IMG/VR virus record: IMGVR_UViG_3300021475_000012
Coordinates: 1-62,037 of that record
Source: a virus
Taxonomy: Duplodnaviria; Caudoviricetes
DNA: 62,037 nt
Reading direction: 5' to 3' (one strand)
This document shows positions 1 to 62,037 of this stretch, piece by piece. The position numbers were made by a program, and so were the translations under genes. The number at the start of each line of letters is the position of its first letter. Position 1 is the first letter of the stretch. The notes below the pieces were generated by a model. It searched no databases and was not told the origin of the DNA. It saw only the letters and a program-made list of their open reading frames with translations.

Positions 1-139
1 TTGCCGTCTTCCCAGGTGCCCATCTGGATGGGCTTGCCGGTGTAGTCGTCGCCCATGTCCTTGCGGGTGTTCCGCCGGTCGTCCTTCAGGTAGCAGGTAT
101 AGAGGGTGACGGAGGGAATACGGGGCAGTTCGGTGTCGG
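1..139. repeat. Terminal overlap (circular assembly), copy 1
   Basis: 1-126 identical to 61899-62024; 127-139 match 62025-62037 with three substitutions to G. Confidence 0.97.
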
Positions 140-887
140 TGGTAGGAGCCTTGCGAAAGGTCCAGATCGGGGAAATGACGTCTGCGGCGGAATCCCGCAT
201 CTTATTCAACCATGTAATGGCAGAGCCGTCACTCTCCGCTTTGACGTCGATGTCGTACTTGTCGCGGATATAGTTGACCGGGACCTTGCGCTTGACGACA
301 ATGCCCTGGCAGGACTCGCAGGACTCGTAGCCCAGGGGGCGTAAAGGGAGGACGTTGCGCGGGTCCTCCGCGCAGGCGTCGATGTCCTCGATGTCCGGGT
401 TCCAGAAGAGGTGTAAGTAGCCGGTGCCGCCAACCACGTAGTACTTGATGGTGTCCGCGAGGCGTAAGTCGATGTTGCGCCGCTGATACCAGAAGGTGGC
501 TAACTTACCGTAGATCTGCGCGTGCTCTTCGAAGCGCCGGTTGGCGACACTGTAGTCCCAGAAGGGGCGGGTGTCGGTCATCATGGCCGCGATATCTTCC
601 GCGATCTTGGCGATCCGGTTGGTGCGCGTGGTGGAGAGGATGCCAGGGGACGTGGAGCGGGTATCGGCGCGGACCAGTTCATCGGTGCTCATGATGGCAT
701 CGATGGCTGCGCTGATTTGATCGAACCCAGGTTGGGAGGAGAGGAAGGCTTCGGATTCGATGACCGCTTCCATCAGCCAGGAGATGGTGGGATTACTAAC
801 GTTGTTGCCGTTGAACTGGGTGCTGGGGACCGGAGAGATCGGCAGGCGAGGCGGGGTCGGAGGACCGGCAACGACAGAAGATCCCAT
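1..887 (-). CDS. Portal protein, N-terminal part (joins 61898..60803 across the junction; about 660 aa total)
   Basis: Open frame from ATG 887 (MGSSVVAGPP...NRIAKIAEDIAAMMTDTRPFW...VGGTGYLHLFWNP) in frame with MGDDYTGKP at 56, the start of the 60803..61954 ORF; lies between terminase and scaffold/capsid. Confidence 0.85.
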   Translation of the reverse strand, partial: MGSSVVAGPPTPPRLPISPVPSTQFNGNNVSNPTISWLMEAVIESEAFLSSQPGFDQISAAIDAIMSTDELVRADTRSTSPGILSTTRTNRIAKIAEDIAAMMTDTRPFWDYSVANRRFEEHAQIYGKLATFWYQRRNIDLRLADTIKYYVVGGTGYLHLFWNPDIEDIDACAEDPRNVLPLRPLGYESCESCQGIVVKRKVPVNYIRDKYDIDVKAESDGSAITWLNKMRDSAADVISPIWTFRKAPTTDTELPRIPSVTLYTCYLKDDRRNTRKDMGDDYTGKPIQMGTWEDG

Positions 888-943
888 GGACCGATGGTAA
901 AGGGAAGGGCCTTAGCCCGCTAAATGATCCTGGTGGAGTTAGG

Positions 944-1282
944 CTAACTCGAGCCTAAGTCGCGATCTGCGCGGGCGGAATTCAAGTCGTAGTGGGAGCG
1001 CTCGTGGCGCAGGCCGGTCTTGCGCTCGACTTCGCGGATCTGGGAGATGGTGTTCAGTTCCCGGCGCACGTAGCCTTCAGCGGCCAGCTTCGGGTGCATC
1101 GGGCGGTCCCCGCGCCCAGGGATCTTGATCTCGCCATTGGGGCCCTCGTGGATCACTACCTTCTCGTCGTTGCGCAGCTGCGCGTCACCGCTCCAGAAGG
1201 AGCCGGGGGCATGGCCCAGACCGGCGCAGGGGAAGGGCCAGTCGCCCACCTCGAAATGCTTCCCGCAGTCAGGGCAGATCAT
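944..1282 (-). CDS. Hypothetical protein with N-terminal Zn ribbon (CPDC...C..GH)
   Basis: ORF track; ATGA overlap with upstream gene. Confidence 0.7.
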   Translation of the reverse strand: MICPDCGKHFEVGDWPFPCAGLGHAPGSFWSGDAQLRNDEKVVIHEGPNGEIKIPGRGDRPMHPKLAAEGYVRRELNTISQIREVERKTGLRHERSHYDLNSARADRDLGSS

Positions 1283-1422
1283 TTCATCAACAGGAGTTCG
1301 GCCAGGACCCAGCAGGCAAGACCGAAACCAATCAGGTTACCGCGAGGAGCAGCGACGTTCAGACCGTTGAGCAGGAAACAGCAGAAGGCCAGGACTAAGA
1401 GGATCAATCGTAAGAGAGGCAT
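1279..1422 (-). CDS. 47-aa membrane protein with two hydrophobic segments (holin-like candidate)
   Basis: Read by hand: MPLLRLILLVLAFCCFLLNGLNVAAPRGNLIGFGLACWVLAELLLMK; TAAGGAG SD upstream. Confidence 0.65.
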   Translation of the reverse strand: MPLLRLILLVLAFCCFLLNGLNVAAPRGNLIGFGLACWVLAELLLMK

Positions 1423-1431
1423 AGTTACTCC

Positions 1432-1731
1432 TTACCAACCAGCATAGTCATGCAGCTGGCGAATGACCACCTCGCGCAACCAGCGGGGGAAGTTGTCCTT
1501 ATCCAGGCAACGCGACTTGAGACGGGTCAGCAAGCGGTACTCCAGGTTGATCTCGACGCCTTCCACAGAGACCGTGGAGAGATCCTTCATCGCATGAACA
1601 AGAGTCTCCCGGTCGGTGATACGCTTGCCCATCAGGCCGCTCAACTCAGTCAGGTCCTGAATGGTGAGGACTAAGGCGGGATCGAGCAGATCCGGCTCAA
1701 CGTGCTTCATTTTGTTCTTTGTGATTTCCAT
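1432..1731 (-). CDS. Hypothetical protein
   Basis: ORF track, operon context; start may be 1710. Confidence 0.65.
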   Translation of the reverse strand: MEITKNKMKHVEPDLLDPALVLTIQDLTELSGLMGKRITDRETLVHAMKDLSTVSVEGVEINLEYRLLTRLKSRCLDKDNFPRWLREVVIRQLHDYAGW

Positions 1732-1954
1732 GAGAGGGCTTTCGGATCGGGTAGTGGACCCGGATTACACGATGGTAATACTGGCCTACGGAAGGGTGGC
1801 GGGTCATGGCCGCAAAGATATGCGGGGGAACGTTGGAGTGGTGGTAAGTAGATCCGTTGGCGAAGGTAATTTCGAGATCGCGGACATCAGGATCGTAAGC
1901 GAGGTGTCGGACGTGGGAACTGTTGGTTGGCTCGAAAGTGAGGATATCGGCCAT
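1697..1954 (-). CDS. KTSC domain protein
   Basis: SSHVRHLAYD...LEITFANGSTYHHSNVPP...SVGQYYHRVIR fits the KTSC pattern. Confidence 0.85.
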   Translation of the reverse strand: MADILTFEPTNSSHVRHLAYDPDVRDLEITFANGSTYHHSNVPPHIFAAMTRHPSVGQYYHRVIRVHYPIRKPSHGNHKEQNEAR

Positions 1955-1973
1955 AAGTTACAGTGTAACAAAC

Positions 1974-2001
1974 GGGAGGATGGGTACAGACCCACCCTCC
2001 C
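1974..2001 (-). terminator. Possible intrinsic terminator
   Basis: GGGAGGATGGGT-ACAG-ACCCACCCTCCC hairpin followed on the minus strand by GTTTGTT. Confidence 0.45.
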
Positions 2002-2011
2002 TTCTCCCAGG

Positions 2012-2584
2012 TTACTTAGGCTGGGCTACCGGGGGCGCGGGCTGCGGGGGCCATGTGTCAAGGCCCTTCACAACCAGCCAGCGGTATCCAACACCCACCA
2101 CCCAGATCAGGATAAGGGCCTTGCCCGCGATTCCCGTACCAGGGGGCAACGGGGGCCAGATGGTGGCCGGGGGCATGGGAAGCGTGTTATCCACTTCCGG
2201 GGGTGCGCCAGTGCCGGGAAGAGTGTTATCGGGGCTTCCGGGAACCGGTGGCAAACCCGTATCAGGATGTCCTGGCACCGGAGGTAGACCCGTGTCGGGA
2301 TGTCCTGGGACCGGCGGCAAACCCGTGTCGGGATGACCGGGAGACGGGGGCAAGCCATGACCAGGGCGCACTGGCGGATAGATCACGATGGGATGCGAGG
2401 GGCGCGTGGGACGAGTGGGGGGCCAGACTCCCACCGGGGGGCTGGGCCAGATTCCCGGCGGCAGGGGCGGCAACGAATCCGGGGGCCAGATCTGATCGGG
2501 CGGTCCATCCACACCGAAACCGGGGTCCACGGGTCTCTCCGGCTTCTCGACCGGCGTAATCTTTGCGAAGAAACTATCGGGCAT
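2012..2584 (-). CDS. Proline-rich repeat protein with hydrophobic C-terminal motif
   Basis: (PGHPDTGLPPV)x3 plus PDNTLP variants; C-terminal GKALILIWVVGVGYRWLVV. Confidence 0.75.
   Translation of the reverse strand: MPDSFFAKITPVEKPERPVDPGFGVDGPPDQIWPPDSLPPLPPGIWPSPPVGVWPPTRPTRPSHPIVIYPPVRPGHGLPPSPGHPDTGLPPVPGHPDTGLPPVPGHPDTGLPPVPGSPDNTLPGTGAPPEVDNTLPMPPATIWPPLPPGTGIAGKALILIWVVGVGYRWLVVKGLDTWPPQPAPPVAQPK
2225..2345. repeat. 33-bp tandem repeat encoding PGHPDTGLPPV
   Basis: About 3.5 units with synonymous variation. Confidence 0.8.
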
Positions 2585-2647
2585 AGAGAATTCTCCTATT
2601 TGTAATCTTACTTACGAGGGGTAACTGAGTTACTTCCTTCTACGTTA

Positions 2648-3490
2648 CTACCAATTGTCGAAAATGCTGTTCCAGCCCTCATGAATTTCTTCCAGGCTCA
2701 TATCGGAGCCCTGCCAGTCCACTGGCTCATGGGTCTCGACTTTCTCAGTGGTGCGCTCGATGTTCATACTCCAGGAGTTAGCGATCCAGAGGGCGAGGTT
2801 GAAGGCGCGGACACGGTCGTCATGGCCGTAGGGGTTTTCGGCATAGTTGCGCTCCATGTCCATGCGGCAGTTGGCGTACTCTTCGGCCAGCCAAGGGGAC
2901 TTGACAACGCAGCGTTGCAGGACCAGATGGCGCGAGGCTTTCACCCAGAGATCCCGGTTGGTTTTGTTCGAAGCGTGCCAGCCCATGGAGCGGGTGGGGG
3001 TGGCCGGGGTGTTGCCGTAGAACTCCCACTTGAAGTGGTTGGTGTAGCCAAGCTCCAGGCACTGCTGCAGGGTGCCCGCACCAGGGCCGGGGAAGACTTC
3101 GATGATCACCTTGCACTGGTCCTCATCGATGCCTGAGTAAGCGCGGCCCAGGAGGTTTACTACGTAGGCTAAGTCGAAGGCGTCAACAGGGGCCGCGTAT
3201 TCGGCCACCTGGATGTCGCGCTTGCCGTCCTTGCCCACCTTGATCACTTCGATAGCGCCGTTATCGGTCTTCGCGTCCTCGCGCACGCGGGAGAAGCGAT
3301 TCCAACCGGTGCGGCCCACGGTGGGATCGCAGCCGATGACGTAAGTGGAGCCCTTGTAGGGAGCGTCCCACATCCAGACAATGCCGCGAGGATCGCCGTC
3401 CCATTCGGCGGGGTGCATCTGCTCCAAGCGGCCCGCGCCAACAATGTTATACAGGGCCGGGAAGCCAAGGTTGCGGATCTCTTCGCTCAT
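2648..3490 (-). CDS. terL: Terminase large subunit, nuclease (RNase H-like) domain as a separate gene
   Basis: YVIGCDP, DNGAIEV, IIEV, GHDDRVRAFNLA acidic motifs. Confidence 0.85.
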   Translation of the reverse strand: MSEEIRNLGFPALYNIVGAGRLEQMHPAEWDGDPRGIVWMWDAPYKGSTYVIGCDPTVGRTGWNRFSRVREDAKTDNGAIEVIKVGKDGKRDIQVAEYAAPVDAFDLAYVVNLLGRAYSGIDEDQCKVIIEVFPGPGAGTLQQCLELGYTNHFKWEFYGNTPATPTRSMGWHASNKTNRDLWVKASRHLVLQRCVVKSPWLAEEYANCRMDMERNYAENPYGHDDRVRAFNLALWIANSWSMNIERTTEKVETHEPVDWQGSDMSLEEIHEGWNSIFDNW

Positions 3491-4713
3491 ACTTTGGCCC
3501 TCACTAGCTCCACGTTATAGGGCATGCCCAGCTGCGAGGTGGAGCGCATCCACTCGATAGTCTCCGGCGGCAGGGCGGGACGCGTGGAATGCTGAAAGGA
3601 TTGCTCCGGGGTGGCGCAGTAGTTACTCAGGAAAATGTAGAGGGAGCCTTCCCGCTTGTGCAGGGCATACTCAGTCTCGTACCAATACATCTGGTCCCGG
3701 TTCAGAGTGACTCTCTCCCCGCAGAATTCGGGAGAGGTACGCTCCACCAGTTCAGAGTGCTCGATGGTGGCTTGGTTGGGACGCCAGTTATCGGGGGCGG
3801 CGCGGCGGTACTTCTTGGTCTCGATATACCAGGGAGTAAAGATGTAAATCCAACTCTGAAAGCCTTCCAATTTCCGCCGCACGTTTTCGGTGAAGTCATG
3901 CCAGAAGTTGCCCCGGCCATTGGCAGTCGATTCGAAGGCAACGAAGGTGGTAGGGGATTGGGGGACGGCGGGCAGGAAATCGAACTTCAAGCGCTCCGCG
4001 AATTCCCAGAGGGCGACTTCGGTCATGTGCGAGATGTCGAACTGCTGGCCGGTGCCAACTCCGGCTTTCTGGGAAGACATCTGGTAGATCAGGCGCGACT
4101 TCAGATTCTCAAAAGCGATGTGGGAGTCTTTCACATCGAACTCGATGGCAGGGGTAAGGAACGGCGGCACGTTGTCGATGATGGTCTTGTCCCTGACGTA
4201 TAACTCGTGGATCTTGTCGATGTCCAGGCTACCGGCGATACAACGGGTGTGTTTCCACAAGAGCATGCGGTGGAGAGTGATGAGCCGCATGATCGCGGTA
4301 GCACCCAGCTGGCGCGACTTGTGCCAGACAGAGAGGATGCCGTCACTGAAGCCGTGCTTCTCATACTCGCGCTGGATCTCTTCCTCACGGGCGGCGATTA
4401 AAGACAAGGCTCTCTCCTGGGAGGTCCAGAAAGAGATGGCACTGACGCCCCCGCCCATCGAGGCATCCTGGTCGATGCAGCCGTAGCGCTCCGCGAAGTA
4501 CCTAAAGTCATGCCTGCACAAAATTGTTTCGGAGCGGATGAAAGCTGTTTCGCCTTCCACCAGGGGACGCTTGTACTGGCCGGTCTTGGGGTCCATCAGG
4601 TTGCGCAGGCGAACGGCGATCTCGCGGCACTGGCCGATGTCGCGGCGCTTGGCGATGATCCGCGACTTGGCCAGCTTCCAGAGGGTCTTCTCGACTACCG
4701 CAGCGGAGTACAT
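3487..4713 (-). CDS. terL: Terminase large subunit, ATPase domain as a separate gene
   Basis: KSRQLGAT Walker A, HMTEVALW Walker B, ESTANG coupling motif, YCATPEQSF. Confidence 0.9.
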   Translation of the reverse strand: MYSAAVVEKTLWKLAKSRIIAKRRDIGQCREIAVRLRNLMDPKTGQYKRPLVEGETAFIRSETILCRHDFRYFAERYGCIDQDASMGGGVSAISFWTSQERALSLIAAREEEIQREYEKHGFSDGILSVWHKSRQLGATAIMRLITLHRMLLWKHTRCIAGSLDIDKIHELYVRDKTIIDNVPPFLTPAIEFDVKDSHIAFENLKSRLIYQMSSQKAGVGTGQQFDISHMTEVALWEFAERLKFDFLPAVPQSPTTFVAFESTANGRGNFWHDFTENVRRKLEGFQSWIYIFTPWYIETKKYRRAAPDNWRPNQATIEHSELVERTSPEFCGERVTLNRDQMYWYETEYALHKREGSLYIFLSNYCATPEQSFQHSTRPALPPETIEWMRSTSQLGMPYNVELVRAKV

Positions 4714-4896
4714 CTATTCCTCCGGCTCCCGGTAGCCATAAGCGATCTCGACTTCATCCTTGATGCCGGGAGTGATGGGGACGATGCCGCGAGTGGCAAG
4801 TTCGAGACGGTAGAGATCGCGGAGTTCTTCCAGGGTGTTGGCGATTCGCAGGAGGGACTTTGCAAAGAGATGAATCGCACGTAAGGCAAGAAACAT
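4714..4896 (-). CDS. Small hypothetical protein
   Basis: ORF track; abuts the TerL start. Confidence 0.6.
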   Translation of the reverse strand: MFLALRAIHLFAKSLLRIANTLEELRDLYRLELATRGIVPITPGIKDEVEIAYGYREPEE

Positions 4897-4991
4897 GGCT
4901 TAGACTCTGAATCTGTTTTTGGGGGAGGAGAAAAGATGGCAAGCAATCTCCTCCCCCGCCTTTGATCCCCATCCCCTCATGGGAACCAAGT

Positions 4992-5864
4992 TCAATCCTC
5001 AACGCTTTCGGCCTGGACGGTGATCGGCGCGGGGAGCCGCTCCAGTTCATCGATCACGCTCTCTACTGCGGAGGAGCCGGTGTTGATCGTAATCTGCGTG
5101 CCGGTGTTGGCACCCTTGATGACGCCGGTCGCTTTCAGGACCAGTTCGCGGGCCTTGGCGTCCCCGGCTTTGCGCACAGAACCCTCGCCTTTGCATTGCA
5201 CGCAAGTAAGCCAGTAGGAACCCTTCTTGCCGCCCCGCTGCACATGGATCTCACCGGCACCGTCGCAACGGGGGCAACAGATGGTGGTGCCCAGGGCCGC
5301 TTCCACGGTCTGCGCGGCCACGGCGGGAGCGCCCGCGTACAGCTGGCCGATGGTGGCCGTGAGGCGGTCGCTGCGCCAGATCGCCATGATGTCGGAGAGG
5401 GGAATGTTCTGGCGCATCGCGATGGTCGCCGGATCGAGATCCACGTTCTCCGGGTCCATCAACGCGCAGAGATAATCGAGGGCTTTGTCCGAATCATCCT
5501 TGGCCAGGGCGTACTTCAACTCTTCGATGTTGATCGTCTCCAGGTAGCGCCGGAAACCGGTGAGGCGGGCGTGGCGCATCATGTCGGTATCGTATTGCTT
5601 CCGCGTCATCGACTGGATGGGGAGAGTGAGGGTGGTGCAGCCGCCGTTCTCATCGGGCACCATCTTGTCCTGGAGATCGCGCAGGGGATTGTCAATGGCA
5701 CGCATGCGGCGCTTCTTCACTCCCGCGCCCTGGGTGCCCTGCTCGACACGATATTGTTCGGTCGCCATTTCCAGACGGGTGCGCCGCTTGCGCCGCTTCT
5801 TCTTCACCGGCTCCGGGTGGAATTCGAACGGCTTCTCTTCGGGCTGGATTTCAGGCGTCTCCAT
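4992..5864 (-). CDS. Candidate terminase small subunit with DnaJ-type CxxCxGxG Zn finger
   Basis: Upstream of TerL; CPRCDGAG...CVQCKGEG; C-terminal TQITINTG tail. Confidence 0.45.
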   Translation of the reverse strand: METPEIQPEEKPFEFHPEPVKKKRRKRRTRLEMATEQYRVEQGTQGAGVKKRRMRAIDNPLRDLQDKMVPDENGGCTTLTLPIQSMTRKQYDTDMMRHARLTGFRRYLETINIEELKYALAKDDSDKALDYLCALMDPENVDLDPATIAMRQNIPLSDIMAIWRSDRLTATIGQLYAGAPAVAAQTVEAALGTTICCPRCDGAGEIHVQRGGKKGSYWLTCVQCKGEGSVRKAGDAKARELVLKATGVIKGANTGTQITINTGSSAVESVIDELERLPAPITVQAESVED

Positions 5865-5870
5865 CGGAAA

Positions 5871-6035
5871 TTACTTGGGAGCCTTCATGGGCAGGCCGCT
5901 GGTCTTGGTGCGGGCGAATTCGCGCAGCTGCGGCTTCTTCATTTTGAGTAGGCCGGAGTTCCGCTTGTAGAGCTTGTCGGGTGCGTGCTCCGCGATTGCC
6001 GTGGCCTCTTGCTGGTCTTTCGAAACAGAAGGCAT
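5871..6035 (-). CDS. 54-aa DUF3008-like basic protein
   Basis: Read by hand: MPSVSKDQQEATAIAEHAPDKLYKRNSGLLKMKKPQLREFARTKTSGLPMKAPK. Confidence 0.6.
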   Translation of the reverse strand: MPSVSKDQQEATAIAEHAPDKLYKRNSGLLKMKKPQLREFARTKTSGLPMKAPK

Positions 6036-6150
6036 GAGAGAAGTCCTCCCCTATTTCTGAGGGTATCAGCGAGGTCAAGAAAAGGCCGCTTTTAAAGGAG
6101 GAGAACCGGAAGCGAAATGACCGGAATCAGGTCGGAATGCTTCCGGTGCC

Positions 6151-6340
6151 AATCGACAAAATCGACAAAATCGACAAAGCCATAACGGAAAAAACGGCAA
6201 CAGCGAACTGCAGAGACATCAAAAAGCCCGTAAATGGCGTGTATTTGGCGTTTCTTGAGCTAACCAAGGGCACTGTGTATTGCTGATTATTTTCAATCAT
6301 TTAGAGAAATCTCATATGCCAAAATCGACAAAATCGACAA
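6151..6340. other. Putative attP: AATCGACAA x3 (6151-6177) and x2 (6323-6340) flanking an AT-rich core
   Basis: Direct 9-bp repeats immediately upstream of the integrase, arranged like arm-type sites. Confidence 0.65.
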
Positions 6341-6360
6341 ATGCCTGTTAGACTCGATGC

Positions 6361-7659
6361 ATGACCTTGAACTACCACCGATGCCACAGCACAGACTGCG
6401 AGGGCAAGCATCCCGCGAAGACATTTACGAGCGAAACGGAAGAACATGTGAAGGGCTGGAAGCGATGCCACTGCCCCATCGTCGCCAGCGGCACTCTCAA
6501 TCGCGTGGCCAAGCGCAAGGCCACCAAGCAAACCGAATGGGCCGCAGCTGCGGAGGTGATGGTTCCCTACATCGTGGCCAAATCCTGGGTTCTTCCAGAA
6601 GACGAGCCGCCCACTCCACCGGCCCCCAAGGCACCCGTACCACCTCCCCAGACTCCCGCGCCCGCCTCTGATAAAGTCACCGTCAAAGCAGCAACTGAGG
6701 AGTACATCAAGGAACACCAAAAAGCGGAATCGGCACCGACTACGCTCGATGGACACCGGCAACGAATGGCATCGATCTGCAAGTTCGCGGAAGAAACCGG
6801 CTGGCTCTACCTGACCGATTGGGACGCCAAAATCGCCAACCAATACCTGAATCAATTTCGAGTCGCCCCCATCACGGCACGCAAGTACCGAAAGATGGTG
6901 AAGGCATTTTTCGCGTGGTGCATCGCCAAGGAATGGATCGCAACCAACCCCGGCAAGGCCGTTGCCGTGATCAACAATCGCGCCACCAGCCTGCTGAAAG
7001 TGGGGAAGGAAAGGCAACCTCTTGTCGATGCGGAACTGGAACGCATGTATCAGGGATGCCTGCGATACGACGCCCTGTTCCCGGTGCGCAAATGGAGAGG
7101 AGAGGATCTGGCGGATTTCATCGCTCTCTCCGTTCACACCGGCCTGCGAATTTCGGATGTCGCCACCTTCAATATCAACCGGTTGAAAGGCGCGGATGAG
7201 GTCCGCATCCGCACGCTGAAGAGAGGCAAGATGGTCTACACCGTTGTGCCGCCCTGGTTGGCAGAACGCATCCGCATTCGGGCAGAGAAGTTTGGCCCAC
7301 TGATTTTCGGTGCTCATCGTTCCACCAAACTTGACGTCATCACCCACTGCTGGCGGATGCGGTTGAACGAACTCTGGAAGCAATGCGGCTCCTGGGAGAT
7401 CAAGCCTACGCCGCACCGCTTCCGGCATACCTTCTGTCGCATTCTGCTGGAAAGCGGCAGATCCTACGCCGATGTCGCGGACCTGACCGGCGACACAGAA
7501 GCCGTAATCCGGGAACACTACGCATCCTGGGTACCGGGACGGCAAGAACGGGTCTCTAAACTGCTGCGCGAATCCTTCGCGGATGTGCCGGTCCCGGCAT
7601 ACGCCAGATCAAACAAGCCTGCCAGAGTGATCGAGATGGTCAAAGTTAAACGCGGATAG
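6361..7659 (+). CDS. int: Tyrosine integrase
   Basis: HTGLRISD, K, HRFRHTF, LTGD...HY catalytic motifs; N-terminal H/C-rich arm domain (HRCHSTDC...CHCP). Confidence 0.93.
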   Translation: MTLNYHRCHSTDCEGKHPAKTFTSETEEHVKGWKRCHCPIVASGTLNRVAKRKATKQTEWAAAAEVMVPYIVAKSWVLPEDEPPTPPAPKAPVPPPQTPAPASDKVTVKAATEEYIKEHQKAESAPTTLDGHRQRMASICKFAEETGWLYLTDWDAKIANQYLNQFRVAPITARKYRKMVKAFFAWCIAKEWIATNPGKAVAVINNRATSLLKVGKERQPLVDAELERMYQGCLRYDALFPVRKWRGEDLADFIALSVHTGLRISDVATFNINRLKGADEVRIRTLKRGKMVYTVVPPWLAERIRIRAEKFGPLIFGAHRSTKLDVITHCWRMRLNELWKQCGSWEIKPTPHRFRHTFCRILLESGRSYADVADLTGDTEAVIREHYASWVPGRQERVSKLLRESFADVPVPAYARSNKPARVIEMVKVKRG

Positions 7660-7852
7660 CTGAGCGATTCAAAAGCCGGTCGATCACCGTACTTTCTACG
7701 CGGATGATGGGCTTCTTGGAGCCGGGGGTAAAGAAGCGATGCACCCCTGGCTCATGCTTCAGGACCTTGTACATGCTGGCCCGCTTGAATCCAGTTCTTT
7801 CCTGACATTCCTTCACCGTCAACATCTGCACCTTTTGCACCTTTTCTGACAT
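7646..7852 (-). CDS. Excisionase-like winged-HTH protein
   Basis: 68 aa, basic, LTVKECQERTG...EPGV...IIRVE; convergent with int. Confidence 0.7.
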   Translation of the reverse strand: MSEKVQKVQMLTVKECQERTGFKRASMYKVLKHEPGVHRFFTPGSKKPIIRVESTVIDRLLNRSAIRV

Positions 7853-7892
7853 GACTGCAATGTCTCCTTGGTGCGTCCATTCCGTATCGTAC

Positions 7893-7925
7893 TTAGAGTC
7901 TAACGTCGATTTTGGGGATTGTCAG
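7893..7925 (-). promoter_or_regulatory. Sigma70-type promoter for xis (CTGACA-N17-TAGACT) overlapped by palindrome TTAGAGTCTAA
   Basis: -35 at 7925-7920, -10 at 7902-7897. Confidence 0.55.
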
Positions 7926-8227
7926 CTTTTCGGCGGGGCGTCCGGGTCTGACTCAGACTTCTCCACCGACTCCGCATCCAGCTGGGAACGAAAGTCGCGG
8001 AAAGAGAGCATCAAGGCGGCACCGGCATCTTTAGGGAAGCCCTGCGCGGAGAAGAATTTGTGGATCATGGCATCGGCTTCAGTGCGGGCGCACATCACCT
8101 CGATGTCGCGGGCTATGTTGCGGGCGTCTGCCATGCTGAGTTGAGCCAGCTTGCCGTCGATGTCGATCTGGAGGTAAGGCTGTTTGTCGCGCATGGAGAC
8201 AATGCCGTTGATCAGAATGTTGGCCAT
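7922..8227 (-). CDS. Hypothetical protein
   Basis: ORF track, operon. Confidence 0.7.
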   Translation of the reverse strand: MANILINGIVSMRDKQPYLQIDIDGKLAQLSMADARNIARDIEVMCARTEADAMIHKFFSAQGFPKDAGAALMLSFRDFRSQLDAESVEKSESDPDAPPKS

Positions 8228-8231
8228 AAGA

Positions 8232-8699
8232 TCACCACTCCTGCCAGGGGGCCTCTCCCTCTAATTCGAGCACGCTATCCGCAGCGGCTTTCCCATAACG
8301 GAACACCTTGAATTCGCCCTTGGGGAATAACTGGCGGATGACACGCTCTGGAAGCGTGCCCTGGAAACGGAAGCTCCGGTCCTGGTTATAGACCAGCACA
8401 TGCCGCTCATCGCCTGGAGTGGATTCCACAGGCCGCTGCACCTTGAAGATCTGGGTTCGCCCAATGACTGGGGACGTCTCCTCCTTCCGGCATTCCGTAC
8501 AGAGCACCATGCCGCCCCTGGCATGCTTGAGGTCCCCGTAAGTCTGCACGGTGTGGCCACACGATAACTCGCAGATCTGGCCGCTGCGGGTGCCCTGGAT
8601 GGGCCTAGCGGCTACGATACGACGGTGGTGAGGGGTAAGGCCGGTATCGGGCTCCAGGTTGATGCCCAGCTTCTTCAGATCTTCAAGGGGATCGCTCAT
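8232..8699 (-). CDS. Hypothetical protein with Zn ribbon (LSCGH...CTEC)
   Basis: ORF track, ATGA overlap. Confidence 0.7.
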   Translation of the reverse strand: MSDPLEDLKKLGINLEPDTGLTPHHRRIVAARPIQGTRSGQICELSCGHTVQTYGDLKHARGGMVLCTECRKEETSPVIGRTQIFKVQRPVESTPGDERHVLVYNQDRSFRFQGTLPERVIRQLFPKGEFKVFRYGKAAADSVLELEGEAPWQEW

Positions 8700-8875
8700 T
8701 TCCTCGCCTCTTTATCCCACCACTCTTTTCTGGCAGCCCAATTCTCCCGCCGGAACTCCTCCGCATGCTCCCGCAGCTTGCTCATGGCCTCAGGGTTGGA
8801 GTAATCTCCATCCAGAGCATCCAGGAGCGCGGCAATGATACTAACAGCCTCGCCCAGCTTTTCATCGCTCTTCAT
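8696..8875 (-). CDS. Small hypothetical protein
   Basis: ORF track, start adjusted. Confidence 0.55.
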   Translation of the reverse strand: MKSDEKLGEAVSIIAALLDALDGDYSNPEAMSKLREHAEEFRRENWAARKEWWDKEARK

Positions 8876-9251
8876 ACATGGTCCCAAGAACAGTCTCCGG
8901 CACTTCCGCCAGACCTACCACTGAGAGATTGCTCAATACCAGGGAGATTGGTTCGCCCAGACGCTGGCCATCTCCATAGGCAATGACTTCCACTCGCTGG
9001 GAATAGTAGGAATCCTTGTCGCGCATGGCAATGCGTGCGTAGAAGGCCTGGGTAAAGATAGCGCGGCCCCGCTCATCGGGGAAGGCTATGTGATGCCCGC
9101 CAAGAGAGACCAGATAAAGCTTGGTGGTGACGGGGTTGGCAGTCTCTTCTTGGGCGCGGGTTACCCGCATCCGCTCCCGGCGTCCCAGGTCCCATTCGGC
9201 AAGGGCTTCATTAATCAAGAGCTTGATTTCTTCTTTATCGGCGTCTAACAT
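8862..9251 (-). CDS. Hypothetical protein
   Basis: ORF track; AGGAG SD. Confidence 0.7.
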   Translation of the reverse strand: MLDADKEEIKLLINEALAEWDLGRRERMRVTRAQEETANPVTTKLYLVSLGGHHIAFPDERGRAIFTQAFYARIAMRDKDSYYSQRVEVIAYGDGQRLGEPISLVLSNLSVVGLAEVPETVLGTMYEER

Positions 9252-9268
9252 TCACTTCTCCTTCACAC

Positions 9269-9532
9269 CTATGCCTCGTACTTGAATTTCCTAGGATCGT
9301 CGATGGCCTTCTCTGCATCCTTGGTCTCCTTGATCCACATGGCCTGCCTTGCATCGATACGGATGCTCTCCAGAAGCCCCAAGATGACATCGAGCATCAG
9401 GGTGGCGCGTTCCTCAGGGGTGCTAGTGACGGCAGTAAGACTGATTGTCTCCTGCACCCGGAAAAGGCAGACGTCTACGATCTGTTTGCGGATGGCATCC
9501 CGCCGGTCACTCTCACTATCGAATCCGGTCAT
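9269..9532 (-). CDS. Hypothetical protein
   Basis: ORF track. Confidence 0.65.
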   Translation of the reverse strand: MTGFDSESDRRDAIRKQIVDVCLFRVQETISLTAVTSTPEERATLMLDVILGLLESIRIDARQAMWIKETKDAEKAIDDPRKFKYEA

Positions 9533-9822
9533 ACTTCCCCCAGGAATTCGTAGATCTTAAAGCTTGCGCCGGTATCATCGGTGATTTGCTCCATATCGGG
9601 GCCGGTGCGGAAAGCAATGAAGTGAAGATTGATTACAGGCATATCGAACATCACCAGCCGGGGCGTGACCTCCTCCACCCATACGCTGGTGAGATGAGAG
9701 CAGGTTCCCTTCTCCAGGACTACGACGGTTCCCGGCTTTAGCTCACTTACCTTGAGTTCACGGCCTATCTCTTGTTCGGGGCTCAATTGCGGCTCCTCCT
9801 TAGGTTGGGACGTGTATCCCAC
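9529..9822 (-). CDS. Hypothetical protein
   Basis: ORF track. Confidence 0.6.
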   Translation of the reverse strand: MGYTSQPKEEPQLSPEQEIGRELKVSELKPGTVVVLEKGTCSHLTSVWVEEVTPRLVMFDMPVINLHFIAFRTGPDMEQITDDTGASFKIYEFLGEV

Positions 9823-10064
9823 ATTTCCCGGATGATCTCAGAGTCTGAGATCGGAGACGGGGCAAGGTTCACTTCCTCCGGGGGCAGGGCCTTGAAACAG
9901 CGAAGGCAGAGGATGACAAACGAGGGGTTCGCCAACAAGGCCCGCTGGCCGGAAGGGGCTACCATCACGCGGGCTTGGCACTGGCTGCACTTGCGGTCGT
10001 AGCTGGAGCCAAGGACGCTCACCGCGTCATCGGCCATAGCGCAGACAAAGAATGTTTGGCTCAT
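9783..10064 (-). CDS. Hypothetical Zn-binding protein (CSQC...CLRC)
   Basis: ORF track, ATGA overlap. Confidence 0.65.
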   Translation of the reverse strand: MSQTFFVCAMADDAVSVLGSSYDRKCSQCQARVMVAPSGQRALLANPSFVILCLRCFKALPPEEVNLAPSPISDSEIIREMWDTRPNLRRSRN

Positions 10065-10489
10065 TGGTGTGAATTCTCCAGGGACTCGTGACTGAGATCG
10101 ATGTAGAAGGTCTCTCCTTTGCCAGGGTATAAGAACTTGATGTACTCGCTGAGAGCGACAAGCGCGATGGATTGGTAGGTCTGCCTGCTCTCAAAGGCAA
10201 ACCAGCGGAGAAGGCCGGAGATCTCTTTGTCGAGAATGACTTTCTCAGCGGTGCAGGGAGGGGCCAGCTTCTTGAGGGAGACCGTGGAGAGATGAGCCAC
10301 GATCTCCTTCTGCTTATGCTTGTTGGCCTTCTCGTAGTCCAGGATCAGCTTGTAGATGGCATCCCGCAGGATGGGTTGCTTCTTAAGCCGCGTGTGATAG
10401 GAGATCTCGCGCAGGCGCTCTCTCAGTTTATTGTCCAACCGGACGGTGATGACGTGCCGTTTTTCCTCCGAAGACTTTGTCTGTGGCAC
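10061..10489 (-). CDS. Tandem ribbon-helix-helix DNA-binding protein
   Basis: ITVRLDNKLRERLREIS...KQPILRDAI and a second VILDKEISGLLR...YQSIALVALSEYI unit. Confidence 0.6.
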   Translation of the reverse strand: MPQTKSSEEKRHVITVRLDNKLRERLREISYHTRLKKQPILRDAIYKLILDYEKANKHKQKEIVAHLSTVSLKKLAPPCTAEKVILDKEISGLLRWFAFESRQTYQSIALVALSEYIKFLYPGKGETFYIDLSHESLENSHQ

Positions 10490-10511
10490 TTCACGCTCCT
10501 TTCAAGGGTTC

Positions 10512-10913
10512 TTACGATGCAATCGAAGCGACTTTGCTGCGCGAGTGGGCAAGAAGACGCATACAGCGGTCGGTGAGTTCGCCTTCATGCTGGCGCTCGT
10601 TCAAAGAGGCTTCGTTGTACGTGCGGAGTTCTTCCTCGCCGGATTTGGTGAGGACGACTTCGGCTTTCTCGCCGGTTCCCTTCTTGACGATCCAGCCGTT
10701 GTAAGCGATAGAGCCAAGAGTATTGGCGTGAGCGTTACGCAGGTACTCGATGGTGACGTGGTTCTGAGCAATGAAGCGCAAGGTGCCGTACTGGTGACGG
10801 CTGAGATTGCGCAAGGGATTCTTCATCATTTCTGACATTCGTTGAGGTTCTCCTTTGTTGATCGATTGAATTCGGTTCTTCATCTGTCGGACGGTCATGG
10901 TTCGAGTCTTCAT
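10512..10913 (-). CDS. Hypothetical protein (possible wHTH)
   Basis: ORF track; GWI...VVLTKSGEE. Confidence 0.6.
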   Translation of the reverse strand: MKTRTMTVRQMKNRIQSINKGEPQRMSEMMKNPLRNLSRHQYGTLRFIAQNHVTIEYLRNAHANTLGSIAYNGWIVKKGTGEKAEVVLTKSGEEELRTYNEASLNERQHEGELTDRCMRLLAHSRSKVASIAS

Positions 10914-11569
10914 CGAACACCTCGCTGCATGCGCCGGAGGTCATCGATGAAGTTGGTGAGTTGGTCGCGCTTTACTTCCATGGCGAGGATGGCGTCGTCC
11001 AAGGTCACGGGGACGGGAGGGTGAAGAGGTTGAGGTATGAAGGTAGCGCCACCATTCACCGGGGGAGCAGTAAAGGGATGAGCAAGCTTGCGAGATTTAA
11101 GCTCACGAGATTGCCTGCGAGAGATCACTCCAGCCCTGATCTTCATCTCGTGAATCTGTTGATGGTTCAAGCCGTGTTGCTTGAGCCAGTCGCCTTTACT
11201 GGCCTTTGCGCCTTTACCTTGCCAGTCGCTATTAAGCTGCATGTACTCGTTGACCAGTTCAAGAAGTTCCGGCCCTTCCAGCGTGGTGTAAGCTCCGGGA
11301 GATTTCTTAGGTCTGACATAATTCACCGGCTCTAAGCGAACTGCGAGAGCCACGCTGGGTTTATTAGGGTCGAAGTGAGGATGCTCTTCCAGGTAGCGCC
11401 GCCGCATCTGGTAGAACCAGCCATCGGAGACCTTCTTCTCGTCAGTGAGGAAGGTCTTAATCTTTTTGCCGTCTTGATGAACTTGTGCCACCTCGCGGAT
11501 CAGCTGCTCTTTCTCCTGATCGCTCCAAATACGGCGGCGGGGAGTCTTGTCGAATCGTTTTTTGGGCAT
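10910..11569 (-). CDS. HTH-containing DNA-binding protein
   Basis: RRIWSDQEKEQLIREV...VSDGWFYQMRR. Confidence 0.6.
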   Translation of the reverse strand: MPKKRFDKTPRRRIWSDQEKEQLIREVAQVHQDGKKIKTFLTDEKKVSDGWFYQMRRRYLEEHPHFDPNKPSVALAVRLEPVNYVRPKKSPGAYTTLEGPELLELVNEYMQLNSDWQGKGAKASKGDWLKQHGLNHQQIHEMKIRAGVISRRQSRELKSRKLAHPFTAPPVNGGATFIPQPLHPPVPVTLDDAILAMEVKRDQLTNFIDDLRRMQRGVR

Positions 11570-11642
11570 GCTTTGCCTTCTGGTTTAAATTAAACTGCTT
11601 AGCTGGGAATGTATCAGATCAACTCAGAAAGGACAAGACCCC

Positions 11643-12356
11643 CTAGGTAGCATCGGAGTAAGCGGGAAGCAACTGCTGAAATCGAATGACGTCTTTCTGT
11701 AACACTTCAGCCGATAAGCCCTTCTCGTTCTCAAAGAGAAGGGGCAGGCCGCTCTCGACGCTCTTGTCAATTTCGGCGCGGGTGGCGGGCCGTCCCTGGG
11801 ACCAGAAGCTCACGGCTTCGGGATCGCCCAGGTGCAGTAAGGTGCCGCCCCGGCCATCGCTAAATAGCTCATAATCCCGGCAAACCCAGACTAAAGAGAC
11901 GCCGGGATTGCGATCCAGGTGGATGCCGGGAGGTTGCAGGGCACCGGGATACTCAGCGACGATATCTCCCCGGCGCGTCATGTCGGGGCGCGAGAGGAAG
12001 GGGCAGTTTTTGGCACTCCACAAAGCGCAGTCCAGGTGGCAGGCGGGCTCTGAACTAACCCGTGTTATTCCGCACATAGGGCCGATGACAAATGCTAAAT
12101 GGGAACCCAGGCGCTCCCCGCAGACCCAGCAGACCTTACGCCGCAGTGCGAAGTTGCGTTTCGGGGCTTCGATGGCGCGGAACTCCGGCTCCAGTTCTCC
12201 GGTCTCGTTGGGCTCCCAGGCAACGAACCAGGGGACGGGGTAGCCGCGATGCACCGGAAGGCTCTTCATGCGCTCCGGGAGGGGCCCCAGTTCGGGCCGG
12301 AGGGCTGGGTTAGTTGGCGCGGACATAACTTGTCTCCTTTTTTGATCGGTATTCAT
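11643..12356 (-). CDS. Conserved-looking Cys-rich phage protein
   Basis: RGYPVPWFV, CWVCG, GPMC, EPACHLDCA, CPFL motifs. Confidence 0.7.
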   Translation of the reverse strand: MNTDQKRRQVMSAPTNPALRPELGPLPERMKSLPVHRGYPVPWFVAWEPNETGELEPEFRAIEAPKRNFALRRKVCWVCGERLGSHLAFVIGPMCGITRVSSEPACHLDCALWSAKNCPFLSRPDMTRRGDIVAEYPGALQPPGIHLDRNPGVSLVWVCRDYELFSDGRGGTLLHLGDPEAVSFWSQGRPATRAEIDKSVESGLPLLFENEKGLSAEVLQKDVIRFQQLLPAYSDAT

Positions 12357-12583
12357 GGCTTGGCGTAATCTGCGGCTACCTTACGGCCTTTGTGGCCTTT
12401 GCGGATACAGTCATCTGAGATACAACTACCTTTCTCGTCTACCAGAATGAAACCGCAGCCCTCACAAATGCAGGGGTAGCCGTGGTCAGGCTCCAAAGGC
12501 GGCTGGCCCCTACCAAAGTGATCGAGATCCGATTGGTCTTCCTGGAAGTCTTCCCAGGAACACTGGCGGCAGAACTCAGCCAT
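12353..12583 (-). CDS. Small Cys-rich protein (MAEFCRQC...CEGCG...C)
   Basis: ORF track. Confidence 0.7.
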   Translation of the reverse strand: MAEFCRQCSWEDFQEDQSDLDHFGRGQPPLEPDHGYPCICEGCGFILVDEKGSCISDDCIRKGHKGRKVAADYAKP

Positions 12584-13053
12584 TAGACGAGCACCGGCTC
12601 TTCTTCCGCTTCGCGCAACAGGGCGTCGATGGCTTCAAGGTCCGCAGGCGCGGGAACCGGAGCCTGGAGTGTTGCGCGGGGCGAGCGAGAGCGAGCCTTG
12701 CCGCGCAAACTGGATTCCTTCGACTTGGGCTCCTCCACTTTCTCCTGGGCAGGCTTGCGGCGCAACATGGACTGCAGGTGCTTCGCTGCTACCTGACGGT
12801 CCTTGCCAGTGGCCCCGAAAGTCATGCCGAAGAGCAAGCGGCCCTCCTGGAGGGGGATGCCCATGGCGCGGGAGACATAGGCCATAGGGCCCATTTCCTC
12901 CAGTTCAGATTCCTCAAGTTTGCCTTCCTGCTTGAGGACCATGAGGCAGTGGCCCGCGATACAGGTGTCCCAGCGGGTCATGTCGAAAGGCTTGGCGGGG
13001 TCCAGGATACTGGCCTGGGTACGCTTAATGAGAGGGCGGTTCATCGATGGCAT
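12583..13053 (-). CDS. Hypothetical protein
   Basis: ORF track; start moved to ATG 13053 after GGAGG. Confidence 0.6.
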   Translation of the reverse strand: MPSMNRPLIKRTQASILDPAKPFDMTRWDTCIAGHCLMVLKQEGKLEESELEEMGPMAYVSRAMGIPLQEGRLLFGMTFGATGKDRQVAAKHLQSMLRRKPAQEKVEEPKSKESSLRGKARSRSPRATLQAPVPAPADLEAIDALLREAEEEPVLV

Positions 13054-13106
13054 TCCTCCATAGGAGTAATTCTGCGGCAGAAATGCGGGAAGCGCAACTG
13101 AGTAAC

Positions 13107-15269
13107 TTAGAGGTAAGCGCCCATGTTCCACAAGGTGGCCTGGATTCCAAGGTTGATCGCGGAGGTCCAGACGGTGGTGGGGAGCAGGGCTTGGCGGTAG
13201 GAGTTGCCCATGTTCACGCCGGTTCCCTTGGCCGGGGAAGTGGGCTGCAGGGATAGGTCCGGGGTGATGGTGGAGGTGAATAAGGGATCGGCGGTGATGC
13301 CGTTCAGCATCAGGCCAGCGGCCTGCACCTGGGCCAGGGTCATGGAGGTGGAAGTCCCGGCCTGATACATGACCTGGGTGCCGTTGGGGACGACGTCGCA
13401 GTAGTCGAAGGTGGAGAAGACGGTCTTGGCGGTGCGGACCTGGACGGGGTGGGTCCAGACCCCGGCAATGATGTTGTTAATCAGGTTGATATTGCCCACG
13501 TTGGTGTCGAGCGACTGGATGCCGAAGCCCTGGGAAGAGGTCCCGGTGCCGTTATAGATGGTGTTGCCGATGATCGTAATACCCTGGGTGTCCCAGACCG
13601 GGATGCCTACATTGACGCTGTAGATCACGTTGTAAGTGATGTAAAGGTTGCTGTTCTGAGTCTGGAAGGTGCCGTAACTGATGGCGTCGATCCCGCCCAT
13701 CACGCAATCGTGGATGCAGTTGTAAGAAGCGATGCAGTTCAGAGTGTTCTCATGGGTGATGCCGATTCCGGCGCAGTTATAGATCAGATTGCCGTAGGTC
13801 TGGCCGTTGGGGATCTGGATGTTCGCGCCGTCCAGGTTGATGCCCATGCCCTGGTTATCGGTGCCCGCAATAATATCGTGAACCGTGTTGTAGCGGCTCC
13901 ACGCCGCGCTGGCACCGTTCAGAATCCAGATGCCGCGATCCGCGAAATGGGACACCGTGTTCAGTTCGATTAAGGCGTTGGTGTTCAGCTGGCCGCGAAT
14001 GATGATGCCGCCCAGGGGAGGGTTCGAGTTGGCGGTCCCGTCGAGCACGTTGTTGTGGACGGTGGTGTTCGGGCCGGAGAGATAGAAGGCTGCGTTGCTG
14101 GCGCAGTTCTGGATGGTCCAGTTCGGGACGGCGAGAAGGTCTGCGGCCCAGTAGTTGTGGTAGATCGTGGCCAGGGTGTTGATGCCAGAGATGGTGCCAG
14201 AAGCGCGGAGGTCCAGGCTATCGATAGTCCAGAAGCCCATGTTGGGGGCGGTGACGGTGATCGCGGGGTTGTTGGGGGCTGCGGAGATGATCGGCTTCGC
14301 GCCGGAGCCGTAAGCGGAGAGGGTAATCTGGCCGGTAGAGTCCCCGCCGATGTGGACGGTGAGAGTGGTATTCAGCCAGGAGTCCCCGCGATTCAAGAGG
14401 ATGCTATCGCCGGGGATCAGGGGAATGGCGGCGGGGATGCCGGTAGCGCTATTCATGCCGGGGGCGTGGGCCCAGCTGTGCGCGGAGTCCAGGCCGGTGT
14501 TGGCGTCACTCCCGGCGTTACTGACATAGAACTGGGTCGGGGCGCGGCTTCCGCTGGAGGTGGTGCGCTTCAGGGCTAACAGGTAGGCAAGCCAAGTCTG
14601 GGAACTCGAATAAGAAGCGGTGGCGGCATAGGGGCCAACGGCGGTTACGTTGCGATCCTCCAGGCCGCGATGGGAGGTAGAGGCGTTGTTCACCTCCAGG
14701 ACATAGCCCGCGCCGGGGCTCAGGGTGCCGCCGCCGGAAGAGGTCACAAAGAGACCGCCCACCAGGAGATCGTTCGCATTGGTGGTGGTGAGATTGCCGC
14801 TGTTGAGGGCCGCGCTTACTGCGTTGGCGGCGACTTCTCCATCGATCACCGCAGAGGTGGCCAAGCCCTGGTATTCGGCAAAGATCACGATGGAATTGAT
14901 CGCTGCGGAGAAAGTGACGGTTACGCCGGTCCCGGCGGCACCCGTGATCTGGGCGGTATAGCACCAGATAAGACGGGTTGCGCCCGTGATGGGGGAAAGA
15001 GGGGTAGGGGTCAGGGTGCCCGAAGTGCCGCCGTTCCAGGCAATGTTGGTGATGGTGGTGCTGGCGTCAGTGGCGTTGAAGATCAGCAGGACGAGCAGGT
15101 TGCCGGGGGTGACATGGGTGGTGAAGGCTTGTGAGTTGGTGGTCGAGCCGCCGGAGCCGCCAGAGGTGCCGGATTGAACGGGGGGAGCGCCGGAGGGGGC
15201 GACAACCACTGACCCGGAGGAAAGGCCGGGACCGAAGCCGGGAACGAACCCCCACCCGTAGAAAGGCAT
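13107..15269 (-). CDS. Right-handed beta-helix (pectin lyase-like) protein, putative depolymerase/tailspike
   Basis: FYVSNAGSDANTG...PGDSILLNRGDSW cap, Asn-ladder PbH1-like repeats, ADPLF...LQPTSPA end. Confidence 0.75.
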   Translation of the reverse strand: MPFYGWGFVPGFGPGLSSGSVVVAPSGAPPVQSGTSGGSGGSTTNSQAFTTHVTPGNLLVLLIFNATDASTTITNIAWNGGTSGTLTPTPLSPITGATRLIWCYTAQITGAAGTGVTVTFSAAINSIVIFAEYQGLATSAVIDGEVAANAVSAALNSGNLTTTNANDLLVGGLFVTSSGGGTLSPGAGYVLEVNNASTSHRGLEDRNVTAVGPYAATASYSSSQTWLAYLLALKRTTSSGSRAPTQFYVSNAGSDANTGLDSAHSWAHAPGMNSATGIPAAIPLIPGDSILLNRGDSWLNTTLTVHIGGDSTGQITLSAYGSGAKPIISAAPNNPAITVTAPNMGFWTIDSLDLRASGTISGINTLATIYHNYWAADLLAVPNWTIQNCASNAAFYLSGPNTTVHNNVLDGTANSNPPLGGIIIRGQLNTNALIELNTVSHFADRGIWILNGASAAWSRYNTVHDIIAGTDNQGMGINLDGANIQIPNGQTYGNLIYNCAGIGITHENTLNCIASYNCIHDCVMGGIDAISYGTFQTQNSNLYITYNVIYSVNVGIPVWDTQGITIIGNTIYNGTGTSSQGFGIQSLDTNVGNINLINNIIAGVWTHPVQVRTAKTVFSTFDYCDVVPNGTQVMYQAGTSTSMTLAQVQAAGLMLNGITADPLFTSTITPDLSLQPTSPAKGTGVNMGNSYRQALLPTTVWTSAINLGIQATLWNMGAYL

Positions 15270-15550
15270 TAGTGTGTGCCGTAAACCGCAGAGACTTTAT
15301 CGGTGGTGGTGCCGTAGACATAGACGATGGCTAAGTTGAGGTATTGGTCGTCACCGATGGGCGGAAACATCATCCCGCTCCCTGGGGGGATCGCCAGACC
15401 CGAAGCCGCGCCGGTCGTCGAGTCGCCAATGCGGATGGCGGCGGCATTGCCAACGGGGCAGATGACTTGCAGCCAGTTACAGGGAACGCGGGCCGGGGCG
15501 AGAGGCACCGCAACCCCGGCAGGAGTCACATCGGGTATGTTGTGAATCAT
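15269..15550 (-). CDS. Small beta-rich virion-type protein
   Basis: ORF track; coupled to the beta-helix gene. Confidence 0.65.
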   Translation of the reverse strand: MIHNIPDVTPAGVAVPLAPARVPCNWLQVICPVGNAAAIRIGDSTTGAASGLAIPPGSGMMFPPIGDDQYLNLAIVYVYGTTTDKVSAVYGTH

Positions 15551-15891
15551 ACGCCAATTGTAAGAAAAGAAGGGTCTAAGGTAAGCTGATTCTGATGGAA
15601 GCAGTCGGATTTGGAAGGAAGCTTGCGGGGACCGCGAAACAGGCTACTCCCCAGCAACCCTGGTTCGAGATCCCCTCCAGAAAGCCAAGTAACTTACCCA
15701 ACAGTATAACATGGGCGTTTCCCGCCTTTGTTTCATCACCGAAGACACCTTCGCGCCAGCTAAGTGCCAGTCGCGAGTTTTTGCGGCGTACCGGGGTCTC
15801 CCCGGTCACCATACGGCGGGCTCATCCAGATTAGCTCAAAATAAAGGTCGAAAAAGCGCATTTTCGGAGTTTCAGACTTACTTATTGTTGT

Positions 15892-16275
15892 TTAAGCTTC
15901 GGAACCCTCAGAAACAGCTACGCGGGGCTCCTGGCGGGGCTTCGGCTTGGATTTTCGGGCTGCAGGAGCGGCTTTTGCCTTCTCGCGGGCCCTTTGCTCC
16001 CGGTGGTGGCGCTTCCAGCGCAATCGCTGCGCATCCGCGATCCTTTGCCGCGCCGATTTGGAGAGTTGGTGATGCTTGGCGGGTTTGGGGAGGGGTTTGG
16101 TGTCTGGAGAGAGGGAAGAGCGGCGAACGGAGCGGTAACCATCCCCCGCAGCTGCGATTTGACCCTTCAACTCGTTGATTTTCTCTGTTACAGTCCGGTG
16201 ACGAGCTTCCAAACCGGCGTAAATCAGTTCCAGGGCCTCTAGCGCGGAAAACCCTGTGATATGTAGTGTCAACAT
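15892..16275 (-). CDS. Basic nucleoid-associated/histone-like protein
   Basis: Coiled coil then LSKSARQRIADAQRLRWK and a K/R-rich tail; TATAAT 7 nt before ATG 16275. Confidence 0.6.
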   Translation of the reverse strand: MLTLHITGFSALEALELIYAGLEARHRTVTEKINELKGQIAAAGDGYRSVRRSSLSPDTKPLPKPAKHHQLSKSARQRIADAQRLRWKRHHREQRAREKAKAAPAARKSKPKPRQEPRVAVSEGSEA

Positions 16276-16299
16276 GGTGAACATTATAGCCCTAAGTGG

Positions 16300-16662
16300 T
16301 TACTGGGCTCCAGAATCCGATTTAAGACAAGCTAGGACGTGGTTATGGCCGGTTAGAGCCTGTTCCCAGGTGGTATAGCGGGCAAGGATCTCGCAGCCCT
16401 CGATCTTGCGAAAGAAAGCGGTTTCAAAGAGCAGCGGCGGATGCTGTTTCACCGGTAGATTCATCGCCAGGGCGTGATGGTTGTGATCCATGCCAAGGAA
16501 GATGGTCGAGAGCCGCCAGCCAGGGCCCTCGTCTTCGGCTATGTGCCGTTCGCTCCCCAGGATCTGGCTGAACATCATCGCGCATTCCTGGTAACTGCCG
16601 GTGCAAGGGACGGCAACGTGGCCCTCCAGCCGGTAGAACCGGGGGCGCTTGTGTTTTCCCAT
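16300..16662 (-). CDS. Hypothetical phage protein
   Basis: STIFLGMDH...PLLFETAFF...RYTTWEQALTGH. Confidence 0.7.
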   Translation of the reverse strand: MGKHKRPRFYRLEGHVAVPCTGSYQECAMMFSQILGSERHIAEDEGPGWRLSTIFLGMDHNHHALAMNLPVKQHPPLLFETAFFRKIEGCEILARYTTWEQALTGHNHVLACLKSDSGAQ

Positions 16663-16685
16663 GAGGAGAAGTCTACAATATTCCC

Positions 16686-17618
16686 ATGCCGAAGTTGATC
16701 GATGATATCCGGCGCAAGAACGCCAGGATCAAGATGCCGTTCATTGTGGCCGAAGAGATGGAACTCTACTGGGCGCGGCAAATGAGAGCGGTGGTGGACC
16801 TGCTGCGCGATCCGCAGCTGCCGGTGCTGGTGATCGACAACGTGGCTGAGTACTTCTATGCGGGAACGGACCAGGAGTTCTGGGATCTGAAGCGCGACTT
16901 CCCGAATCTCGCGCCGCCGTTCCCGCAGTTCTGGTGCGAGTACCGGATGGCGAAGAAGATCAGTTCCAAGCTATGCGGAGATACCGACTTCACGCAAATC
17001 ATGCCGCTGGGGGGCAGGGTGGGCCAGCTGATTACCACACTCGATCCCAAGGAGATTACAGCGGTACAAGTCCCGGAGAACACTAAGTGGGGGCTCTGGG
17101 CTGAGATCTTCATCGACTTCAGCGAGGATGAAATCACCTGTACCGGCCCGCACGGCTCGATGCTCATCTTGGTCGACGCCGAAGGCCGGATCACCGGCCA
17201 CCCGCAGATTCAGAACCTGGGCGGCAAGGACGTCGAGCCGGTGGCGCAGAGCCTGCTTTCCTGGCTGCATCCGGCGCTTCTGACGATCAGTTTCCTGCAC
17301 TGCAAGAATGTCCAGGTGGTGGAGAATCCGGTGCCGCCCAAGCTCCAGAAGAGATACCGCGAGAGGCATCCGGGAGACCAGCTGGCACCGCATAAGACGC
17401 TGGTGATCGAGCCGCTCAAGCAGATACTGAGAACCCAGGGAGGAAGCGGGCAGGTAGGATTGGCGAAGGCCATGCATATCTGCCGGGGGCACTTCAGGGA
17501 TTACCGGGAGGGCAAGGGGCTGTTCGGAAAGTACCACCAGTTAGTCTGGACCCCGGCGATTGTAAGAGGGACCAAGGGGAAGGAAGCGCCGCCCAGAGAG
17601 ATAGAGGTGAAGATATAA
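16686..17618 (+). CDS. Hypothetical phage protein with C-terminal HxxRGHF motif
   Basis: APPFPQFWCE, HICRGHFRDY. Confidence 0.75.
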   Translation: MPKLIDDIRRKNARIKMPFIVAEEMELYWARQMRAVVDLLRDPQLPVLVIDNVAEYFYAGTDQEFWDLKRDFPNLAPPFPQFWCEYRMAKKISSKLCGDTDFTQIMPLGGRVGQLITTLDPKEITAVQVPENTKWGLWAEIFIDFSEDEITCTGPHGSMLILVDAEGRITGHPQIQNLGGKDVEPVAQSLLSWLHPALLTISFLHCKNVQVVENPVPPKLQKRYRERHPGDQLAPHKTLVIEPLKQILRTQGGSGQVGLAKAMHICRGHFRDYREGKGLFGKYHQLVWTPAIVRGTKGKEAPPREIEVKI

Positions 17619-17830
17619 TGCCATTCTTAGACGACGTACAGGTACAGGAGTTACTTGCGCTGGCCTATCTGCACCGCGCCTGTAATGGCTGCGGGCAGGT
17701 TACCGCGATGGACTACTGCCGGAGTTGCGATGAGTTCTACTGGATTCACCAACCGGGGTGCCTGATGTTCGACCCGAAGCACTACGGGCACCGGCTCACG
17801 ATTGTGCCGTTTGTGGAGAGCAGGATATGA
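17618..17830 (+). CDS. Small Cys-rich protein
   Basis: ORF track. Confidence 0.6.
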   Translation: MPFLDDVQVQELLALAYLHRACNGCGQVTAMDYCRSCDEFYWIHQPGCLMFDPKHYGHRLTIVPFVESRI

Positions 17831-18033
17831 AGAAGCTACTGACTAAGGCAGATTTTGACGCTCTCGAATGTAATACGCCTAACTGTGACCACAACCAATG
17901 CGTGTGGTTTCTGCAGGCCCTCTGCTGCATGGACGAGGGCCTTGAGGTCCGCTACGACAAGGTTCTGGGGCACCTGATAGTCAGTTGCCACCGATGCGGA
18001 GATGAGGTGGTTAGGATTCAACCGGCGGGATAG
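17827..18033 (+). CDS. Small Cys-rich protein
   Basis: ATGA overlap; MKKLLTK... Confidence 0.55.
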   Translation: MKKLLTKADFDALECNTPNCDHNQCVWFLQALCCMDEGLEVRYDKVLGHLIVSCHRCGDEVVRIQPAG

Positions 18034-18079
18034 CTATGGCGACGATGGAAGATCTAGAAGACGTGATTTGGAAGCCGTC

Positions 18080-18328
18080 ATGACCTACGACAAAGACCTG
18101 AACCGGTGCTGTTCGATATTTCGCGTTTTGCTTATGGTCAACCTTACCTCAGGGGGGCTCAACCTCTACCAGCGAAACTGGTCGATTGGGTTGGCTCATG
18201 CGATTTGGGTTTTCTGCTGCTTCCAGATCTTACAAATCATCAAGTGCCAGCAGGAGACCCGCGACTATGCGCGTACCGTACAATCGGCAATCCAGCTTTG
18301 GATGGAAGGCAAGATCCAGAAGCCGTGA
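18080..18328 (+). CDS. Small membrane protein
   Basis: Two hydrophobic stretches. Confidence 0.5.
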   Translation: MTYDKDLNRCCSIFRVLLMVNLTSGGLNLYQRNWSIGLAHAIWVFCCFQILQIIKCQQETRDYARTVQSAIQLWMEGKIQKP

Positions 18329-18488
18329 AGTACTGGATCAGCTGCAACCGCTTCACCATCCAGGTGGAGACCGATGCGCGGGAGGTGATTGTGTGGGCCG
18401 CGCCGATTGCCCATAAGTTTCGCGGCCAGCCGCTGCTCAACCTGCTGAATTGGGCCAGGAAATTCGGCGGGTTATACTTCGAGAAGTT

Positions 18489-18725
18489 ATGATTGCCTTA
18501 AAAGCTATCTTCCGGGTTACCGCCGGGGTGATTCCCGGCACGTTGATTCCAGAACATACCAAGCAGTGGAACTACACCAGCGAGGACTACGAGAAGGATT
18601 GCGCGGCCAAGCTGGATGAGCCCACGATCTTCAGCACGCAGCTGGGCGAGGCGCACGAGTACGCCAAGCGGCTGAGCAATCCGGCGTACCTCAACTGGGT
18701 CAAGGTCGATTGGGTGTGGATATGA
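18489..18725 (+). CDS. Hypothetical protein
   Basis: ORF track, start adjusted. Confidence 0.55.
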   Translation: MIALKAIFRVTAGVIPGTLIPEHTKQWNYTSEDYEKDCAAKLDEPTIFSTQLGEAHEYAKRLSNPAYLNWVKVDWVWI

Positions 18726-18735
18726 GAGGCAAGGG

Positions 18736-19014
18736 ATGACTACCCATACACCGGAAAGTAAGTGCCTGAACTGCGGGTACGTGATGGATGCCGCGACGGG
18801 GTTCGGGCCGGATGACAAGCCCAGCGAGGGGGACATCGCCATCTGCTTCCGCTGCGGGGCCGTGATGGCCTTCGGCAAGGACTTGAAACTGCGCGGCCTG
18901 AGTGACCAGGAGATCGCCAGGATCGAAGCGGACTCCTTGCTCGTCCGCGAGTTATCCCTCCAGATCCAGGGAAGGCGCTTACTCCTCTACACAAGGCGGC
19001 AGAAAGCCAACTAA
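18736..19014 (+). CDS. Zn-ribbon protein (CLNCG...CFRCG)
   Basis: ORF track. Confidence 0.7.
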   Translation: MTTHTPESKCLNCGYVMDAATGFGPDDKPSEGDIAICFRCGAVMAFGKDLKLRGLSDQEIARIEADSLLVRELSLQIQGRRLLLYTRRQKAN

Positions 19015-19252
19015 GTTAGACTTACCCCAACTTAGATTGTAACCACTTACTTTTTTCTTTTTTGGGGTGTATACGGAATCAGCCCCGCGCCTCGCGGGGG
19101 TAGGGCACCCCCCCTGGACAATTCCGCTAAGTCCTTTAGAATCCACCGATGATAATGCACATTATCATCTCGCGCTTGGTAACCATCCGGGAGTAACCTG
19201 GGACTCAAAGCAAATGGGTTAGACTCTAACTCCGATTGCAGCGGTGATGGAT

Positions 19253-19286
19253 GCGGATGTGGAGGCGGATGTGGAGGCGGATGTGG
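19253..19286. repeat. 12-bp tandem repeat GCGGATGTGGAG x about 3
   Basis: Read directly, in the 540-bp intergenic region. Confidence 0.8.
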
Positions 19287-19553
19287 TTTGTTATCAGCAC
19301 TATGGGAGTGGTCATAAGAAAAGCTTATGGGCCATAAGGGGAGCTTATTGCATGGGTTCGGGGCTATCTCTTTCCCTTTGTTTCCAACCACTTAACATTC
19401 TCACTCCCCAGTCAACGTTAACTGGAATATTCCTCACTACTATATGTAACGTTTTCCCCGATGTAACGTCTTATCTATTCCGCCGTTACTTGACGCGGAA
19501 ATAGCAAGGTGACTTACTCACCTTGACTCCATGACCTAAGGACACTTACCGCA

Positions 19554-20330
19554 ATGAAACGCATTGCCTCAGCTGCTAAGACTCGTCTACCGAAACTCTC
19601 CCAGGGCTATATTCTGTATGAGAACGATTCCATCGTAGTCATCGCCACGGGTATCACCCGCAAATCCACCAACAAAAAGACGGGCGCAATGATCCAGATC
19701 TACATCCTGGTACGGCATACGCACCCCGTCGAAGCCGTTAAGTTAGGGCTGGATCGCGCTATCTGCATTGACTGTATCCACATGGGTACCGAAGGGTTTA
19801 AAGAGCGCAGTTGCTATGTGGACATGAAAGGGCCCATAGCCGTATGGGAAGCGTACCAGCGCGGATCGTACCCCCACATCACAGAGGAACTGTACGCCCG
19901 CGTGTTCACTAACAGGGCCGTCCGTTTCGGCACCTACGGGGAGCCATGCTTGATTCCCCTGGGTATCATTCGCCGCATTGTGCGCGTCTGCAATCGCCAT
20001 AGCGGCTATACGCACCAGTGGGCTAACGGAATTGACGGCGAGTACCTGCAGTACCTCATGGCATCCTGTGACCGTCCCGGTGACGCGGACAAGGCGCATG
20101 CCCTGGGATTCCGTACGTTCCGCGTGGAACCTACTCACGGTGTATCGCCTCTCCCAGGTGAGATCATTTGCCCGTCAGAGTCGCGTGGGCATAACTGCGT
20201 CGACTGTAAGCTCTGTAACGGCGCTGTATCAGGCGCGAAGTCGGTCATGATCACGGTACATGGCGCGGGCGCAAGGCATCTCCAAACCAAGCTAGATCGC
20301 CTCATTCAAATCGAGGGATTCGCCGCCTAA
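19554..20330 (+). CDS. Cys-rich phage protein, possibly Fe-S binding (Gp88/radical-SAM-like)
   Basis: NKKTG, CIDC...CY, VRFGTYGEP, GYTHQW, MASCD, CP...CVDCKLC, HG. Confidence 0.65.
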   Translation: MKRIASAAKTRLPKLSQGYILYENDSIVVIATGITRKSTNKKTGAMIQIYILVRHTHPVEAVKLGLDRAICIDCIHMGTEGFKERSCYVDMKGPIAVWEAYQRGSYPHITEELYARVFTNRAVRFGTYGEPCLIPLGIIRRIVRVCNRHSGYTHQWANGIDGEYLQYLMASCDRPGDADKAHALGFRTFRVEPTHGVSPLPGEIICPSESRGHNCVDCKLCNGAVSGAKSVMITVHGAGARHLQTKLDRLIQIEGFAA

Positions 20331-20334
20331 CTCC

Positions 20335-20357
20335 TGGGGGAGTAACTTACTCCCCCA
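20335..20357. promoter_or_regulatory. Perfect 11-bp inverted repeat TGGGGGAGTAA-C-TTACTCCCCCA
   Basis: Directly after the stop of 19554..20330. Confidence 0.6.
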
Positions 20358-20393
20358 TAACTTACCTAACTTATCGACTAAGGACACATACCA

Positions 20394-20570
20394 ATGAAAC
20401 TGACAAGAGAAGAAACCAAGAAACGCGCCGCCCTGATTGCTTCCGTTATTCCAGGGTCAACAGTAGTAGCGAACGCCTGGAATATCACGGTTGTTACCCG
20501 TGGCGGCAAACACGTTGCCATATGGGTTGGGCGTAAAGATGGATTCACCAAAGTGGAGTGGGCACGCTAA
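20394..20570 (+). CDS. 58-aa hypothetical protein
   Basis: Read by hand (MKLTREETKK...); leader motif upstream. Confidence 0.65.
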   Translation: MKLTREETKKRAALIASVIPGSTVVANAWNITVVTRGGKHVAIWVGRKDGFTKVEWAR

Positions 20571-20782
20571 TGAAAAAGCAATACCGCATTCAACGTAGCG
20601 ACTATCTGGGTATCGTTACCCGCGCCTTTGGGGGCAGATGTGCTTCCTGGTCCCCGTGGCGCACTGTGATAGCCCGCGATCATGAGGAAGACGCTACGGC
20701 GCTGTATGACGCATGGTCCCGTAAGGGACTCACCCGCTGGCGGCTGATGTATGGCAAGGAAGTTATCCGCAAGAGTGAATAA
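20570..20782 (+). CDS. Hypothetical protein
   Basis: TAATG coupling. Confidence 0.6.
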   Translation: MKKQYRIQRSDYLGIVTRAFGGRCASWSPWRTVIARDHEEDATALYDAWSRKGLTRWRLMYGKEVIRKSE

Positions 20783-20919
20783 TCGACAAAGGACACCCAC
20801 AATGCACACATTGGATCTCACCCAATACGACGTCACGGTGTGACTAATAGCCCACTAGGAGCCCACCTATACGGAGGGCTCCCGTGGGGGCTGTTAGCCC
20901 TCATATCGAAAGGACACTT

Positions 20920-21144
20920 ATGACATACGTAATCAGACTGATCAACGACAACTCGATGCAAACGCTGTACAGCGGCAATTCCGCTAAAGCCGCCCAGAAG
21001 GCCGTGGATATGGCACGCGGCATCCTGATCATCTCCGGCGGCACTGCTGGCATCTATGGGCACGTTTGGGGCAAGACCGCCCTGTTGTGGGAAGTGAACG
21101 ACGGCCAAGCCACATGCCCCGAAGGGACCAGCCCGCTGGCATGA
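20920..21144 (+). CDS. Hypothetical protein
   Basis: Leader motif; MTYVIRL... Confidence 0.7.
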   Translation: MTYVIRLINDNSMQTLYSGNSAKAAQKAVDMARGILIISGGTAGIYGHVWGKTALLWEVNDGQATCPEGTSPLA

Positions 21145-21243
21145 TAGAACTGATTGAAGTCCTGGGCTTTGTCGCGCTAATGATCGTAATCTATATCGGA
21201 AAGAGAAAAGGATTGTGGAAGTAAGTAATCGAAAGGACATCTT

Positions 21244-21504
21244 ATGGCATACGTAAAGCAAACCAACGGCACGATTCGCGAAGTACTCAACCTGGGCTGG
21301 ATCTTGCGCCACTGGCAACATGTGGAACGCCTGGAATGGATCTCCGGCCCTGGGGGCTGGAATAACACCTTCCGCGCTTACCTGAAGGATGGACGCGAGT
21401 ACGTCACCGACTACGCTTGCTTCGAAGTCTGGAAGGGCTTTATCAATCGCCCCGTGTTTCGCGGGCTACCAGCCACGGTCGACGGCATCACCGGACGCAT
21501 CTAA
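21244..21504 (+). CDS. Hypothetical protein
   Basis: Leader motif. Confidence 0.75.
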   Translation: MAYVKQTNGTIREVLNLGWILRHWQHVERLEWISGPGGWNNTFRAYLKDGREYVTDYACFEVWKGFINRPVFRGLPATVDGITGRI

Positions 21505-21530
21505 CATCAATCGAAAAGGACACTAATACC

Positions 21531-21962
21531 ATGCAAACGACGATCAATAAGAACCTCCTGCAGTACGCGGTCCAGACCGCTATCGCTTGCCCCCGTTGCG
21601 CGAAAGTGCTCGACATGCGCCAAGCGGTTACCACTACCCTGACCGTGCCGGATAACGGCACGCGCCAATTCACCATGTGCTGCGCCTGTTGGGACAAGGT
21701 GCGCCTGGAACTCCATGACCTTGCCATCGGCATCAAGGGCAACCTTGACGTCTTAGATGGCCGCGACTTATTCCCTCCCACCTTGGCCGAAGCTAAGCGC
21801 ATCGTGAAGGCCATGGGGATGACCCTCCGCTATGATCGCGAGTACCAGGAGTACAGCGTCAACTATCCCGGCGGCAAAGAGGCTACCCGCTGCTACACCA
21901 ATGACATCCTCGATGCCATCGGGACCGCTAAGGCCATGGCCAAGGCAAAGGGAGGCAAGTAA
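21531..21962 (+). CDS. Zn-finger hypothetical protein (CPRC...CACW)
   Basis: Leader motif. Confidence 0.7.
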   Translation: MQTTINKNLLQYAVQTAIACPRCAKVLDMRQAVTTTLTVPDNGTRQFTMCCACWDKVRLELHDLAIGIKGNLDVLDGRDLFPPTLAEAKRIVKAMGMTLRYDREYQEYSVNYPGGKEATRCYTNDILDAIGTAKAMAKAKGGK

Positions 21963-21963
21963 G

Positions 21964-22668
21964 ATGCAGCTTCTCCGCAATAAGACGAGCAACCGCTACT
22001 GCGGGCCGAATGCCCTGGCCCTGCTCACCGGCCAGCATGTGGACGATGTGACCCGCATGCTGCGCATGGTATCCGGCAGGCCCGCGATCAAGGGCACGCA
22101 TAACCGGCATATGTTAGCCGTCCTGGAGCGCCTGGGCTTTAGCGCATTGCCGGTCCCCCTGGGGGCCGGTGCCGATACCCGGAAGGGCAAGCGCACCTCC
22201 TGCCCTACCCTGGCGAAGGCCCTGCGCACCGTTCTCAAGGACCGCCAAGCCTCTCAACGGTTCCTGGTAGTGGTTGGGCACCACTACGTGTGCATCCAGG
22301 GCCGGAAGGTCTGGGATTACCGCGACTACCCGGAAGGGGAGTTCCTGGGCTCCTGTAAGCTGCGGCGGTGCCGCGTCACCGGCATCTGGGCAGTGAGCCT
22401 GAAGGGGGACCAGCCGGTCCCCCCACCGGCCAAGCCCGCCTCTACCGCGATGCAACGCGCCCGCTTCATTCCGGCCATTGAGAAGCTGGGCCTGGAAGTG
22501 GACGCCGATGTGGTTGATGCCCCCAGGGGCTTTGTGTTCAGCGGCACGGGCAACCATTGCCGCGCCATCACCGGCACTTATGCCGAAGCCCTGGAAGATA
22601 TCCAGAGCATTCTGCCCCTGGTGCCTTGCACAGATCCCGATTGCGACATGTGCCAGGAGGAGAACTAA
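21964..22668 (+). CDS. Putative papain-fold (C39-like) cysteine peptidase
   Basis: YCGPNALA helix-start Cys and GHHYV...WD. Confidence 0.5.
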   Translation: MQLLRNKTSNRYCGPNALALLTGQHVDDVTRMLRMVSGRPAIKGTHNRHMLAVLERLGFSALPVPLGAGADTRKGKRTSCPTLAKALRTVLKDRQASQRFLVVVGHHYVCIQGRKVWDYRDYPEGEFLGSCKLRRCRVTGIWAVSLKGDQPVPPPAKPASTAMQRARFIPAIEKLGLEVDADVVDAPRGFVFSGTGNHCRAITGTYAEALEDIQSILPLVPCTDPDCDMCQEEN

Positions 22669-22669
22669 C

Positions 22670-23092
22670 ATGACGGTATATCACTGCACCTGGACACGGC
22701 TGGTTGACCGCATTTATAAGCAAGGCCTGCGCACTATGCAGGCTTCCAACTGGAAGATAGCCTCTAATGGCACCCGCTACGGGAGTGGGGCTATCTTCGC
22801 CTTCGCCAGTAAGTGGGACGCCATCCGTTGGGCGGCTAAGATGGACTGGCAGTTCTATGGGCGGCACGCCACGGGAGAGGTCACCATTCTCACCCTGGAA
22901 CATGAGGGCCCCTGGATTACCGATGACGCGGACCCGCTTACCCAGGCGCAATGCGAGGGCCCCTGGCTCAAGACATATCATCATATTCCCGGAGCCGCGA
23001 TCACCGATGCGGATCTGTTGACGCAGGATATGGTCAAAGCCCTGGTCAAGCGCGTCAATCAGCCCCAGTTAGCTAGAATCGAAGGCAAGTAA
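22670..23092 (+). CDS. Putative ADP-ribosyltransferase-fold protein
   Basis: VYHCT....I...GL and GAIFAF motifs. Confidence 0.45.
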   Translation: MTVYHCTWTRLVDRIYKQGLRTMQASNWKIASNGTRYGSGAIFAFASKWDAIRWAAKMDWQFYGRHATGEVTILTLEHEGPWITDDADPLTQAQCEGPWLKTYHHIPGAAITDADLLTQDMVKALVKRVNQPQLARIEGK

Positions 23093-23114
23093 TCTCAATC
23101 GAAAAGGACACCTT

Positions 23115-23474
23115 ATGACAACGAACATTAAAGAGCAGGTATTTCCCAAGAGCAGTCTCTTCTCCCCCGGCAACGGGCGCGACTATCTCAAGACCCCCGA
23201 AGGCGAGATCTTCTCCATCAATGGCCTGTACTGCGACAAGGACGGCAACCAGGACCGTTGGGGAAGCTATACCAAAGTCATCGACATCCGCTGGACGGTA
23301 GTCATCTGGCAGGACTGCTATGTGGGCCTGAATCCCGATTACAGCTATAAGACAGAGCGCCGTCTGGTATTCACAGGCGATAACCGGGATGAGGAGATCC
23401 TGGCACGCTACGGCTACCGGATGGAACGTGACGCGGAAGGCTACAAGAACGTATTCCCCCTGGAGGTCAAGTAA
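23115..23474 (+). CDS. Hypothetical protein
   Basis: Leader motif. Confidence 0.75.
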   Translation: MTTNIKEQVFPKSSLFSPGNGRDYLKTPEGEIFSINGLYCDKDGNQDRWGSYTKVIDIRWTVVIWQDCYVGLNPDYSYKTERRLVFTGDNRDEEILARYGYRMERDAEGYKNVFPLEVK

Positions 23475-23477
23475 GTT

Positions 23478-23753
23478 ATGCCGCGCTTTGTGGTGGGGAC
23501 CGGCCAGCGTTGCCCTATGACAGAGCACTTGAAGATCGCCCTGGTAGCCAAGCGCGTGAACTGGCTGGTCTACCTGGGTTACCAGGGCATCCTCATCACC
23601 GATAAGGAAAGCGGTTGGAAGTGCATTGCCAATGGCAAGGTAACCGCAGAGCAGCTAACTAAGGCTCTGCATGCGGATGAGGTAAGCATCGCCCATCTGC
23701 TGAAGCGTAGAGAGTACCAGAAGAAACAATATCGAAAGGACAAAGAACGATGA
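23478..23753 (+). CDS. Hypothetical protein
   Basis: ORF track. Confidence 0.55.
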   Translation: MPRFVVGTGQRCPMTEHLKIALVAKRVNWLVYLGYQGILITDKESGWKCIANGKVTAEQLTKALHADEVSIAHLLKRREYQKKQYRKDKER

Positions 23754-24004
23754 TATTCCCCACAATCCACCTGAACGGCACTAATCCCCAGGACCTCCTG
23801 GAAGACCAGCTGCACATGATCGATAAGTTACGGGACGCCATCCGCGCCATGGAGCACAACGGCCCCAATGGCCGGGACTACTATCCCCAGGGCTCCCAGG
23901 CGTTCCAGCATGCCGTGGAGGAGCACGAGCAGCGGCTCCTGGTATTGCGCAACGTCCTGGCTGAGCTAGAGACGATTGCGGAACATGTGGCGAAGCACGT
24001 TTAA
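23750..24004 (+). CDS. Hypothetical phage protein (PTIHLNGT...PNGRDYYPQG)
   Basis: Leader motif. Confidence 0.75.
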   Translation: MIFPTIHLNGTNPQDLLEDQLHMIDKLRDAIRAMEHNGPNGRDYYPQGSQAFQHAVEEHEQRLLVLRNVLAELETIAEHVAKHV

Positions 24005-24026
24005 TCGAAAGGACACCATAAGCAAC

Positions 24027-24164
24027 ATGACGCGCAAACAACTGATCGAGGAAGTCCAGAAGCTGCGGAGGAAGGGTGACCCTCTGGTCCCCTTCGATAA
24101 AGCGGAGCTAGAACAACGCCTGAAGGAATACCAGGAGAGGGAGAAAGCTAAGCCACGGGCCTAA
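24027..24164 (+). CDS. 45-aa hypothetical protein
   Basis: Leader motif. Confidence 0.6.
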   Translation: MTRKQLIEEVQKLRRKGDPLVPFDKAELEQRLKEYQEREKAKPRA

Positions 24165-24235
24165 GGGCACCCTGGATCGGGCTCCCATGCCGGAGCCCCT
24201 TCCAGGCTATCCTTAGCCTATATCGAAAGGACACT

Positions 24236-24499
24236 ATGACATACAACGTAACGATCACTGATAGCGGTGCCCGCGTGTCGAGCACCATCGAAGCCGCCGA
24301 TATCGAAGCCGCTTGCGAGTTGATGGAGAAGTCCATGAAGGAAGCGGAGCAAGTCACCGCCGGGAATCCTGGTTGTGAGCCGCGCACCGAATGGATTTGC
24401 TTTGTCCTCGCTGGTTACTACGCTGAGTGCAGTCTGCGCTCCGAAGGCGAACAGGACGCCGCTTGCTGGACTAAGGTCACCATCGAGGAGGTCCGGTAA
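24236..24499 (+). CDS. Hypothetical protein
   Basis: Leader motif. Confidence 0.7.
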   Translation: MTYNVTITDSGARVSSTIEAADIEAACELMEKSMKEAEQVTAGNPGCEPRTEWICFVLAGYYAECSLRSEGEQDAACWTKVTIEEVR

Positions 24500-25011
24500 T
24501 GGGCACTGACGTCACCATGCGTTGCCGCCATTGCGGCTCGACTCGCAAGGAACATACCAAGCACAAGCCTTACCTCTGCCCCACGCGCCTCAGGGACACC
24601 TCCTGGGAGCCGTGGAGCGCCGAAGGATACGAAGCCGCTGTAGAGGCTGGCAAGACCGCTGTGAACCCTGCTAAAGCCGCCCCGGAAATGGAGGATGGTA
24701 TCGTTCTGGAGCCTGATTACCACTTCCTGTTCCGGCGCTTCCTGGAGGACGCCAAGAACGCCGGGGCCAGCCTCGATCTGGACCTCGCCGCCGCCCATTC
24801 CGATGGACGTCAGAGCGTCGATGAACACCTGGGCAACCATGCCAAGGTGCTGCGCGTGGTACAGGGCCTGATCGCGCCCTTGACTATCTGCCTGCAATCA
24901 GCCACTAGCGCAAGCGAGGTCCAGCAGCTGCGCGAAGTGATGGCGAAGACCCTGGAGAAACTGGATCAGGACGCGACTAAGACTGAAGCCCGCTTCTGGA
25001 GGGATATCTAA
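24499..25011 (+). CDS. Hypothetical protein with N-terminal CRHC..H..C
   Basis: ORF track, TAATG coupling. Confidence 0.7.
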   Translation: MGTDVTMRCRHCGSTRKEHTKHKPYLCPTRLRDTSWEPWSAEGYEAAVEAGKTAVNPAKAAPEMEDGIVLEPDYHFLFRRFLEDAKNAGASLDLDLAAAHSDGRQSVDEHLGNHAKVLRVVQGLIAPLTICLQSATSASEVQQLREVMAKTLEKLDQDATKTEARFWRDI

Positions 25012-25271
25012 TGGCCGGTTCGAAGGTACAAACTCGCGCTATTACGCTTACCCCAGGTTCCCCGGATGAACCTATCCGGCAGGTCCTGGCCATCCGCTCA
25101 AAAATCGGATATGCATGTACCATCCTGGAGGACAACTGCCCCACGTATGCCTTTAAAACTGGCCGTATGGGGCTGTTGAGCCTTGTGCGCTACCTGATCG
25201 AGGTGCTTAAACCAACTGCCGATGAGCGTGCATTCATCGAAAAGGGCTATATGCAGAAGGAGGGTCAGTAG
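25011..25271 (+). CDS. Hypothetical protein
   Basis: ORF track. Confidence 0.65.
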   Translation: MAGSKVQTRAITLTPGSPDEPIRQVLAIRSKIGYACTILEDNCPTYAFKTGRMGLLSLVRYLIEVLKPTADERAFIEKGYMQKEGQ

Positions 25272-25272
25272 G

Positions 25273-25479
25273 ATGGCCGGTTCGAAGACGCGCAGTATCC
25301 GCATTGTCGCCGCTGTAGCGTGTCCTGAGTGTGGTGCCCTGGCGGGGGAGCCCTGCAAGAACCGGGAGCCCCATCGCGCCAACCTGGGGCCGGAAGACCG
25401 CCGGGGGGTGCCTATCCGGCCCCACAACCTGCGGCGGATGGCCTGGATCGAATGGAAGCAGCAGAACGGAATCATCTAA
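25273..25479 (+). CDS. Zn-finger protein (CPECGAxxGEPC...PH)
   Basis: Start adjusted to MAGSKTR. Confidence 0.65.
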   Translation: MAGSKTRSIRIVAAVACPECGALAGEPCKNREPHRANLGPEDRRGVPIRPHNLRRMAWIEWKQQNGII

Positions 25480-25502
25480 CTAGAATAGAGAGAAGAGGAC
25501 TT

Positions 25503-26555
25503 ATGACTAAACAAACCAGCACTACCCAGAACCAGCTGGTCCCCATGCCGGGACTGCCCAAGAGCGTAAGCGCAGCCGATGCCCTGGTGGAGATGGCCTT
25601 AGCTACTTGCACCAGCGACAACACCCGCCGCGTTTACCGGCTGCGGCTCCGCTACTATCTCGCTTCCCAATTACCCTTCAACCGGGAAGGGGTCGCTGCG
25701 CACTTGGCGCAGCTGCGCCAGGAGGGAAAGGGCGAGTGCGTCACCATGCTGGCCATGGCGGCGATCAAGAAACTCGCCAAGGAAGCTGAGATCCGCCACC
25801 TGATCTCCTATGACGAGTACCGCCAGATCACCGACTTATCCGGCGGCAAGGTGCAACGCCAGAAGACGGGCATGTGGCTCACCGTTAGCGAAGTCGAAGA
25901 CCTCCTGGCCCTGCCTGACCGCACGACTTACTACGGCAAGCGCGATGCCGCCATCCTCTGCGCCCTGGTGGGCACCGGCCTGCGCCGGGATGAGCTACTT
26001 CACCTGAACTGGGACCAGTACCAGTCCCGCGAGGGCCGGATGTGCCTTGTGAACGTGAAGGGCAAGGGAGGGAAGCTGCGCACTGTGCCCGTGCCCCTCT
26101 GGGCCCAGCCGGATATCGACGTCTGGCAAGTCACCATCCAGACCCAGGAGCCGCCCCCGGCTCCCGGCGCTCTGGAAGCCGCCAATCTCATCAGGCGGGA
26201 GCGGCACCCCTTGAACTCCAAACGCTTCTGCGGGCGCTTGGGCTCGACGCGCCTCGCGGAGATCGTCATCGGCTACGGCCAGCGGATCGGCATCGACCTC
26301 CGGCCCCATGACCTCAGGCGCACCCTGGCGAAGATGATGCACCGTGCCGGTGCCGGGATCGAGCAGATTCAGTTCACCCTGGGGCACCAGCACATGCAAA
26401 CCACCACCATCTACCTGGGCTCCCTGCTCGAAATCGCCCCCGGCCAAGCAGGCGTGGACAAGGTCCAGATCGCCATCAACCGCAAGCTGCGCACCAAGGT
26501 AGTCGAGATGGACCGGCTGGACTCCCACCTCGCCGCCGCCGGGGGGAAGGCATGA
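25503..26555 (+). CDS. Second tyrosine recombinase (XerC/D-like)
   Basis: RDAAIL..LVGTGLRRDE, KGKGGKLR, HDLRRT, LGH...TTTIY; start at 25503 after GAGGA. Confidence 0.92.
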   Translation: MTKQTSTTQNQLVPMPGLPKSVSAADALVEMALATCTSDNTRRVYRLRLRYYLASQLPFNREGVAAHLAQLRQEGKGECVTMLAMAAIKKLAKEAEIRHLISYDEYRQITDLSGGKVQRQKTGMWLTVSEVEDLLALPDRTTYYGKRDAAILCALVGTGLRRDELLHLNWDQYQSREGRMCLVNVKGKGGKLRTVPVPLWAQPDIDVWQVTIQTQEPPPAPGALEAANLIRRERHPLNSKRFCGRLGSTRLAEIVIGYGQRIGIDLRPHDLRRTLAKMMHRAGAGIEQIQFTLGHQHMQTTTIYLGSLLEIAPGQAGVDKVQIAINRKLRTKVVEMDRLDSHLAAAGGKA

Positions 26556-26875
26556 CCTACTGGGATGCCCCCGGATTGAGCCAGGAAGCCCCAGGAGCTT
26601 CTCCCAGGGCCCCATTGGCCGGTAAGACACCCCCCAGGCGTTGCCAGGGCTGGAACGTCTTCAGCCGCGACTCCCTGCGCCCCCGCATGGCCTGCCGGTG
26701 CTGGGCCCGTCCCGGCTCCCCCTTTTGCCGCTACCACCAGCCCCCCGCGAGTGCGCAAGAGCCCCTCCGGGAGAGCGAGTACCCGCAAAGTGAGGCGGCT
26801 CCGCAGGAGCCGCCGGTACGCGGGGACGAGCGGGTGAGGGGGAGAGAAGCGGAAGGAGAACAGGGATGCCGGTGA
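26552..26875 (+). CDS. Hypothetical protein with C-C-C-H motif
   Basis: ATGA overlap; RCQG...CRC...FCRYH. Confidence 0.55.
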   Translation: MTYWDAPGLSQEAPGASPRAPLAGKTPPRRCQGWNVFSRDSLRPRMACRCWARPGSPFCRYHQPPASAQEPLRESEYPQSEAAPQEPPVRGDERVRGREAEGEQGCR

Positions 26876-27039
26876 AACAGCTGAAGTGGTGGGAAGGGGA
26901 GTTCCTCAGAGCCTGCGGTCTAGCCTGCTTGTATGGAGTGGAACTGAGTGTAGACCAGTTCTGTGCCAGCAGGGGCCTGGAGCCGGAAGATAGGGATCTC
27001 CTCTTGCCCTACCTGCGGAAACACTGTATAGCTGAGTAA
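26866..27039 (+). CDS. 57-aa hypothetical protein
   Basis: Read by hand (MPVKQLKWWEGEF...); AAGGAG SD. Confidence 0.55.
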   Translation: MPVKQLKWWEGEFLRACGLACLYGVELSVDQFCASRGLEPEDRDLLLPYLRKHCIAE

Positions 27040-27054
27040 CCTCGCAAACCCTAT

Positions 27055-27094
27055 GGGGGCAGAGCCAGTGATGCGGCTCCTGCCCCCTTTTTTT
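27055..27094 (+). terminator. Intrinsic terminator ending the rightward array
   Basis: GGGGGCAGAGCC-loop-GGCTCCTGCCCCC followed by T7. Confidence 0.85.
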
Positions 27095-27256
27095 GTATCT
27101 ACCAACACAACTCTGGAAACCCGCTTTTCCCTTCATTTCTCTCTAGTGAAAACCTATACATATCATGGGGGTAGTCAGCTACCCTACTTTGCGGGTATCC
27201 GGCCACATAGCCCTATTTCCCGCTATCGCCGGAGCCCCAATAACAACGGGGTCCGC

Positions 27257-27322
27257 GAGGACATAAGTAGGCCGTGAGCGGCGGCTCGAAAGAGCCGCCC
27301 GAAAGGACTACCTTATGTCTTC
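27257..27322 (+). ncRNA. Candidate structured RNA with GNRA loops
   Basis: GAGGACATAAGTAG pairs with CTACCTTATGTCTTC, enclosing GGCGGCTC-GAAA-GAGCCGCC. Confidence 0.35.
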
Positions 27323-27446
27323 TTTCTTTATTTAGCCTCTCTTTTTAACAGGAAATTTCGGTCTTTATTCTGGTTTCTTACAATGGTATATGGCTGGCGC
27401 TATTAATGTACTAGCGGAATGCACTTGTTATTAATGGTTCCCTCTA

Positions 27447-27475
27447 TTGACAAACTTATTCCCATGAAATAGCGT
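27447..27475 (+). promoter_or_regulatory. Sigma70-type promoter TTGACA-N17-TAGCGT (leaderless for 27483)
   Basis: Consensus -35, 17-nt spacer, ATG 7 nt after the -10. Confidence 0.65.
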
Positions 27476-27482
27476 TACTGCC

Positions 27483-27887
27483 ATGAAGCAACTGCGCAAC
27501 GACTACCGCTGGGGCAACCTCCGGCTGATCAGCGGGTATCAGACTCCCAGTTACGCCGAAGGGCCGAAGGGGCGCTATGTGGCCGATACCCACGGCGGGC
27601 CGTACATGTGGCGGCTCCGCTGCGACTGCGGCTACGAGTGGGAGATCCCGGAGAACGAGTTCCCCGGCAGGAGGGCCCTCCGCAGCTGTGGGCGCAAGGA
27701 ATGCACCGTGACCGCCAAGCCCCCGCGCAAGGTCCGGGTGGTGAAGACCACCCTCTCCCTTTCTCTCGCGGTAGATACCATCAACGGCATCCGCCAATAC
27801 CAGACGGCTAAGAACCTGAGCCTCTCCAGTGCCGCCAACATCCTGCTCGACAAGGGACTGGCCAGCGTCCTGATCGAGGACGACTGA
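27483..27887 (+). CDS. CDCG Zn module fused to ribbon-helix-helix; putative regulator
   Basis: WRLRCDCG...RSCG; TLSLSL...LSLSSAANILLDKGL. Confidence 0.6.
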   Translation: MKQLRNDYRWGNLRLISGYQTPSYAEGPKGRYVADTHGGPYMWRLRCDCGYEWEIPENEFPGRRALRSCGRKECTVTAKPPRKVRVVKTTLSLSLAVDTINGIRQYQTAKNLSLSSAANILLDKGLASVLIEDD

Positions 27888-28040
27888 GCGCCCCTGGCGG
27901 CGAATCCCTGATGATAATGCCGCTTGTCATCAAGACCCAAAGTTAGGTGCTTTGTTTCACAGTTTATAATTGTTCTTGCCTCCATCACGATAACTCTGAT
28001 ATCCTTCCGGGCAAATCCAACTCCCCAGGCTGGACCGGCT

Positions 28041-28406
28041 ATGCGTACTGTTCCTTTACCGGATCGCCCCTGGGGGCAGATGGAAGTCGCACCTGGAAGG
28101 TTTGCGCCCCAACGGACCAACGGGAAGCGCCTTGCAGGTTGGGAGGACCTGAACGTGACGCTCTTAGCGAACGAGATCGGAGTTTCCTTCCGGTACCTGC
28201 TAGGCGTCCTGCAAGGGCAGAGAAACTGCACCTTGGCTCTCCTCCAGCGAACCGCCCAGGCGCTAGGCGTCAGCCTTGTCGAGCTTATTACCCGGATCGA
28301 GCGTGCCTACCATCTGCGGGCCGCAGCCGTTCCCAAGAGTAAGAGCGAGATCCGGCGGCACCAAAGTGAGCGCAGGGCTTTGCAGTGGAACCGGCGCAGC
28401 ACGTAA
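28041..28406 (+). CDS. Cro/C1-type HTH regulator
   Basis: LLANEIGVSFRYLLGVLQGQRNCTLALLQRTAQALGVS. Confidence 0.75.
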   Translation: MRTVPLPDRPWGQMEVAPGRFAPQRTNGKRLAGWEDLNVTLLANEIGVSFRYLLGVLQGQRNCTLALLQRTAQALGVSLVELITRIERAYHLRAAAVPKSKSEIRRHQSERRALQWNRRST

Positions 28407-28412
28407 CCCGCT

Positions 28413-29423
28413 ATGCCAGAAAGCCAGCTATGCACGATGTTAAAACGATCTCGCGAGGATGAGCACGATCCAGACAAGCTGTACTTACTCCCCAATGAGT
28501 TCCGCATCGATAAGTTATGCAACGTAAGACCCTTCACCAGTCAACTCTCCGAAAGCGAGGATGAGGCGCTGATCAACCTCGCCCGCAGCATCGAGGAGAT
28601 CGGGCAAGTCGATGACGTGGTCATCACTGAAGGCCACATCATCATCAGCGGCCATCGGCGCGTCAAGGCATTCATCATCATCAACGAGAGGCGCAGCAAG
28701 AATTGCCGCCCCTTACTGCGTGTGCGGTGCCGCATCGACCGTGATCCCGGCGATCTCCGGCGCAAGGCCATCCAGGCTAACTTACAGCGCGATAACCTCA
28801 CCTTGATGGACCAGCTGTACATCATTCTCGACATGCGGCGGAAGCACCCGGAATGGCGCAACGTGGAGCCCATAGCCGATTACCTGGGGATCAGCGTGAG
28901 CAGCGTGCTGAATATCCTGAAGCTCAACAGCGCCTCGCTTCCCCTGCAGCATCAGATCCACGATGGCACCATCAGTTACTCCACCGCGCTTACCGTCATC
29001 CAGGAGACCGAAGACCCCAACCTGCAAGCCGAAATCATCAACAAGGCCAGGACCGCGCAGCTGGAGACCAACACCGAAAAGACCATCGCCCAGGCCGATG
29101 CCAAGAAGATCAGCAGGCGCAAAGCCATGCGCAAGCTGATCCACATGAAAGACGGGCTGAAGATAGAATCTCCGGCGGTCAAGCAGGTAATCCGCGAGAT
29201 GCATCTGGCGGATCGCAATGGTGACTTACAGCCTAAGACTTCGCCGCATACCAAGCGGGAGCGGGCGGAACTCCTGGAGGATCTCGCCACCCTGATCAAG
29301 AGCACCCTCCACCCGCCCCATAAGCACTTCCTCGATCACTTTGTCAATATTCATGCGGCTGGCGGCGGCACGGTGGAGGAGCTTCGCAAGCTCTGGCTGG
29401 TGGCCATCGGGCTTGTGAGCTAG
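28413..29423 (+). CDS. ParB/Srx-domain protein with HTH
   Basis: NVR, LARSIEEIG, IISGHRRVKA, ANLQRDNLT, IADYLGISVSSV. Confidence 0.85.
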   Translation: MPESQLCTMLKRSREDEHDPDKLYLLPNEFRIDKLCNVRPFTSQLSESEDEALINLARSIEEIGQVDDVVITEGHIIISGHRRVKAFIIINERRSKNCRPLLRVRCRIDRDPGDLRRKAIQANLQRDNLTLMDQLYIILDMRRKHPEWRNVEPIADYLGISVSSVLNILKLNSASLPLQHQIHDGTISYSTALTVIQETEDPNLQAEIINKARTAQLETNTEKTIAQADAKKISRRKAMRKLIHMKDGLKIESPAVKQVIREMHLADRNGDLQPKTSPHTKRERAELLEDLATLIKSTLHPPHKHFLDHFVNIHAAGGGTVEELRKLWLVAIGLVS

Positions 29424-29457
29424 TCATACCGGCAGGGGCGGTCATACACTGGTGAGC

Positions 29458-30654
29458 ATGCCAAAACCCCGCTGTATGATTACTCCTCTGCCGGTAAGTC
29501 CCATCGAGAATCTTATCGTGCAATACCGCAACGTCATGCATCTCCCTGATCCTGGACCGCTGTATGTGCTGATGGGGGCCGTGGCCGGTAACATGATCGA
29601 AGGCGCTCCCTGCTGGCTGATGATGGTGGGCGCTCCCTCCTGCGGCAAGAGCGAACTGTTGAACTCGCTTTTGGCCGTGCCCCACATGGTGGAAGCCGCC
29701 GATATCTCCGGCGAAGCCGCTTTCCTTTCCGGCTGCGCAGCCAAGGACATCTCCAAGAACGCAACCGGAGGTCTGCTCTGCGAGATCGGGGATGCCGGGG
29801 GCCTGATCATCAATGACCTCACCAGCATCTTGTCGAAACACGATGAAAAGATCAGCGCCATCATGGCCGTCTTCCGCGAGACTTACGGCGGCAGATGGAC
29901 GCGGCACCTGGGCAGTGAAGGGGGCCGCACCCTGAACTGGACCGGCAGGCTGGCGGTCTTCGCCGGTTGCACCAACGTGGTTGACCAGCGGCATGAAACC
30001 GCTTCCGGCATGGGCGAGAGGTGGATCTTCTACCGCTTCGAACAGCGCGAGGGGGACGAGCAGTGGGCCAGCGTGGATCTGTCGGTGACCGCTTCCCGCC
30101 CGCCCCGCTGGCGCGAGACGCTGAACGCAATCGCAGCCCAGTTCTTTCAAGACCTCAACCTGAGCTTCCGCCAGCAACTGCCCCGCCGCATGCTCACCAA
30201 CCTGGAGCGCATCCGCATCCACCGGTTGAGCGTAGTGGCGGCGCGGTGCCGGTCCAGCGTGCCCAGGGACCGCTACTCGAAAGAGATCATCGCCACCCCC
30301 GAAGCGGAGATGGCCGTGCGCCTCGCCACCGCTCTCGCGCAGCTGTACCTGGGGATGGACGCCATCGGCGTATCCAAGGCCCGCGCCTGGAAGCTGCTCA
30401 CCAAAGTCGCCATGGACTCGATGCCGAAATTGCGCTACGTCCTGATCCAGGCCATTGCCGCGCAGCCGCATTCGCTAGAGGAGTTGCAGGCGCGGCTGGG
30501 CTGCAACCTGAATGTCGTCAAACGCACCGCCGAAGACCTGGAGTTCCACGGCGTGATCCGCCAGGAGAACGGCAAGGTCAGGCTCACCGACTGGATGCAG
30601 GACAAATACCGCAAGCTGATGGCCACGGCGGCTCCCGTCAGCGCCATGTATTGA
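29458..30654 (+). CDS. AAA+ ATPase (MCM-like) with C-terminal wHTH; putative replication protein
   Basis: GAPSCGKS Walker A, LIINDL Walker B variant, GGLL, ERW Arg finger. Confidence 0.7.
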   Translation: MPKPRCMITPLPVSPIENLIVQYRNVMHLPDPGPLYVLMGAVAGNMIEGAPCWLMMVGAPSCGKSELLNSLLAVPHMVEAADISGEAAFLSGCAAKDISKNATGGLLCEIGDAGGLIINDLTSILSKHDEKISAIMAVFRETYGGRWTRHLGSEGGRTLNWTGRLAVFAGCTNVVDQRHETASGMGERWIFYRFEQREGDEQWASVDLSVTASRPPRWRETLNAIAAQFFQDLNLSFRQQLPRRMLTNLERIRIHRLSVVAARCRSSVPRDRYSKEIIATPEAEMAVRLATALAQLYLGMDAIGVSKARAWKLLTKVAMDSMPKLRYVLIQAIAAQPHSLEELQARLGCNLNVVKRTAEDLEFHGVIRQENGKVRLTDWMQDKYRKLMATAAPVSAMY

Positions 30655-30992
30655 CATGAAACCGGGGCCGGTCATGCTGCTCTGTCCTCAATGCCAGCGC
30701 TACTTCCAGGTGCCGGTGGGCGAGGACGAGGACGGCTATTTCTGGCCCTCCCTTCCTCCGCACGAGCCCTGCAGCCAAAAACATGGTTTAGAGTCTAACT
30801 GCGATTCCAGCGAATAAGCCCAACCGGTGGGCGCTCCCCGCGCCGCCCCACAAGCGGCGGGGGTCCGCTCCCCCGAAAGCCTGGCCCTAATTCAGACTCC
30901 GCGGTCTGAATCGGCCGGCACCGGACCAAGTCAACTTACCCCACTTACTCTATGTGCCAAATCATCCGCATAAGTCGACTTATGCAGAACGG

Positions 30993-31021
30993 TTGAATTT
31001 CAACTAGCACGGGCGTACACT
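30993..31021 (+). promoter_or_regulatory. Sigma70-type promoter TTGAAT-N17-TACACT
   Basis: -35 lies inside palindrome GTTGAATTTCAAC. Confidence 0.55.
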
Positions 31022-31070
31022 GGCCTTTCGCGAGTTATTCTGATTTCCAGAAAGAAGAGAGGACAAAGTT

Positions 31071-31925
31071 ATGCCGAAAGCACAAGGCTTGATGAACCCG
31101 GAGAATGCTTCCAAGGGTGGCGGGGTATTCAAAGAGGGGATAGCAAGAATCGATGCCAATTACTACACGGTCCACCAGGGCAAGCCAGGAGAGGGTGAGT
31201 CTCCGGTGCCTGCCACTAAGTGGCTATGGGAAGTAAGCCGTCTCCAGGAGAACGGCGAGGACCCGATGGTGGACGAGCACGATGAGCCAGTGAAGGAAGA
31301 GTTAGTCTTTTCCTTTGGCGGTAAGTGCCTGCCCTTTGTCCACCCCGGCAAAGCCGATGGGCCCGATGATGAAGAGCCCGAAGACCTGGGGACGACGCTA
31401 GGCGTCAAAGGCAACACGATCTACCTGAACGCTGCGGACTGGAAGCCCAACGAGCGGAGCGGCCTGATGACTCTCACCAAGAGCATGCAGAGCCTGGGCA
31501 TCAAGCCCGAATTCCTCAACCGCTGCTGGGCCCCGGACTGGAACGGCTGCGTGTTCGAGATGAAGAGCCTGCCCTCTACCGGCGCGGACGGCAAGACCTT
31601 CAACTACAAGATCGTCTCGCGCATCCTGGTGGGCCCCGGCGGCAAGAGCAAGAGTAAGAGCACCAACGGCAAGGCCAACGAAGTGGAGACCTATCTCGCG
31701 CCTATCCTGCACGCCATCAGCCAGGAGTTGGACGGCACCCAGGTGACGCGCAAGGTCTTCCTGAATCGCGTGCGCGGGGCGCTCGACGCCGGTCACGTCG
31801 ATAGCAAGCTCCTGGTGCCGATGCTCAGCTTGTGCAAGGACGATAAGTGGCTCCTGGAGCACGGGCAGACCTTCGACTTCATCCTCGACCCCGGCCAGAA
31901 CACCATCACGTTCGGCACGGTCTAA
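31071..31925 (+). CDS. Hypothetical protein, possible ssDNA-binding protein
   Basis: Beta-rich N-terminal half; heads the recombination operon. Confidence 0.5.
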   Translation: MPKAQGLMNPENASKGGGVFKEGIARIDANYYTVHQGKPGEGESPVPATKWLWEVSRLQENGEDPMVDEHDEPVKEELVFSFGGKCLPFVHPGKADGPDDEEPEDLGTTLGVKGNTIYLNAADWKPNERSGLMTLTKSMQSLGIKPEFLNRCWAPDWNGCVFEMKSLPSTGADGKTFNYKIVSRILVGPGGKSKSKSTNGKANEVETYLAPILHAISQELDGTQVTRKVFLNRVRGALDAGHVDSKLLVPMLSLCKDDKWLLEHGQTFDFILDPGQNTITFGTV

Positions 31926-32060
31926 GTTCGCCGCCGGGGGTTTTGCGTCCATTTCCCCCCAGTGCGAAGCGGGGATCGCAGGTTTAGTGGCCCTTTGCCT
32001 GCGGTCCCTTTCCCTCTACTAAGTCCCAGGAGAAGTAGTGTGCCCGTGCTCATAATCGGA

Positions 32061-32567
32061 ATGGAATACGTGCTCGACAAGGAAGACCAGGATCTTGCAA
32101 TTCACATCGCCAAGATCAGAGTCTCAGCCGCGAAAATGCATGGCCATACATTCCGCCCGTTCAATGACGATACCCCCATGGAAGTCAACGTCGAAGGGGC
32201 TGCGGGCGAGATCGCCTTTTGCCGCTTGGTGGGAATGGAGCCCGATACCAGCACTCCCGAAGCAAACCGTTCTTCCATGCAGGGCAGAGACAAGAAAGAT
32301 CTGATCTATCACGGCAACCGAATCGACATCAAGACCACCTGGGCCTATCACTTATGCGACAAGCCGGTCCCGGTTGAGTATCTTCCCGATTACTACGTGA
32401 TGATGCGCGGCTATTGGCCGCAATACCAATTCATGGGAGCGATCAGCGGACTCGACTTCAAGAAGAAGTGTCACCGGATGAAACAGTTCCGCAATGAAAT
32501 GTACGGCGTGGGGATGGAAGAGTTATCCGCTGAGATCCTTTGCAAAGCAGGTTGCGTGCATGCCTAG
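32061..32567 (+). CDS. Restriction-endonuclease-fold (PD-(D/E)XK) protein
   Basis: GAAGEIAF, D...IDIKT. Confidence 0.55.
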   Translation: MEYVLDKEDQDLAIHIAKIRVSAAKMHGHTFRPFNDDTPMEVNVEGAAGEIAFCRLVGMEPDTSTPEANRSSMQGRDKKDLIYHGNRIDIKTTWAYHLCDKPVPVEYLPDYYVMMRGYWPQYQFMGAISGLDFKKKCHRMKQFRNEMYGVGMEELSAEILCKAGCVHA

Positions 32568-33171
32568 ACTCCTGGAGCAACGCGAGATCCACCTAGAGTT
32601 CTCCGACATCGACCGCATGCTGGAGAAGCGGCGGATCGGCGGCATGAAGCGCTCTAGCGGGATCCACCTGAGCGGGATCATCAAGCATGTTCTAACGGCG
32701 GCGGGCCAGCTTACCGGCGAGGACCTGGGCGACATGATGCCCCTGCGCATGGCCGTTGGCATGGCCTGGGAGATGTTCTGCGTACAGCTGTGGCCGGAGT
32801 TGGATTGGCAACCCGGAGAGGTCACCAGGGACAACGTGATCGGCTCCCCGGACGGCGTGAGCGGCGATGTCCTGGAAGAGATCAAGGCCACCTGGATGTC
32901 GCGTCTGGAGAAGACCGAAACCAAGGGAGTGATCCCCCCGCCGCGCAACATTATCGAGATCAAGCGGTGGATGCTGCAGCTGGCCGGTTACCTGTACATG
33001 ATGGGGCTGAATAAGGCCAGGATGCATGTGCTCTGGGTGAATGGGGACTACCGCAACAGCGGGCCCCAGTATTTCACTTACCTGTTGGAGTTCAGCCAGC
33101 AGGAATTGGAGCGGATCTGGAACAACTTAGTTCTCCCGAATAGGGCCGGAGCGAAGGCAGAGGAGCACTAA
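32560..33171 (+). CDS. PD-(D/E)XK exonuclease (RecB/lambda-exo/Cas4-like)
   Basis: GMAWE, GSPDG, EIKAT, QLAGY. Confidence 0.8.
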   Translation: MPRLLEQREIHLEFSDIDRMLEKRRIGGMKRSSGIHLSGIIKHVLTAAGQLTGEDLGDMMPLRMAVGMAWEMFCVQLWPELDWQPGEVTRDNVIGSPDGVSGDVLEEIKATWMSRLEKTETKGVIPPPRNIIEIKRWMLQLAGYLYMMGLNKARMHVLWVNGDYRNSGPQYFTYLLEFSQQELERIWNNLVLPNRAGAKAEEH

Positions 33172-33462
33172 ATGGAAGTAACACCAGAGATGGCTGAATT
33201 AGCACAACGCAGTATTGCGTTGGCATTTCTGGAAACACGGCATTCGGACAATTTGATGGACCGTGTACAGCAAACGGCGGAATACCTTCTTGCCTCGCGA
33301 GATGTTATGGAACTGATATCAAAGTGTCTTGCGGATACAACAGCCTCTGACGCCAGTCGAATCCTACAGTGTATGGCGATTGCATTTATAGCTGGCGGAT
33401 CATGGGGAGTCCAAATGCAGAAATTAGCGGGAAAGGCAACTAATGAAACAAATCACCATTGA
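33172..33462 (+). CDS. Hypothetical protein
   Basis: ORF track; more AT-rich than neighbours. Confidence 0.6.
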   Translation: MEVTPEMAELAQRSIALAFLETRHSDNLMDRVQQTAEYLLASRDVMELISKCLADTTASDASRILQCMAIAFIAGGSWGVQMQKLAGKATNETNHH

Positions 33463-34294
33463 AGGTTTCAGTTTTAACTCGACTCCTGAGAACCGCCCCG
33501 CGATCTGCGTCTTTGGCGAGGAGAATGTTGGTAAGAGCCGCTTCGGCTGTACCGCGCCCCACGAGGACGGCCTGATCGGCTGGCTGGCGCTCGACAAGAA
33601 CTCCAAGGGAGCCGTGGACGAGTACAAGCGGGTTCACAAGGCGAACCACATCATGGTCAACGCCAAGCCGCTGATGACCAATTCCGAAGCGATCAAAGTG
33701 GCCATGGAGGACGATCCCAAAAAGACCAAGGTCACTTACAAGGAGATCCTCAATCGGGTCTTCGAACTGGGCATGGCCATCGCGGACCACAAGGATGTGG
33801 AGAGCGTGGTGGTCGATGACGGGAGCCAGCTGTTCGACTGGATTCTGTTCAGTCACTTCGGACGCCGCAACCAGATCGAGAGCTTCATGCGCGGGGCTCC
33901 CAACAACGACTTCATCGAGTTTGTGAATGCCATGGGCAGTAAGAACTTGGTCATGATCTGCCGGGGCACCGATGTCTGGGCCGATACCGGCGAGGTGGAC
34001 GACAAGGGCAAGAAAAAGCAGGCCCCCACCGGCAAAATGAAACCGGAGGGTTTCGGCAAGATCGGTAAGTTCATGACTGCCGTATTGGAGTTGACCGCAG
34101 CCAGGAAGAAGCCCGCTACCGATGCAAATGGGGAAGTGGATGTAAAGAAGGCTTTAGCGGCGAAGTACCGCTGCAAGGTAGTTACCTGCAAGGGAGACAC
34201 GCTGCTAGAGGGCCAGGACCTGGAGCCCTTCGGAGTCTGCGGCGAAGCCATCAACTGGGAGAACGTGATGGAAGTTATCAAGGCAAAGGAGTAG
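33443..34294 (+). CDS. AAA_24 / Sak4-like ATPase
   Basis: FGEENVGKS, VVVDDGSQL; next to the exonuclease. Confidence 0.75.
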   Translation: MKQITIEGFSFNSTPENRPAICVFGEENVGKSRFGCTAPHEDGLIGWLALDKNSKGAVDEYKRVHKANHIMVNAKPLMTNSEAIKVAMEDDPKKTKVTYKEILNRVFELGMAIADHKDVESVVVDDGSQLFDWILFSHFGRRNQIESFMRGAPNNDFIEFVNAMGSKNLVMICRGTDVWADTGEVDDKGKKKQAPTGKMKPEGFGKIGKFMTAVLELTAARKKPATDANGEVDVKKALAAKYRCKVVTCKGDTLLEGQDLEPFGVCGEAINWENVMEVIKAKE

Positions 34295-34795
34295 CTATGG
34301 CTATATTCATGGTGGAAGCGAGACGCACTTACGAATGGGGCGGCTACTACGAAGCCGATACCCCGGAAGAAGCCAAGGAAGTGGCCGGGATCGACATGCA
34401 GTTCGACGTCATCGTGGACGAGCAGATGATCGCCCTGGTGGTGGAGGACGAGAGCTAAATGGAAAACCAGGACCAATTGCTCGTGGACGTTGAAGAACCG
34501 CACCAGGACCCAATCACCATTCCCTTGTCCCAGGCGATCAACGAATACATGCTCGACGCCGAAGACGTGAACAACCTGATGGAGGGCTGGATCGTCTGGT
34601 TCAAAGACATCGCACTTACGCTGCACAAGGAGGAATGATATGGACAACGAAATCGACTATCAGCCGTTGCTTACTGAGTTGAGCGGCTTCCTGGCGCGGA
34701 TTGCCGCTGCGCTCGAAACCCTGGCTTCAGCCGTTGAAAAGCTTCCAGACGGCACCTGGGTAATCAATGTGTACGATGAAAACGGCGGCTGAAAC

Positions 34796-35569
34796 ATGAT
34801 CGCCATCGACACCAGGACCGGCAGTAAGGAACTGGCACCGCTTTTCCGCCCCTATGGGATTCCCATAGAAGTACGCAAGCTCGATTTTGGGGACCTTGCG
34901 TTCGAGGGCAACGGCCCCAGGGGAAGGTGCATGATTGCCGTCGAGCGCAAGACCATCACTGAGTTGGTGCAGAGTATCGAGAGCCGCCGGTTGAGCGGCC
35001 ACCAACTGCCGGGGATGGCCGATGCGTACGACTACTGCTATCTGGTGATCGAGGGGATGTGGCGTCCGGGAACCCAGGGGGAATTGATCGTAGGCCACGG
35101 CACGCTCGACCATGGCCGCACTTTCGGGGGCACCTGGAGCCCCGGCTACGGCCAGGGGATCGGCTACCGCGCCGTGGACAACTACCTCGCCACCATGGAA
35201 CTGCATGCCGGGGTAATCTTCCGCAGGACGTTGACGCCAATCGAAACGGTGGCGATTACGGTGGACCTTTTCCACTGGTGGAATGACAAGCCCTGGGAGA
35301 AACACAGCGCCCACCTGGGGGTCTATGCGCCCGCCGTGGCGCTCACCGGCAGGAGCAGGCTGAATCTGGTGCGCCGGGAGATCCCGCTGCGCGAGAAGTG
35401 GGCCATGCAGATCGACGGCATCGACATGGTGATCGCGGAGCGGGCGGCGGCGCGGTTCGAGAGCGCCTGGGCTCTGGCGGCGGGGACCGCAGCCGATTGG
35501 CAGGAGATCCGGGGCATCGGCAGGCCCACCGCGCAACGGATTGTGAGGGATATCAATGCTTCGCTATAG
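34796..35569 (+). CDS. ERCC4/XPF-family nuclease with HhH
   Basis: IDTR, GD, VERKT, LVIEG, IRGIGRPTA. Confidence 0.85.
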   Translation: MIAIDTRTGSKELAPLFRPYGIPIEVRKLDFGDLAFEGNGPRGRCMIAVERKTITELVQSIESRRLSGHQLPGMADAYDYCYLVIEGMWRPGTQGELIVGHGTLDHGRTFGGTWSPGYGQGIGYRAVDNYLATMELHAGVIFRRTLTPIETVAITVDLFHWWNDKPWEKHSAHLGVYAPAVALTGRSRLNLVRREIPLREKWAMQIDGIDMVIAERAAARFESAWALAAGTAADWQEIRGIGRPTAQRIVRDINASL

Positions 35570-35810
35570 GGTTCTGTTGATCGATACGGAAAGCAACTAC
35601 CGGCGTCCCATCCAGGCGTACTTCAACAGCATGGAACAGGTGGACGACTGGACCAGCAAGCTCTTGAAGGCCACTCCGGGGAAGGACGCCTGGGTGGAGA
35701 TCTACGAGTCGGTGGAGAGGGAAATCGGGCGCGTCAACAAGAAAGACTTGCCCCTGAAGAGCCGGAAGGAAGTGGAAGGCAGTGACCCGCTCCCAACACA
35801 GGGTGTATAA
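35556..35810 (+). CDS. Hypothetical protein
   Basis: ORF track. Confidence 0.6.
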   Translation: MLRYRVLLIDTESNYRRPIQAYFNSMEQVDDWTSKLLKATPGKDAWVEIYESVEREIGRVNKKDLPLKSRKEVEGSDPLPTQGV

Positions 35811-36087
35811 CCGGCTGCGCAAGAAGCAGGTAAACCATGTGATCGACGTGGTGGAAGTTACGGAACGCTATGCCGTGTTCCATGTACCCTTTCCTGGGCT
35901 GTACCTGACTTACGACACGGTGGGGAACCTGCTGCACACCGAAACCGAAGCGGAGCGCAAGGCCGGGAGCAGGCCGCTGTTCAAGCCGGGGCAACAGCCG
36001 GTGTTTACCGGCGAGATGGGAAGCGATACGCGGGGGCTGAATGAGAGAGAGCCCGCACCTGATTTGGATGATGATGTTCCTTTCTAG
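35782..36087 (+). CDS. Hypothetical protein with SSB-like acidic tail DDDVPF
   Basis: C-terminal LDDDVPF. Confidence 0.55.
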   Translation: MTRSQHRVYNRLRKKQVNHVIDVVEVTERYAVFHVPFPGLYLTYDTVGNLLHTETEAERKAGSRPLFKPGQQPVFTGEMGSDTRGLNEREPAPDLDDDVPF

Positions 36088-36239
36088 GAGGAAAGAGATG
36101 AAGAGTTACGATCCCAAATGTTATGAACTGGCTGAGTATTTCCTGGCCAACGCGCCGGATAACGGAGTGCCGCGCATTGAAGCCCTGGCCGGGATCATTC
36201 AGCAGGCCATCGAGGACTTCCTCGCGCTGGAAAACTAAG

Positions 36240-36734
36240 GTGGCTGAAGATACCAATCGCTGGGGGGAAGCGGAGCGCCGCCGCCGCAGCTTCGCGGCGT
36301 GGCTATGGAGGGTATGGGAATGGGCCGAAGAGAACAGCGGCAACGTCCTGGCCGGGAAGATCGCGGAACTCATGGCGCATGCCGATGAACCGGACTACCC
36401 GATGTGGGAAGAGGCCAAGCGGATCGGCATCCTGAGGGAAAGCATGTTGAAGGAAGGCAAGCTGGCGAAAGAGGTCCGCGACGACTGCGGGATTCCGGTG
36501 GACGGGCCTAAGCCCGATGGGTGGGAGCGCCAGATCAACTTCTCCCCGGCGATCAACCTGGACCTCGACACCTGGGAGTTCCTCTACCGCTCGTTGGGAT
36601 GGGCCAACCGCAACGTCGATCCCAAACTGCCGGGGAGGAACTTCTATCTGTGGAGTCCCGCTGGCAACCTCGTCTACTTCATGGTGCGGCCACCGGTACG
36701 GATGGAAGCGGAGCCGGAGCCGGAAACGGAGTAA
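36240..36734 (+). CDS. Hypothetical protein
   Basis: ORF track, start adjusted. Confidence 0.6.
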   Translation: MAEDTNRWGEAERRRRSFAAWLWRVWEWAEENSGNVLAGKIAELMAHADEPDYPMWEEAKRIGILRESMLKEGKLAKEVRDDCGIPVDGPKPDGWERQINFSPAINLDLDTWEFLYRSLGWANRNVDPKLPGRNFYLWSPAGNLVYFMVRPPVRMEAEPEPETE

Positions 36735-36736
36735 CT

Positions 36737-37105
36737 ATGGCGGAAGACAAAGAGCGGCTGGAGTTCAAGAAACTGCCCAGCGTAAGCGATCTGGAGACGC
36801 AGCTGCGTAAGCGCGTCATCGAGACCCTGGAAGCGCTCGACCAGATCGTCATCGAGAAGAACAAGCTGGCCATTCAGGAAGACGAGATGAAGGATGAACT
36901 GGAGCGGCTGCAGAAGGAATCCGGCAAGACCGGCTTCCGCCACGGGTGGCTGTGCTTTACCGCGCAGGCCGTCGCGGGCCGCAAGACGCTCGACACCATG
37001 ATGCTGATGGAAGCGGGCGTACCGGCGGCGACGATTCAGTCCTGCTACAAGGTGGGCAGGCCCACCACACGAGTTACATTTAAACACCTGGACGAGGAAG
37101 TATGA
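36737..37105 (+). CDS. Coiled-coil hypothetical protein
   Basis: ORF track, start adjusted. Confidence 0.65.
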   Translation: MAEDKERLEFKKLPSVSDLETQLRKRVIETLEALDQIVIEKNKLAIQEDEMKDELERLQKESGKTGFRHGWLCFTAQAVAGRKTLDTMMLMEAGVPAATIQSCYKVGRPTTRVTFKHLDEEV

Positions 37106-37338
37106 CGCTGAAAGAACAGGTCGATCTCATCGACGCCCTGCCGGAAGCGGAGCGCAACGGCCTGGGGAACGTCTGCATCGGCTTCGACCGGGAGGTCCCG
37201 AAGAAGATCCTGAAGAGCCTGCAGAGCCGGGGGCTGATCGTCAGGAAGACCGATGGCAGATACGAGGTGGTCTCCCACTGGGTTCACTTCGCATGGTGCC
37301 GGTGGTGCAGCCGCCGGGAGGAAACAGGACCAACATGA
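37102..37338 (+). CDS. Hypothetical protein
   Basis: ATGA overlap. Confidence 0.6.
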   Translation: MTLKEQVDLIDALPEAERNGLGNVCIGFDREVPKKILKSLQSRGLIVRKTDGRYEVVSHWVHFAWCRWCSRREETGPT

Positions 37339-37544
37339 CCATGATCAACCGCAACCCGCGCAAGGACCCGATGATCGTGCTTTGGGCTTCGGCGCACCGC
37401 AACGTCCTCAGCGAACTGGCGCGGCAATTCAACGTCACCCCCCAGTTCTGCCACATGGTTCTGTACGCCCACCGCAAGAGCCGGGATGGCCGGATCGAGC
37501 GGGCCCTCAGAGAATTGGGGGCCCCGATTAAATTCCAGGGATAG
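37335..37544 (+). CDS. Small HTH protein
   Basis: SELARQFNVTPQFCHMVL..HRKS. Confidence 0.6.
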   Translation: MTMINRNPRKDPMIVLWASAHRNVLSELARQFNVTPQFCHMVLYAHRKSRDGRIERALRELGAPIKFQG

Positions 37545-37553
37545 GAGACGACG

Positions 37554-37814
37554 ATGGAACGAGGATCGCCGGAGTGGATTTTGTATCACGCTACCCAGGC
37601 CAGCAAGAACTCTTCGGACCAGCTGATGGTGATTGCCGAAACCGCCACCAAGCGCAACAAGGTGGACCAGATCCAGCTGAGCCAGGAGGACATCATGAAG
37701 GTAGCCCTGACCCTGAGCGAGATCCAGCACCAGAGCTTCATGCTGGGCATCCAGGTAGGCCTGGAGACGGCCAAGCTGATGGTCACCCAGGACGGCGAGA
37801 CCCCACCGGCTTGA
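37554..37814 (+). CDS. Hypothetical protein
   Basis: AGGAG SD. Confidence 0.65.
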   Translation: MERGSPEWILYHATQASKNSSDQLMVIAETATKRNKVDQIQLSQEDIMKVALTLSEIQHQSFMLGIQVGLETAKLMVTQDGETPPA

Positions 37815-37877
37815 CCCCCATTTGGTTTAAATGTAACCATGTGATTGGCCAGACTTTTTTGGGGCCCCGGAGAGAAC

Positions 37878-38075
37878 TTGACCGACACGCAGCTTTACCT
37901 CGCCATTGGCATCCCCATCGTCTTCAACTTCGGGATCACGCTGGCGTTCTTTGTGATGATCAACAGTAATATCGCCACCCGCTTTGAAGCCATGGAGAAG
38001 CTGTTCACTGAGAAGCTCTTCCGCGTGGAGCAGGTAATGGATGCGCGGCTGAAACACCTGGAGGAGAAACAGTAA
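37878..38075 (+). CDS. Small single-TM coiled-coil protein
   Basis: TTG start; TDTQLYLAIGIP...RVEQVMDARLKHLEE. Confidence 0.65.
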   Translation: MTDTQLYLAIGIPIVFNFGITLAFFVMINSNIATRFEAMEKLFTEKLFRVEQVMDARLKHLEEKQ

Positions 38076-38223
38076 TGCTGCTACTGAAAGTTGCTTTTGA
38101 ACTCGCCATTGCTTATGCCATTCTCTGGGTGATTGGGACGGTGGTAGGAACCATCGTTATGGCATTCCTGGGCCTGAAGTATCCTTCCCAGGAGAGCGGT
38201 GAACAGCGGTTGAGAAAACTGGG

Positions 38224-40638
38224 CTACTGAGCCTTCAGCAGTTGCCGTAGTTGCTGGCCCACCATGTCATGCAAGGGAGCGCGGTCCCCTGGGCTCAACT
38301 CCCCCAGGACCATGTTGATGTAGGCCCGTTGCTCCAAGTCCGATTGCCTCTCCCACCACCCAGGATCTTCCACATCCCTTGAATCGATCAGCCATCGGGC
38401 AACCTTGGTAGCGCGGGTTGCAGCCTTCCCAGGCGCAGCGGCGGCGGGAGGTGTGGCCGGTGGAGCAGCAGTTGATTTCGGTGCAGGCTTAGGCTCCGGC
38501 TTAGCCGGTGGAGGTGCTGCTTCCGGCTCCGGCTCCGGCGCTCCCTTCTCAGCCATCAACTCCCGCATCCGCATCTCGATGTGATCGCTGGCTACGTCTG
38601 GCTTCCTTGCCCGCTTTCCTCCCTTACCCAGGTCCCGGCTCTTGGGACGCGCCAGCTTCACCCACTTGTTCTTATCGCTAATGTCCATGTCCCTCCAGTC
38701 TCCTGGAGTCTTCTTGTTATCGAGTAAGTACTGGGCGATGTCGGTATCTTTGTTCAGCGTGTCCCTGGCTCCATCCACGCCATGGGGCTCGACCATGTCC
38801 TGGTAACGTTGCGGCCAACTATCCTGCTCCTTCGGTTCGGGCTTCGGCTCAGGCTTTGGTTCAGGCTTCGCTTCTACTTTGGGTTCCTCTGCCTTCGGCG
38901 GGTTCTCCATGGGGTTTGCCACGGGGGCCGGGGGCATGGGTGCCGCCGGGGGCGCGGGCGCAGCGGGGGCGGCTTCCCTTCCGAAACGGTTAAACGCTCC
39001 GCTCTTCACGTCATCGAGCGTGGGCACCCGCTGGTTCTTGGCAACGAAGGCATCGAGGTTGGCCTTCGCCTGGGGATTCAGCGTTCCGTAATCGGAGCCG
39101 TACATCTCATTCGCGGAGACGTTGAGTAGAGCCGGTGCCGGAGCCGGTGGAGAAGCCAGGGTTCCTCCAGCTGCGCCAGGAGGTGACGTCATCGGCGGCG
39201 GCTCAGGAGTCTTCGGCGCGGCTCCGGTCTTGCTGGCGATCTGCGCCTCGATCTGCGCATCGGTGACCGGCGGCAAGGCTCCAGCTGGTGTTGGCAGGGG
39301 GCCCTTGATCTTGGGTAAAGGAAGATCAGGATATTGAGCCGCGTATTGCCGCAGCCATTCATCACTGCCGAATACCGGAGGAGGGGAACCGGGAGGTGGC
39401 ACCGCAGGTTCTCGCGGCGCTCCCGAAATGTCAACGGACTGTGGCGGCGGCGGCAACGTAGCAGGCTGGCCCATCAACTCAGGCCGGGGTTCTATCAGCG
39501 TAGGCTCCGGGGGTTCCGGGAGCGAAGTCACCGGAGCGGCCTGTTGCTTGGGGACCTGACTGCCACCGAAGCCGCCCACCCGCTTGGTGGGGAGCGTGTC
39601 CGGTGCCGGGGGCACCACTGTTGGACTCACCGGAGGTGGACCCATGATCTCAGGCCGGGGTTCTACTCCCGGAACATCGGGGACCGTCGTAGGATCAATC
39701 GACGTGGTAACGGGAGTATTCTGCCGGGGGACTTTGCTGCCACCAAAACCTCCCTTTCGCATAGTGGCGAACAGGTCCGGTTGCGATGTTGGCGGCTGCG
39801 GTTTCTGCGACTGGTTCCGCAGCTTCCGCTCCATGTCCTCGAACTTGAACGACTGCAGAGTCTTCAGCCAATCGGGAGGAGGATTCATTCCTCCCTTCGG
39901 TCCCACGCCAAGACCTAAACCCCAATTCCCAGGCTCAGGCTCACTGCCATGCTTCAGAAACTCTTCGGCTCCGGCAGTGGACTTAGACGGGGGCGTCATT
40001 CCATAAGCCTTTAAGGCCAACTTAACCGTCGAAGGAATCCCAGGTATCTTAGCAATCCAGGGAGCAACCGCTCTTAGGTTGACCTTCTCCGGCAGTTTGC
40101 TTGCGCCATATCCGGTCAACCCTCCAACTACATCGCCCACGGCATGAGAGACACCCTCAGGAAGACCCAGCCCCTGGGGACCGGAAGCAAACTGGGCGGC
40201 TCCTGCGGCGGGGATGGCCGCAGCCGTACCGACTAATGCGGGCAAGCTGCTCAGCGATAAGGCCGCAGCATAAGGGTATGCCATGCCAAGACCGCCCCGG
40301 AAGATATCGCTCAGCCCGCCGATGGTGTCGCTAACATTGGTGCCCAGCTTACCGACACCTTCTTCCAGCTGCTTCTCCCCTTCCACCATGGGGCCGAAGA
40401 AGCCGCCGGGGCTTGGCGTACCCTTAGCCCTAGCACCGGTCTTACCGGTTCCGGCAGTGGCGGCAGGCTTCACAGAGAGAAGCTTGATGATCTCATCAGA
40501 ACCATAGCCGCCCTCTTCCTGGGCCGCTTTGATCTTAGGCGCAAGCTCCGGGTGAGAGCTTCTCAGGAAGTCGATGATCTCGTCATTCGAGTAACCACCC
40601 TTCCTCGCGTCTTCGATCTGGGAAGCGATATCGGCCAT
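38224..40638 (-). CDS. Pro-rich internal virion/ejection protein
   Basis: Last gene of the virion operon; duplicated N-terminal GYSxDEII motif; low complexity. Confidence 0.65.
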   Translation of the reverse strand: MADIASQIEDARKGGYSNDEIIDFLRSSHPELAPKIKAAQEEGGYGSDEIIKLLSVKPAATAGTGKTGARAKGTPSPGGFFGPMVEGEKQLEEGVGKLGTNVSDTIGGLSDIFRGGLGMAYPYAAALSLSSLPALVGTAAAIPAAGAAQFASGPQGLGLPEGVSHAVGDVVGGLTGYGASKLPEKVNLRAVAPWIAKIPGIPSTVKLALKAYGMTPPSKSTAGAEEFLKHGSEPEPGNWGLGLGVGPKGGMNPPPDWLKTLQSFKFEDMERKLRNQSQKPQPPTSQPDLFATMRKGGFGGSKVPRQNTPVTTSIDPTTVPDVPGVEPRPEIMGPPPVSPTVVPPAPDTLPTKRVGGFGGSQVPKQQAAPVTSLPEPPEPTLIEPRPELMGQPATLPPPPQSVDISGAPREPAVPPPGSPPPVFGSDEWLRQYAAQYPDLPLPKIKGPLPTPAGALPPVTDAQIEAQIASKTGAAPKTPEPPPMTSPPGAAGGTLASPPAPAPALLNVSANEMYGSDYGTLNPQAKANLDAFVAKNQRVPTLDDVKSGAFNRFGREAAPAAPAPPAAPMPPAPVANPMENPPKAEEPKVEAKPEPKPEPKPEPKEQDSWPQRYQDMVEPHGVDGARDTLNKDTDIAQYLLDNKKTPGDWRDMDISDKNKWVKLARPKSRDLGKGGKRARKPDVASDHIEMRMRELMAEKGAPEPEPEAAPPPAKPEPKPAPKSTAAPPATPPAAAAPGKAATRATKVARWLIDSRDVEDPGWWERQSDLEQRAYINMVLGELSPGDRAPLHDMVGQQLRQLLKAQ

Positions 40639-42678
40639 CTATTTGAAGTACTCTGCCAACGGCTTGCGGCCCTTAGGGGTTCCTGCCGGTGGGTTATTCA
40701 TCGCTCCCCCGGCGTCAACGGCTCCAGGTCTGTTGGCTCCCATATCGGCGTAGGTATTAACCCAGGATTTTAATTCCCCAAAGTTAGACTTGAGAGTTTC
40801 AGCATTTAACTTACCGGCATCGGCCATCTCCTGGAAGTGGTTCATGATCTGAATACCCTTAGTCTGGTGGGCCACGCCAAGAGCGGTTGCAAACATCTTC
40901 AGGTTGGTTTGAAGCGCGGAGAACCTGGGGTCACCGGCTCCCACCTTCCCCGCCATGAAATCCTTCCAGCGGCTGGCAATCACGCCCAGCTGGTTCCCCT
41001 TCGGATCGTTCTCCAGCGAGTTGATTAACTCCTCAATCCTGGGAACATGCTTCTGAACAGTCTGGGCGAATTCGGCGGAACGCTGGGTAGCGGCGGTAAG
41101 CGGCTTCGGAAAGGACGCCACCACACGGGGCCCGCCACCGGCCCCCGCCGGAGCGGCTGGCGCAGCTGTAGCAGGCGCAGCGGCACCCCCAGTCCCCGCA
41201 GCCGGGGCAACCACACGCCCGCCAGGAAGACTCTTTTGAACCTTGGAAGTAACCGGGACCTGGATAATGCTGGTGGTTGGTTTGCCGCTCTTATCTACCG
41301 TGATAATCGTCCGGTTCTCCAGTGCGGAGCGTACCGTTGCCAGCATGCGGGGATCAACGATGGGAGAGTTATCGGCTTCGCTAATCACATGATCAATATC
41401 ACCCCGTGGATCGGTGAACGCCAACAACGCTCTTCCATCCGCAGTAAGCACCCTGGTCTTAGTGAGAGTAGGAGTGGTTGGAATGCCCCGGACTTCGTTG
41501 TTACTAATGTCCTGCTGTTGCGTGTACCACCTGTTAGAATCGATTGGATTGCCGTCAACGGTTAAGGAACCGGGAGGAAACTCATCACCTTTAATCACAC
41601 TGTGCGGCAGAATTGTGGGGCGGGCATAGTTGCTCATCTGCCCCTGCACGCCCATCAGCCGCAGCCGCATTTCAGCTTTCTGCAGCGGGTTCAGAGAGTC
41701 GTAGACCTTCTTCAGTTCCGGGTCATTCTGAACCAGATTGGTCATACGTTGCTCTTCTGCAATCCTATGTTGCAGCTGTTGCTGGTAGAGGGCATCGCTT
41801 TGCTGTAGAGCCAGCTGGTTCGCCTGCTCCAGCGAAGGCCGCTCCTTGGCGGCGGCGGCTGCGCCGATATCCCCAGGACCGCGTCCCGCAATCCAGAACT
41901 CTGGAGGAGCATCCGGGTACTTCAATGGCGCAGGCTGCGCCGGAGCCGGAGCCGCCGCCGGAGCGGCAGTGGAAGGGGCCGGTGGAATCGGTCCCGTAGC
42001 AGGCCCGCCGAAGCCGGTGGTGCTAACTTGGGAGCCCATCTGCATGGCCGGTTTTTCGCCTGGGATCGGAGCAGGACCGGTACCTACTCCGTTAGCGAAA
42101 GGGACAAGAGGGGAGATCAAGGGATTCCCCGCGAAGGCGCTCCCTGGGGGCGCACCGGGAACCGGGGGCCGCGCTACCGGAGCCGGTTGGGCAAAGGCCA
42201 CCGGAGGTGGCGCGGGGGGCACGATCCCGGCCCCAGGCGGCTGCGGCATGCCGGGGATCGACACGGGCGGGGCTGGCGCGGGAGCCGCTGCAGCTGGGGC
42301 GGGCGTAGGAGCGGGAGCCGGAGCGCCGGGGGTCATGGTGGGAACCCCCTTGTCCTGCCCGCCACCGGCACCGCCGCCGATGGCACCCCACGGGTTCCCC
42401 TGGAGACGGTTCATCACCTCCAGGTTTCGAGCGGCCTGCCACTTGCTCTTGCCCGCCTCGATCATGGGGCCGATGACGCTCTTGAAGTCCTTGGGGAAGT
42501 AGTTCATCTTCATCCCGGCTTCAAGGGCTTGGTCCACTTGCTCCGGGGTGTACTGCGAAGATGCAGCGTCCCTGAGATAGCTGGCCACGGGAGCGAAGGT
42601 CAGTTGCCGTGCGGCTTGATGCTGCTCTTCGGTGTGCGCCAGATGTCTGCCGATTAGTGCTCCAATGATTCCACCCAT
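40639..42678 (-). CDS. Internal virion/ejection protein
   Basis: Position; Pro/Ala/Gln-rich. Confidence 0.65.
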   Translation of the reverse strand: MGGIIGALIGRHLAHTEEQHQAARQLTFAPVASYLRDAASSQYTPEQVDQALEAGMKMNYFPKDFKSVIGPMIEAGKSKWQAARNLEVMNRLQGNPWGAIGGGAGGGQDKGVPTMTPGAPAPAPTPAPAAAAPAPAPPVSIPGMPQPPGAGIVPPAPPPVAFAQPAPVARPPVPGAPPGSAFAGNPLISPLVPFANGVGTGPAPIPGEKPAMQMGSQVSTTGFGGPATGPIPPAPSTAAPAAAPAPAQPAPLKYPDAPPEFWIAGRGPGDIGAAAAAKERPSLEQANQLALQQSDALYQQQLQHRIAEEQRMTNLVQNDPELKKVYDSLNPLQKAEMRLRLMGVQGQMSNYARPTILPHSVIKGDEFPPGSLTVDGNPIDSNRWYTQQQDISNNEVRGIPTTPTLTKTRVLTADGRALLAFTDPRGDIDHVISEADNSPIVDPRMLATVRSALENRTIITVDKSGKPTTSIIQVPVTSKVQKSLPGGRVVAPAAGTGGAAAPATAAPAAPAGAGGGPRVVASFPKPLTAATQRSAEFAQTVQKHVPRIEELINSLENDPKGNQLGVIASRWKDFMAGKVGAGDPRFSALQTNLKMFATALGVAHQTKGIQIMNHFQEMADAGKLNAETLKSNFGELKSWVNTYADMGANRPGAVDAGGAMNNPPAGTPKGRKPLAEYFK

Positions 42679-42681
42679 AAG

Positions 42682-43503
42682 TTAACTCCCCCAGATGCTC
42701 TTCGTGGTGTTGTTATTCATGCCGGTGGTAACACCACTGGTGATACCGCTTTCCAGGCCGGAAGCCAGTTGACCGGCCATGCTCATGCTGGCGTTATGTT
42801 CTCCCACATCCTGCCCCCTGCCGGTCATCAGGCTATCGTTAGCGGTTTGCAGCCCAGTGAGTCCCAGCTTGCTGATATCCACGCCCAGGCTGGAGAGCCA
42901 GTTGGCCAACTGCCCCTGGATACCGGCGATGTTACTCTGCGTTCCGCCGATGGCGTTGCGTGTCTGCGCAATCGTGTTCAGGTTAGTGGCCGCTGTGGGC
43001 TGCAGGGAATACAGCTGGTTATTCACCTCCCTGGCTTCAGCCTGCGGGAGCCCCGCGCTTACCACACCGGCAAACCCGCCGCGAGGCGTGTTCTGGTTGA
43101 TGTTGGTGTTGGCGTTGGCATAGTTCAGACCGGCCTGGGTGATGGTGGGGGCCATGGCTGCGTTGGTGGTGGCTGTGTCCCCGCTGAGCAGCTTGCTCCA
43201 ATAGCTCTGCGCGGGGTCCAGGGTGGAGGAAGCCGCCTTGGTGGTGTCGAGGGCCGTGCCGGTGGTGTCGCCCGCCGTCCCGAAGCCGGGGATGCCAGCG
43301 GCGGTGACGCCCTGCCCAGTCTGGTAGGAGCCGGTCCCCGAAGTGGAGAGCCAGTTCTGCAGGCTGCGCATCATCTCCGTAAGCGAGTTGCCGCCCAGGT
43401 TCTGCGTGGCGATCCCGCCCTGCATTTGGTTGTCGCCGCTCAGGCCGCTTGAATTGACCGGCGGCGCTCCAGGAGTCTTCAGATTGGTCAGACCGGGAAA
43501 CAT
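42682..43503 (-). CDS. DNA pilot/ejection protein (P22 gp7-like position)
   Basis: G/A/Q/T-rich helical protein after the tail genes. Confidence 0.6.
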   Translation of the reverse strand: MFPGLTNLKTPGAPPVNSSGLSGDNQMQGGIATQNLGGNSLTEMMRSLQNWLSTSGTGSYQTGQGVTAAGIPGFGTAGDTTGTALDTTKAASSTLDPAQSYWSKLLSGDTATTNAAMAPTITQAGLNYANANTNINQNTPRGGFAGVVSAGLPQAEAREVNNQLYSLQPTAATNLNTIAQTRNAIGGTQSNIAGIQGQLANWLSSLGVDISKLGLTGLQTANDSLMTGRGQDVGEHNASMSMAGQLASGLESGITSGVTTGMNNNTTKSIWGS

Positions 43504-43568
43504 AATAAGCCCCCTCTATATTATGGGGACCAGTCTTCCAGTCCCCTAACTACGTCCATCAGGATCAG

Positions 43569-43856
43569 CTACATCATCTTGTTGACCGTGACTTCCACGC
43601 TAGCTTGCAGATCCGTATCACTGATCGTGGGACCATCGGCCTGCACTGCGGCATCCATCACGGTGGGCGGCTGCACCTGTGAGGCAACCATATCCGGTTG
43701 CTGCATACAGTTTGCGGCCCAACGCAAGCGCGTGTTGTGGGCCGCAGTGCCGGTGGGCTCACCGATAATGCTATCGGCATATTTGAGGCAGGCAACCTTG
43801 ATCCTGCCCCGGAACTCCGGGTCCATCATGAGTGCTGCTGATTCGGTGTAAGTCAT
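43569..43856 (-). CDS. Tail-fibre-associated small protein
   Basis: ORF track, position. Confidence 0.65.
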   Translation of the reverse strand: MTYTESAALMMDPEFRGRIKVACLKYADSIIGEPTGTAAHNTRLRWAANCMQQPDMVASQVQPPTVMDAAVQADGPTISDTDLQASVEVTVNKMM

Positions 43857-43870
43857 AGTTTGATACCCTT

Positions 43871-46264
43871 CTAAGAATATTCAACCCAGGTCTGAACAGA
43901 TATTCCCGTGCCAACATTCTGGAGCCGATAGTAATTCCCTGGTAGCACCCACAACGAGATCACCGTTTGAAATCCATTACTACTAACCGGATTTGTCGCC
44001 ACTGTAATTGCCGTCCCAGGCACGGTGCCTGAATCACTATAAGCGGTAACCGATGTGCCGCTATTTGGAAGACTGAGCATCACAGTCACCCACATAGCTT
44101 TGCCGGTGGAGTTCGGATAGTTAGAGCCAAGCGCCCGCGAACCGGTAACCACACTCTGGGTGGAGAGACCACCGCTGATCGGCGTTCCATTGATGCGGTA
44201 CACGCCTGTGCAGTTCACGTCACCAGCGGCATCTACGGCGTAAGCAGGGGTTTTGCCAATGCCTATTTTGCCAGAAGTAACAACCAACGTACTGGCAACG
44301 GAACCGGAACGGATCATCTGGATTACGCCGGAAACCAAACCAAAACAGCCAATGCTCATATTTCCTGACGCATCAGAATTGATATCGACGGTTTGTCCAG
44401 GAACACCGATTTCCAGATATGAAGCGTAACCTGCGGCACAGGTCAAGAACGTTTGAGTGAGTCCAGCCGAATTATGTACGTTAAACTGCCCACTTGGTGC
44501 CGCCGTTCCTATCCCCACACTGCCGCCCGCAGAATTAAGTAGCAGCGATGCCCAGCCCGTGCCAACATGCTGCGCCTGTAACCAGCCATAATCCCCGGTG
44601 GCACTATAGCCAAAGGCCAGCCTTGAGTTACTCGTTGGGCCAGCAACAAGTAACGTGCCCCCTCCACTGCTTGGCGCAAGGTCTGTACCGATAATTTCTA
44701 CGTTGCCATTTGGGGTACTGGTCCCAATGCCGATACGTCCAACACTCGTGATCCGCATCCGTTCCCCAAGAGTGCCGGTGCTCATCGTGTAGAACACAAG
44801 GTTGCCTGAATCAATCCCTCCAACTGCATTGCCTGTGATCGCCGCAAGCCGCTTGTCTGTCGCAGAGATTGCGTAATTCGGGAAGCCCAGCAGGCCCACC
44901 GCATTACCTGAAACTGTGGCGCGTCCAGCGATGTGAAGTTCAGTGGCGACGTCAGTTGCCGATGCCGTATTGCCAATGAGTACCTGAAGGTTGTTGGCTG
45001 CCGCATCCGGCAAGGTTGTCATCGTGTTGCCGATGCCCACATTGCCGCCCAGAGTTTGCAAGCAAAGCGGATTACTACCAAGAGACTCTACCGTCATATA
45101 CGCAGAGGCTGGAGTCGCGTTGTAGAACCATAACATGCGTCCACGGTTCGCATTGCTCTGGCCTATGCTGATACCGCTATTTGCAACGTTACTGGTAACT
45201 GTAGCTTGAACACCACCAACCGCGCCAATCGCGCCAGTACCAACATCCAGCAAATTTGCAGGTATGCAGCCGATGCCCACATTGCCGGTTGCGGTAATCC
45301 GCATGCGCTCTGGCAACGCAACCGTTCCAGGTGCAATGGTGTAGAAAGCAATGTAACTGCCATGGCCCGTCGCGCTAAAGGTTTCCGCCGCCCTGATTGT
45401 TATCTGACTTGATCCGCCCCAAGCTGAGGTATCCCACCCTGCGCTATTCAAACCCAAAAGAACATCGTCTAACTGCGGTGGTGTTGGTGCGGCACTCGTA
45501 CTCCGCGCAGAGCGGCCCTGGATATAACCGCCCGCTCCACCAAAGCCCTCGAACAGCCCAACAGCGGCTCCAGAAGAGCTTACGTGAAGCGGCCAGATAG
45601 GTGCAGTGGTCCCTATACCAATCCGGCCTGCGTTGCTGAGGTTGAATGTTGCGCCGTCAATGTTACTCAGCCATGGGGTCTGCGATCCAGCCCCTATCGA
45701 TTCCCACCATGTGGGAGAGCTTGCCGGGGTGTGTCCTACATTGCCCGATTGCAGGGAAATATAGGCCACATTGAGATCACTGACCATGTCGCCTTGAGCG
45801 TAAGTGGTGCCCACTGCCCATGCGCCTTTGGGAGTATAGGCCACACCGGGAGGGCCTTGTGCTCCCGTGGCCCCAGTGGCTCCTTTGATGTTACAGACCA
45901 CACCTCCCCAGGAGCCGCCGGTCTTAGGGCCGTAGACATTACTCGTGGTTGAGTCGATGTACATATCCCCATTGGCCCCGGTAGCTGGTGAAGGAGGACC
46001 GGCGGCGACAATGTACTGTGGCGAGTAACCGGGGGTTCCGGTAGGGCCCTTGATATTACAGACGATGGGCCCCCAGACTCCACCCGCCTTTGGACCATAG
46101 ACGTCTCCCGTCAGATTGTTCAGGTACATGTCCCCGTTCGAGCCCAGCGTATTGGCGGGGACTCCAGCGGCGACGATCCAGACCGGCGAGACTCCGGCAG
46201 GACCGGCTGGACCAGGAGGGCCTTGAGGGCCGGGAGTGGCTACGGTCGCAAAGACGGTGCTCAT
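43871..46264 (-). CDS. Tail fibre with collagen-like repeats and carbohydrate-binding-like module
   Basis: GPxGPx triplets, duplicated NGDMY...VYGPK..G.WG, AWAVGTTYAQGD...TWW, repeated ERMRI...GNVGIG. Confidence 0.8.
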   Translation of the reverse strand: MSTVFATVATPGPQGPPGPAGPAGVSPVWIVAAGVPANTLGSNGDMYLNNLTGDVYGPKAGGVWGPIVCNIKGPTGTPGYSPQYIVAAGPPSPATGANGDMYIDSTTSNVYGPKTGGSWGGVVCNIKGATGATGAQGPPGVAYTPKGAWAVGTTYAQGDMVSDLNVAYISLQSGNVGHTPASSPTWWESIGAGSQTPWLSNIDGATFNLSNAGRIGIGTTAPIWPLHVSSSGAAVGLFEGFGGAGGYIQGRSARSTSAAPTPPQLDDVLLGLNSAGWDTSAWGGSSQITIRAAETFSATGHGSYIAFYTIAPGTVALPERMRITATGNVGIGCIPANLLDVGTGAIGAVGGVQATVTSNVANSGISIGQSNANRGRMLWFYNATPASAYMTVESLGSNPLCLQTLGGNVGIGNTMTTLPDAAANNLQVLIGNTASATDVATELHIAGRATVSGNAVGLLGFPNYAISATDKRLAAITGNAVGGIDSGNLVFYTMSTGTLGERMRITSVGRIGIGTSTPNGNVEIIGTDLAPSSGGGTLLVAGPTSNSRLAFGYSATGDYGWLQAQHVGTGWASLLLNSAGGSVGIGTAAPSGQFNVHNSAGLTQTFLTCAAGYASYLEIGVPGQTVDINSDASGNMSIGCFGLVSGVIQMIRSGSVASTLVVTSGKIGIGKTPAYAVDAAGDVNCTGVYRINGTPISGGLSTQSVVTGSRALGSNYPNSTGKAMWVTVMLSLPNSGTSVTAYSDSGTVPGTAITVATNPVSSNGFQTVISLWVLPGNYYRLQNVGTGISVQTWVEYS

Positions 46265-46470
46265 TGGTGGTTTCCGTTGGGCTCGATCTTGACCAGCTTG
46301 TCACCCACGAGGTTCCAGTTACCCTGTAAGTTACGCAGGCGAGTGATGGCGCGGAGCACGGCCTGGGTCTCCTTCTGCATGGTCTCCACGGCTTCAATCA
46401 TGGGCTTGATCATGCCCAGTTCATCGGTTGTTAGTTCGTATTCGTTCTGTACGTTTTCCATAAGCGTCAC
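46261..46470 (-). CDS. Small tail-associated protein
   Basis: ORF track, overlaps both neighbours. Confidence 0.6.
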   Translation of the reverse strand: MTLMENVQNEYELTTDELGMIKPMIEAVETMQKETQAVLRAITRLRNLQGNWNLVGDKLVKIEPNGNHQ

Positions 46471-49400
46471 ACCACATTGAGAATCAGACCACCGCAGACA
46501 TAAGCCGTTCTTCCATCACCAGTGAGGAAGGTACGCACGGTTCCCTGAGCCAAGCCAGGGCCATACCCTCCCGGCGGAACAGGGGAGCCGCTTGCGGCTG
46601 TTTGCGGCCAGCCAACGGAGATACTGCTAATCCCAAAGTCATTCCCGAATATGTGATCGGTACACTGCACACCCTGTGTCCAGATCTGACCGGCGCTAAT
46701 CACGGTCTTGCTACCGATATGCATCGAGCCGTCATTCGCATTTAAGCCGATAGTGAGAATAGTAGGGGCAATACCGCCCCGCCCCACAAGTAGCGTGGTT
46801 GGAGATAGTTCAGAGCCAACAGCCCCACTGTAGATCGAGATCACCGTGGACCCAAGGTGGGTGATATTCGATCCGCCGCCACTCGATACCTCAACGCCGC
46901 TGGTTGAGTTAGAGATGTTGACGATGTTCCCGCCGCTGGTCGTAACGCTCAGCGAGGTGCCGGTGATCGAGCCACCGCTGATCGACGGGGAGTTCAGGCT
47001 TCCGTTGGTGATCTGCACAGAGCCTGCGGTGATCAGCACCTGACTAGTGTTATTGCTGATATTGATCGTTGTTGGGGTGATTACAACGCTGGCGGCACCA
47101 CCGTTAGAAACTGTAATGCCATTAGTAGCATCAAGCAGAATCTGGGAGACGTTGTTCAGCTGCAGCTGGAGTTGGCTTGGGGTGATCACCATCTTATTAG
47201 TGCCATGGGAGAGGGTGACCCCAGCGGTACTCATGTTCAACACGTTGCTGTTGCTGCCATCCACAAAGGCCAGCGCGTTGCTGTTGATGGTGACGCTGTT
47301 GGGGCCGTTGACGAATGTCAGCGCCGTAGCAGTGACGGTGAAGTAGGGGTGAGTGGTGTCTCCCTGGACCGTCCAGATGGTAAGCCCCGTTGAAGCCAGG
47401 AGGACTTGAGGACCGGTCCCTCCAGAGAAGAAGGAGAGACCACCGCTCTGGAATACGGCATAGGGGTGAGCGGTGAGTCCAGCAGTGCCGGTGGAGGGAT
47501 CGCTCTGCCCGAATAGGTAGATGCCGGTTGGGTTCTGCGCGGGGTCAGAGCCAGAGGTTGCAGCTTTCAGATAGATGACCGGCTCCCCTGGCCCGCGAGT
47601 GAGCACTACGTCTCCCGCGAATACGCTCGTGCCATAGGTGACTTTGTTGATGCCAAGACTGACGATCTTAGGGTCTACCACTGAGCCCGCAGCCAAGGCA
47701 TCGTTGCTTACAGTGATCGCAGCTGCAGCCATGTTATTGGCATGGACTACTTGGTCTCCCAGATAGATGTTGCTGATCTCTCCAGGTCCAATCGTCAGAG
47801 GCTGGCCGTTGCCGCCGGTAAGGGGCAGGGTGATCGTCGCTGGGTTGGCCGCTTTCATATTGAGCGCGGCACTGGGAGACTGAGGAATTAGGATGAAGTG
47901 ATCCGCGCCCCCCGGCCAACACTGCGTCTCCAGGGTGTAAGTGCCAGCACCGCCGGAGCCCGAAGAGTCGGTGCCCAAACGCGACACGTTATAGATCAGG
48001 AAACGAAACTCGCGATAGATGTTGGGAGTGCCATCCGGGTTCTCTGTGGGAGGGATGTCCCAGGTGGCAGGGCTATGGCCGTACTTCTGTAAGAGCGCGG
48101 TCTGATCCCGCGCCAGACCGGGAAGCTGCGTAATCTCGTCATGCACCCGCCCCAAAAATTGGCCGGTGGGGTCTGTGTTAGCGCCTTCCGGGTCGGGAGC
48201 AGGATGCCAGACGCCACTTACCGTTGCGCCCTTTTGAACCGTGATCAAAGTGAACCAGAGGTTGGGATCGACCGACACGGGCGGCGGCACCCACTGCAGC
48301 ATGTAATACTCCCAGTGCCAGATGCCGGGATCGTACAGGCTGTAGTCGATGATGTCGTTGGTGGCTGGGTTATTGACAAACTGCGCACCCGTGGTGCCGG
48401 TGGGAGAACAGGGGCCCACCGGGGGCACCGTGAAATGCACCGTGGCATAGATGGTGGGGTCGATGCCGCTAGAGATCTTGCCCGCGCCGCAGTAGCAGAT
48501 CCAGTTGCCCTCGCCGGTATTCATCGGCACCCAGACATCGCCGCTCTCGCGGGTGCCGTCAGTGCCCAGGTTGGAGTCCCCGATGCGGATTACCTGCCCT
48601 GCTGCGGTCAGGCTGTACCAGCCCTGCCAGACTGGCGTCTGCTTGCCGTAGTACAACCAGATGGTCACGGTGCGCGGGCTGGAGTAATCGTGGTCGATGA
48701 CGGGGATGATACCCACCGTGGTGTGCAGGCCTTGCTTGATGTCCTGATAGCGGGGACCAACCTCAGAAGCCGTCACCGACAGAACGTTAAAGGCGTCCCC
48801 TGGGTCAATGGGGGTGAACGGCGGAATGGTGATCGGAACGTCGTAGTGGTTGGCCAGGGTGGGGTTGCCGTTGAAAGCCACCATCTGGAGCGTGTTGGTG
48901 GTGGTGTTCGTAAAGTCCCCGGCACCTTGCGAGTTACGGTTGGCTACATAGAAACGGAAGCGAATATAGGCGAGACCGGAAATGTAGGTAACGGGAAGAT
49001 CGTGCAGCGTGTGACTGCCCCCGGTGATCTGCGTGCCGCCATAAGGCTGTTCGGGAACGATGGAAACATTGGCTGCGTTGAAATTCTCCACCGTGACGCG
49101 GACAAAGAAGTAGTCGCCAATGACCGGATCGGTGTAGGTCAGGCCGGGGATGATGCCGTACTGGGAGAAGCCGTCTGCGGAGATGACGTTGTATTGGGAG
49201 CCGATGGTAGCGGTGATCCCGGTGCTGGCGAGGGGCGTACTCAGGCCCAGCACCTGGAAGGGAGTCGAGCGGATTGCGCCAGGATACAGGGTGTTCAACT
49301 GGCTATCGGGGAACGGGGCGGGGTTGCCGCCCAGACTGCCTGCTACCGCCGCCACCATCCAGTTGCCGGTCTGCGCGGGGGCCAGCTGGTCCAGCTTCAA

Positions 49401-49781
49401 GGTCTGACCCACGGTGAGCATGCGTTGGGAACCATTCCAGGTCCAGCTTCCGCCGCCGTCCTGGGAGACCAGGAGGGTGACGCTCTGCGGCACCGGAACG
49501 ATAGGGACGACGCCAAGCGTCATGTGGACCAGCCGGTCCTGGTTCCCGGCATAGCGGGTGCCTATCTCCCCTGCCGAAGTGAAGCCGGTAACCGGCCCCG
49601 TCACATCGGTGCCGCCGCCCCCGCCGCCACCACCACCTCCACCTCCCCCACTCGCCGCCGTACCGTTCTCGCTGGCCGCGAGATAGTCGTAGGCTTTGCG
49701 GATGGCCTGGATCAGCGACACCGGCAGAGTCCGGTCCTCGTTGATCTTCACGCCATCGAGTTGGGGATAGATGATGCTCAT
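46467..49781 (-). CDS. Large tail fibre/spike protein
   Basis: 1104 aa; poly-Gly linker, Ig-like beta domains, C-terminal short beta repeats. Confidence 0.7.
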   Translation of the reverse strand: MSIIYPQLDGVKINEDRTLPVSLIQAIRKAYDYLAASENGTAASGGGGGGGGGGGGGTDVTGPVTGFTSAGEIGTRYAGNQDRLVHMTLGVVPIVPVPQSVTLLVSQDGGGSWTWNGSQRMLTVGQTLKLDQLAPAQTGNWMVAAVAGSLGGNPAPFPDSQLNTLYPGAIRSTPFQVLGLSTPLASTGITATIGSQYNVISADGFSQYGIIPGLTYTDPVIGDYFFVRVTVENFNAANVSIVPEQPYGGTQITGGSHTLHDLPVTYISGLAYIRFRFYVANRNSQGAGDFTNTTTNTLQMVAFNGNPTLANHYDVPITIPPFTPIDPGDAFNVLSVTASEVGPRYQDIKQGLHTTVGIIPVIDHDYSSPRTVTIWLYYGKQTPVWQGWYSLTAAGQVIRIGDSNLGTDGTRESGDVWVPMNTGEGNWICYCGAGKISSGIDPTIYATVHFTVPPVGPCSPTGTTGAQFVNNPATNDIIDYSLYDPGIWHWEYYMLQWVPPPVSVDPNLWFTLITVQKGATVSGVWHPAPDPEGANTDPTGQFLGRVHDEITQLPGLARDQTALLQKYGHSPATWDIPPTENPDGTPNIYREFRFLIYNVSRLGTDSSGSGGAGTYTLETQCWPGGADHFILIPQSPSAALNMKAANPATITLPLTGGNGQPLTIGPGEISNIYLGDQVVHANNMAAAAITVSNDALAAGSVVDPKIVSLGINKVTYGTSVFAGDVVLTRGPGEPVIYLKAATSGSDPAQNPTGIYLFGQSDPSTGTAGLTAHPYAVFQSGGLSFFSGGTGPQVLLASTGLTIWTVQGDTTHPYFTVTATALTFVNGPNSVTINSNALAFVDGSNSNVLNMSTAGVTLSHGTNKMVITPSQLQLQLNNVSQILLDATNGITVSNGGAASVVITPTTINISNNTSQVLITAGSVQITNGSLNSPSISGGSITGTSLSVTTSGGNIVNISNSTSGVEVSSGGGSNITHLGSTVISIYSGAVGSELSPTTLLVGRGGIAPTILTIGLNANDGSMHIGSKTVISAGQIWTQGVQCTDHIFGNDFGISSISVGWPQTAASGSPVPPGGYGPGLAQGTVRTFLTGDGRTAYVCGGLILNVV

Positions 49782-52700
49782 CTAGATCCTGGCTCCCACC
49801 ATGCGCGACTCAGCGCCGAATGGCGTATGCGAAGTGAAGGCAGAGGGGTAGTTGCCCTTGTCAGTCCAGTTCTTACAGCGCACTTCGCAGTCCTTCAGGA
49901 AGAGGCGGATGCCGCCGGTCGAGGTGATCGAGTAAGACTTCCACTTGGACTTCTGCGGGTTGAGCAGTAAGTAGGCTCGAGTATAGACGCCGTTCGACAC
50001 CGGCAAGACATAAGTGATGCTCCCGTATTCAGTGGTCACGGTAAAGTTAGGAGCGTCCGCGGAACCTATGTAGGCTATATAGCAGTCGAAGAGGTAGTTA
50101 TACCCAGGTAAGTCATGGTCGGTGGGCTGGGTGGTGTAAGTGGTAACCAGTTCGGGCTCCGGCTCCCAGACCCACTTGACCTCGTCGTAGAAGACACTGC
50201 AGGGAGTGCGCGGGGTCAGTTGCAGGTTGTGGCAGATGAAGGGAGTGGGGAAGCTGAAGGCCATGGTTGTCTTCTGACCGGCAGGGGTGGTGAAGGGGCC
50301 CACGGGGAAGGTGCCCACATCCGTAGTCAGATCGAACATCACCGATTGCCCGCCCGTGTCCATGGGGAAGACAACGCCCTGCATGAACTTCGCGCCCTGG
50401 TAACCGGCATCTGTCCAGGAGGAGGATTCGGTCTCTTTCTCCGGCCAGGGGTCCGCATCCCACTTGATCTCGCCGTACCAGACGCGGGCTGAAGTGCGCG
50501 GCTGGATGCGGAACTGGTGGATCACCAAGGGGACCGGGAAGCTGCAATAGACTGACGTCTTCACTGAAATAGCAGTGGTAAAGGGACCGAAGGGCACCGC
50601 TTGCCCCGTATCGGTATATAAGTCGAACATCACCGGCTGGCCGTTGGTCTCGATGGGAAGCGTAATCCCCCGGATGTACTTAGCGGAGGGGGTGCCGTTG
50701 TCTAGCCAGCCTGAGGACTCCACCTCTAACTCAGGCCACTCATCGGCGTCCCACTTGATCTCCTGCTCCCAGATGCGGCACTGGGCCCTGGGCGTGATCT
50801 GGCACTCGTGGAAAATCAGGGGGACGGTGAAGCCGCAATAGACAGAGGTCTTCACAGCGGCTGTGGTAGTGAAGGGCCCGAAGACGATGTCCGCGCCGGT
50901 ATCGGTGTGGAGATCGAACAGGACCGCCACGCCACCGGTATCCACGGGGATAGTGATGCCGCGAACAAACTTAGCTGAGATCGTACCGGCGGTATACCAG
51001 GGGCTGCGCCCCGTGCTGAACTCCGGCCAGGGTTCGAAGTCCCACTTGATCTCGCTATACCAGAAGCGGGCGGGTTGCTCACTGCGCAGCTGGAACTCAT
51101 GCGCGATGATCGGCGGAACGGGGTTCACCGGGAAGACATTCTTACTCAGCGAGTCGGTGCTCAAAGGAGCGAAGTTCACAGACTGGGTATTGCCGGTGCC
51201 ATCTGTGGGTTGCTGGTCATACAGGATAGACATCGTCACCGGATTGCCGTTGGTCTCAATGGGCAATTCGAAGCCGCGCAAGTATTTGGCACCGCTGGTG
51301 CCCAGGTTCTCCACGGGGCCGTAGAGGATGGCGCTTTCCGGCCACTCTTCGCCATCCCATTTGATCTCCTCGTACCAGACGCGGCAGGGGCTGGAAGGGA
51401 CCAGCTTCAGCTGATGCGCCAAGATAGGCGGGCTGAAAGAGTATTGGGCGGCGCTCTTGATAGTAAGAGATTGGGGAGAGACTGGGGCGGTGACATAGAC
51501 GTTCTCAGTGCCATCGGCGTTGTAGTAGCAGGCGAAGCCCAGCGCAGGAGCGGCGGGCCCTGAGACCGGCACGGTGAAGGCGCGGATGTACTTGGGCTTG
51601 GTGGTGCCCAGGTCGAGCCAGCTGCTCTCGATAGCAGTTAGATCAGGCCACTTCTCCCAAACCCACCGAATGCTAAATAACTCCCAGGTGTTGGCGTCTG
51701 TGGGCTGCAGCTGCATCTCTGAGCCCACGGCGGGGGTGATTGCAAAAGGCAGTTCCTGCTGGCCATTGGCGGTGACTGAGAGAGTGGCGACGACTGTGTC
51801 GTCGAGCAGGACGTTGACGACGCGGGGGGAGTTGAAGGTGTTCGCCTCGATGCACAAGCCGCGCAGATACTTGGCTCCCAGGTAGCCGTCATCGGTCTTA
51901 TCAGTGGCCAGAAGAGTGGTGATAATCGGCTTGGGAACATAGGTGTACTCGTACTGGTATAAGACGGCGGTTGCGTTTCCGGCGCTTACCCACTCGATGT
52001 CGAAGCCCCAGCTGGTGGAGAGAATCCCCAGCCCGTTCGGTTCGGTGGAATAGATCGCCTGGGTACGGTTGATGGCACCCAGGTTCTGCGAGGTCAGGCT
52101 ACTGCCGGAGATGTCGATCCAGGGGGTAACGCGGATACCGCTCAGGATGCTTCCGGCGGCGGCATCGATCATGTAGTCGCCATAGAGCTTGCGCACGCGG
52201 GGATCGCCCAGGTCGTCCTGGCGGGTGATCAGCCTGCAGTCCATTCCGGCCCCGGCGTCGTCGAAGGTGGGGTTGCGGTAATTCATCAGGTCGGTCCCCA
52301 CGCCGATGAGCAGGTTGTTCCCCGCGATCTCGATGCCGTGGCAGACGGGTGTCATTGAGACCCCTGAAGTGGCACTGGCGTATTGGTCGATACTGACCCA
52401 GCCGTTGGCCTGCTTGGAGTCGAAGACCAGGGTGTTATAGACGTTGCTGCTCAGGTCGTTACTCAGGCAGACATAGTCGTAGAACAACTCCCCCATGAAC
52501 CAGCAGAGCCGGTGGTAGCGCATCTGGTTGGAACTGGAGTAATCGGGCGGGTTGACGGGACGCGAGGGCGGCTCCGCGATCATCGGGAACAGCGTCGAGA
52601 CGGGGACTCCAGGCTGGTCATCGTGGGGGAAGAAGGGGTAGAGGTCACGGTCGGTCAGGGAGACCAGACCGGCGGAAGTGGACCAGTCGTAGATGCCGTC

Positions 52701-54287
52701 CTTGCCTACCCAGGTAATGCTCTGGTCTGCGGGATTGCCAGTGCTCTGGACGGTGAGAGAGTATTCGGCCCAGAGACCCTTGCCGCCGGGGACCTCCTGC
52801 ACGGTGAACTGACCGGCAACTGAGGAGGGGTAGATGCGGAACATGCGCTCTGTCGAGAAGACAAAGGGGGTGCCGTCATAGACACAGCCACCGCGCAGGG
52901 GCTCTGAGGGGCTGGTAACGATCAACGAGTTGGGAAGGTCGGTGGAGTCCGGGTCGTTGCCGTTGGTCCAGTAGAGAGTGCCGGAATCGGCATGGGTGCC
53001 ACCACAACCGAAGATGTAAGCGCCGCCCGTGCCGCCCGTGCCATAGGGGCCCCACATGTGAGGCAAGGCGGCTCCGGCTTTCAGGGTGCCCGTCGCCGTG
53101 GCCCAGGGGTAATACTGGGAACTCACCAGGAAAGCACTGACATCCTCAGTGATCTCTAGCTCCGTAGGGCTGATTACCTGATAGATCGTATAGGCTTGGT
53201 TGTCGATGGAGATCAGACTGCCGGGGAGCCAGTTGACATCGAACTGATCATTCGCACTGGTCAGGACCCAGGTACCATTTGCCTGCTTAAAGATCTGGTC
53301 CGGGGATACGCTATAGACCGCGTTCACCTGGACCACAAAGGGCCGGAGCAGGTTGGGACGGGCCACGCCGGTTATCGGGTCGAGCACGCTGGGGGGCCGG
53401 GGAGCGGTGGCGATCTGCGCGTCCGGGAGGTTGTCGTAGAAGAGCGTGTTGCCGGGGCCGTTCACCGTACCCACATAGCGATAGTCGAAGATCGTGCCGC
53501 CCCAGCGGTAGATATCGATCAGGATGTTAAAGTCCGGGTTTCCGGTCTGCGGGTCGATGGGAGTAGAGGGAGCCTGCACCACACCGACACCGTGCGTGGT
53601 GCCGTCCAGGACCAGTCCGGGAGTGGCCAGGGAGACGCGGGTCAGGGCCGATGGGTTGCTCTTCGCGCCGGTCCACTTGTTGCGATAGGCGAAGGCCCAC
53701 TGGTAGGAGCCCACCAGGGGGCCGGGATCGCCGGGGGTGGGGATTGTAGTGTTGATTGGCGGGGTGATGCCCTGGGTGATGGCCCGCGCCATGTGCGCCG
53801 TGGTGTCGCCGGGGTAATAGCCTATCGAGAAGTTGAGGTTGGCGTCTCCCACATACTTCCACCCGATGTTGGTTCCCACCGGGGCCATATCCACAAAGGA
53901 AACGGGGTTGCCGGAGAGCACGTTGTTGGTCGAGACCGGAATACGGATCGGGTTCAAGCTGGTGTTGAGCAGATCGGCTGGCGTGGCTCCCACATAGAAC
54001 TGGTTGAAGGTTCCGCCCTCGTTGACTCCCAGGGTGTAGACCTTGGTGAAACCGACTAAGTCAGTGTTGGAGTTGTTGAGGACCGCAATCGAATGGATGA
54101 AGCGGCGTCCCCCTCCAGCGAGATTGGCGAAATCGGCAAGGCCGGGACGGGTCTCTATGGTTTCCTGCTGGGTGATGCGGACATTCTTCGCATAGAGAAC
54201 CTGCCCGTCCGGGATGGTGTCGATGGTGCGGTTCCACTGCATGCCCTTGTGTGTGAAACGGGATGGCTTCCTCTGGAATTCCGGCAT
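49782..54287 (-). CDS. Tail nozzle/tubular protein B-like, with tandem C-terminal repeats
   Basis: N-terminal NV...IETRPG, beta-propeller-like middle, follows the adaptors. Confidence 0.7.
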   Translation of the reverse strand: MPEFQRKPSRFTHKGMQWNRTIDTIPDGQVLYAKNVRITQQETIETRPGLADFANLAGGGRRFIHSIAVLNNSNTDLVGFTKVYTLGVNEGGTFNQFYVGATPADLLNTSLNPIRIPVSTNNVLSGNPVSFVDMAPVGTNIGWKYVGDANLNFSIGYYPGDTTAHMARAITQGITPPINTTIPTPGDPGPLVGSYQWAFAYRNKWTGAKSNPSALTRVSLATPGLVLDGTTHGVGVVQAPSTPIDPQTGNPDFNILIDIYRWGGTIFDYRYVGTVNGPGNTLFYDNLPDAQIATAPRPPSVLDPITGVARPNLLRPFVVQVNAVYSVSPDQIFKQANGTWVLTSANDQFDVNWLPGSLISIDNQAYTIYQVISPTELEITEDVSAFLVSSQYYPWATATGTLKAGAALPHMWGPYGTGGTGGAYIFGCGGTHADSGTLYWTNGNDPDSTDLPNSLIVTSPSEPLRGGCVYDGTPFVFSTERMFRIYPSSVAGQFTVQEVPGGKGLWAEYSLTVQSTGNPADQSITWVGKDGIYDWSTSAGLVSLTDRDLYPFFPHDDQPGVPVSTLFPMIAEPPSRPVNPPDYSSSNQMRYHRLCWFMGELFYDYVCLSNDLSSNVYNTLVFDSKQANGWVSIDQYASATSGVSMTPVCHGIEIAGNNLLIGVGTDLMNYRNPTFDDAGAGMDCRLITRQDDLGDPRVRKLYGDYMIDAAAGSILSGIRVTPWIDISGSSLTSQNLGAINRTQAIYSTEPNGLGILSTSWGFDIEWVSAGNATAVLYQYEYTYVPKPIITTLLATDKTDDGYLGAKYLRGLCIEANTFNSPRVVNVLLDDTVVATLSVTANGQQELPFAITPAVGSEMQLQPTDANTWELFSIRWVWEKWPDLTAIESSWLDLGTTKPKYIRAFTVPVSGPAAPALGFACYYNADGTENVYVTAPVSPQSLTIKSAAQYSFSPPILAHQLKLVPSSPCRVWYEEIKWDGEEWPESAILYGPVENLGTSGAKYLRGFELPIETNGNPVTMSILYDQQPTDGTGNTQSVNFAPLSTDSLSKNVFPVNPVPPIIAHEFQLRSEQPARFWYSEIKWDFEPWPEFSTGRSPWYTAGTISAKFVRGITIPVDTGGVAVLFDLHTDTGADIVFGPFTTTAAVKTSVYCGFTVPLIFHECQITPRAQCRIWEQEIKWDADEWPELEVESSGWLDNGTPSAKYIRGITLPIETNGQPVMFDLYTDTGQAVPFGPFTTAISVKTSVYCSFPVPLVIHQFRIQPRTSARVWYGEIKWDADPWPEKETESSSWTDAGYQGAKFMQGVVFPMDTGGQSVMFDLTTDVGTFPVGPFTTPAGQKTTMAFSFPTPFICHNLQLTPRTPCSVFYDEVKWVWEPEPELVTTYTTQPTDHDLPGYNYLFDCYIAYIGSADAPNFTVTTEYGSITYVLPVSNGVYTRAYLLLNPQKSKWKSYSITSTGGIRLFLKDCEVRCKNWTDKGNYPSAFTSHTPFGAESRMVGARI

Positions 54288-54289
54288 GC

Positions 54290-55588
54290 TTATGCGGCAG
54301 GGGCTTCCTGCTCCTCCTTCTGGGACTGGCTGAACAGCGGAGTTAGGTAGCGGGCCTTGTAAGTGATCAGCTTGCTGCGCTGGGTCGCGCCTTTCAGGAA
54401 GTTGTCCAGGAGGGGCATGGACTGGACAAACTCGACGCCACCGACTTTGATCTGCAAGACGTGCCTGCAGTAGTCGAAGATGTAGGGCATCTCTTCGGGG
54501 CCTAGCTGGATGAAGTCGCCGGGAAGGTGGGGGATGGGCGCGGACTGCACCAGATCGCAGGTAATCGTGTAAGCGCTGTTGGGCACCTTGTAGAAGGCTA
54601 AGAGGTCGTAAGCGCAGGCCGCGATCTGCGGGATGCCCGTAGCCGTCTGCCAGTAGGGCTTGTGCGAGTCCAGGCTGGCCAAGGTGTCCAAAGGCATCAG
54701 CTTGTTGCTCACACGCACCTGGATCACTGAGCGGTGCAGGACGGCCAGATCCAGGAGAGAGCTATAGCGCTCCTCGCAATACTTGCTGCGGATCGGATCG
54801 AAGCCCTGCGAGTTGGTGCAGAGCACATCGTTCAACGCGCCATACTTCAGAGCGCACACCAGTTCATCGGGGACCAGGAAGGGGGTAGCGGCGGCTACGC
54901 TCAGCTGCAGAGTCTGGGCATAGGTGAGATGGATGCTACCCGCAGCGATGGGAGGGGGAATCACGTTCATGGTCCCCGGCATGGCTTCCACCTGGGAGTA
55001 GCCGTAGGGCTTGGCCGGGGTCAGGTTCCAGTTGGGCCGGTAAGACTGGGCCGCGAAACTATCGGTGCGGCGCAGGGGCGTAATCTTGCCCGTGGCTGTA
55101 TCGATCCAGGCGGCGCGGGCGATCAACGCCACCGACTGGGAAAGGGTCACTTGATTGGCCGGGGGCACGGGACCGGGGATCACGGCGAAGGTCAGGGGGA
55201 TGCGCGAGTCGATGACAAACTCGTTGCGGCGGCGGGATAGGGAATTGGTGATCTGGCCGATGGTGAACTGATCGGTCATGCCGGTGCCCGCCACGCCGCT
55301 AGGGGGCTCCAGGAGGTGGTACTGCATCTCCTTGGTTAAGTCATCGAAAGTGTAAGTGCGGGCGCGGAGCGCAGGGAATTGCGCCGCGAGGTCGTAAAAG
55401 GGGGCTCCTGAGGAAGTGGTGAAGGTAGAGCGGATGGTCCAATAGCTGGTGATGGCTCCCCACAAAAGCATGGCCTCGTTGAGAGCCCTCACCAATTCAT
55501 CCTGGGCCCAATACACATGGTTCGGATCACTTAGGATCTGCGCTAGTTCCGCAGTGAAGCTCGACTGGGTGTATTGGGTGTACGGCAA
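54290..55588 (-). CDS. Head-tail adaptor/tail tubular protein A-like
   Basis: WAQDELVRALNEA, PYGY, VIPPP, VPDELVCALKYGAL. Confidence 0.65.
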   Translation of the reverse strand: MPYTQYTQSSFTAELAQILSDPNHVYWAQDELVRALNEAMLLWGAITSYWTIRSTFTTSSGAPFYDLAAQFPALRARTYTFDDLTKEMQYHLLEPPSGVAGTGMTDQFTIGQITNSLSRRRNEFVIDSRIPLTFAVIPGPVPPANQVTLSQSVALIARAAWIDTATGKITPLRRTDSFAAQSYRPNWNLTPAKPYGYSQVEAMPGTMNVIPPPIAAGSIHLTYAQTLQLSVAAATPFLVPDELVCALKYGALNDVLCTNSQGFDPIRSKYCEERYSSLLDLAVLHRSVIQVRVSNKLMPLDTLASLDSHKPYWQTATGIPQIAACAYDLLAFYKVPNSAYTITCDLVQSAPIPHLPGDFIQLGPEEMPYIFDYCRHVLQIKVGGVEFVQSMPLLDNFLKGATQRSKLITYKARYLTPLFSQSQKEEQEAPAA

Positions 55589-55596
55589 GTCATCCT

Positions 55597-55839
55597 CTAG
55601 TACTTACCGGGTTTGTTAGAGCCTTTGATGTCAATCTGCGTGTCCCAGTTGCCGTTCTCGCCGGGGCCAAAGATATCCGCGCCGCCCTCTCCAGTGGCGT
55701 TCTTGGTGATGCTCTTATAGGAGTGGGTCGAACCTCCGTTCTTGTCTCCCACGTTGGCACTGCACATCGGAGTGTCGATCTGGCCCACGGTGGTGCCGTC
55801 CTCTCCGGGTTCGCGTCCTTTCATCTTCTCGTCAGCCAT
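55597..55839 (-). CDS. Small hypothetical protein
   Basis: AAGGAG SD. Confidence 0.65.
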   Translation of the reverse strand: MADEKMKGREPGEDGTTVGQIDTPMCSANVGDKNGGSTHSYKSITKNATGEGGADIFGPGENGNWDTQIDIKGSNKPGKY

Positions 55840-55849
55840 ATAAGTCTCC

Positions 55850-57091
55850 TTAGTAGTCGGGATAGAATGCGTGCCGCTGCAGCCAGGAGCCGTCCCGCCA
55901 GGGCCCCATATACGGTAGACCTTGGTAAGTCAGATTCTTGATGCCGGTGTCGTCATCCTTCTTTTCGAGTTCATAGATCAACCGCTCCGCAGTGGTGCGA
56001 TGGATGTTGGCCACGTTGACATCGCGGTAGGGGTTGGGTGAATCGGCGGTCCCCGGCCAGAGCGCCAGATTGGTAAGGGCCATCTCCACCAGGACATCGC
56101 CGCGCCGCGCCACAAAGTTCGGCAGGGCCGGATTCTCGTCGCTCAGGGCCGGAAGCTTGCAGGCATACTGGTAGGGATAGACATAGGGGGAGTTGATGGG
56201 CCGGGGCCACATCTCAAAGCGCGGCAGGCCGCTCGTGGCATCGGCTTGGCAAGAGATCACAAAGACATCCCCGGCAACGTAGACGCCAGCCGGGAAGAAC
56301 ACCTGGACCCCGTTAGAGAGGTCGATGGGGTTGAGGCTCGTTATAACTCCGGTGCCTGACGTAGTCCCGGTGTCTTGGAGCCACGAGAATTGAGCAGTCC
56401 CGGAGTTGCCCCCCTGCGTGATCGTAATAGAGTAGATTGAGTCTTCGGGGTAGCTGTAGCCAACTGCTGTTGTGGTGACTGGGGTCGAGCCGCTCCCTTG
56501 GATGCGAAGGGCTGGTCCAATAATCCCTTGGTGGTTTTGCGTAGTGTCATAGTAAGCCATTGCGTAAGCGATACCGGACTGGGAACGCTGCGGGTCGTAA
56601 GAATCCAACTCCGCTTGCGTGGCGTCATGGTTCAGCCGGTAGTTGCCGCTGGGGTTGACCACCGAATAAAAGTACTGGAAGTCGGTGGGAACGATGAAGT
56701 AGCACTGGAAGACGACATAGGCTTGGGTGGAGAGGCTGGGCCCCACCCAGGGCCGGTCCAGGACCAGCATGTTCGGGCTCACTACCTGGGTGATGGTATA
56801 GGTCGGGTAGGAAGAGCCGCCTATCGCGCCGATGCGGATCTGCTTGGTGACCATGTCCTGGATGAAGGTGGTGCCCACGCCGGTAACTACAGCGGAGTTG
56901 TCGATGGCAGAAACTGTGCCACCGGTTACGTAGATGGGCGAATAGAAGGAATTGGTCTTCATCAGCCACGTCCACTCCCGGCGTTCCGCCAGCTGATTGA
57001 AGGCGTCCCGGATCAGGTCCTGAGACAAATCGGGCCCCGCCGCCGGTACGCGCAGCAGAACCCGATTCCAGCATGTGGTGAAGTCGTCCAC
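55850..57091 (-). CDS. Head-tail adaptor-like protein with inserted beta domains
   Basis: IRDAFNQL...WTWL, VPTDF, EMWPRP. Confidence 0.65.
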   Translation of the reverse strand: MDDFTTCWNRVLLRVPAAGPDLSQDLIRDAFNQLAERREWTWLMKTNSFYSPIYVTGGTVSAIDNSAVVTGVGTTFIQDMVTKQIRIGAIGGSSYPTYTITQVVSPNMLVLDRPWVGPSLSTQAYVVFQCYFIVPTDFQYFYSVVNPSGNYRLNHDATQAELDSYDPQRSQSGIAYAMAYYDTTQNHQGIIGPALRIQGSGSTPVTTTAVGYSYPEDSIYSITITQGGNSGTAQFSWLQDTGTTSGTGVITSLNPIDLSNGVQVFFPAGVYVAGDVFVISCQADATSGLPRFEMWPRPINSPYVYPYQYACKLPALSDENPALPNFVARRGDVLVEMALTNLALWPGTADSPNPYRDVNVANIHRTTAERLIYELEKKDDDTGIKNLTYQGLPYMGPWRDGSWLQRHAFYPDY

Positions 57092-57094
57092 AAG

Positions 57095-57349
57095 TTAGTT
57101 ACCCAGGACCTCAACGATTTCATTCACCATGGCGGCGCTAGAGGTGAACGTGATGATGCTGGTGCCGGGGATGGTCCCCTGGGCGGAAACAGCGGCAGTG
57201 ATCAGGCTGCCGGGGTTGGTGTCGATCTTCATCACGTTGAAGTAGCCAATCTGGAGAAAGTCCCCGCTATTGCCGGAGATGTTATAGATCTGGTCCCGTA
57301 AGCTTCCATCGACGTTGTATTTGACTTTGTTGACGGTGACTGCGGCCAT
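57095..57349 (-). CDS. Small virion protein
   Basis: AAGGAG SD, position. Confidence 0.65.
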   Translation of the reverse strand: MAAVTVNKVKYNVDGSLRDQIYNISGNSGDFLQIGYFNVMKIDTNPGSLITAAVSAQGTIPGTSIITFTSSAAMVNEIVEVLGN

Positions 57350-57360
57350 AATCTTTCTCC

Positions 57361-57891
57361 TTATGGGATGTTTCCGATGTCGATATCCGCGCCGCAGTTG
57401 CCGCCGGTAGTGGCAGAGACCACAACACCGATAACCTGGGTGCCGGGGTAGGTAGCTACCGCAGTGCCAAGGGCATCGGCGTTGGTGCCGGTGTTGGCAG
57501 TGAGCAGCATGCCGCCCGCCGCCGCGCCCGCTTCCTTCACCGGGATGTTGTATCCCCGGATCAGGATGAAGAAGCCAGCACCAGGAGGAACCGTGCCGCG
57601 AATGATGCCAGCCACGTTGTTGCGGAAGCTGGTGGCCACGCCACCCAGGTTGGCCTGGGTACTGACGTTGGTCACGATATAGTTGGCGCGGTCAGCCCAG
57701 AAGCACAGCTGGTTCGCCGCCCCGGCATTGGAGCCAGCGGCGAGGGTGACCTTCATGTAGGTCCGGTTGTTATAGTCCCAGGCCGTGCCAAGATCGCCAC
57801 CGGCATAACCGGGGGTTGATGTTTCCACGGCGGTATCGGGATTGCCGGTCTGGCCAAGAAAGGGAACAAGGGATCGATTTACGTTTGGCAT
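57361..57891 (-). CDS. Capsid decoration/cement-like protein
   Basis: Directly after the capsid gene; G/A/T-rich beta protein. Confidence 0.6.
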   Translation of the reverse strand: MPNVNRSLVPFLGQTGNPDTAVETSTPGYAGGDLGTAWDYNNRTYMKVTLAAGSNAGAANQLCFWADRANYIVTNVSTQANLGGVATSFRNNVAGIIRGTVPPGAGFFILIRGYNIPVKEAGAAAGGMLLTANTGTNADALGTAVATYPGTQVIGVVVSATTGGNCGADIDIGNIP

Positions 57892-57906
57892 GTTAGTCTC
57901 CTCTCC

Positions 57907-59016
57907 TTAGCTGGCGAATCCATAGATCTGTTTGTGGTAACGGGGGTGGACCGTTAAGTTATGGGCTAAGAGGACTTGGCCCACGAGAGTCGTGTTGTTC
58001 GCCGCTGGAACGAAATCGCGGAAGCCGCCGCCGAAGGTGGCATCGGTCGAGACGTAGTAGTTCAGGAAGGGCTTGCGGGCATTGAGGATGAACAGCACTT
58101 CCCGGTTGTTACTGAGCAGGCCGTCCGGGTAAGCGGTGATCGCGCCATTAGAGGTTTCCGTAAGGAAAGTGGTCGCCACCGGATCGTTGGTGCCCGCACC
58201 GGCAGGACCGGTCAGGTAGGAACCGGGGCAGTAGCGGGAAGCCACCATGACCGCGCCATTGAAGCTCAGGCCCCGGAAGCCCACGCCCACGTCCAGCTTC
58301 ACGTCCTGGAAGCGTTGCTGCGTCTGGAACTTGGTCTTCACATAGGAGAAGCCCTTGGGCGTGGTCACCATGATATTGGCTTCGTATTGGCCGGAGCCGT
58401 AGAAGCAATCCATGTAACCGGAGTCGATGATGTCGTACTCGATGGAGCCGCCGTTCAGGTTGACGGGGACCGAAGTGAGGGAGGGACTGTAAGTGGCGCG
58501 GGTCAGGCTACCGTAGGTGGGGTAGACGTTGTTGTCCCAGCTGAAGGTTGAGCCGTCGTTGAGGGCTTCGGCCAGACCGTTGATGTTGGGGACAAAACCG
58601 GCGGTGATTCCGTTCATGTAGGTGCCGATAGAGACCATGGCACCAAGAGACATGTAGCCCTGGTCCACGCGGGCCTTCAGGAGCTTGATGGCCGCGAGGT
58701 CGCCCTTGTTCAGGACCTGGATATCTTCCTGATAGAGGGTTACGGAAATCTGCTGGTACTTCAGGTCGAAGCGCAGCTGCTGCTCAGTCTGACGCTGCGA
58801 GACGTTGAAGTTCTTGCCCTTCAAATACGCCCCGCCAATCATACTGGCATAGAGGAAGTCTTCGTTGATCGTGGAGCCGCCGGTGAAGTCTTCCCGCAGG
58901 TTCTGGCGCAAGAAGTAATTCAACGGGTCCTGGTTATAGATATCGTCCACCAAAGCCGGGTTTTTACGGATATAGCGTCTGGTGGTGACGTTAATCTGGT
59001 CTAGATTGTCAGGCAT
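57907..59016 (-). CDS. Major capsid protein
   Basis: 369 aa after the scaffold; LVDDIY, GGSTI, INGLAE, GFRGLSFNG. Confidence 0.85.
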   Translation of the reverse strand: MPDNLDQINVTTRRYIRKNPALVDDIYNQDPLNYFLRQNLREDFTGGSTINEDFLYASMIGGAYLKGKNFNVSQRQTEQQLRFDLKYQQISVTLYQEDIQVLNKGDLAAIKLLKARVDQGYMSLGAMVSIGTYMNGITAGFVPNINGLAEALNDGSTFSWDNNVYPTYGSLTRATYSPSLTSVPVNLNGGSIEYDIIDSGYMDCFYGSGQYEANIMVTTPKGFSYVKTKFQTQQRFQDVKLDVGVGFRGLSFNGAVMVASRYCPGSYLTGPAGAGTNDPVATTFLTETSNGAITAYPDGLLSNNREVLFILNARKPFLNYYVSTDATFGGGFRDFVPAANNTTLVGQVLLAHNLTVHPRYHKQIYGFAS

Positions 59017-59058
59017 TTAGATTCTCCCAAGCCCCGGCTTCGGTGTCACCAGGACTCA

Positions 59059-59781
59059 CTAAGGTTTCGCGGGAACGCTGCGCCAAGCGTTCAGTAAGTC
59101 TTGATCCATATCCTTGGGCGCTTCCTCCCCCTTGCGATAGAGGGGGGACTGTTCGGCGGGGACCGTCTCCGTAGGAAGCTGGTAGCGGGAGCGGAGGTCG
59201 CGTTCGATCTCCTCGCGCTGTTGCTTCTTCCACTCTTCCTGGGACGCCTTTTCCTGCTCCTGGACGCGGGGTTGTATGTACTTCTCATAAGCCGCAGTCA
59301 GGGGAAGATTGTTTTCCATCGCAATCTTGTCGATGGCCGCGAAGTCGGGCTCGTCCTTGAAGCGGACGGTGTGGCGGGCGGTGATTGCGGCAGTGTCCTT
59401 GATGACGCTGGCGAAACGCTGGCCTGCTTCGGCGCGTTCCTGCAACATGATACGGGCCATGTCTTCGCGGGAGATGTACTTAGTCGCGTCGAACTGGGGC
59501 TGGCCACCGGTTGCCCGATAGGCAGTCAGTTCCTCCATGGCTTTGGTGTATTCCGCAGCCATGCGGTCGTACTCGCCCTTCGCCTGGGGATACCAGTCCT
59601 GGTATTGCTTCACGCGCCCTACCTGGGCGTTGTAGTCCTCAGTCGCGGTTTTCACCAGGGCGTTGAGCTTCGGGCTGAGCTTCTCGTTCGCATAGATCTT
59701 CTCCAGCGCGGCGGTGACCTGATCGTCAGAAAGGCCAGCGGCGGCTAGTTCGGAGACCATCAACTCTTTAAAAGTGTTCAT
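59059..59781 (-). CDS. Capsid scaffolding protein
   Basis: Charged coiled-coil protein just upstream of the capsid gene. Confidence 0.7.
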   Translation of the reverse strand: MNTFKELMVSELAAAGLSDDQVTAALEKIYANEKLSPKLNALVKTATEDYNAQVGRVKQYQDWYPQAKGEYDRMAAEYTKAMEELTAYRATGGQPQFDATKYISREDMARIMLQERAEAGQRFASVIKDTAAITARHTVRFKDEPDFAAIDKIAMENNLPLTAAYEKYIQPRVQEQEKASQEEWKKQQREEIERDLRSRYQLPTETVPAEQSPLYRKGEEAPKDMDQDLLNAWRSVPAKP

Positions 59782-59787
59782 AAGTTC

Positions 59788-60120
59788 CTATTGCGTTGGG
59801 GGAGGCGGCGGAAGCGCAGTCGGATTCTGGCCCATCCCAGTGATCGCGGGACCAGTGGGACCTCCAGCCGGGGACGCGCCTGCGGCGGCTCCTAACGCAT
59901 CGGGTACGGCCATGCGCAGCTGGGAGATCATCTGCGCACACATGGGGAGAAGAGAGGGCATGCCAGAGGCAAGCTTCTTCAACCCGTCTTCGACTTGCTG
60001 CACTGCCTGCATGGAGGTGGACATGCCACCAGAGAATGCAGACGCGCCGGAAGGGGTGTCCGGGTCGCCCTTGGAAGTATCTCCGATATCCGGGGGCAAC
60101 GGTGGTAGCGAGGTAGGCAT
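59788..60120 (-). CDS. Small Pro/Gly-rich protein
   Basis: ORF track, position. Confidence 0.6.
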   Translation of the reverse strand: MPTSLPPLPPDIGDTSKGDPDTPSGASAFSGGMSTSMQAVQQVEDGLKKLASGMPSLLPMCAQMISQLRMAVPDALGAAAGASPAGGPTGPAITGMGQNPTALPPPPPTQ

Positions 60121-60203
60121 TTCGATGTTACTGAATTGATTTATAGCGTGGGGAGGAACGGGGCTTAAACTTACAGTAGTAGGGGAAGTTACTTTGTAAC
60201 TGG

Positions 60204-60800
60204 CTATTCCGGCGGGGGCGGCAGGTAATTCACCTTGGATCGAACAAAGGGAATAGGCTGTTCCAGCGTCCTGAAGTCTGTCAAGTGCTTGATCACGGCA
60301 TCCCTGGACTTCTTGTCCTGCAAGAGGTTTCGCAGGTTGGAAAGAACCGCACGTTGGTAGGTAGCGATGGCTTCAGACTGGGGGCTGCGCACCATCTCCG
60401 CATCCTGCGGCCTCACCAGATTCTCAAACCAGGGCATCTTCCTGGTCAGCACATCGTTAACGTAGGAATCCGCATTGGAGTTAACAAGGTGATGCACCAT
60501 GACATCGGTGAGCCCACGGCGAACCGGATTCGACTGTTTGTATTTGACATAGTGGTGCAAGATGTCATCGGGATCGATGCCCAGTGCGCCGGTAAGCATT
60601 CCCTGAGCCTGCTCCCGCGTATTCTGGTCCGGTGCTGGACCAGCCAGGGCTTCCATGAAATTGTTGATCTTGTCATCCATGATCGGGCGCAACCGGTCCA
60701 TCTCCTGCCCATAGGCGCTAACAGGTGGGTCGTTGCCAGCCAGAGTATTCGCTATGCCGGATTGCTGGTCGGGAGGTGCGGGCATGCCCTGCGGCGACAT
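60204..60800 (-). CDS. Hypothetical protein
   Basis: AAGGAG SD after the portal stop. Confidence 0.65.
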   Translation of the reverse strand: MSPQGMPAPPDQQSGIANTLAGNDPPVSAYGQEMDRLRPIMDDKINNFMEALAGPAPDQNTREQAQGMLTGALGIDPDDILHHYVKYKQSNPVRRGLTDVMVHHLVNSNADSYVNDVLTRKMPWFENLVRPQDAEMVRSPQSEAIATYQRAVLSNLRNLLQDKKSRDAVIKHLTDFRTLEQPIPFVRSKVNYLPPPPE

Positions 60801-60802
60801 AA

Positions 60803-61898
60803 CTAGCTCTCCTTAGTAACTACTCGCGGGGGAGCCTGGGCCGAAGCCTTGCGCCCAGCGGCGTTGATATCGCCGGAAAGGCCCATCTGTTGCTGGTAGA
60901 GGATGCGCTCCGGGATGGTTCGCACGTTGTCCGGGAGGACGCCGATGTTGGGGATGCCCAGGACTTCCCAGAGGGTGAAGATGTCCATCCAACCGGCGCG
61001 GGTGAGTTGCAGGTAGATCATCTTCTGCTCCACCTGGGCTGAGTTCAGCCAGGAACCGGGAGTGATCTTGAAGACGAAGCGCCGGAGGAATTCCTTGGCA
61101 CGGTCCCAGCGCGGCATAGGGCCGCGCAGGATGGCTTCGGGGCTGATCGAGCCGTCTGCCCCGTAATCGGCATCGTGAACGAAATCGGGGATCATGGAGC
61201 CGGGGTCGAAGTCGAAGTCGTCCTGGGTGACGCCACCGGGGCCTAGCTCTACAACCCGCATGGGCAGGGTGTAGAACTGCGAGAAGTTATATGCCAATTG
61301 CATGGCTAACTCGCGGGTGAAGGCTTCCAGGATGCGGGAACGCATGCGGATCGCCGGGGTCATCTGGTGGATGATGGCTTCGACAGAGTCGTTAGAAGGA
61401 AGCTGCTTCAGCCCCATCAGCTGCTCGATGGCGCTAACTCCGCTTAGCTCGTCCATTTCAGTCTGAATCCACTTGATGTGCTCCCAGATCGATTGGTCGA
61501 GAGGGGGCGGGGTGATGATTTGGATTCCCTTACCGGCGAGGGGGTTTTGATAGATCTTATAGCCCGCTCTCCTGGTGTCGAAGCTATCGAACTGGGAGCG
61601 CGAGACGCTGTTCTTATCATGAATCGACCCCGGCTGGGCCACCTGCGCCGCATGGTCGTCCACCACCCGGAGGAGACGGTTGAGCGATGTCTGCAGCCGC
61701 AGGAGGTCCCAGACCGGAGCCTTCCCTAGCCATGTCCAGGGGTAGGGATTCAAGGTCAGTTTCAGGATCGGGAAGTGGCCATGCCAGTAGTAACTGGGGC
61801 CGTCATAAAGCATATGCTGGCCTACCCAGGAAATGGTGCGGCGGTTGGGATAGAGCTTGTCGCCCAGTTCCACTTTGTAGGACCAGTTGTTGACCGGC
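60803..61898 (-). CDS. Portal protein, C-terminal part
   Basis: DGPSYYWHGHFP, LQTSLNR, DELSGVS, ITPGS; continues from 887..1. Confidence 0.85.
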
Positions 61899-62037
61899 TT
61901 GCCGTCTTCCCAGGTGCCCATCTGGATGGGCTTGCCGGTGTAGTCGTCGCCCATGTCCTTGCGGGTGTTCCGCCGGTCGTCCTTCAGGTAGCAGGTATAG
62001 AGGGTGACGGAGGGAATACGGGGCGGTTGGGTGGCGG
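61899..62037. repeat. Terminal overlap (circular assembly), copy 2
   Basis: Duplicate of 1-139. Confidence 0.97.

Follow-up and report, generated by a model that had tools for sequence, protein, structure and literature searches.

The large terminase subunit (TerL) is a hallmark enzyme of tailed phages and herpesviruses, and is normally a single two-domain polypeptide. Must its two parts be joined in one chain? The question is raised by an uncultured soil phage (Caudoviricetes; record IMGVR_UViG_3300021475_000012, rated 95% complete by CheckV), whose whole 62,037-nt stretch of DNA is referred to here as the window. A preliminary description of the window had noticed an ATPase gene and a nuclease gene in place of one terL. 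We found that the large terminase of this phage consists of two genes, one for the motor ATPase and one for the nuclease, and that most of its relatives likewise have the terminase as two genes. The fused nuclease domain is called a universal feature of TerL in a review (PMC7824862). The split lineage is a natural test of that requirement.

TerL was not a single polypeptide in the window: two ORFs lie in different frames with a stop/start overlap (Table 1). ORF A contains NYCATPEQSFQHS and has the C-terminal end ELVRAKV, and ORF B has the N-terminus MSEEIRNLGF. On the minus strand, the ORF B ATG (3490-3488) overlaps the ORF A TGA (3489-3487). The ATGA overlap, the GAGGG upstream of it and the VRAKV end of ORF A were all as the preliminary description had them. 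This layout resembles the arrangement typical of translational coupling. Among 74 unique related loci, a 4-nt overlap (ATGA, GTGA or TTGA) was present in 18 and a 1-nt overlap in 6. By itself an ATGA overlap is common; what goes beyond chance is the pairing of two halves of one normally single protein and the recurrence of the split among the relatives.

Table 1. Features of the two terminase genes, with positions in the window
Feature	Position	Strand	Remark
ORF A, TerL ATPase chain	3487..4713	-	408 aa + TGA stop
ORF B, TerL nuclease chain	2648..3490	-	280 aa + TAG stop
ATGA junction, ORF A stop over ORF B start	3487..3490	-	plus strand reads TCAT
GAGGG, Shine-Dalgarno-like	3498..3502	-	7 nt upstream of ORF B ATG; putative function
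Deviant Walker A, K132-S-R134-Q-L-G-A138-T139	4297..4320	-	aligns to T4 SRQLGKT
E232, candidate catalytic glutamate after Walker B strand (ISHMT-E)	4018..4020	-	aligns to T4 MIYID-E256
Chain A C-terminal tail, residues 380-408	3490..3576	-	beyond ATPase fold; conserved G-M-P-Y strand (397-399)
D55, first catalytic acidic residue (YVIGCD-P)	3326..3328	-	aligns to Asp of RB49/T4 ATLDCSEG
E131, second catalytic acidic residue (IIE-V)	3098..3100	-	aligns to RB49/T4 VYIEL
D225, third catalytic acidic residue (HDD-RV)	2816..2818	-	aligns to RB49/T4 HDDLV

To identify the product of ORF A, we compared a profile of 27 homologs with the PDB and obtained the ATPase domain of T4 gp17 (E 3.3e-8). The AF2 model (pLDDT 88.2) had 2o0j, the T4 gp17 ATPase, as its top Foldseek match (E 1.4e-12). 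It was superposed on T4 gp17 by VIA-align with Z 22.8 and an rmsd of 3.4 A over 276 aligned residues (model 32..379, T4 73..360), and phi29 gp16 (5hd9) was a fold neighbour (Z 12.3). Weak matches to TerL families were found in PHROGs (phrog_5989, 3.8e-7; phrog_2, 1.2e-5). These results indicate that ORF A is a T4-gp17-like TerL ATPase domain, with an ASCE P-loop and a TerL-type fold. Its nucleotide-binding motifs are deviant: Ala138 occupies the lysine position of GK[ST], K132 lies two residues before R134, and Thr231 occupies the position of the Walker B aspartate. K132, R134, Q135, T139 and E232 were invariant in the 27 ORF A sequences, and T231 was nearly so. A lambda-type Walker A motif, KSA-R79-VGYS, is given in Table 1 of PMC6379665. 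By likeness to this motif, ORF A may have ATPase activity despite lacking the canonical Walker A lysine and Walker B aspartate. A tie between the deviant Walker A motif and the split was ruled out, as fused relatives carry the same motif.

Similarly, a profile of 29 stand-alone homologs of ORF B matched the nuclease of RB49 gp17 (3c6a, E 4.5e-7) and also T4 gp17. All 18 Foldseek matches of the AF2 model (pLDDT 86.4) at E <= 0.001 were terminase nuclease domains of phages or herpesviruses, and VIA-align superposed it on T4 gp17 with Z 20.9 and an rmsd of 2.2 A over 181 aligned residues (model 9..242, T4 375..558). In the model, an RNase-H/RuvC-like fold occupies residues ~9-242, and the C-terminal extension after it contains a helix at 266-279. 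D55, which aligns to the T4 residue that we take to be D401, E131 and D225 were invariant in the 29 ORF B sequences. ORF B is the RNase-H-like nuclease domain of TerL, with its acidic metal-binding triad. ORF layout, profiles and folds together confirm that TerL is split into an ATPase gene and a nuclease gene.

Neither ORF matched any Pfam family at E <= 0.1, and ORF B matched no PHROGs family. No further TerL turned up in the 62-kb record: PF03237, PF17289 and PF03354 gave no match, and phrog_2 matched ORF A alone. When 50,697 phage records were searched by tblastn, the TerLs of cultured phages that ORF A matched were no more than 27% identical to it, and ORF B matched nothing; the phage therefore has no annotated close relative. 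In genome contigs searched with the ATPase alignment, none of 36 pattern matches was confirmed. This clade will be missed or mis-scored by pipelines that look for one TerL of ~500-700 aa or a Pfam match, since Pfam recognises neither half; phylogenies based on TerL would have to include both genes. Elsewhere in the record, a portal-like ORF (3-887, minus strand) weakly matched phrog_156 (1.3e-5), and no small terminase was identified. An integrase is located nearby.

We then located the break within the protein. The ATPase fold extends to about residue 379 in ORF A and the nuclease fold begins at about residue 9 of ORF B, and the break therefore falls ~29 residues past the ATPase fold, in an expanded linker. 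Mapping onto T4 gp17 placed the hinge equivalent inside chain A, with the chain break ~25-29 residues further on. The earlier placing of the break at the inter-domain linker thus holds only roughly, for the expanded linker, and not for the exact hinge. In the fused relatives compared, the break site is occupied by a variable, plain hydrophilic linker of 16-35 residues. Compared with T4 gp17 (3cpe, 2o0j, 3c6a), the soil phage enzyme has the same folds in the same ATPase-then-nuclease order and retains the arginine of Walker A, the catalytic glutamate and the nuclease's acidic triad. Unlike T4 gp17, it is made from two genes as two polypeptides, and its Walker A lysine is displaced, as in lambda. 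Its linker, moreover, has ~37 residues (A 380-408 plus B 1-8) against T4 361-374, and the first part of this linker is predicted to dock on the nuclease.

To learn how far the split extends, we fetched 87 related loci, which reduced to 74 unique ones: 65 were split, 3 fused and 6 uninformative. Thus the same split was found in related phages, the opposite of a situation in which all close relatives are fused. Among the best 120 of 214 ORF A homologs, 109 had 395-450 aa, 3 were fused, 2 contained inteins and 6 were fragments. Natural fused relatives include proteins of 693 and 712 aa. The members of the clade are uncultured phages with genomes of ~60-65 kb, for the most part from soil. In 34 of the 65 split loci the halves abut or overlap; the others have a short spacer (3 loci), a spacer of 151-330 nt (11 loci) or an insert of more than 330 nt (17 loci), so that spacers or whole genes part the halves in 31. 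One relative, whose genome is complete and has direct terminal repeats, carries its halves ~3.5 kb apart. The inserts matched HNH_3 above the Pfam cut-off in L037, L038, L064 and L070 and just below it in L005 and L007; the insert of L053 gave a weak LAGLIDADG match, and an ORF for a C5 DNA methylase (142 bits) was also among the inserts. A homing endonuclease gene therefore sits between the halves in some relatives while the halves abut in sister loci, and none is present in the window itself.

The majority of split loci, the selection described below and the separation of the halves in relatives support well the genuine two-chain enzyme that had been suggested for this locus. We consider it very likely that TerL is made here as two separately translated chains, inherited and selected as such, and is not an error, a pseudogene, a recoded gene or a spliced one. 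A 1-nt indel of assembly or sequencing, or a gene of a defective prophage that has lately become a pseudogene, would fit with the origin of the window in a metagenome assembly and with the nearby integrase; either is, however, hardly credible. An independent, diverged contig (L001) has the same junction and differs from the window by 49 nt across both genes, with 37 synonymous and 2 non-synonymous codon differences in ORF A and 7 and 1 in ORF B. This excess of synonymous changes (44 against 3) points to purifying selection on both halves. When the probable source run was assembled a second time (k-mer depth 16), the result was identical to the window over 2600-4800, with no indel, in a comparison made by contigs in which the run covering the junction (X1) may be the source sample itself. 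Contigs of two other soil DNA runs with the sequence (X2 and X3) do not cover the junction; no RNA sequencing run with this sequence was listed. Moreover, 65 of the 68 informative unique loci are split, and the catalytic residues are invariant.

The preliminary description had also offered programmed recoding. On such a view, the functional product would be a single fused TerL, made by -1 frameshifting, by bypassing or by slippage of transcription near the ATGA. ORF B does lie in the -1 frame, which in the near-identical L001 is open for 132 nt upstream of the ATG, but the same frame is open for just 9 nt in L002 and L003. No canonical -1 slippery heptamer (X_XXY_YYZ) was found at a usable fusing position in any of the 17 loci with a 4-nt overlap that were inspected, junction nucleotide sequences differ among relatives, and ORF B has its own start codon and Shine-Dalgarno-like site. 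The inserted genes rule out a frameshift fusion in many relatives, and recoding is highly improbable. There is next to no probability, likewise, that a group I intron or a split intein joins the halves at the RNA or protein level. The usual halves of inteins are larger than the ~29 residues of chain A and ~8 of chain B that lie outside the folds, which are too short for a split intein; the plain linker at this place in fused relatives and the scarcity of spare residues led us to reject that candidate. As to an intron, the ORFs of the window overlap and therefore leave no intervening RNA, a search of 11 loci, including the window region and the endonuclease inserts, at Rfam gathering scores gave no match to the curated models, and in L005 the inserted HNH gene overlaps both neighbouring halves and therefore leaves no room for a ribozyme. 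These points outweigh the precedent of terL genes interrupted by introns and homing endonucleases, documented in PMC4246154 and PMC12880540, and the apparent inteins elsewhere in relatives (P0051, P0120 and L018, judged by sequence reading and length).

How two separately translated chains could act as one TerL was addressed by predicting the structure of both halves together, a check proposed at the outset. Three runs scored 0.88, 0.88 and 0.87, against 0.00 for the best control. The score rates association and not affinity; it was computed from unpaired alignments and may in part reproduce intramolecular packing from solved full-length TerL structures. Its mark was attained by 58 of 80 solved complexes, compared with 2 of 110 mismatched pairs. 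The partners had a pLDDT of 76-77, and at least 77% of contacts were common to the runs. The predicted interface joins chain A 375-405 to chain B 10-41, 98-113 and 182-217; confident contacts of chain A were confined to 375-405, with no confident contact between the ATPase core and the nuclease. When chain A was folded alone, pLDDT fell below 50 for residues 392-408, with block means of 60, 42 and 39 along the tail. Within the tail, R390 and Y399 are invariant and P398 is nearly so. The tail of the ATPase chain is thus predicted to dock on the nuclease chain, and the hinge equivalent therefore probably stays covalent within chain A.

Alternatively, there might be no stable protomer, the ATPase chain alone forming the translocating ring on the portal and a free nuclease being recruited for initiation and headful cuts. 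Genes up to ~3.5 kb apart would loosen stoichiometric coupling, the predicted contacts to chain B come from the tail of chain A alone, isolated TerL nuclease domains are stable enough for crystals, and the phi29 gp16 ATPase packages without an active nuclease. Yet we regard a free nuclease as unlikely: the complex prediction strongly passes against its controls, no role for R390, P398 and Y399 is apparent within the ATPase fold, the tail of an unpartnered chain A is disordered, and the genes abut or overlap in more than half of the split loci (34 of 65).

We next examined the history of the two forms in a tree of 83 ATPase sequences, made by a quick method and with some long branches. The outgroup and the basal lineages were all fused, and a clade of 64 rows (support 99*) held 54 split sequences and 10 scattered fused ones. 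At least 9 changes between split and fused forms, direction left aside, were required on this tree, 6 of them forced by starred branches. An AU test rejected a single clade of all split forms (delta lnL 540.5, p 0.0029), for a group that was defined by the trait and put to the test once the tree was known. Fused forms at the base and scattered within the split clade, together with the rejected monophyly, argue that fission and fusion recurred; the family thus appears to have changed more than once or twice between having one gene and having two. The HNH-bearing loci were scattered tips within the already-split clade and would therefore be later insertions. The first split would most likely have originated in the insertion of an endonuclease gene.

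Taken together, these findings suggest the following model for two-chain TerL. A 408-aa ATPase chain and a 280-aa nuclease chain would be made from adjacent genes of one operon, in similar amounts, with the ATGA overlap, aided by GAGGG, probably coupling their translation. The split would be inherited and kept by selection across a large clade of uncultured phages. The break would lie in a variable hydrophilic loop, past the ATPase fold and a short tail (a helix and the GMPY strand). This tail would stay with the ATPase chain and extend the nuclease fold, and the two chains are predicted to re-form a TerL-like protomer non-covalently, with the hinge equivalent covalent in chain A. The gap between the halves has become a place where genes for HNH homing endonucleases, for a DNA methylase and for other products land.

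On balance we favour, with rather less assurance, the broader reading that the covalent link between packaging ATPase and headful nuclease is dispensable, that this lineage drives its motor with a two-chain TerL joined through a docking tail and has switched forms repeatedly, and that the gap became a landing pad for homing endonucleases, methylases and others. The T4 translocation model has the nuclease domain moving about a covalent hinge, residues 354-364 (PMC3074133). If our reading is true, the clade would be a natural system in which to test models that need such movement, and selfish endonuclease genes could permanently re-architect a hallmark virus protein. A chain cut just past the hinge, with both halves selected, would reveal which covalent links are dispensable; the tail with its GMPY strand would suggest a docking element that is transferable. 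Natural versions with one chain and with two, matched at 53-56% identity, exist for comparison. The junction clearly exemplifies a hotspot at which homing endonuclease genes and other cargo have entered an essential operon.

Genes of T4-like phages are known in pieces through free-standing homing endonucleases, such as Aeh1 nrdA, split by mobE, and the T4 topoisomerase genes 39 and 60; in these cases an essential enzyme is cut at a tolerated site and the two chains reassemble. As there, an endonuclease gene occupies the site in some genomes of the soil phage family. By contrast, the enzyme here is a different one, and its split is clade-wide, appears to have been reversed several times and has collected other genes. 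The context of gene 60 is mentioned in PMC5009743. In the interrupted terL of phD2B and the Jug phages, likewise, the gene lies in at least two ORFs, and homing endonuclease genes between the pieces resemble those in some soil-phage relatives; RNA splicing that restores one frame was proposed (phD2B) or shown (Jug phages). The window differs in having no intervening sequence or intron match and in giving each half its own start and stop, and in this family the split form persists where the endonuclease gene is absent.

The literature that we searched, with subscription journals, supplements and database annotation notes outside it, contained intron or endonuclease cases of split TerL, and an intron-less two-gene TerL was undescribed there. 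Annotation lists for some actinophages may label an 'ATPase domain' and a 'nuclease domain' separately. In herpesvirus and phage papers, some of them on P2-like phages, 'terminase ATPase subunit' looks like the name of a subunit and not a domain split.

Two further systems bear partial likeness. Phi29 gp16 (5hd9) is a packaging ATPase chain without an active nuclease on the same polypeptide, its nuclease domain being vestigial according to PMC7672431. The phi29 nuclease decayed in place because phi29 needs no cutting, whereas the soil phage keeps an intact nuclease, with its catalytic residues, as a separate gene. The intein-containing TerL of cyanophage Mic1 (PMC7156551) illustrates, like the apparent inteins in soil-phage relatives, that mobile elements target terL, but protein splicing restores a single chain there and no intein lies at the soil-phage junction. 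Inteins appear to be borne within the ATPase chain and within the nuclease chain of relatives.

The gene encoding the large terminase (TerL), the DNA-packaging enzyme that is normally one two-domain polypeptide, is split in the window into an ATPase gene (ORF A, encoding chain A) and a nuclease gene (ORF B, encoding chain B), which overlap in an ATGA; this confirms the observation made in the preliminary description. Relative to ORF A, ORF B is read in the −1 frame. The window spans an entire 62,037-bp virus record and is classed as linear, with a completeness of 95% as estimated by CheckV.

Features of the terminase genes and their surroundings
Feature	Position	Strand	Details
ORF A	4713..3487	minus	408 aa; includes NYCATPEQSFQHS; C-terminal end ELVRAKV, then TGA
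ORF B	3490..2648	minus	280 aa; N-terminus MSEEIRNLGF
ATGA junction	3490-3487	minus	ORF B ATG and ORF A TGA, three bases in common
GAGGG	3502-3498	minus	7 nt upstream of ORF B ATG
Deviant Walker A, K-S-R-Q-L-G-A-T	4297-4320	minus	lambda-like, without the GK[ST] lysine
Walker B region	4018-4023	minus	Thr at the position of the T4 Walker B Asp; next Glu invariant
Portal-like ORF	3-887	minus	weak match
KTSC-domain ORF	1697-1954	minus	Pfam, 65.8 bits; between nuclease gene and portal-like gene
Tyrosine integrase	6361-7659	plus	phrog_1, 3.4e-31; Pfam Phage_integrase; 1.6 kb from terminase genes

Pfam recognised neither ORF, and PHROGs gave weak TerL matches for ORF A and no match for ORF B. A profile of 27 ORF A homologs matched the ATPase domain of T4 gp17 (E = 3.3e-8), aligning SRQLGAT of ORF A with the T4 Walker A motif SRQLGKT and ..SHMTE with ..YIDE. 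The nuclease domains of RB49 and T4 gp17 (3c6a, E = 4.5e-7) were matched by a 29-sequence ORF B profile, in which D55, E131 and D225 are invariant and aligned with metal-binding acidic residues. AlphaFold2 predicted folds consistent with these identities (pLDDT 88.2 for chain A and 86.4 for chain B). In Foldseek searches, the top matches of the chain A model were T4 gp17 ATPase structures (E = 1.4e-12), and all 18 matches of the chain B model at E ≤ 0.001 were nuclease domains from phage or herpesvirus terminases. VIA-align placed residues 32..379 of chain A onto T4 73..360 (Z 22.8, rmsd 3.4 Å, 276 aligned) and residues 9..242 of chain B onto T4 375..558 (Z 20.9, rmsd 2.2 Å, 181 aligned). A second TerL was not detected in the record: three Pfam terminase models gave no match, and phrog_2 matched ORF A alone. 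Fused relatives carry the same deviant ATPase motif, indicating that it is a family trait unconnected with the split. The two genes would together encode a TerL in function and ancestry, but one without the single-polypeptide feature.

The ATGA junction is identical in L001, a diverged contig of another record with 41 nucleotide differences from the window in gene A and 8 in gene B. Synonymous codon differences outnumber non-synonymous ones in both genes (37 versus 2 in gene A, 7 versus 1 in gene B), indicating that both frames, as split, are under purifying selection. A second assembly (Logan contigs), whose sequencing run possibly represents the source sample itself, is identical over 2600-4800 at a k-mer depth of 16, with no indel; two further soil runs cover parts of the terminase genes, with the junction outside their contigs.

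The same split is widespread among relatives. A word-indexed protein search with ORF A found 214 homologs; the best 120, classified down to 43% identity, comprise 109 chains of 395-450 aa, 3 fused proteins (693, 712 and 714 aa), 2 ATPase chains that appear from their sequence to bear inteins, and 6 fragments. Searched exhaustively against 50%-identity cluster representatives, ORF B had 227 matches, and among the best 150 there are 47 stand-alone chains of 250-330 aa, 54 proteins of at least 600 aa in which the matched region is mostly C-terminal, 37 shorter than 250 aa and 12 intermediate. In a few of the 54 long proteins the matched region is interrupted and near the N-terminus, suggesting inteins. 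We examined 7 viral and 80 metagenome loci, which left 74 after removal of 13 duplicates: 65 are split, 3 are fused (L021, L079 and L088), and 6 are uninformative owing to a contig end or a second half out of range. Together with the selection on both frames, this distribution lends good support to the genuine two-chain TerL put forward in the preliminary description.

In 34 of the 65 split loci the genes abut or overlap, with a 4-nt overlap (ATGA, GTGA or TTGA) in 18 and a 1-nt overlap (TGATG or TAATG) in 6. A short spacer separates the halves in 3 loci; in 11 the spacer measures 151-330 nt and mostly contains a small ORF, and in 17 more than 330 nt intervene. In L060, one of the three short-spacer loci, the ATPase frame extends about 280 nt beyond the start of the nuclease frame (~2150-2450), which may be an assembly indel. 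In one relative, represented by L007 and L065, the ATPase gene itself lies in two overlapping frames (2983-3900 and 3681-4250 in L007), owing either to a frameshift inside this gene or to misassembly. In P0083, an ATPase-chain homolog of 444 aa, the GMPY-equivalent region is followed by about 40 unrelated, low-complexity residues that look like read-through into another frame.

Programmed recoding, the other possibility raised in the preliminary description, would join the two frames by a −1 shift. No canonical X_XXY_YYZ heptamer was found where such a shift could do so in the 17 scanned loci with a 4-nt overlap, two of which offer a usable −1 stretch of only 9 nt, and the junction nucleotides vary between relatives. 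In many relatives, spacers and inserted genes between the halves rule out fusion by frameshifting, and recoding is thus not supported. As for splicing, Rfam detected no family, and hence neither a group I nor a group II intron, in 11 loci, among them the window region and those with inserts. In L005, an HNH gene overlaps both neighbouring genes. A split intein was likewise rejected, as only about 29 residues of chain A and about 8 of chain B lie outside the mapped folds, and fused relatives have a plain hydrophilic linker at the junction position.

The preliminary description had placed the break at the inter-domain linker. The hinge of T4 gp17 is assigned to residues 354-364 in PMC3074133; mapping through the T4 alignments of both chains puts its equivalent at about A 373-383, within proline-rich ..STRPALPPE.., and the counterpart of T4 361-374 is A 380-408 together with B 1-8. 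Fused relatives have, between the conserved GMPY strand of the tail and the nuclease start FP..VG, a hydrophilic linker that is not conserved (16-35 residues in 9 of 10 sister pairs, 5 in the tenth). In the same sister-pair comparison, split chain A ends 1-12 residues beyond GMPY, and split chain B starts 0-27 residues ahead of the first matched residue. When chain A was folded alone, the ATPase domain was confident and residues 392-408 had pLDDT below 50. Modelling of the complex predicted that the halves associate, with scores of 0.88, 0.88 and 0.87 versus 0.00 for the best of three controls, although unpaired alignments were used and the score may partly reflect likeness to solved full-length TerL structures. 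Among solved complexes, 58 of 80 reach the mark for such predictions; among mismatched pairs, 2 of 110 do. The partners had a pLDDT of 76-77, and at least 77% of contacts were common to the runs. Confident contacts involve only A 375-405, docked onto B 10-41, 98-113 and 182-217, and the predicted error is lowest between A 397-400 and B 37-41 and 22-24, corresponding to an extra strand on the nuclease sheet. The models thus predict that the cut lies in the loop just beyond this docking tail, so that the hinge would still be covalent within chain A.

Several genes occupy the space between the halves. HNH_3 endonuclease ORFs score above the Pfam cut-off in L037, L038, L064 and L070 and just under it in L005 and L007; L015 carries a C5 cytosine DNA methyltransferase (5424-6347, plus strand; Pfam DNA_methylase, 142 bits), and other inserted ORFs have weak, sub-cut-off matches to LAGLIDADG, D12 methylase and PAPS-reductase families. 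For L006, whose record is a complete genome (G001:C1; 58,606 bp, direct terminal repeats), a search of the entire record located the nuclease gene downstream of the ATPase stop at a distance of about 3.5 kb (~20688-24168); at least five ORFs lie in this gap, among them one for an HTH_3 protein, one for a P-loop protein and one with a weak likeness to radical-SAM proteins. To judge from their sequence and length and from interrupted matches, apparent inteins lie inside the ATPase chain in P0051 (657 aa), P0120 (653 aa) and the L018 ATPase ORF (763 aa), at two different sites, one of them inside the Walker A loop, and inside the nuclease chain in P0134, P0146 and P0144.

For 83 ATPase sequences, a maximum-likelihood tree was inferred by a quick method, keeping those columns in which at least 50% of rows had a residue. 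Of the rows, 54 are split, namely the window and 53 unique loci whose ATPase gene is complete and whose second half was detected, and 29 are fused, taken from 3 loci and from 26 proteins of the ORF A and ORF B searches, five of them serving as outgroup. All rows of the outgroup and of four basal lineages are fused, and a 64-row clade (99% SH-aLRT) holds all split rows together with 10 scattered fused rows; on this tree, the fused state is therefore probably ancestral, and more than one switch has occurred. At least nine state changes are required, six of them forced by starred branches. Constraining the split rows to one group cost 540.5 log-likelihood units (p-AU 0.0029), for a group that is defined by the trait and was tested after inspection of the tree. 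Parsimony is compatible both with a single old split followed by several re-fusions and with many independent splits; a 1-nt insertion would suffice to re-fuse genes from a 4-nt overlap. The HNH-bearing loci are scattered tips whose sisters have abutting halves, and they record later insertions into an already-split site. Endonuclease genes have produced other genes in pieces, and by analogy the first cut in TerL may have been made by insertion of such a gene.

Published interrupted terL genes are cases of introns or endonucleases where a single frame is recovered by splicing, e.g. Lelliottia phage phD2B, and K1E (PMC4246154), and the Jug phages, with splicing demonstrated by RNA reads (PMC12880540); an intein-bearing TerL is described for Mic1 (PMC7156551). 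Unlike phD2B and the Jug phages, the window has no intron match (Rfam) at the junction. In the openly accessible full texts of articles, no account was found of a TerL without introns whose two chains are translated separately. The system offers a mechanistic test and an example of recurrent fission and fusion at a mobile-gene hotspot.

The surroundings fit the packaging region of a temperate phage, a lifestyle suggested by the nearby integrase; no cultured phage is closely related. Directly downstream of the nuclease gene, a 190-aa proline-rich ORF without a family match (2012-2584, minus strand) contains three near-identical GHPDTGLPPVP-like repeats. Just upstream of the terminase genes, with a 60-aa ORF in between, lies a 290-aa ORF (4992-5864, minus strand) with a basic N-terminus and a CxxC...CxxC zinc-ribbon-like segment; it has no match in Pfam or PHROGs and is a candidate for the small terminase. 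In L005 and L007, the ATPase gene is preceded by an ORF that resembles it in C-terminal sequence.

Follow-up and report, generated by a model that had tools for sequence, protein, structure and literature searches.

A 13-nt asymmetric leader is repeated on one strand within 4.7 kb of the 62,037-nt phage DNA analyzed here (hereafter the window), each copy lying 2–11 nt upstream of an ATG. We propose, with a probability of about 60%, that it is a translation leader of a single early operon, resembling the start-associated sequences (SAS) of mycobacteriophages, with a Shine-Dalgarno core and flanks that are probably recognized by a factor.

Leader copies and map of the proposed operon

Both strands of the window were scanned with the pattern ATCGA-N(0-3)-AAGGACA against shuffled sequence. 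The scan revealed nine full copies, all on the + strand (start positions in Table 1), compared to a mean of 0.02 in shuffled sequence, and none of 100 shuffles reached nine. The initial annotation had counted ten copies; the tenth, at 19538 before gene 1, is a half copy consisting of AAGGACAC only, without ATCGA. Its literal pattern (ATCGA, A or C, two nucleotides, AAGGACAC) has no match even at two mismatches, because 0 to 3 nt separate ATCGA from AAGGACAC. The claim that the full motif occurs nowhere else was borne out, as no extra copy was found at up to two mismatches on either strand of the window. AAGGACA alone occurs 16 times on both strands, against 5.9 ± 2.3 expected; 12 of these are on the + strand, and the array holds 10 of the 12. 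The distances from AAGGACA to ATG are 9, 7, 6, 3, 4, 8, 4, 7, 11 and 2 nt. The leader has no dyad symmetry and ends with CAC in eight of ten copies, the exceptions being CAT (21233) and CAA (23736). As also noted initially, the similarity extends into the first codons, with ATG-ACA-TAC at 20920 and 24236 and ATG-GCA-TAC at 21244, and no paralogue pair was found at E ≤ 1e-3 among the proteins that share them.

Table 1. Features of the leader array and its surroundings (window coordinates).
Feature	Position	Strand	Remarks
Non-coding region 5′ of array	19015-19553	+	blocks conserved in G001 and G003
Sigma-70-like site	19115-19142		within non-coding region
12-nt tandem repeats	19238-19288		within non-coding region
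Leader half copy (AAGGACAC)	19538-19545	+	9 nt to gene 1 ATG
Gene 1, 258 aa, Cys-rich	19554-20330	+	phrog_2554; weak DUF7227 match
Stem-loop, no U tract	20335-20357	+	between gene 1 and copy 2; -18.2 kcal/mol, z -3.7
Leader copy 2 (ATCGA-CT-AAGGACAC)	20373-20387	+	leads 58-aa gene 20394-20570
Gene	20570-20782	+	coupled to 58-aa gene
Leader copy 3 (ATCGA-CA-AAGGACAC)	20782-20796	+	overlaps preceding TAA; leads 13-codon ORF 20802-20843
Large stem-loop	20840-20904	+	after 13-codon ORF; -36.8 kcal/mol
Leader copy 4	20905-20917	+	leads 74-aa gene 20920-21144
27-aa membrane-like ORF	21141-21224	+	coupled to 74-aa gene
Leader copy 5, ends CAT	21228-21240	+	leads 86-aa gene 21244-21504
Leader copy 6	21510-21523	+	leads Zn-ribbon gene 21531-21962
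Coupled genes	21964-22668, 22670-23092	+	after Zn-ribbon gene
Leader copy 7	23098-23111	+	leads gene 23115-23474
Coupled gene	23478-23753	+	after gene 23115-23474
Leader copy 8, ends CAA	23731-23743	+	inside last codons of preceding gene; leads gene 23750-24004
Leader copy 9	24004-24016	+	overlaps preceding TAA; leads 45-aa gene 24027-24164
Stem-loop, no U tract	24161-24216	+	5′ of copy 10; -36.5 kcal/mol, z -4.6
Leader copy 10	24222-24234	+	leads gene 24236-24499
Coupled genes	24499-25011, 25011-25271, 25273-25479	+	after gene 24236-24499; last is a phage zinc finger
Candidate decayed leader (AGAATAGAGAGAAGAGGAC)	25482-25500	+	5′ of recombinase; 74% to leader at 21492
Tyrosine recombinase, 350 aa	25503-26555	+	next-to-last block of putative operon
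Two small coupled genes	26552-26875, 26866-27039	+	second conserved in G001 and G003
Intrinsic terminator, GC-rich stem and 7 T	27055-27094	+	-27.1 kcal/mol; putative operon end

The array would form a single early operon of ~7.6 kb, running from the non-coding region at 19.0–19.55 kb, which likely holds its promoter and control elements, to the terminator at 27.06–27.09 kb. No RNA run was found to contain the phage. The initial annotation had the recombinase and this terminator close the array; the terminator is genuine, though a consensus scan did not list it, but lies 500 bp past the recombinase, after two more small genes. The sequence AGAATAGAGAGAAGAGGAC before the recombinase could conceivably be a decayed leader. 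Gene 1 belongs to a family that is very widespread in phages.

Each leader could instead mark the 5′ end of a transcript, either as a promoter used by a phage-redirected host RNA polymerase or as a processing site at which cleavage would split the polycistronic RNA into monocistronic messages. Stable stem-loops without a U tract indeed sit just 5′ of three of the ten copies, and hairpins with a conserved GCUGUUA loop but changed stems precede one copy here and two in the relative G003; the one here is the small hairpin that forms the 3′ part of the stem-loop before copy 4. Moreover, the repeated leaders of two phages of another lineage, L228 and L233, contain elements resembling the type II hammerhead (Rfam RF02276; 35.4 and 31.8 bits, below the cut-off of 37), which indicates that intergenic RNA cleavage occurs in such arrays. 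However, nothing is conserved 5′ of the 13 nt at the would-be -35 and -10 positions, the proteins scanned included no recognizable RNA polymerase or sigma factor, and Rfam gave no match in the window array at E ≤ 1 or in the arrays of the relatives G001 and G003 at E ≤ 0.1. Where the gap is only 2–4 nt, an RNA beginning at the motif would also be deprived of its own Shine-Dalgarno context, and we consider this explanation improbable.

Uncoupled starts and translation initiation

Genes were classed from the window sequence as coupled when their ATG directly adjoins or overlaps the stop codon of the preceding gene. The leader precedes 9 of 10 uncoupled genes in the array, compared to 1 of 11 coupled ones (Fisher p=3.5e-4). 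Reading the sequence of G001 in the same way gave 7 of 7 uncoupled genes, two of the copies being degenerate, against 1 of 9 coupled genes. We propose that the ten copies act as stereotyped translation-initiation leaders: coupled genes would do without one because the terminating ribosome reaches their ATG, and all remaining genes but one would receive it.

The core (G)AAAGGA, 4–13 nt 5′ of the ATG, would serve as the Shine-Dalgarno element, with ATCGA (5′) and CAC (3′) as its invariant flanks. Genes outside the array have AAGGAG(A/G) Shine-Dalgarno sites; eight ORFs of the - strand start behind AAGGAGA, and AAGGAC at a functional spacing is confined to the array, where CAC would stand in for the G residues of the late-gene AAGGAG. 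For 21 motif-led starts, the region from -20 to +13 is predicted to be less paired than 60 randomly chosen internal positions, with mean unpaired probabilities of 0.61 and 0.42, respectively (sd 0.09).

A DNA-level role would place the leader among operators at which a phage repressor halts transcription of the early operon in the lysogen. Cluster A stoperators, such as those of L5, are 13-bp asymmetric sites found in many copies in short intergenic spaces and oriented with transcription; they occur genome-wide, are not tied to a Shine-Dalgarno distance and act on DNA via the repressor. The leader shares the asymmetric 13-nt form, the single orientation relative to transcription and the short intergenic location, and the window encodes integrase-like proteins (6361-7659 and 25503-26555) and an HTH protein (27924-28406). 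By contrast, the leader tracks uncoupled starts within one operon at a Shine-Dalgarno distance from ATG, neither of which a roadblock site needs; its copies are restricted to 4.7 kb, with none elsewhere on either strand, and no full copy occurs at the promoter-like sites in 19015-19553. The internal spacer of 0–3 nt is also easier to reconcile with recognition of flexible RNA than with a rigid duplex-DNA site. We give the operator explanation little weight.

Gene turnover and the recombinase

The window phage (G000) comes from soil and is uncultured; among cultured phages, its structural relatives are limited to podoviruses of Acidobacteriota, with 25–27% identity. Two genome-wide relatives carry the leader: G001 (capsid 85% aa identity) has ATC(A/G)A(A)AGGACACC eight times, including once ahead of its recombinase, and G003 (capsid ~82%) has five copies of ATCGAAAGGACAC. 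The genes behind these leaders are almost wholly different from those in G000. Of the 20 array genes, homologues exist in G001 for only 4 (5 by blastp) and in G003 for 3, the common ones being gene 1, 21531, 23750, the recombinase and 26866. The plasticity anticipated by the initial annotation is real, and the shared genes are collinear across the three genomes. Its counter-scenario, an invariant gene order combined with simple 16S complementarity, did not emerge either.

Homologues of gene 23750 elsewhere carry the leader of their own phage, namely CGAAAGGACA in L194, ATGGAGAT in L209, L219 and L207, and GGAGTCGA in L233. The flanks vary by genome, with ATCGA in G000 and G003 and ATCA plus a trailing C in G001, as expected under co-evolution with a factor. 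The more distant relatives G004 to G007 have no motif, which indicates that such phages can dispense with it.

A more passive role is that of a linker or landing pad: an ordinary ribosome-binding site whose flanks are inherited rather than recognized. New genes would then arrive either through leader duplication or when leaders of co-infecting relatives recombine by homology or microhomology, giving cassette-like exchange without a dedicated recombinase. The replacement of genes behind a conserved tag in G000, G001 and G003 is compatible with this, as are the leader-like codons 2–3 of unrelated genes, seen at 20920, 24236 and 58650 of G003 (ATG-ACA-TAC) and at 21244. In addition, G001 holds two paralogous leaders of ~85 nt, one of the L228/L233 genomes has additional ~90-nt leader copies flanking extra genes, and the leader motif of these two marks where their homology blocks end (7537/9989 and 14436/14537). 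However, these joints were mapped only in L228/L233, whose motif differs, as the lineage of the window includes no close pair; its 80%-identical relative is represented by the protein P0002 alone. Joints of phage mosaics fall at gene boundaries anyway, so that every model expects them at leaders. The 13 nt are identical between G000 and G003 even though orthologous array proteins are only 37–48% identical, which argues for selection on the sequence itself. We regard a purely passive leader as rather unlikely.

The initial annotation favored a shufflable cassette array with its own XerC/D-like recombinase; on an integron-like reading, the enzyme would excise and insert gene cassettes at the motif. 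The protein at 25503-26555 is indeed a tyrosine recombinase (Pfam Phage_integrase, E=8e-21), but it falls far under every XerC/D cut-off and is only distantly XerC/D-like; integron-integrase models match just residues 266–306, its last 40, with 35.8 bits against a cut-off of 265. Integron attC/IntI systems combine rapidly exchanged small genes on one strand, mostly promoterless and functionally uncharacterized, with a nearby tyrosine recombinase. The array resembles them in its small, same-strand, mostly orphan genes, its hypervariable content among relatives, the recombinase within the operon and a nearly empty unit, the 13-codon ORF that was correctly reported and is followed by a stem-loop. 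Compared to integrons, it has no structured attC-like sites, and its recombinase does not resemble IntI and occupies the wrong, distal end in the same orientation as the other genes, being in G001 merely another motif-led gene. Sites of tyrosine recombinases consist of two inverted arms around a spacer, whereas the motif is below the size of any such core site. Recombinase and motif also fail to co-occur across relatives, since G004, G006 and L289 keep a recombinase orthologue but have no motif array. With an asymmetric 13-nt motif, a variable spacer and a ribosome-binding-site distance to the starts, and with the order of shared genes unchanged, the cassette proposal is unsupported, and we consider it very improbable.

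Known systems and the proposed role of the leader

The alternative offered initially, a translational element like the mycobacteriophage SAS, fits every feature that could be tested. The Cluster K SAS GGGATAGGAGCCC is a 13-nt asymmetric repeat with 11–19 copies per genome (Pope et al. 2011, PMC3203893). In the accessible text of that source, it shares with the leader the single orientation a few nucleotides before starts, mostly ATG, the restriction to non-structural genes, a Shine-Dalgarno-like core with conserved flanks unable to pair with 16S rRNA, the conservation across subgroups before unrelated genes together with absence from some related subgroups, and additional inverted-repeat elements 5′ of a subset (ESAS in Cluster K); stoperators are named there as a contrasting case (PMC3203893). 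SAS function is still described as untested in the accessible text of PMC12699233. The two differ in sequence (ATCGAAAGGACAC against GGGATAGGAGCCC), and the leader, as compared with this description, lacks the outer GGG/CCC arms, has a variable internal spacer and is confined to one contiguous operon. The upstream hairpins of the window lineage show compensatory stem changes, whereas RNA pairing of ESAS is given as unsupported in the accessible text of Pope et al. (PMC3203893). Microbacterium cluster EF phages, as far as the accessible text describes them, carry ten copies of a SAS-like 13-nt motif, GGGAAAGGACCCC, at the ribosome-binding-site position; it is conserved far beyond what such a site needs and is associated with elements further 5′ that are weakly conserved (Jacobs-Sera et al. 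2020, PMC7302621). It has the core GAAAGGAC in common with the leader, but differs in flanks, phages and hosts (PMC7302621).

Pairing with a canonical 16S tail fails to explain the flanks of the leader, though that tail may not be the host's; if the host tail were complementary to ATCGAAAGGA, the 5′ flank would reduce to a long Shine-Dalgarno site. Two genome scans for prophage relatives, which might point to the host, yielded none. Identical first codons in unrelated genes point to leader copying by duplication or recombination, by which the flanks could stay alike without a factor. Most likely, the flanks are recognized by a trans-acting factor, encoded by either the phage or its host, that would act on the mRNA. 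Phage proteins are known to act at ribosome-binding sites of early mRNAs, as in the T4 RegA sites, the T4 RegB cleavage at GGAG and the Mu Com site. They illustrate how numerous early messages could be targeted by a phage protein, although no sequence or protein similarity is known to link them to the leader, and nothing resembling RegA, RegB or Com was recognized among the genes of the window phage. A search of the phage proteins gave no candidate factor: four genes have the right phyletic pattern (10512-10913, 16300-16662, 21531-21962 and 35782-36087), which is confounded with phylogeny, and none belongs to an informative family.

Altogether, the leader is best read as a further case of the start-associated sequences, a known but mechanistically unsolved kind. 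The tag belongs to the phage lineage rather than to the genes, which are replaced behind it while it is kept, and a factor recognizing its flanks would switch the entire early gene set on or off together.

A shared leader ahead of the putative early genes

The repeated leader motif described in the initial annotation is confirmed. The pattern ATCGA-N(0-3)-AAGGACA has nine full copies in the window, every one of them on the + strand within 20373-24233 (expected 0.02), and a tenth, half copy consisting of AAGGACAC only lies at 19538 ahead of the first gene. The consensus ATCGAAAGGACAC is ~13 nt long and asymmetric; its internal spacer is variable, so that the fixed-gap pattern first given for the motif yields 0 matches, although the copies themselves are real. 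As had been claimed, each copy stands just before an ATG (10/10, with 2-11 nt between AAGGACA and the ATG) and the full motif occurs nowhere else, no further copy being found at ≤2 mismatches on either strand of the window. There is no full copy in 19015-19534, and no complement of the motif that might serve as an antisense or sRNA partner was better than 3 mismatches. All copies are confined to 19538-24234, among non-structural genes only, and the structural and packaging blocks hold none. In several places the preceding stop codon overlaps the motif or sits ≤5 nt away (TAATCGA at 20780 and 24002), and the copy at 23731 is embedded in the final codons of the preceding gene.

The array is preceded by a non-coding region that shares sequence blocks with G001 and G003, the two motif-bearing relatives, among them CCCYTGGACAAT and GATAAT...ATTATC. 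The region also contains about four 12-nt units in tandem, which resemble GGATGTGGAGGC and, judged by sequence, could be iteron-like or regulator-binding repeats. At the other end, the recombinase and strong terminator that were said to close the array are both present, but two small genes intervene between them. Within the array, three strong stem-loops without U tracts and of unrelated sequences each lie just 5' of a motif copy (3/10 copies). In addition, small hairpins with a conserved GCUGUUA loop and differing stems sit 2-3 nt 5' of three copies, one in the window and two in G003, and could represent a partner element like the ESAS or a protein-binding loop. A common 17-nt repeat consensus upstream of the copies was not found, and Rfam gave no match in the window array at E≤1 and none in the G001 and G003 arrays at E≤0.1.

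Searches of the array genes against Pfam and PHROGs named nothing beyond gene 1, the zinc finger and the recombinase, and the protein atlas matches of the gene at 21964 were viral hypothetical clusters only. Gene 1, which has seven invariant cysteines, is a member of a very large phage family that spans hundreds of loci and gave 145 proteins at E≤1e-3 in a single search. With its confident structure model (pLDDT 84), Foldseek matched nothing in the PDB, and only weak radical-SAM-like rows were obtained, with Z ≤4.5.

Coordinates of the features in the window, its relatives and other viral loci
Feature	Record	Coordinates	Strand	Remark
Packaging and structural genes (terminase, portal, major head, tail fibre)	window	1-16.6 kb and 38.2-62 kb	-	
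Co-oriented gene block	window	16.7-38.2 kb	+	
Second, larger integrase	window	6361-7659		432 aa
Right-handed β-helix protein	window	13107-15269	-	720 aa
Non-coding region ahead of array	window	19015-19553		540 bp; sigma-70-like site, 12-nt tandem repeats, blocks conserved in two relatives
Tandem 12-nt units	window	19238-19288		
Gene 1	window	19554-20330	+	
Hairpins with GCUGUUA loop	window; G003	20886-20903; 56652-56668 and 57026-57044		
Zn-ribbon gene	window	21531-21962	+	
Array gene at 21964	window	21964-22668	+	
Stereotyped coupled junctions	window; L081 (G001 locus)	21951-21966, 23461-23480; 13198, 13602, 14758		
Tyrosine recombinase	window	25503-26555	+	
Only canonical + strand terminator	window	27055-27094	+	downstream of recombinase and two small genes
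HTH protein	window	27924-28406		
HTH and ParB/Noc-like module	window	27924-29423		
Paralogous intergenic leaders	L081 (G001 locus)	10990-11076, 11540-11627		
Type II hammerhead-like cores	L228; L233	7464-7526, 8165-8267, 10377-10454; 9916-9977		
Loci with own leaders	L209; L194; L166; L240	6947-10080; 8127-10319; 4839-8651; 2386-13787		

The array genes were classified by hand as uncoupled, with a start >3 nt past the previous stop, or coupled, with an ATG overlapping that stop or ≤3 nt away. The motif precedes 9/10 uncoupled and 1/11 coupled genes (Fisher p=3.5e-4), and the sole uncoupled gene lacking it is the recombinase, whose leader resembles a decayed copy (repeat family D5). The motif is thus what the genes unreachable by a terminating ribosome have. 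The coupled junctions are stereotyped as well, reading GGAGGnnAAGTAA, 1-3 nt and ATG in the window and GG(A/G)GGnCnAGTAACCATG in G001; therefore unrelated proteins end in similar codons. These junctions, small in number, may be Shine-Dalgarno sites placed in the tail of the upstream gene.

Start sites elsewhere in the genome read AAGGAG(A/G), with AAGGAGA ahead of 8 ORF starts on the - strand, and AAGGAC at working distance is restricted to the array. The motif core AAGGA agrees with the AAGGAG sites of the other phage genes and the flanking ATCGA and CAC do not, a comparison made among the sites of the phage itself. A plain Shine-Dalgarno site, which would account for the core, is probably insufficient. 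A canonical 16S tail pairs only with (G)AAAGGA of the motif, and AAGGAG is evidently read by the host, since the late phage genes use it; nevertheless the flanks outside (G)AAAGGA are kept and the sites continue with C where the late genes have G. This continuation is CAC in 19/21 sites of the three genomes; the C itself, present in 21/21, belongs to the AAGGACA by which the sites were selected. Over positions -20..+13, the predicted openness is 0.61 at these genomes' 21 motif-led starts, compared to 0.42 (sd 0.09) at 60 random internal positions.

Conserved leader and variable genes in related phages

The window is a full IMG/VR virus record of 62,037 bp (completeness estimate 95%; G+C 0.54-0.62; no tRNA genes), of which the contig in the source run is a circular permutation. 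Among 50,697 deposited phage records, its portal and capsid match only two podoviruses of Tunturiibacter (Acidobacteriota), at 25-27% identity, which are differently organised and lack such a motif. Two scans of genome contigs with capsid alignments revealed no prophage relative. Pieces of the phage are present in four soil metagenome runs, of which X1 is the probable source and X2-X4 contain short, low-depth pieces only; at this depth, the runs listed no joint at a motif copy. No RNA run with the phage was listed.

A family of ~62-66 kb contigs emerged from a search with a capsid alignment, and six of its members were compared in full or in part. IMG/VR searches with gene 1 alone or the recombinase alone returned no relatives, and a two-sequence recombinase alignment returned G001 only. 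When a gene 1 alignment was searched against contigs from metagenomes and viruses, 160 loci came up at ~40% identity, and nearly all of them lacked the motif; one of these loci, L001, is the same phage as the window, ending within gene 1. The closest relatives seen as proteins are P0001 (99%, on a 10-kb contig) and P0002 (80%, on a 21-kb Logan contig). The records of G001 and of the more distant family members G004 and G006 end in "direct terminal repeats" that are exact overlaps of 127, 127 and 110 nt, respectively, that of G001 falling within a gene. In all likelihood they arose where circular assemblies overlap and do not mark physical genome ends, and we therefore do not place the array at such an end.

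Both motif-bearing relatives are syntenic with the window throughout. G001 shares 85% (capsid), 70-71% (terminase) and 78-79% (portal) amino acid identity with it, and the G003 capsid ~82%. At the same location as in the window, ATC(A/G)A(A)AGGACACC occurs 8 times in G001, with two degenerate copies and one that precedes the recombinase, and ATCGAAAGGACAC occurs 5 times in G003. Each genome keeps its own flank variant, ATCGA in the window and G003, and ATCA with a trailing C in G001. No motif array was found in G004-G007, whose capsids are 72-78% identical. Only 4-5 of the 20 window array genes are common to the relatives, and the remaining genes behind the motif are nearly all different. In G001 the shared set comprises gene 1, 21531, 23750 and the recombinase, to which blastp added 26866; in G003 it comprises 21531, the recombinase and 26866. 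No paralogues were found among the array genes within a genome. The comparison of related genomes proposed initially thus bears out a differing gene content behind the motif but not a reordering, as the shared genes keep the same order in all motif-bearing genomes. An IMG/VR scan with the motif plus ATG gave at least 117 stretches; among the matches listed, 112/117 held one copy of the regular expression, and only G003 (4) and G001 (6) stood out. Altogether, at the sequence level, the three-genome comparison shows a conserved tag behind which the genes turn over.

Other parts of the genome vary too. The homologue of the second integrase is found in G001 only, and a conserved module encoding an HTH protein and a ParB/Noc-like protein follows directly past the operon; together with the operon recombinase they may point to maintenance as a lysogen or in a plasmid-like state. 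The β-helix protein, probably a tailspike, has a homologue in 0/6 relatives, which is consistent with a host-range cassette.

Comparison with integrons, stoperators and start-associated sequences

The initial annotation favoured a cassette array shuffled by its own XerC/D-like recombinase. The encoded protein is indeed a tyrosine recombinase, of the generic Phage_integrase family in Pfam, and 5 orthologues retain its candidate catalytic residues (R, H, R, H, Y), but it scores far below the NCBIfam equivalog cut-offs of XerD (88.5 vs 329.6 bits) and XerC (83.4 vs 335). It is not of the IntI type either, since the integron-integrase model TIGR02249 reaches 35.8 bits against a cut-off of 265, over residues 266-305 only, and NF011946 19.2 bits against 435. 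Integron attC sites are structured, imperfect inverted repeats at the cassette ends, and the integron integrase lies divergently at the array origin, beside attI and the promoter. The window has no sites of the attC type but a 13-nt asymmetric unit with a variable spacer, and its array hairpins, of unrelated sequences, accompany only 3/10 copies. The recombinase, moreover, is distal and co-oriented, 3' of all motif copies and 5' of the operon terminator. Its orthologues occur without the motif array in G004 (39%), G006 (45%) and the viral locus L289 (35%), and in G001 it is one more motif-led gene. An asymmetric 13-nt site, a distal recombinase and the lack of co-occurrence of the two speak against an array served by its own recombinase, and a site-specific cassette system run by it is not supported.

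Stoperators, duplex DNA sites to which the phage repressor binds, might be considered given the HTH protein encoded past the operon. Those of Cluster A phages are dispersed over the genome and include the operator of the early promoter. The window copies are confined to 4.7 kb, with none elsewhere at ≤2 mismatches and no full copy in 19015-19534, which speaks against a system of this kind.

The other proposal of the initial annotation, a translational element like the start-associated sequences (SAS) of mycobacteriophages, is supported by anatomy. According to the available portions of the reports, SAS have been known since 2011, in actinobacteriophages only (PMC3203893, PMC7302621, PMC12699233), and their function is still untested (PMC12699233). 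The Cluster K mycobacteriophage SAS is given there as GGGATAGGAGCCC (PMC3203893), and the SAS-like motif of Microbacterium cluster EF as GGGAAAGGACCCC (PMC7302621). As far as these portions describe them, both motifs and that of the window are ~13 nt long, asymmetric and in one orientation, and stand a few nucleotides before mostly ATG starts of non-structural genes only. All combine a Shine-Dalgarno-like core with conserved flanks, are kept before unrelated genes and are patchy among subgroups. The flanks of the published motifs do not pair with the 16S tail, and those of the window motif probably do not either; the published motifs have extra upstream elements at a subset of copies, to which the hairpins near some window copies may correspond. 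The EF motif, as excerpted, also has GAAAGGAC in common with that of the window (PMC7302621). Cluster K SAS are defined in the same excerpts by ≤2 mismatches to GGGATAGGAGCCC (PMC3203893, PMC12699233), a distance that ATCGAAAGGACAC exceeds; the window motif is therefore an analogue of the SAS class and not a member of the Cluster K sequence family. It is an SAS-like leader outside actinobacteriophages, known in kind and unsolved in mechanism.

Proposed reading of the tag and possible exchange of early genes

We propose, with a probability of roughly 60%, that the array is one early operon whose independently initiated genes share a common translation leader. The Shine-Dalgarno core of the leader would bind the ribosome, and a factor of phage or host origin would probably recognise the flanks on the RNA and so turn the gene set on or off as a whole. 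Recognition on RNA rather than duplex DNA is favoured because the spacer varies and the motif is tied to uncoupled starts. The Zn-ribbon gene, present in exactly the three motif-bearing genomes, was considered as the tag-reading factor and rejected, as its N-domain is also found beside gene 1 homologues in unrelated loci without a motif array. In G001, two paralogous intergenic leaders of ~85 nt with two hairpins each differ by one compensatory pair per hairpin (GGGCAT/ATGCCC vs GGGCAC/GTGCCC; CCGG/CCGG vs CCGA/TCGG), changes that argue for selection on an RNA structure ahead of the tag.

ATG-ACA-TAC or ATG-GCA-TAC follows the leader in four unrelated genes of the window and G003, and the leader shows signs, in its sequence, of having been copied. 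In other phages, the homologues of gene 23750 bear each phage's own leader. Between the viral loci L228 and L233, whose lineage shares this homologue, the leader is precisely where the homology blocks stop, and additional genes are flanked by additional leader copies. Since leaders look copied, are particular to each phage and mark the block ends in this one lineage, they may double as joints at which ordinary recombination exchanges genes, and to that extent part of the exchange idea of the initial annotation may hold.

The L228/L233 leaders are repeated, intergenic and ~90 nt long, and end in GGAGTCGAA before the ATG. They contain type II hammerhead-like cores; two score 35.4 and 31.8 bits with Rfam RF02276, just below its cut-off of 37, and two more copies were recognised by eye only. 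Other uncultured phages, including the loci L219 and L207, likewise place a stereotyped leader particular to each of them ahead of 6-10 small genes in a row, such as a ~30-nt repeat ending in ATGGAGATcgatATGACC in L209 and CGAAAGGACA(A/C)GA(A/C)C in L194. Lineage-specific start tags thus seem common in such small-gene arrays.

A further-reaching reading, which we regard as rather unlikely, is that the tag acts on the mRNA as the operator for a translational regulator encoded by the phage and dedicated to this role, defining an early regulon, and is at the same time a portable landing pad, since all gene slots bear the same tag, a design general in hypervariable phage early regions. If true, recombination at the tag between co-infecting relatives would swap early, possibly anti-defence, genes as ready-to-express cassettes, with no need for a site-specific recombinase. 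The lineage tags of L194, L209, L228/L233, L166 and L240, some with self-cleaving ribozymes, would then be instances of this general design.

The separation of a kept tag from replaced genes provides a basis for designing a reporter test and for searching for the tag-reading factor, and the tag is a practical marker of the most plastic part of the genome, that of the early, likely host-takeover genes. The anatomy of SAS is now seen in an unrelated, uncultured soil phage family; together with the lineage leaders of other metagenomic phages, this suggests that early-gene tagging is a widespread strategy and not the peculiarity of one host group.
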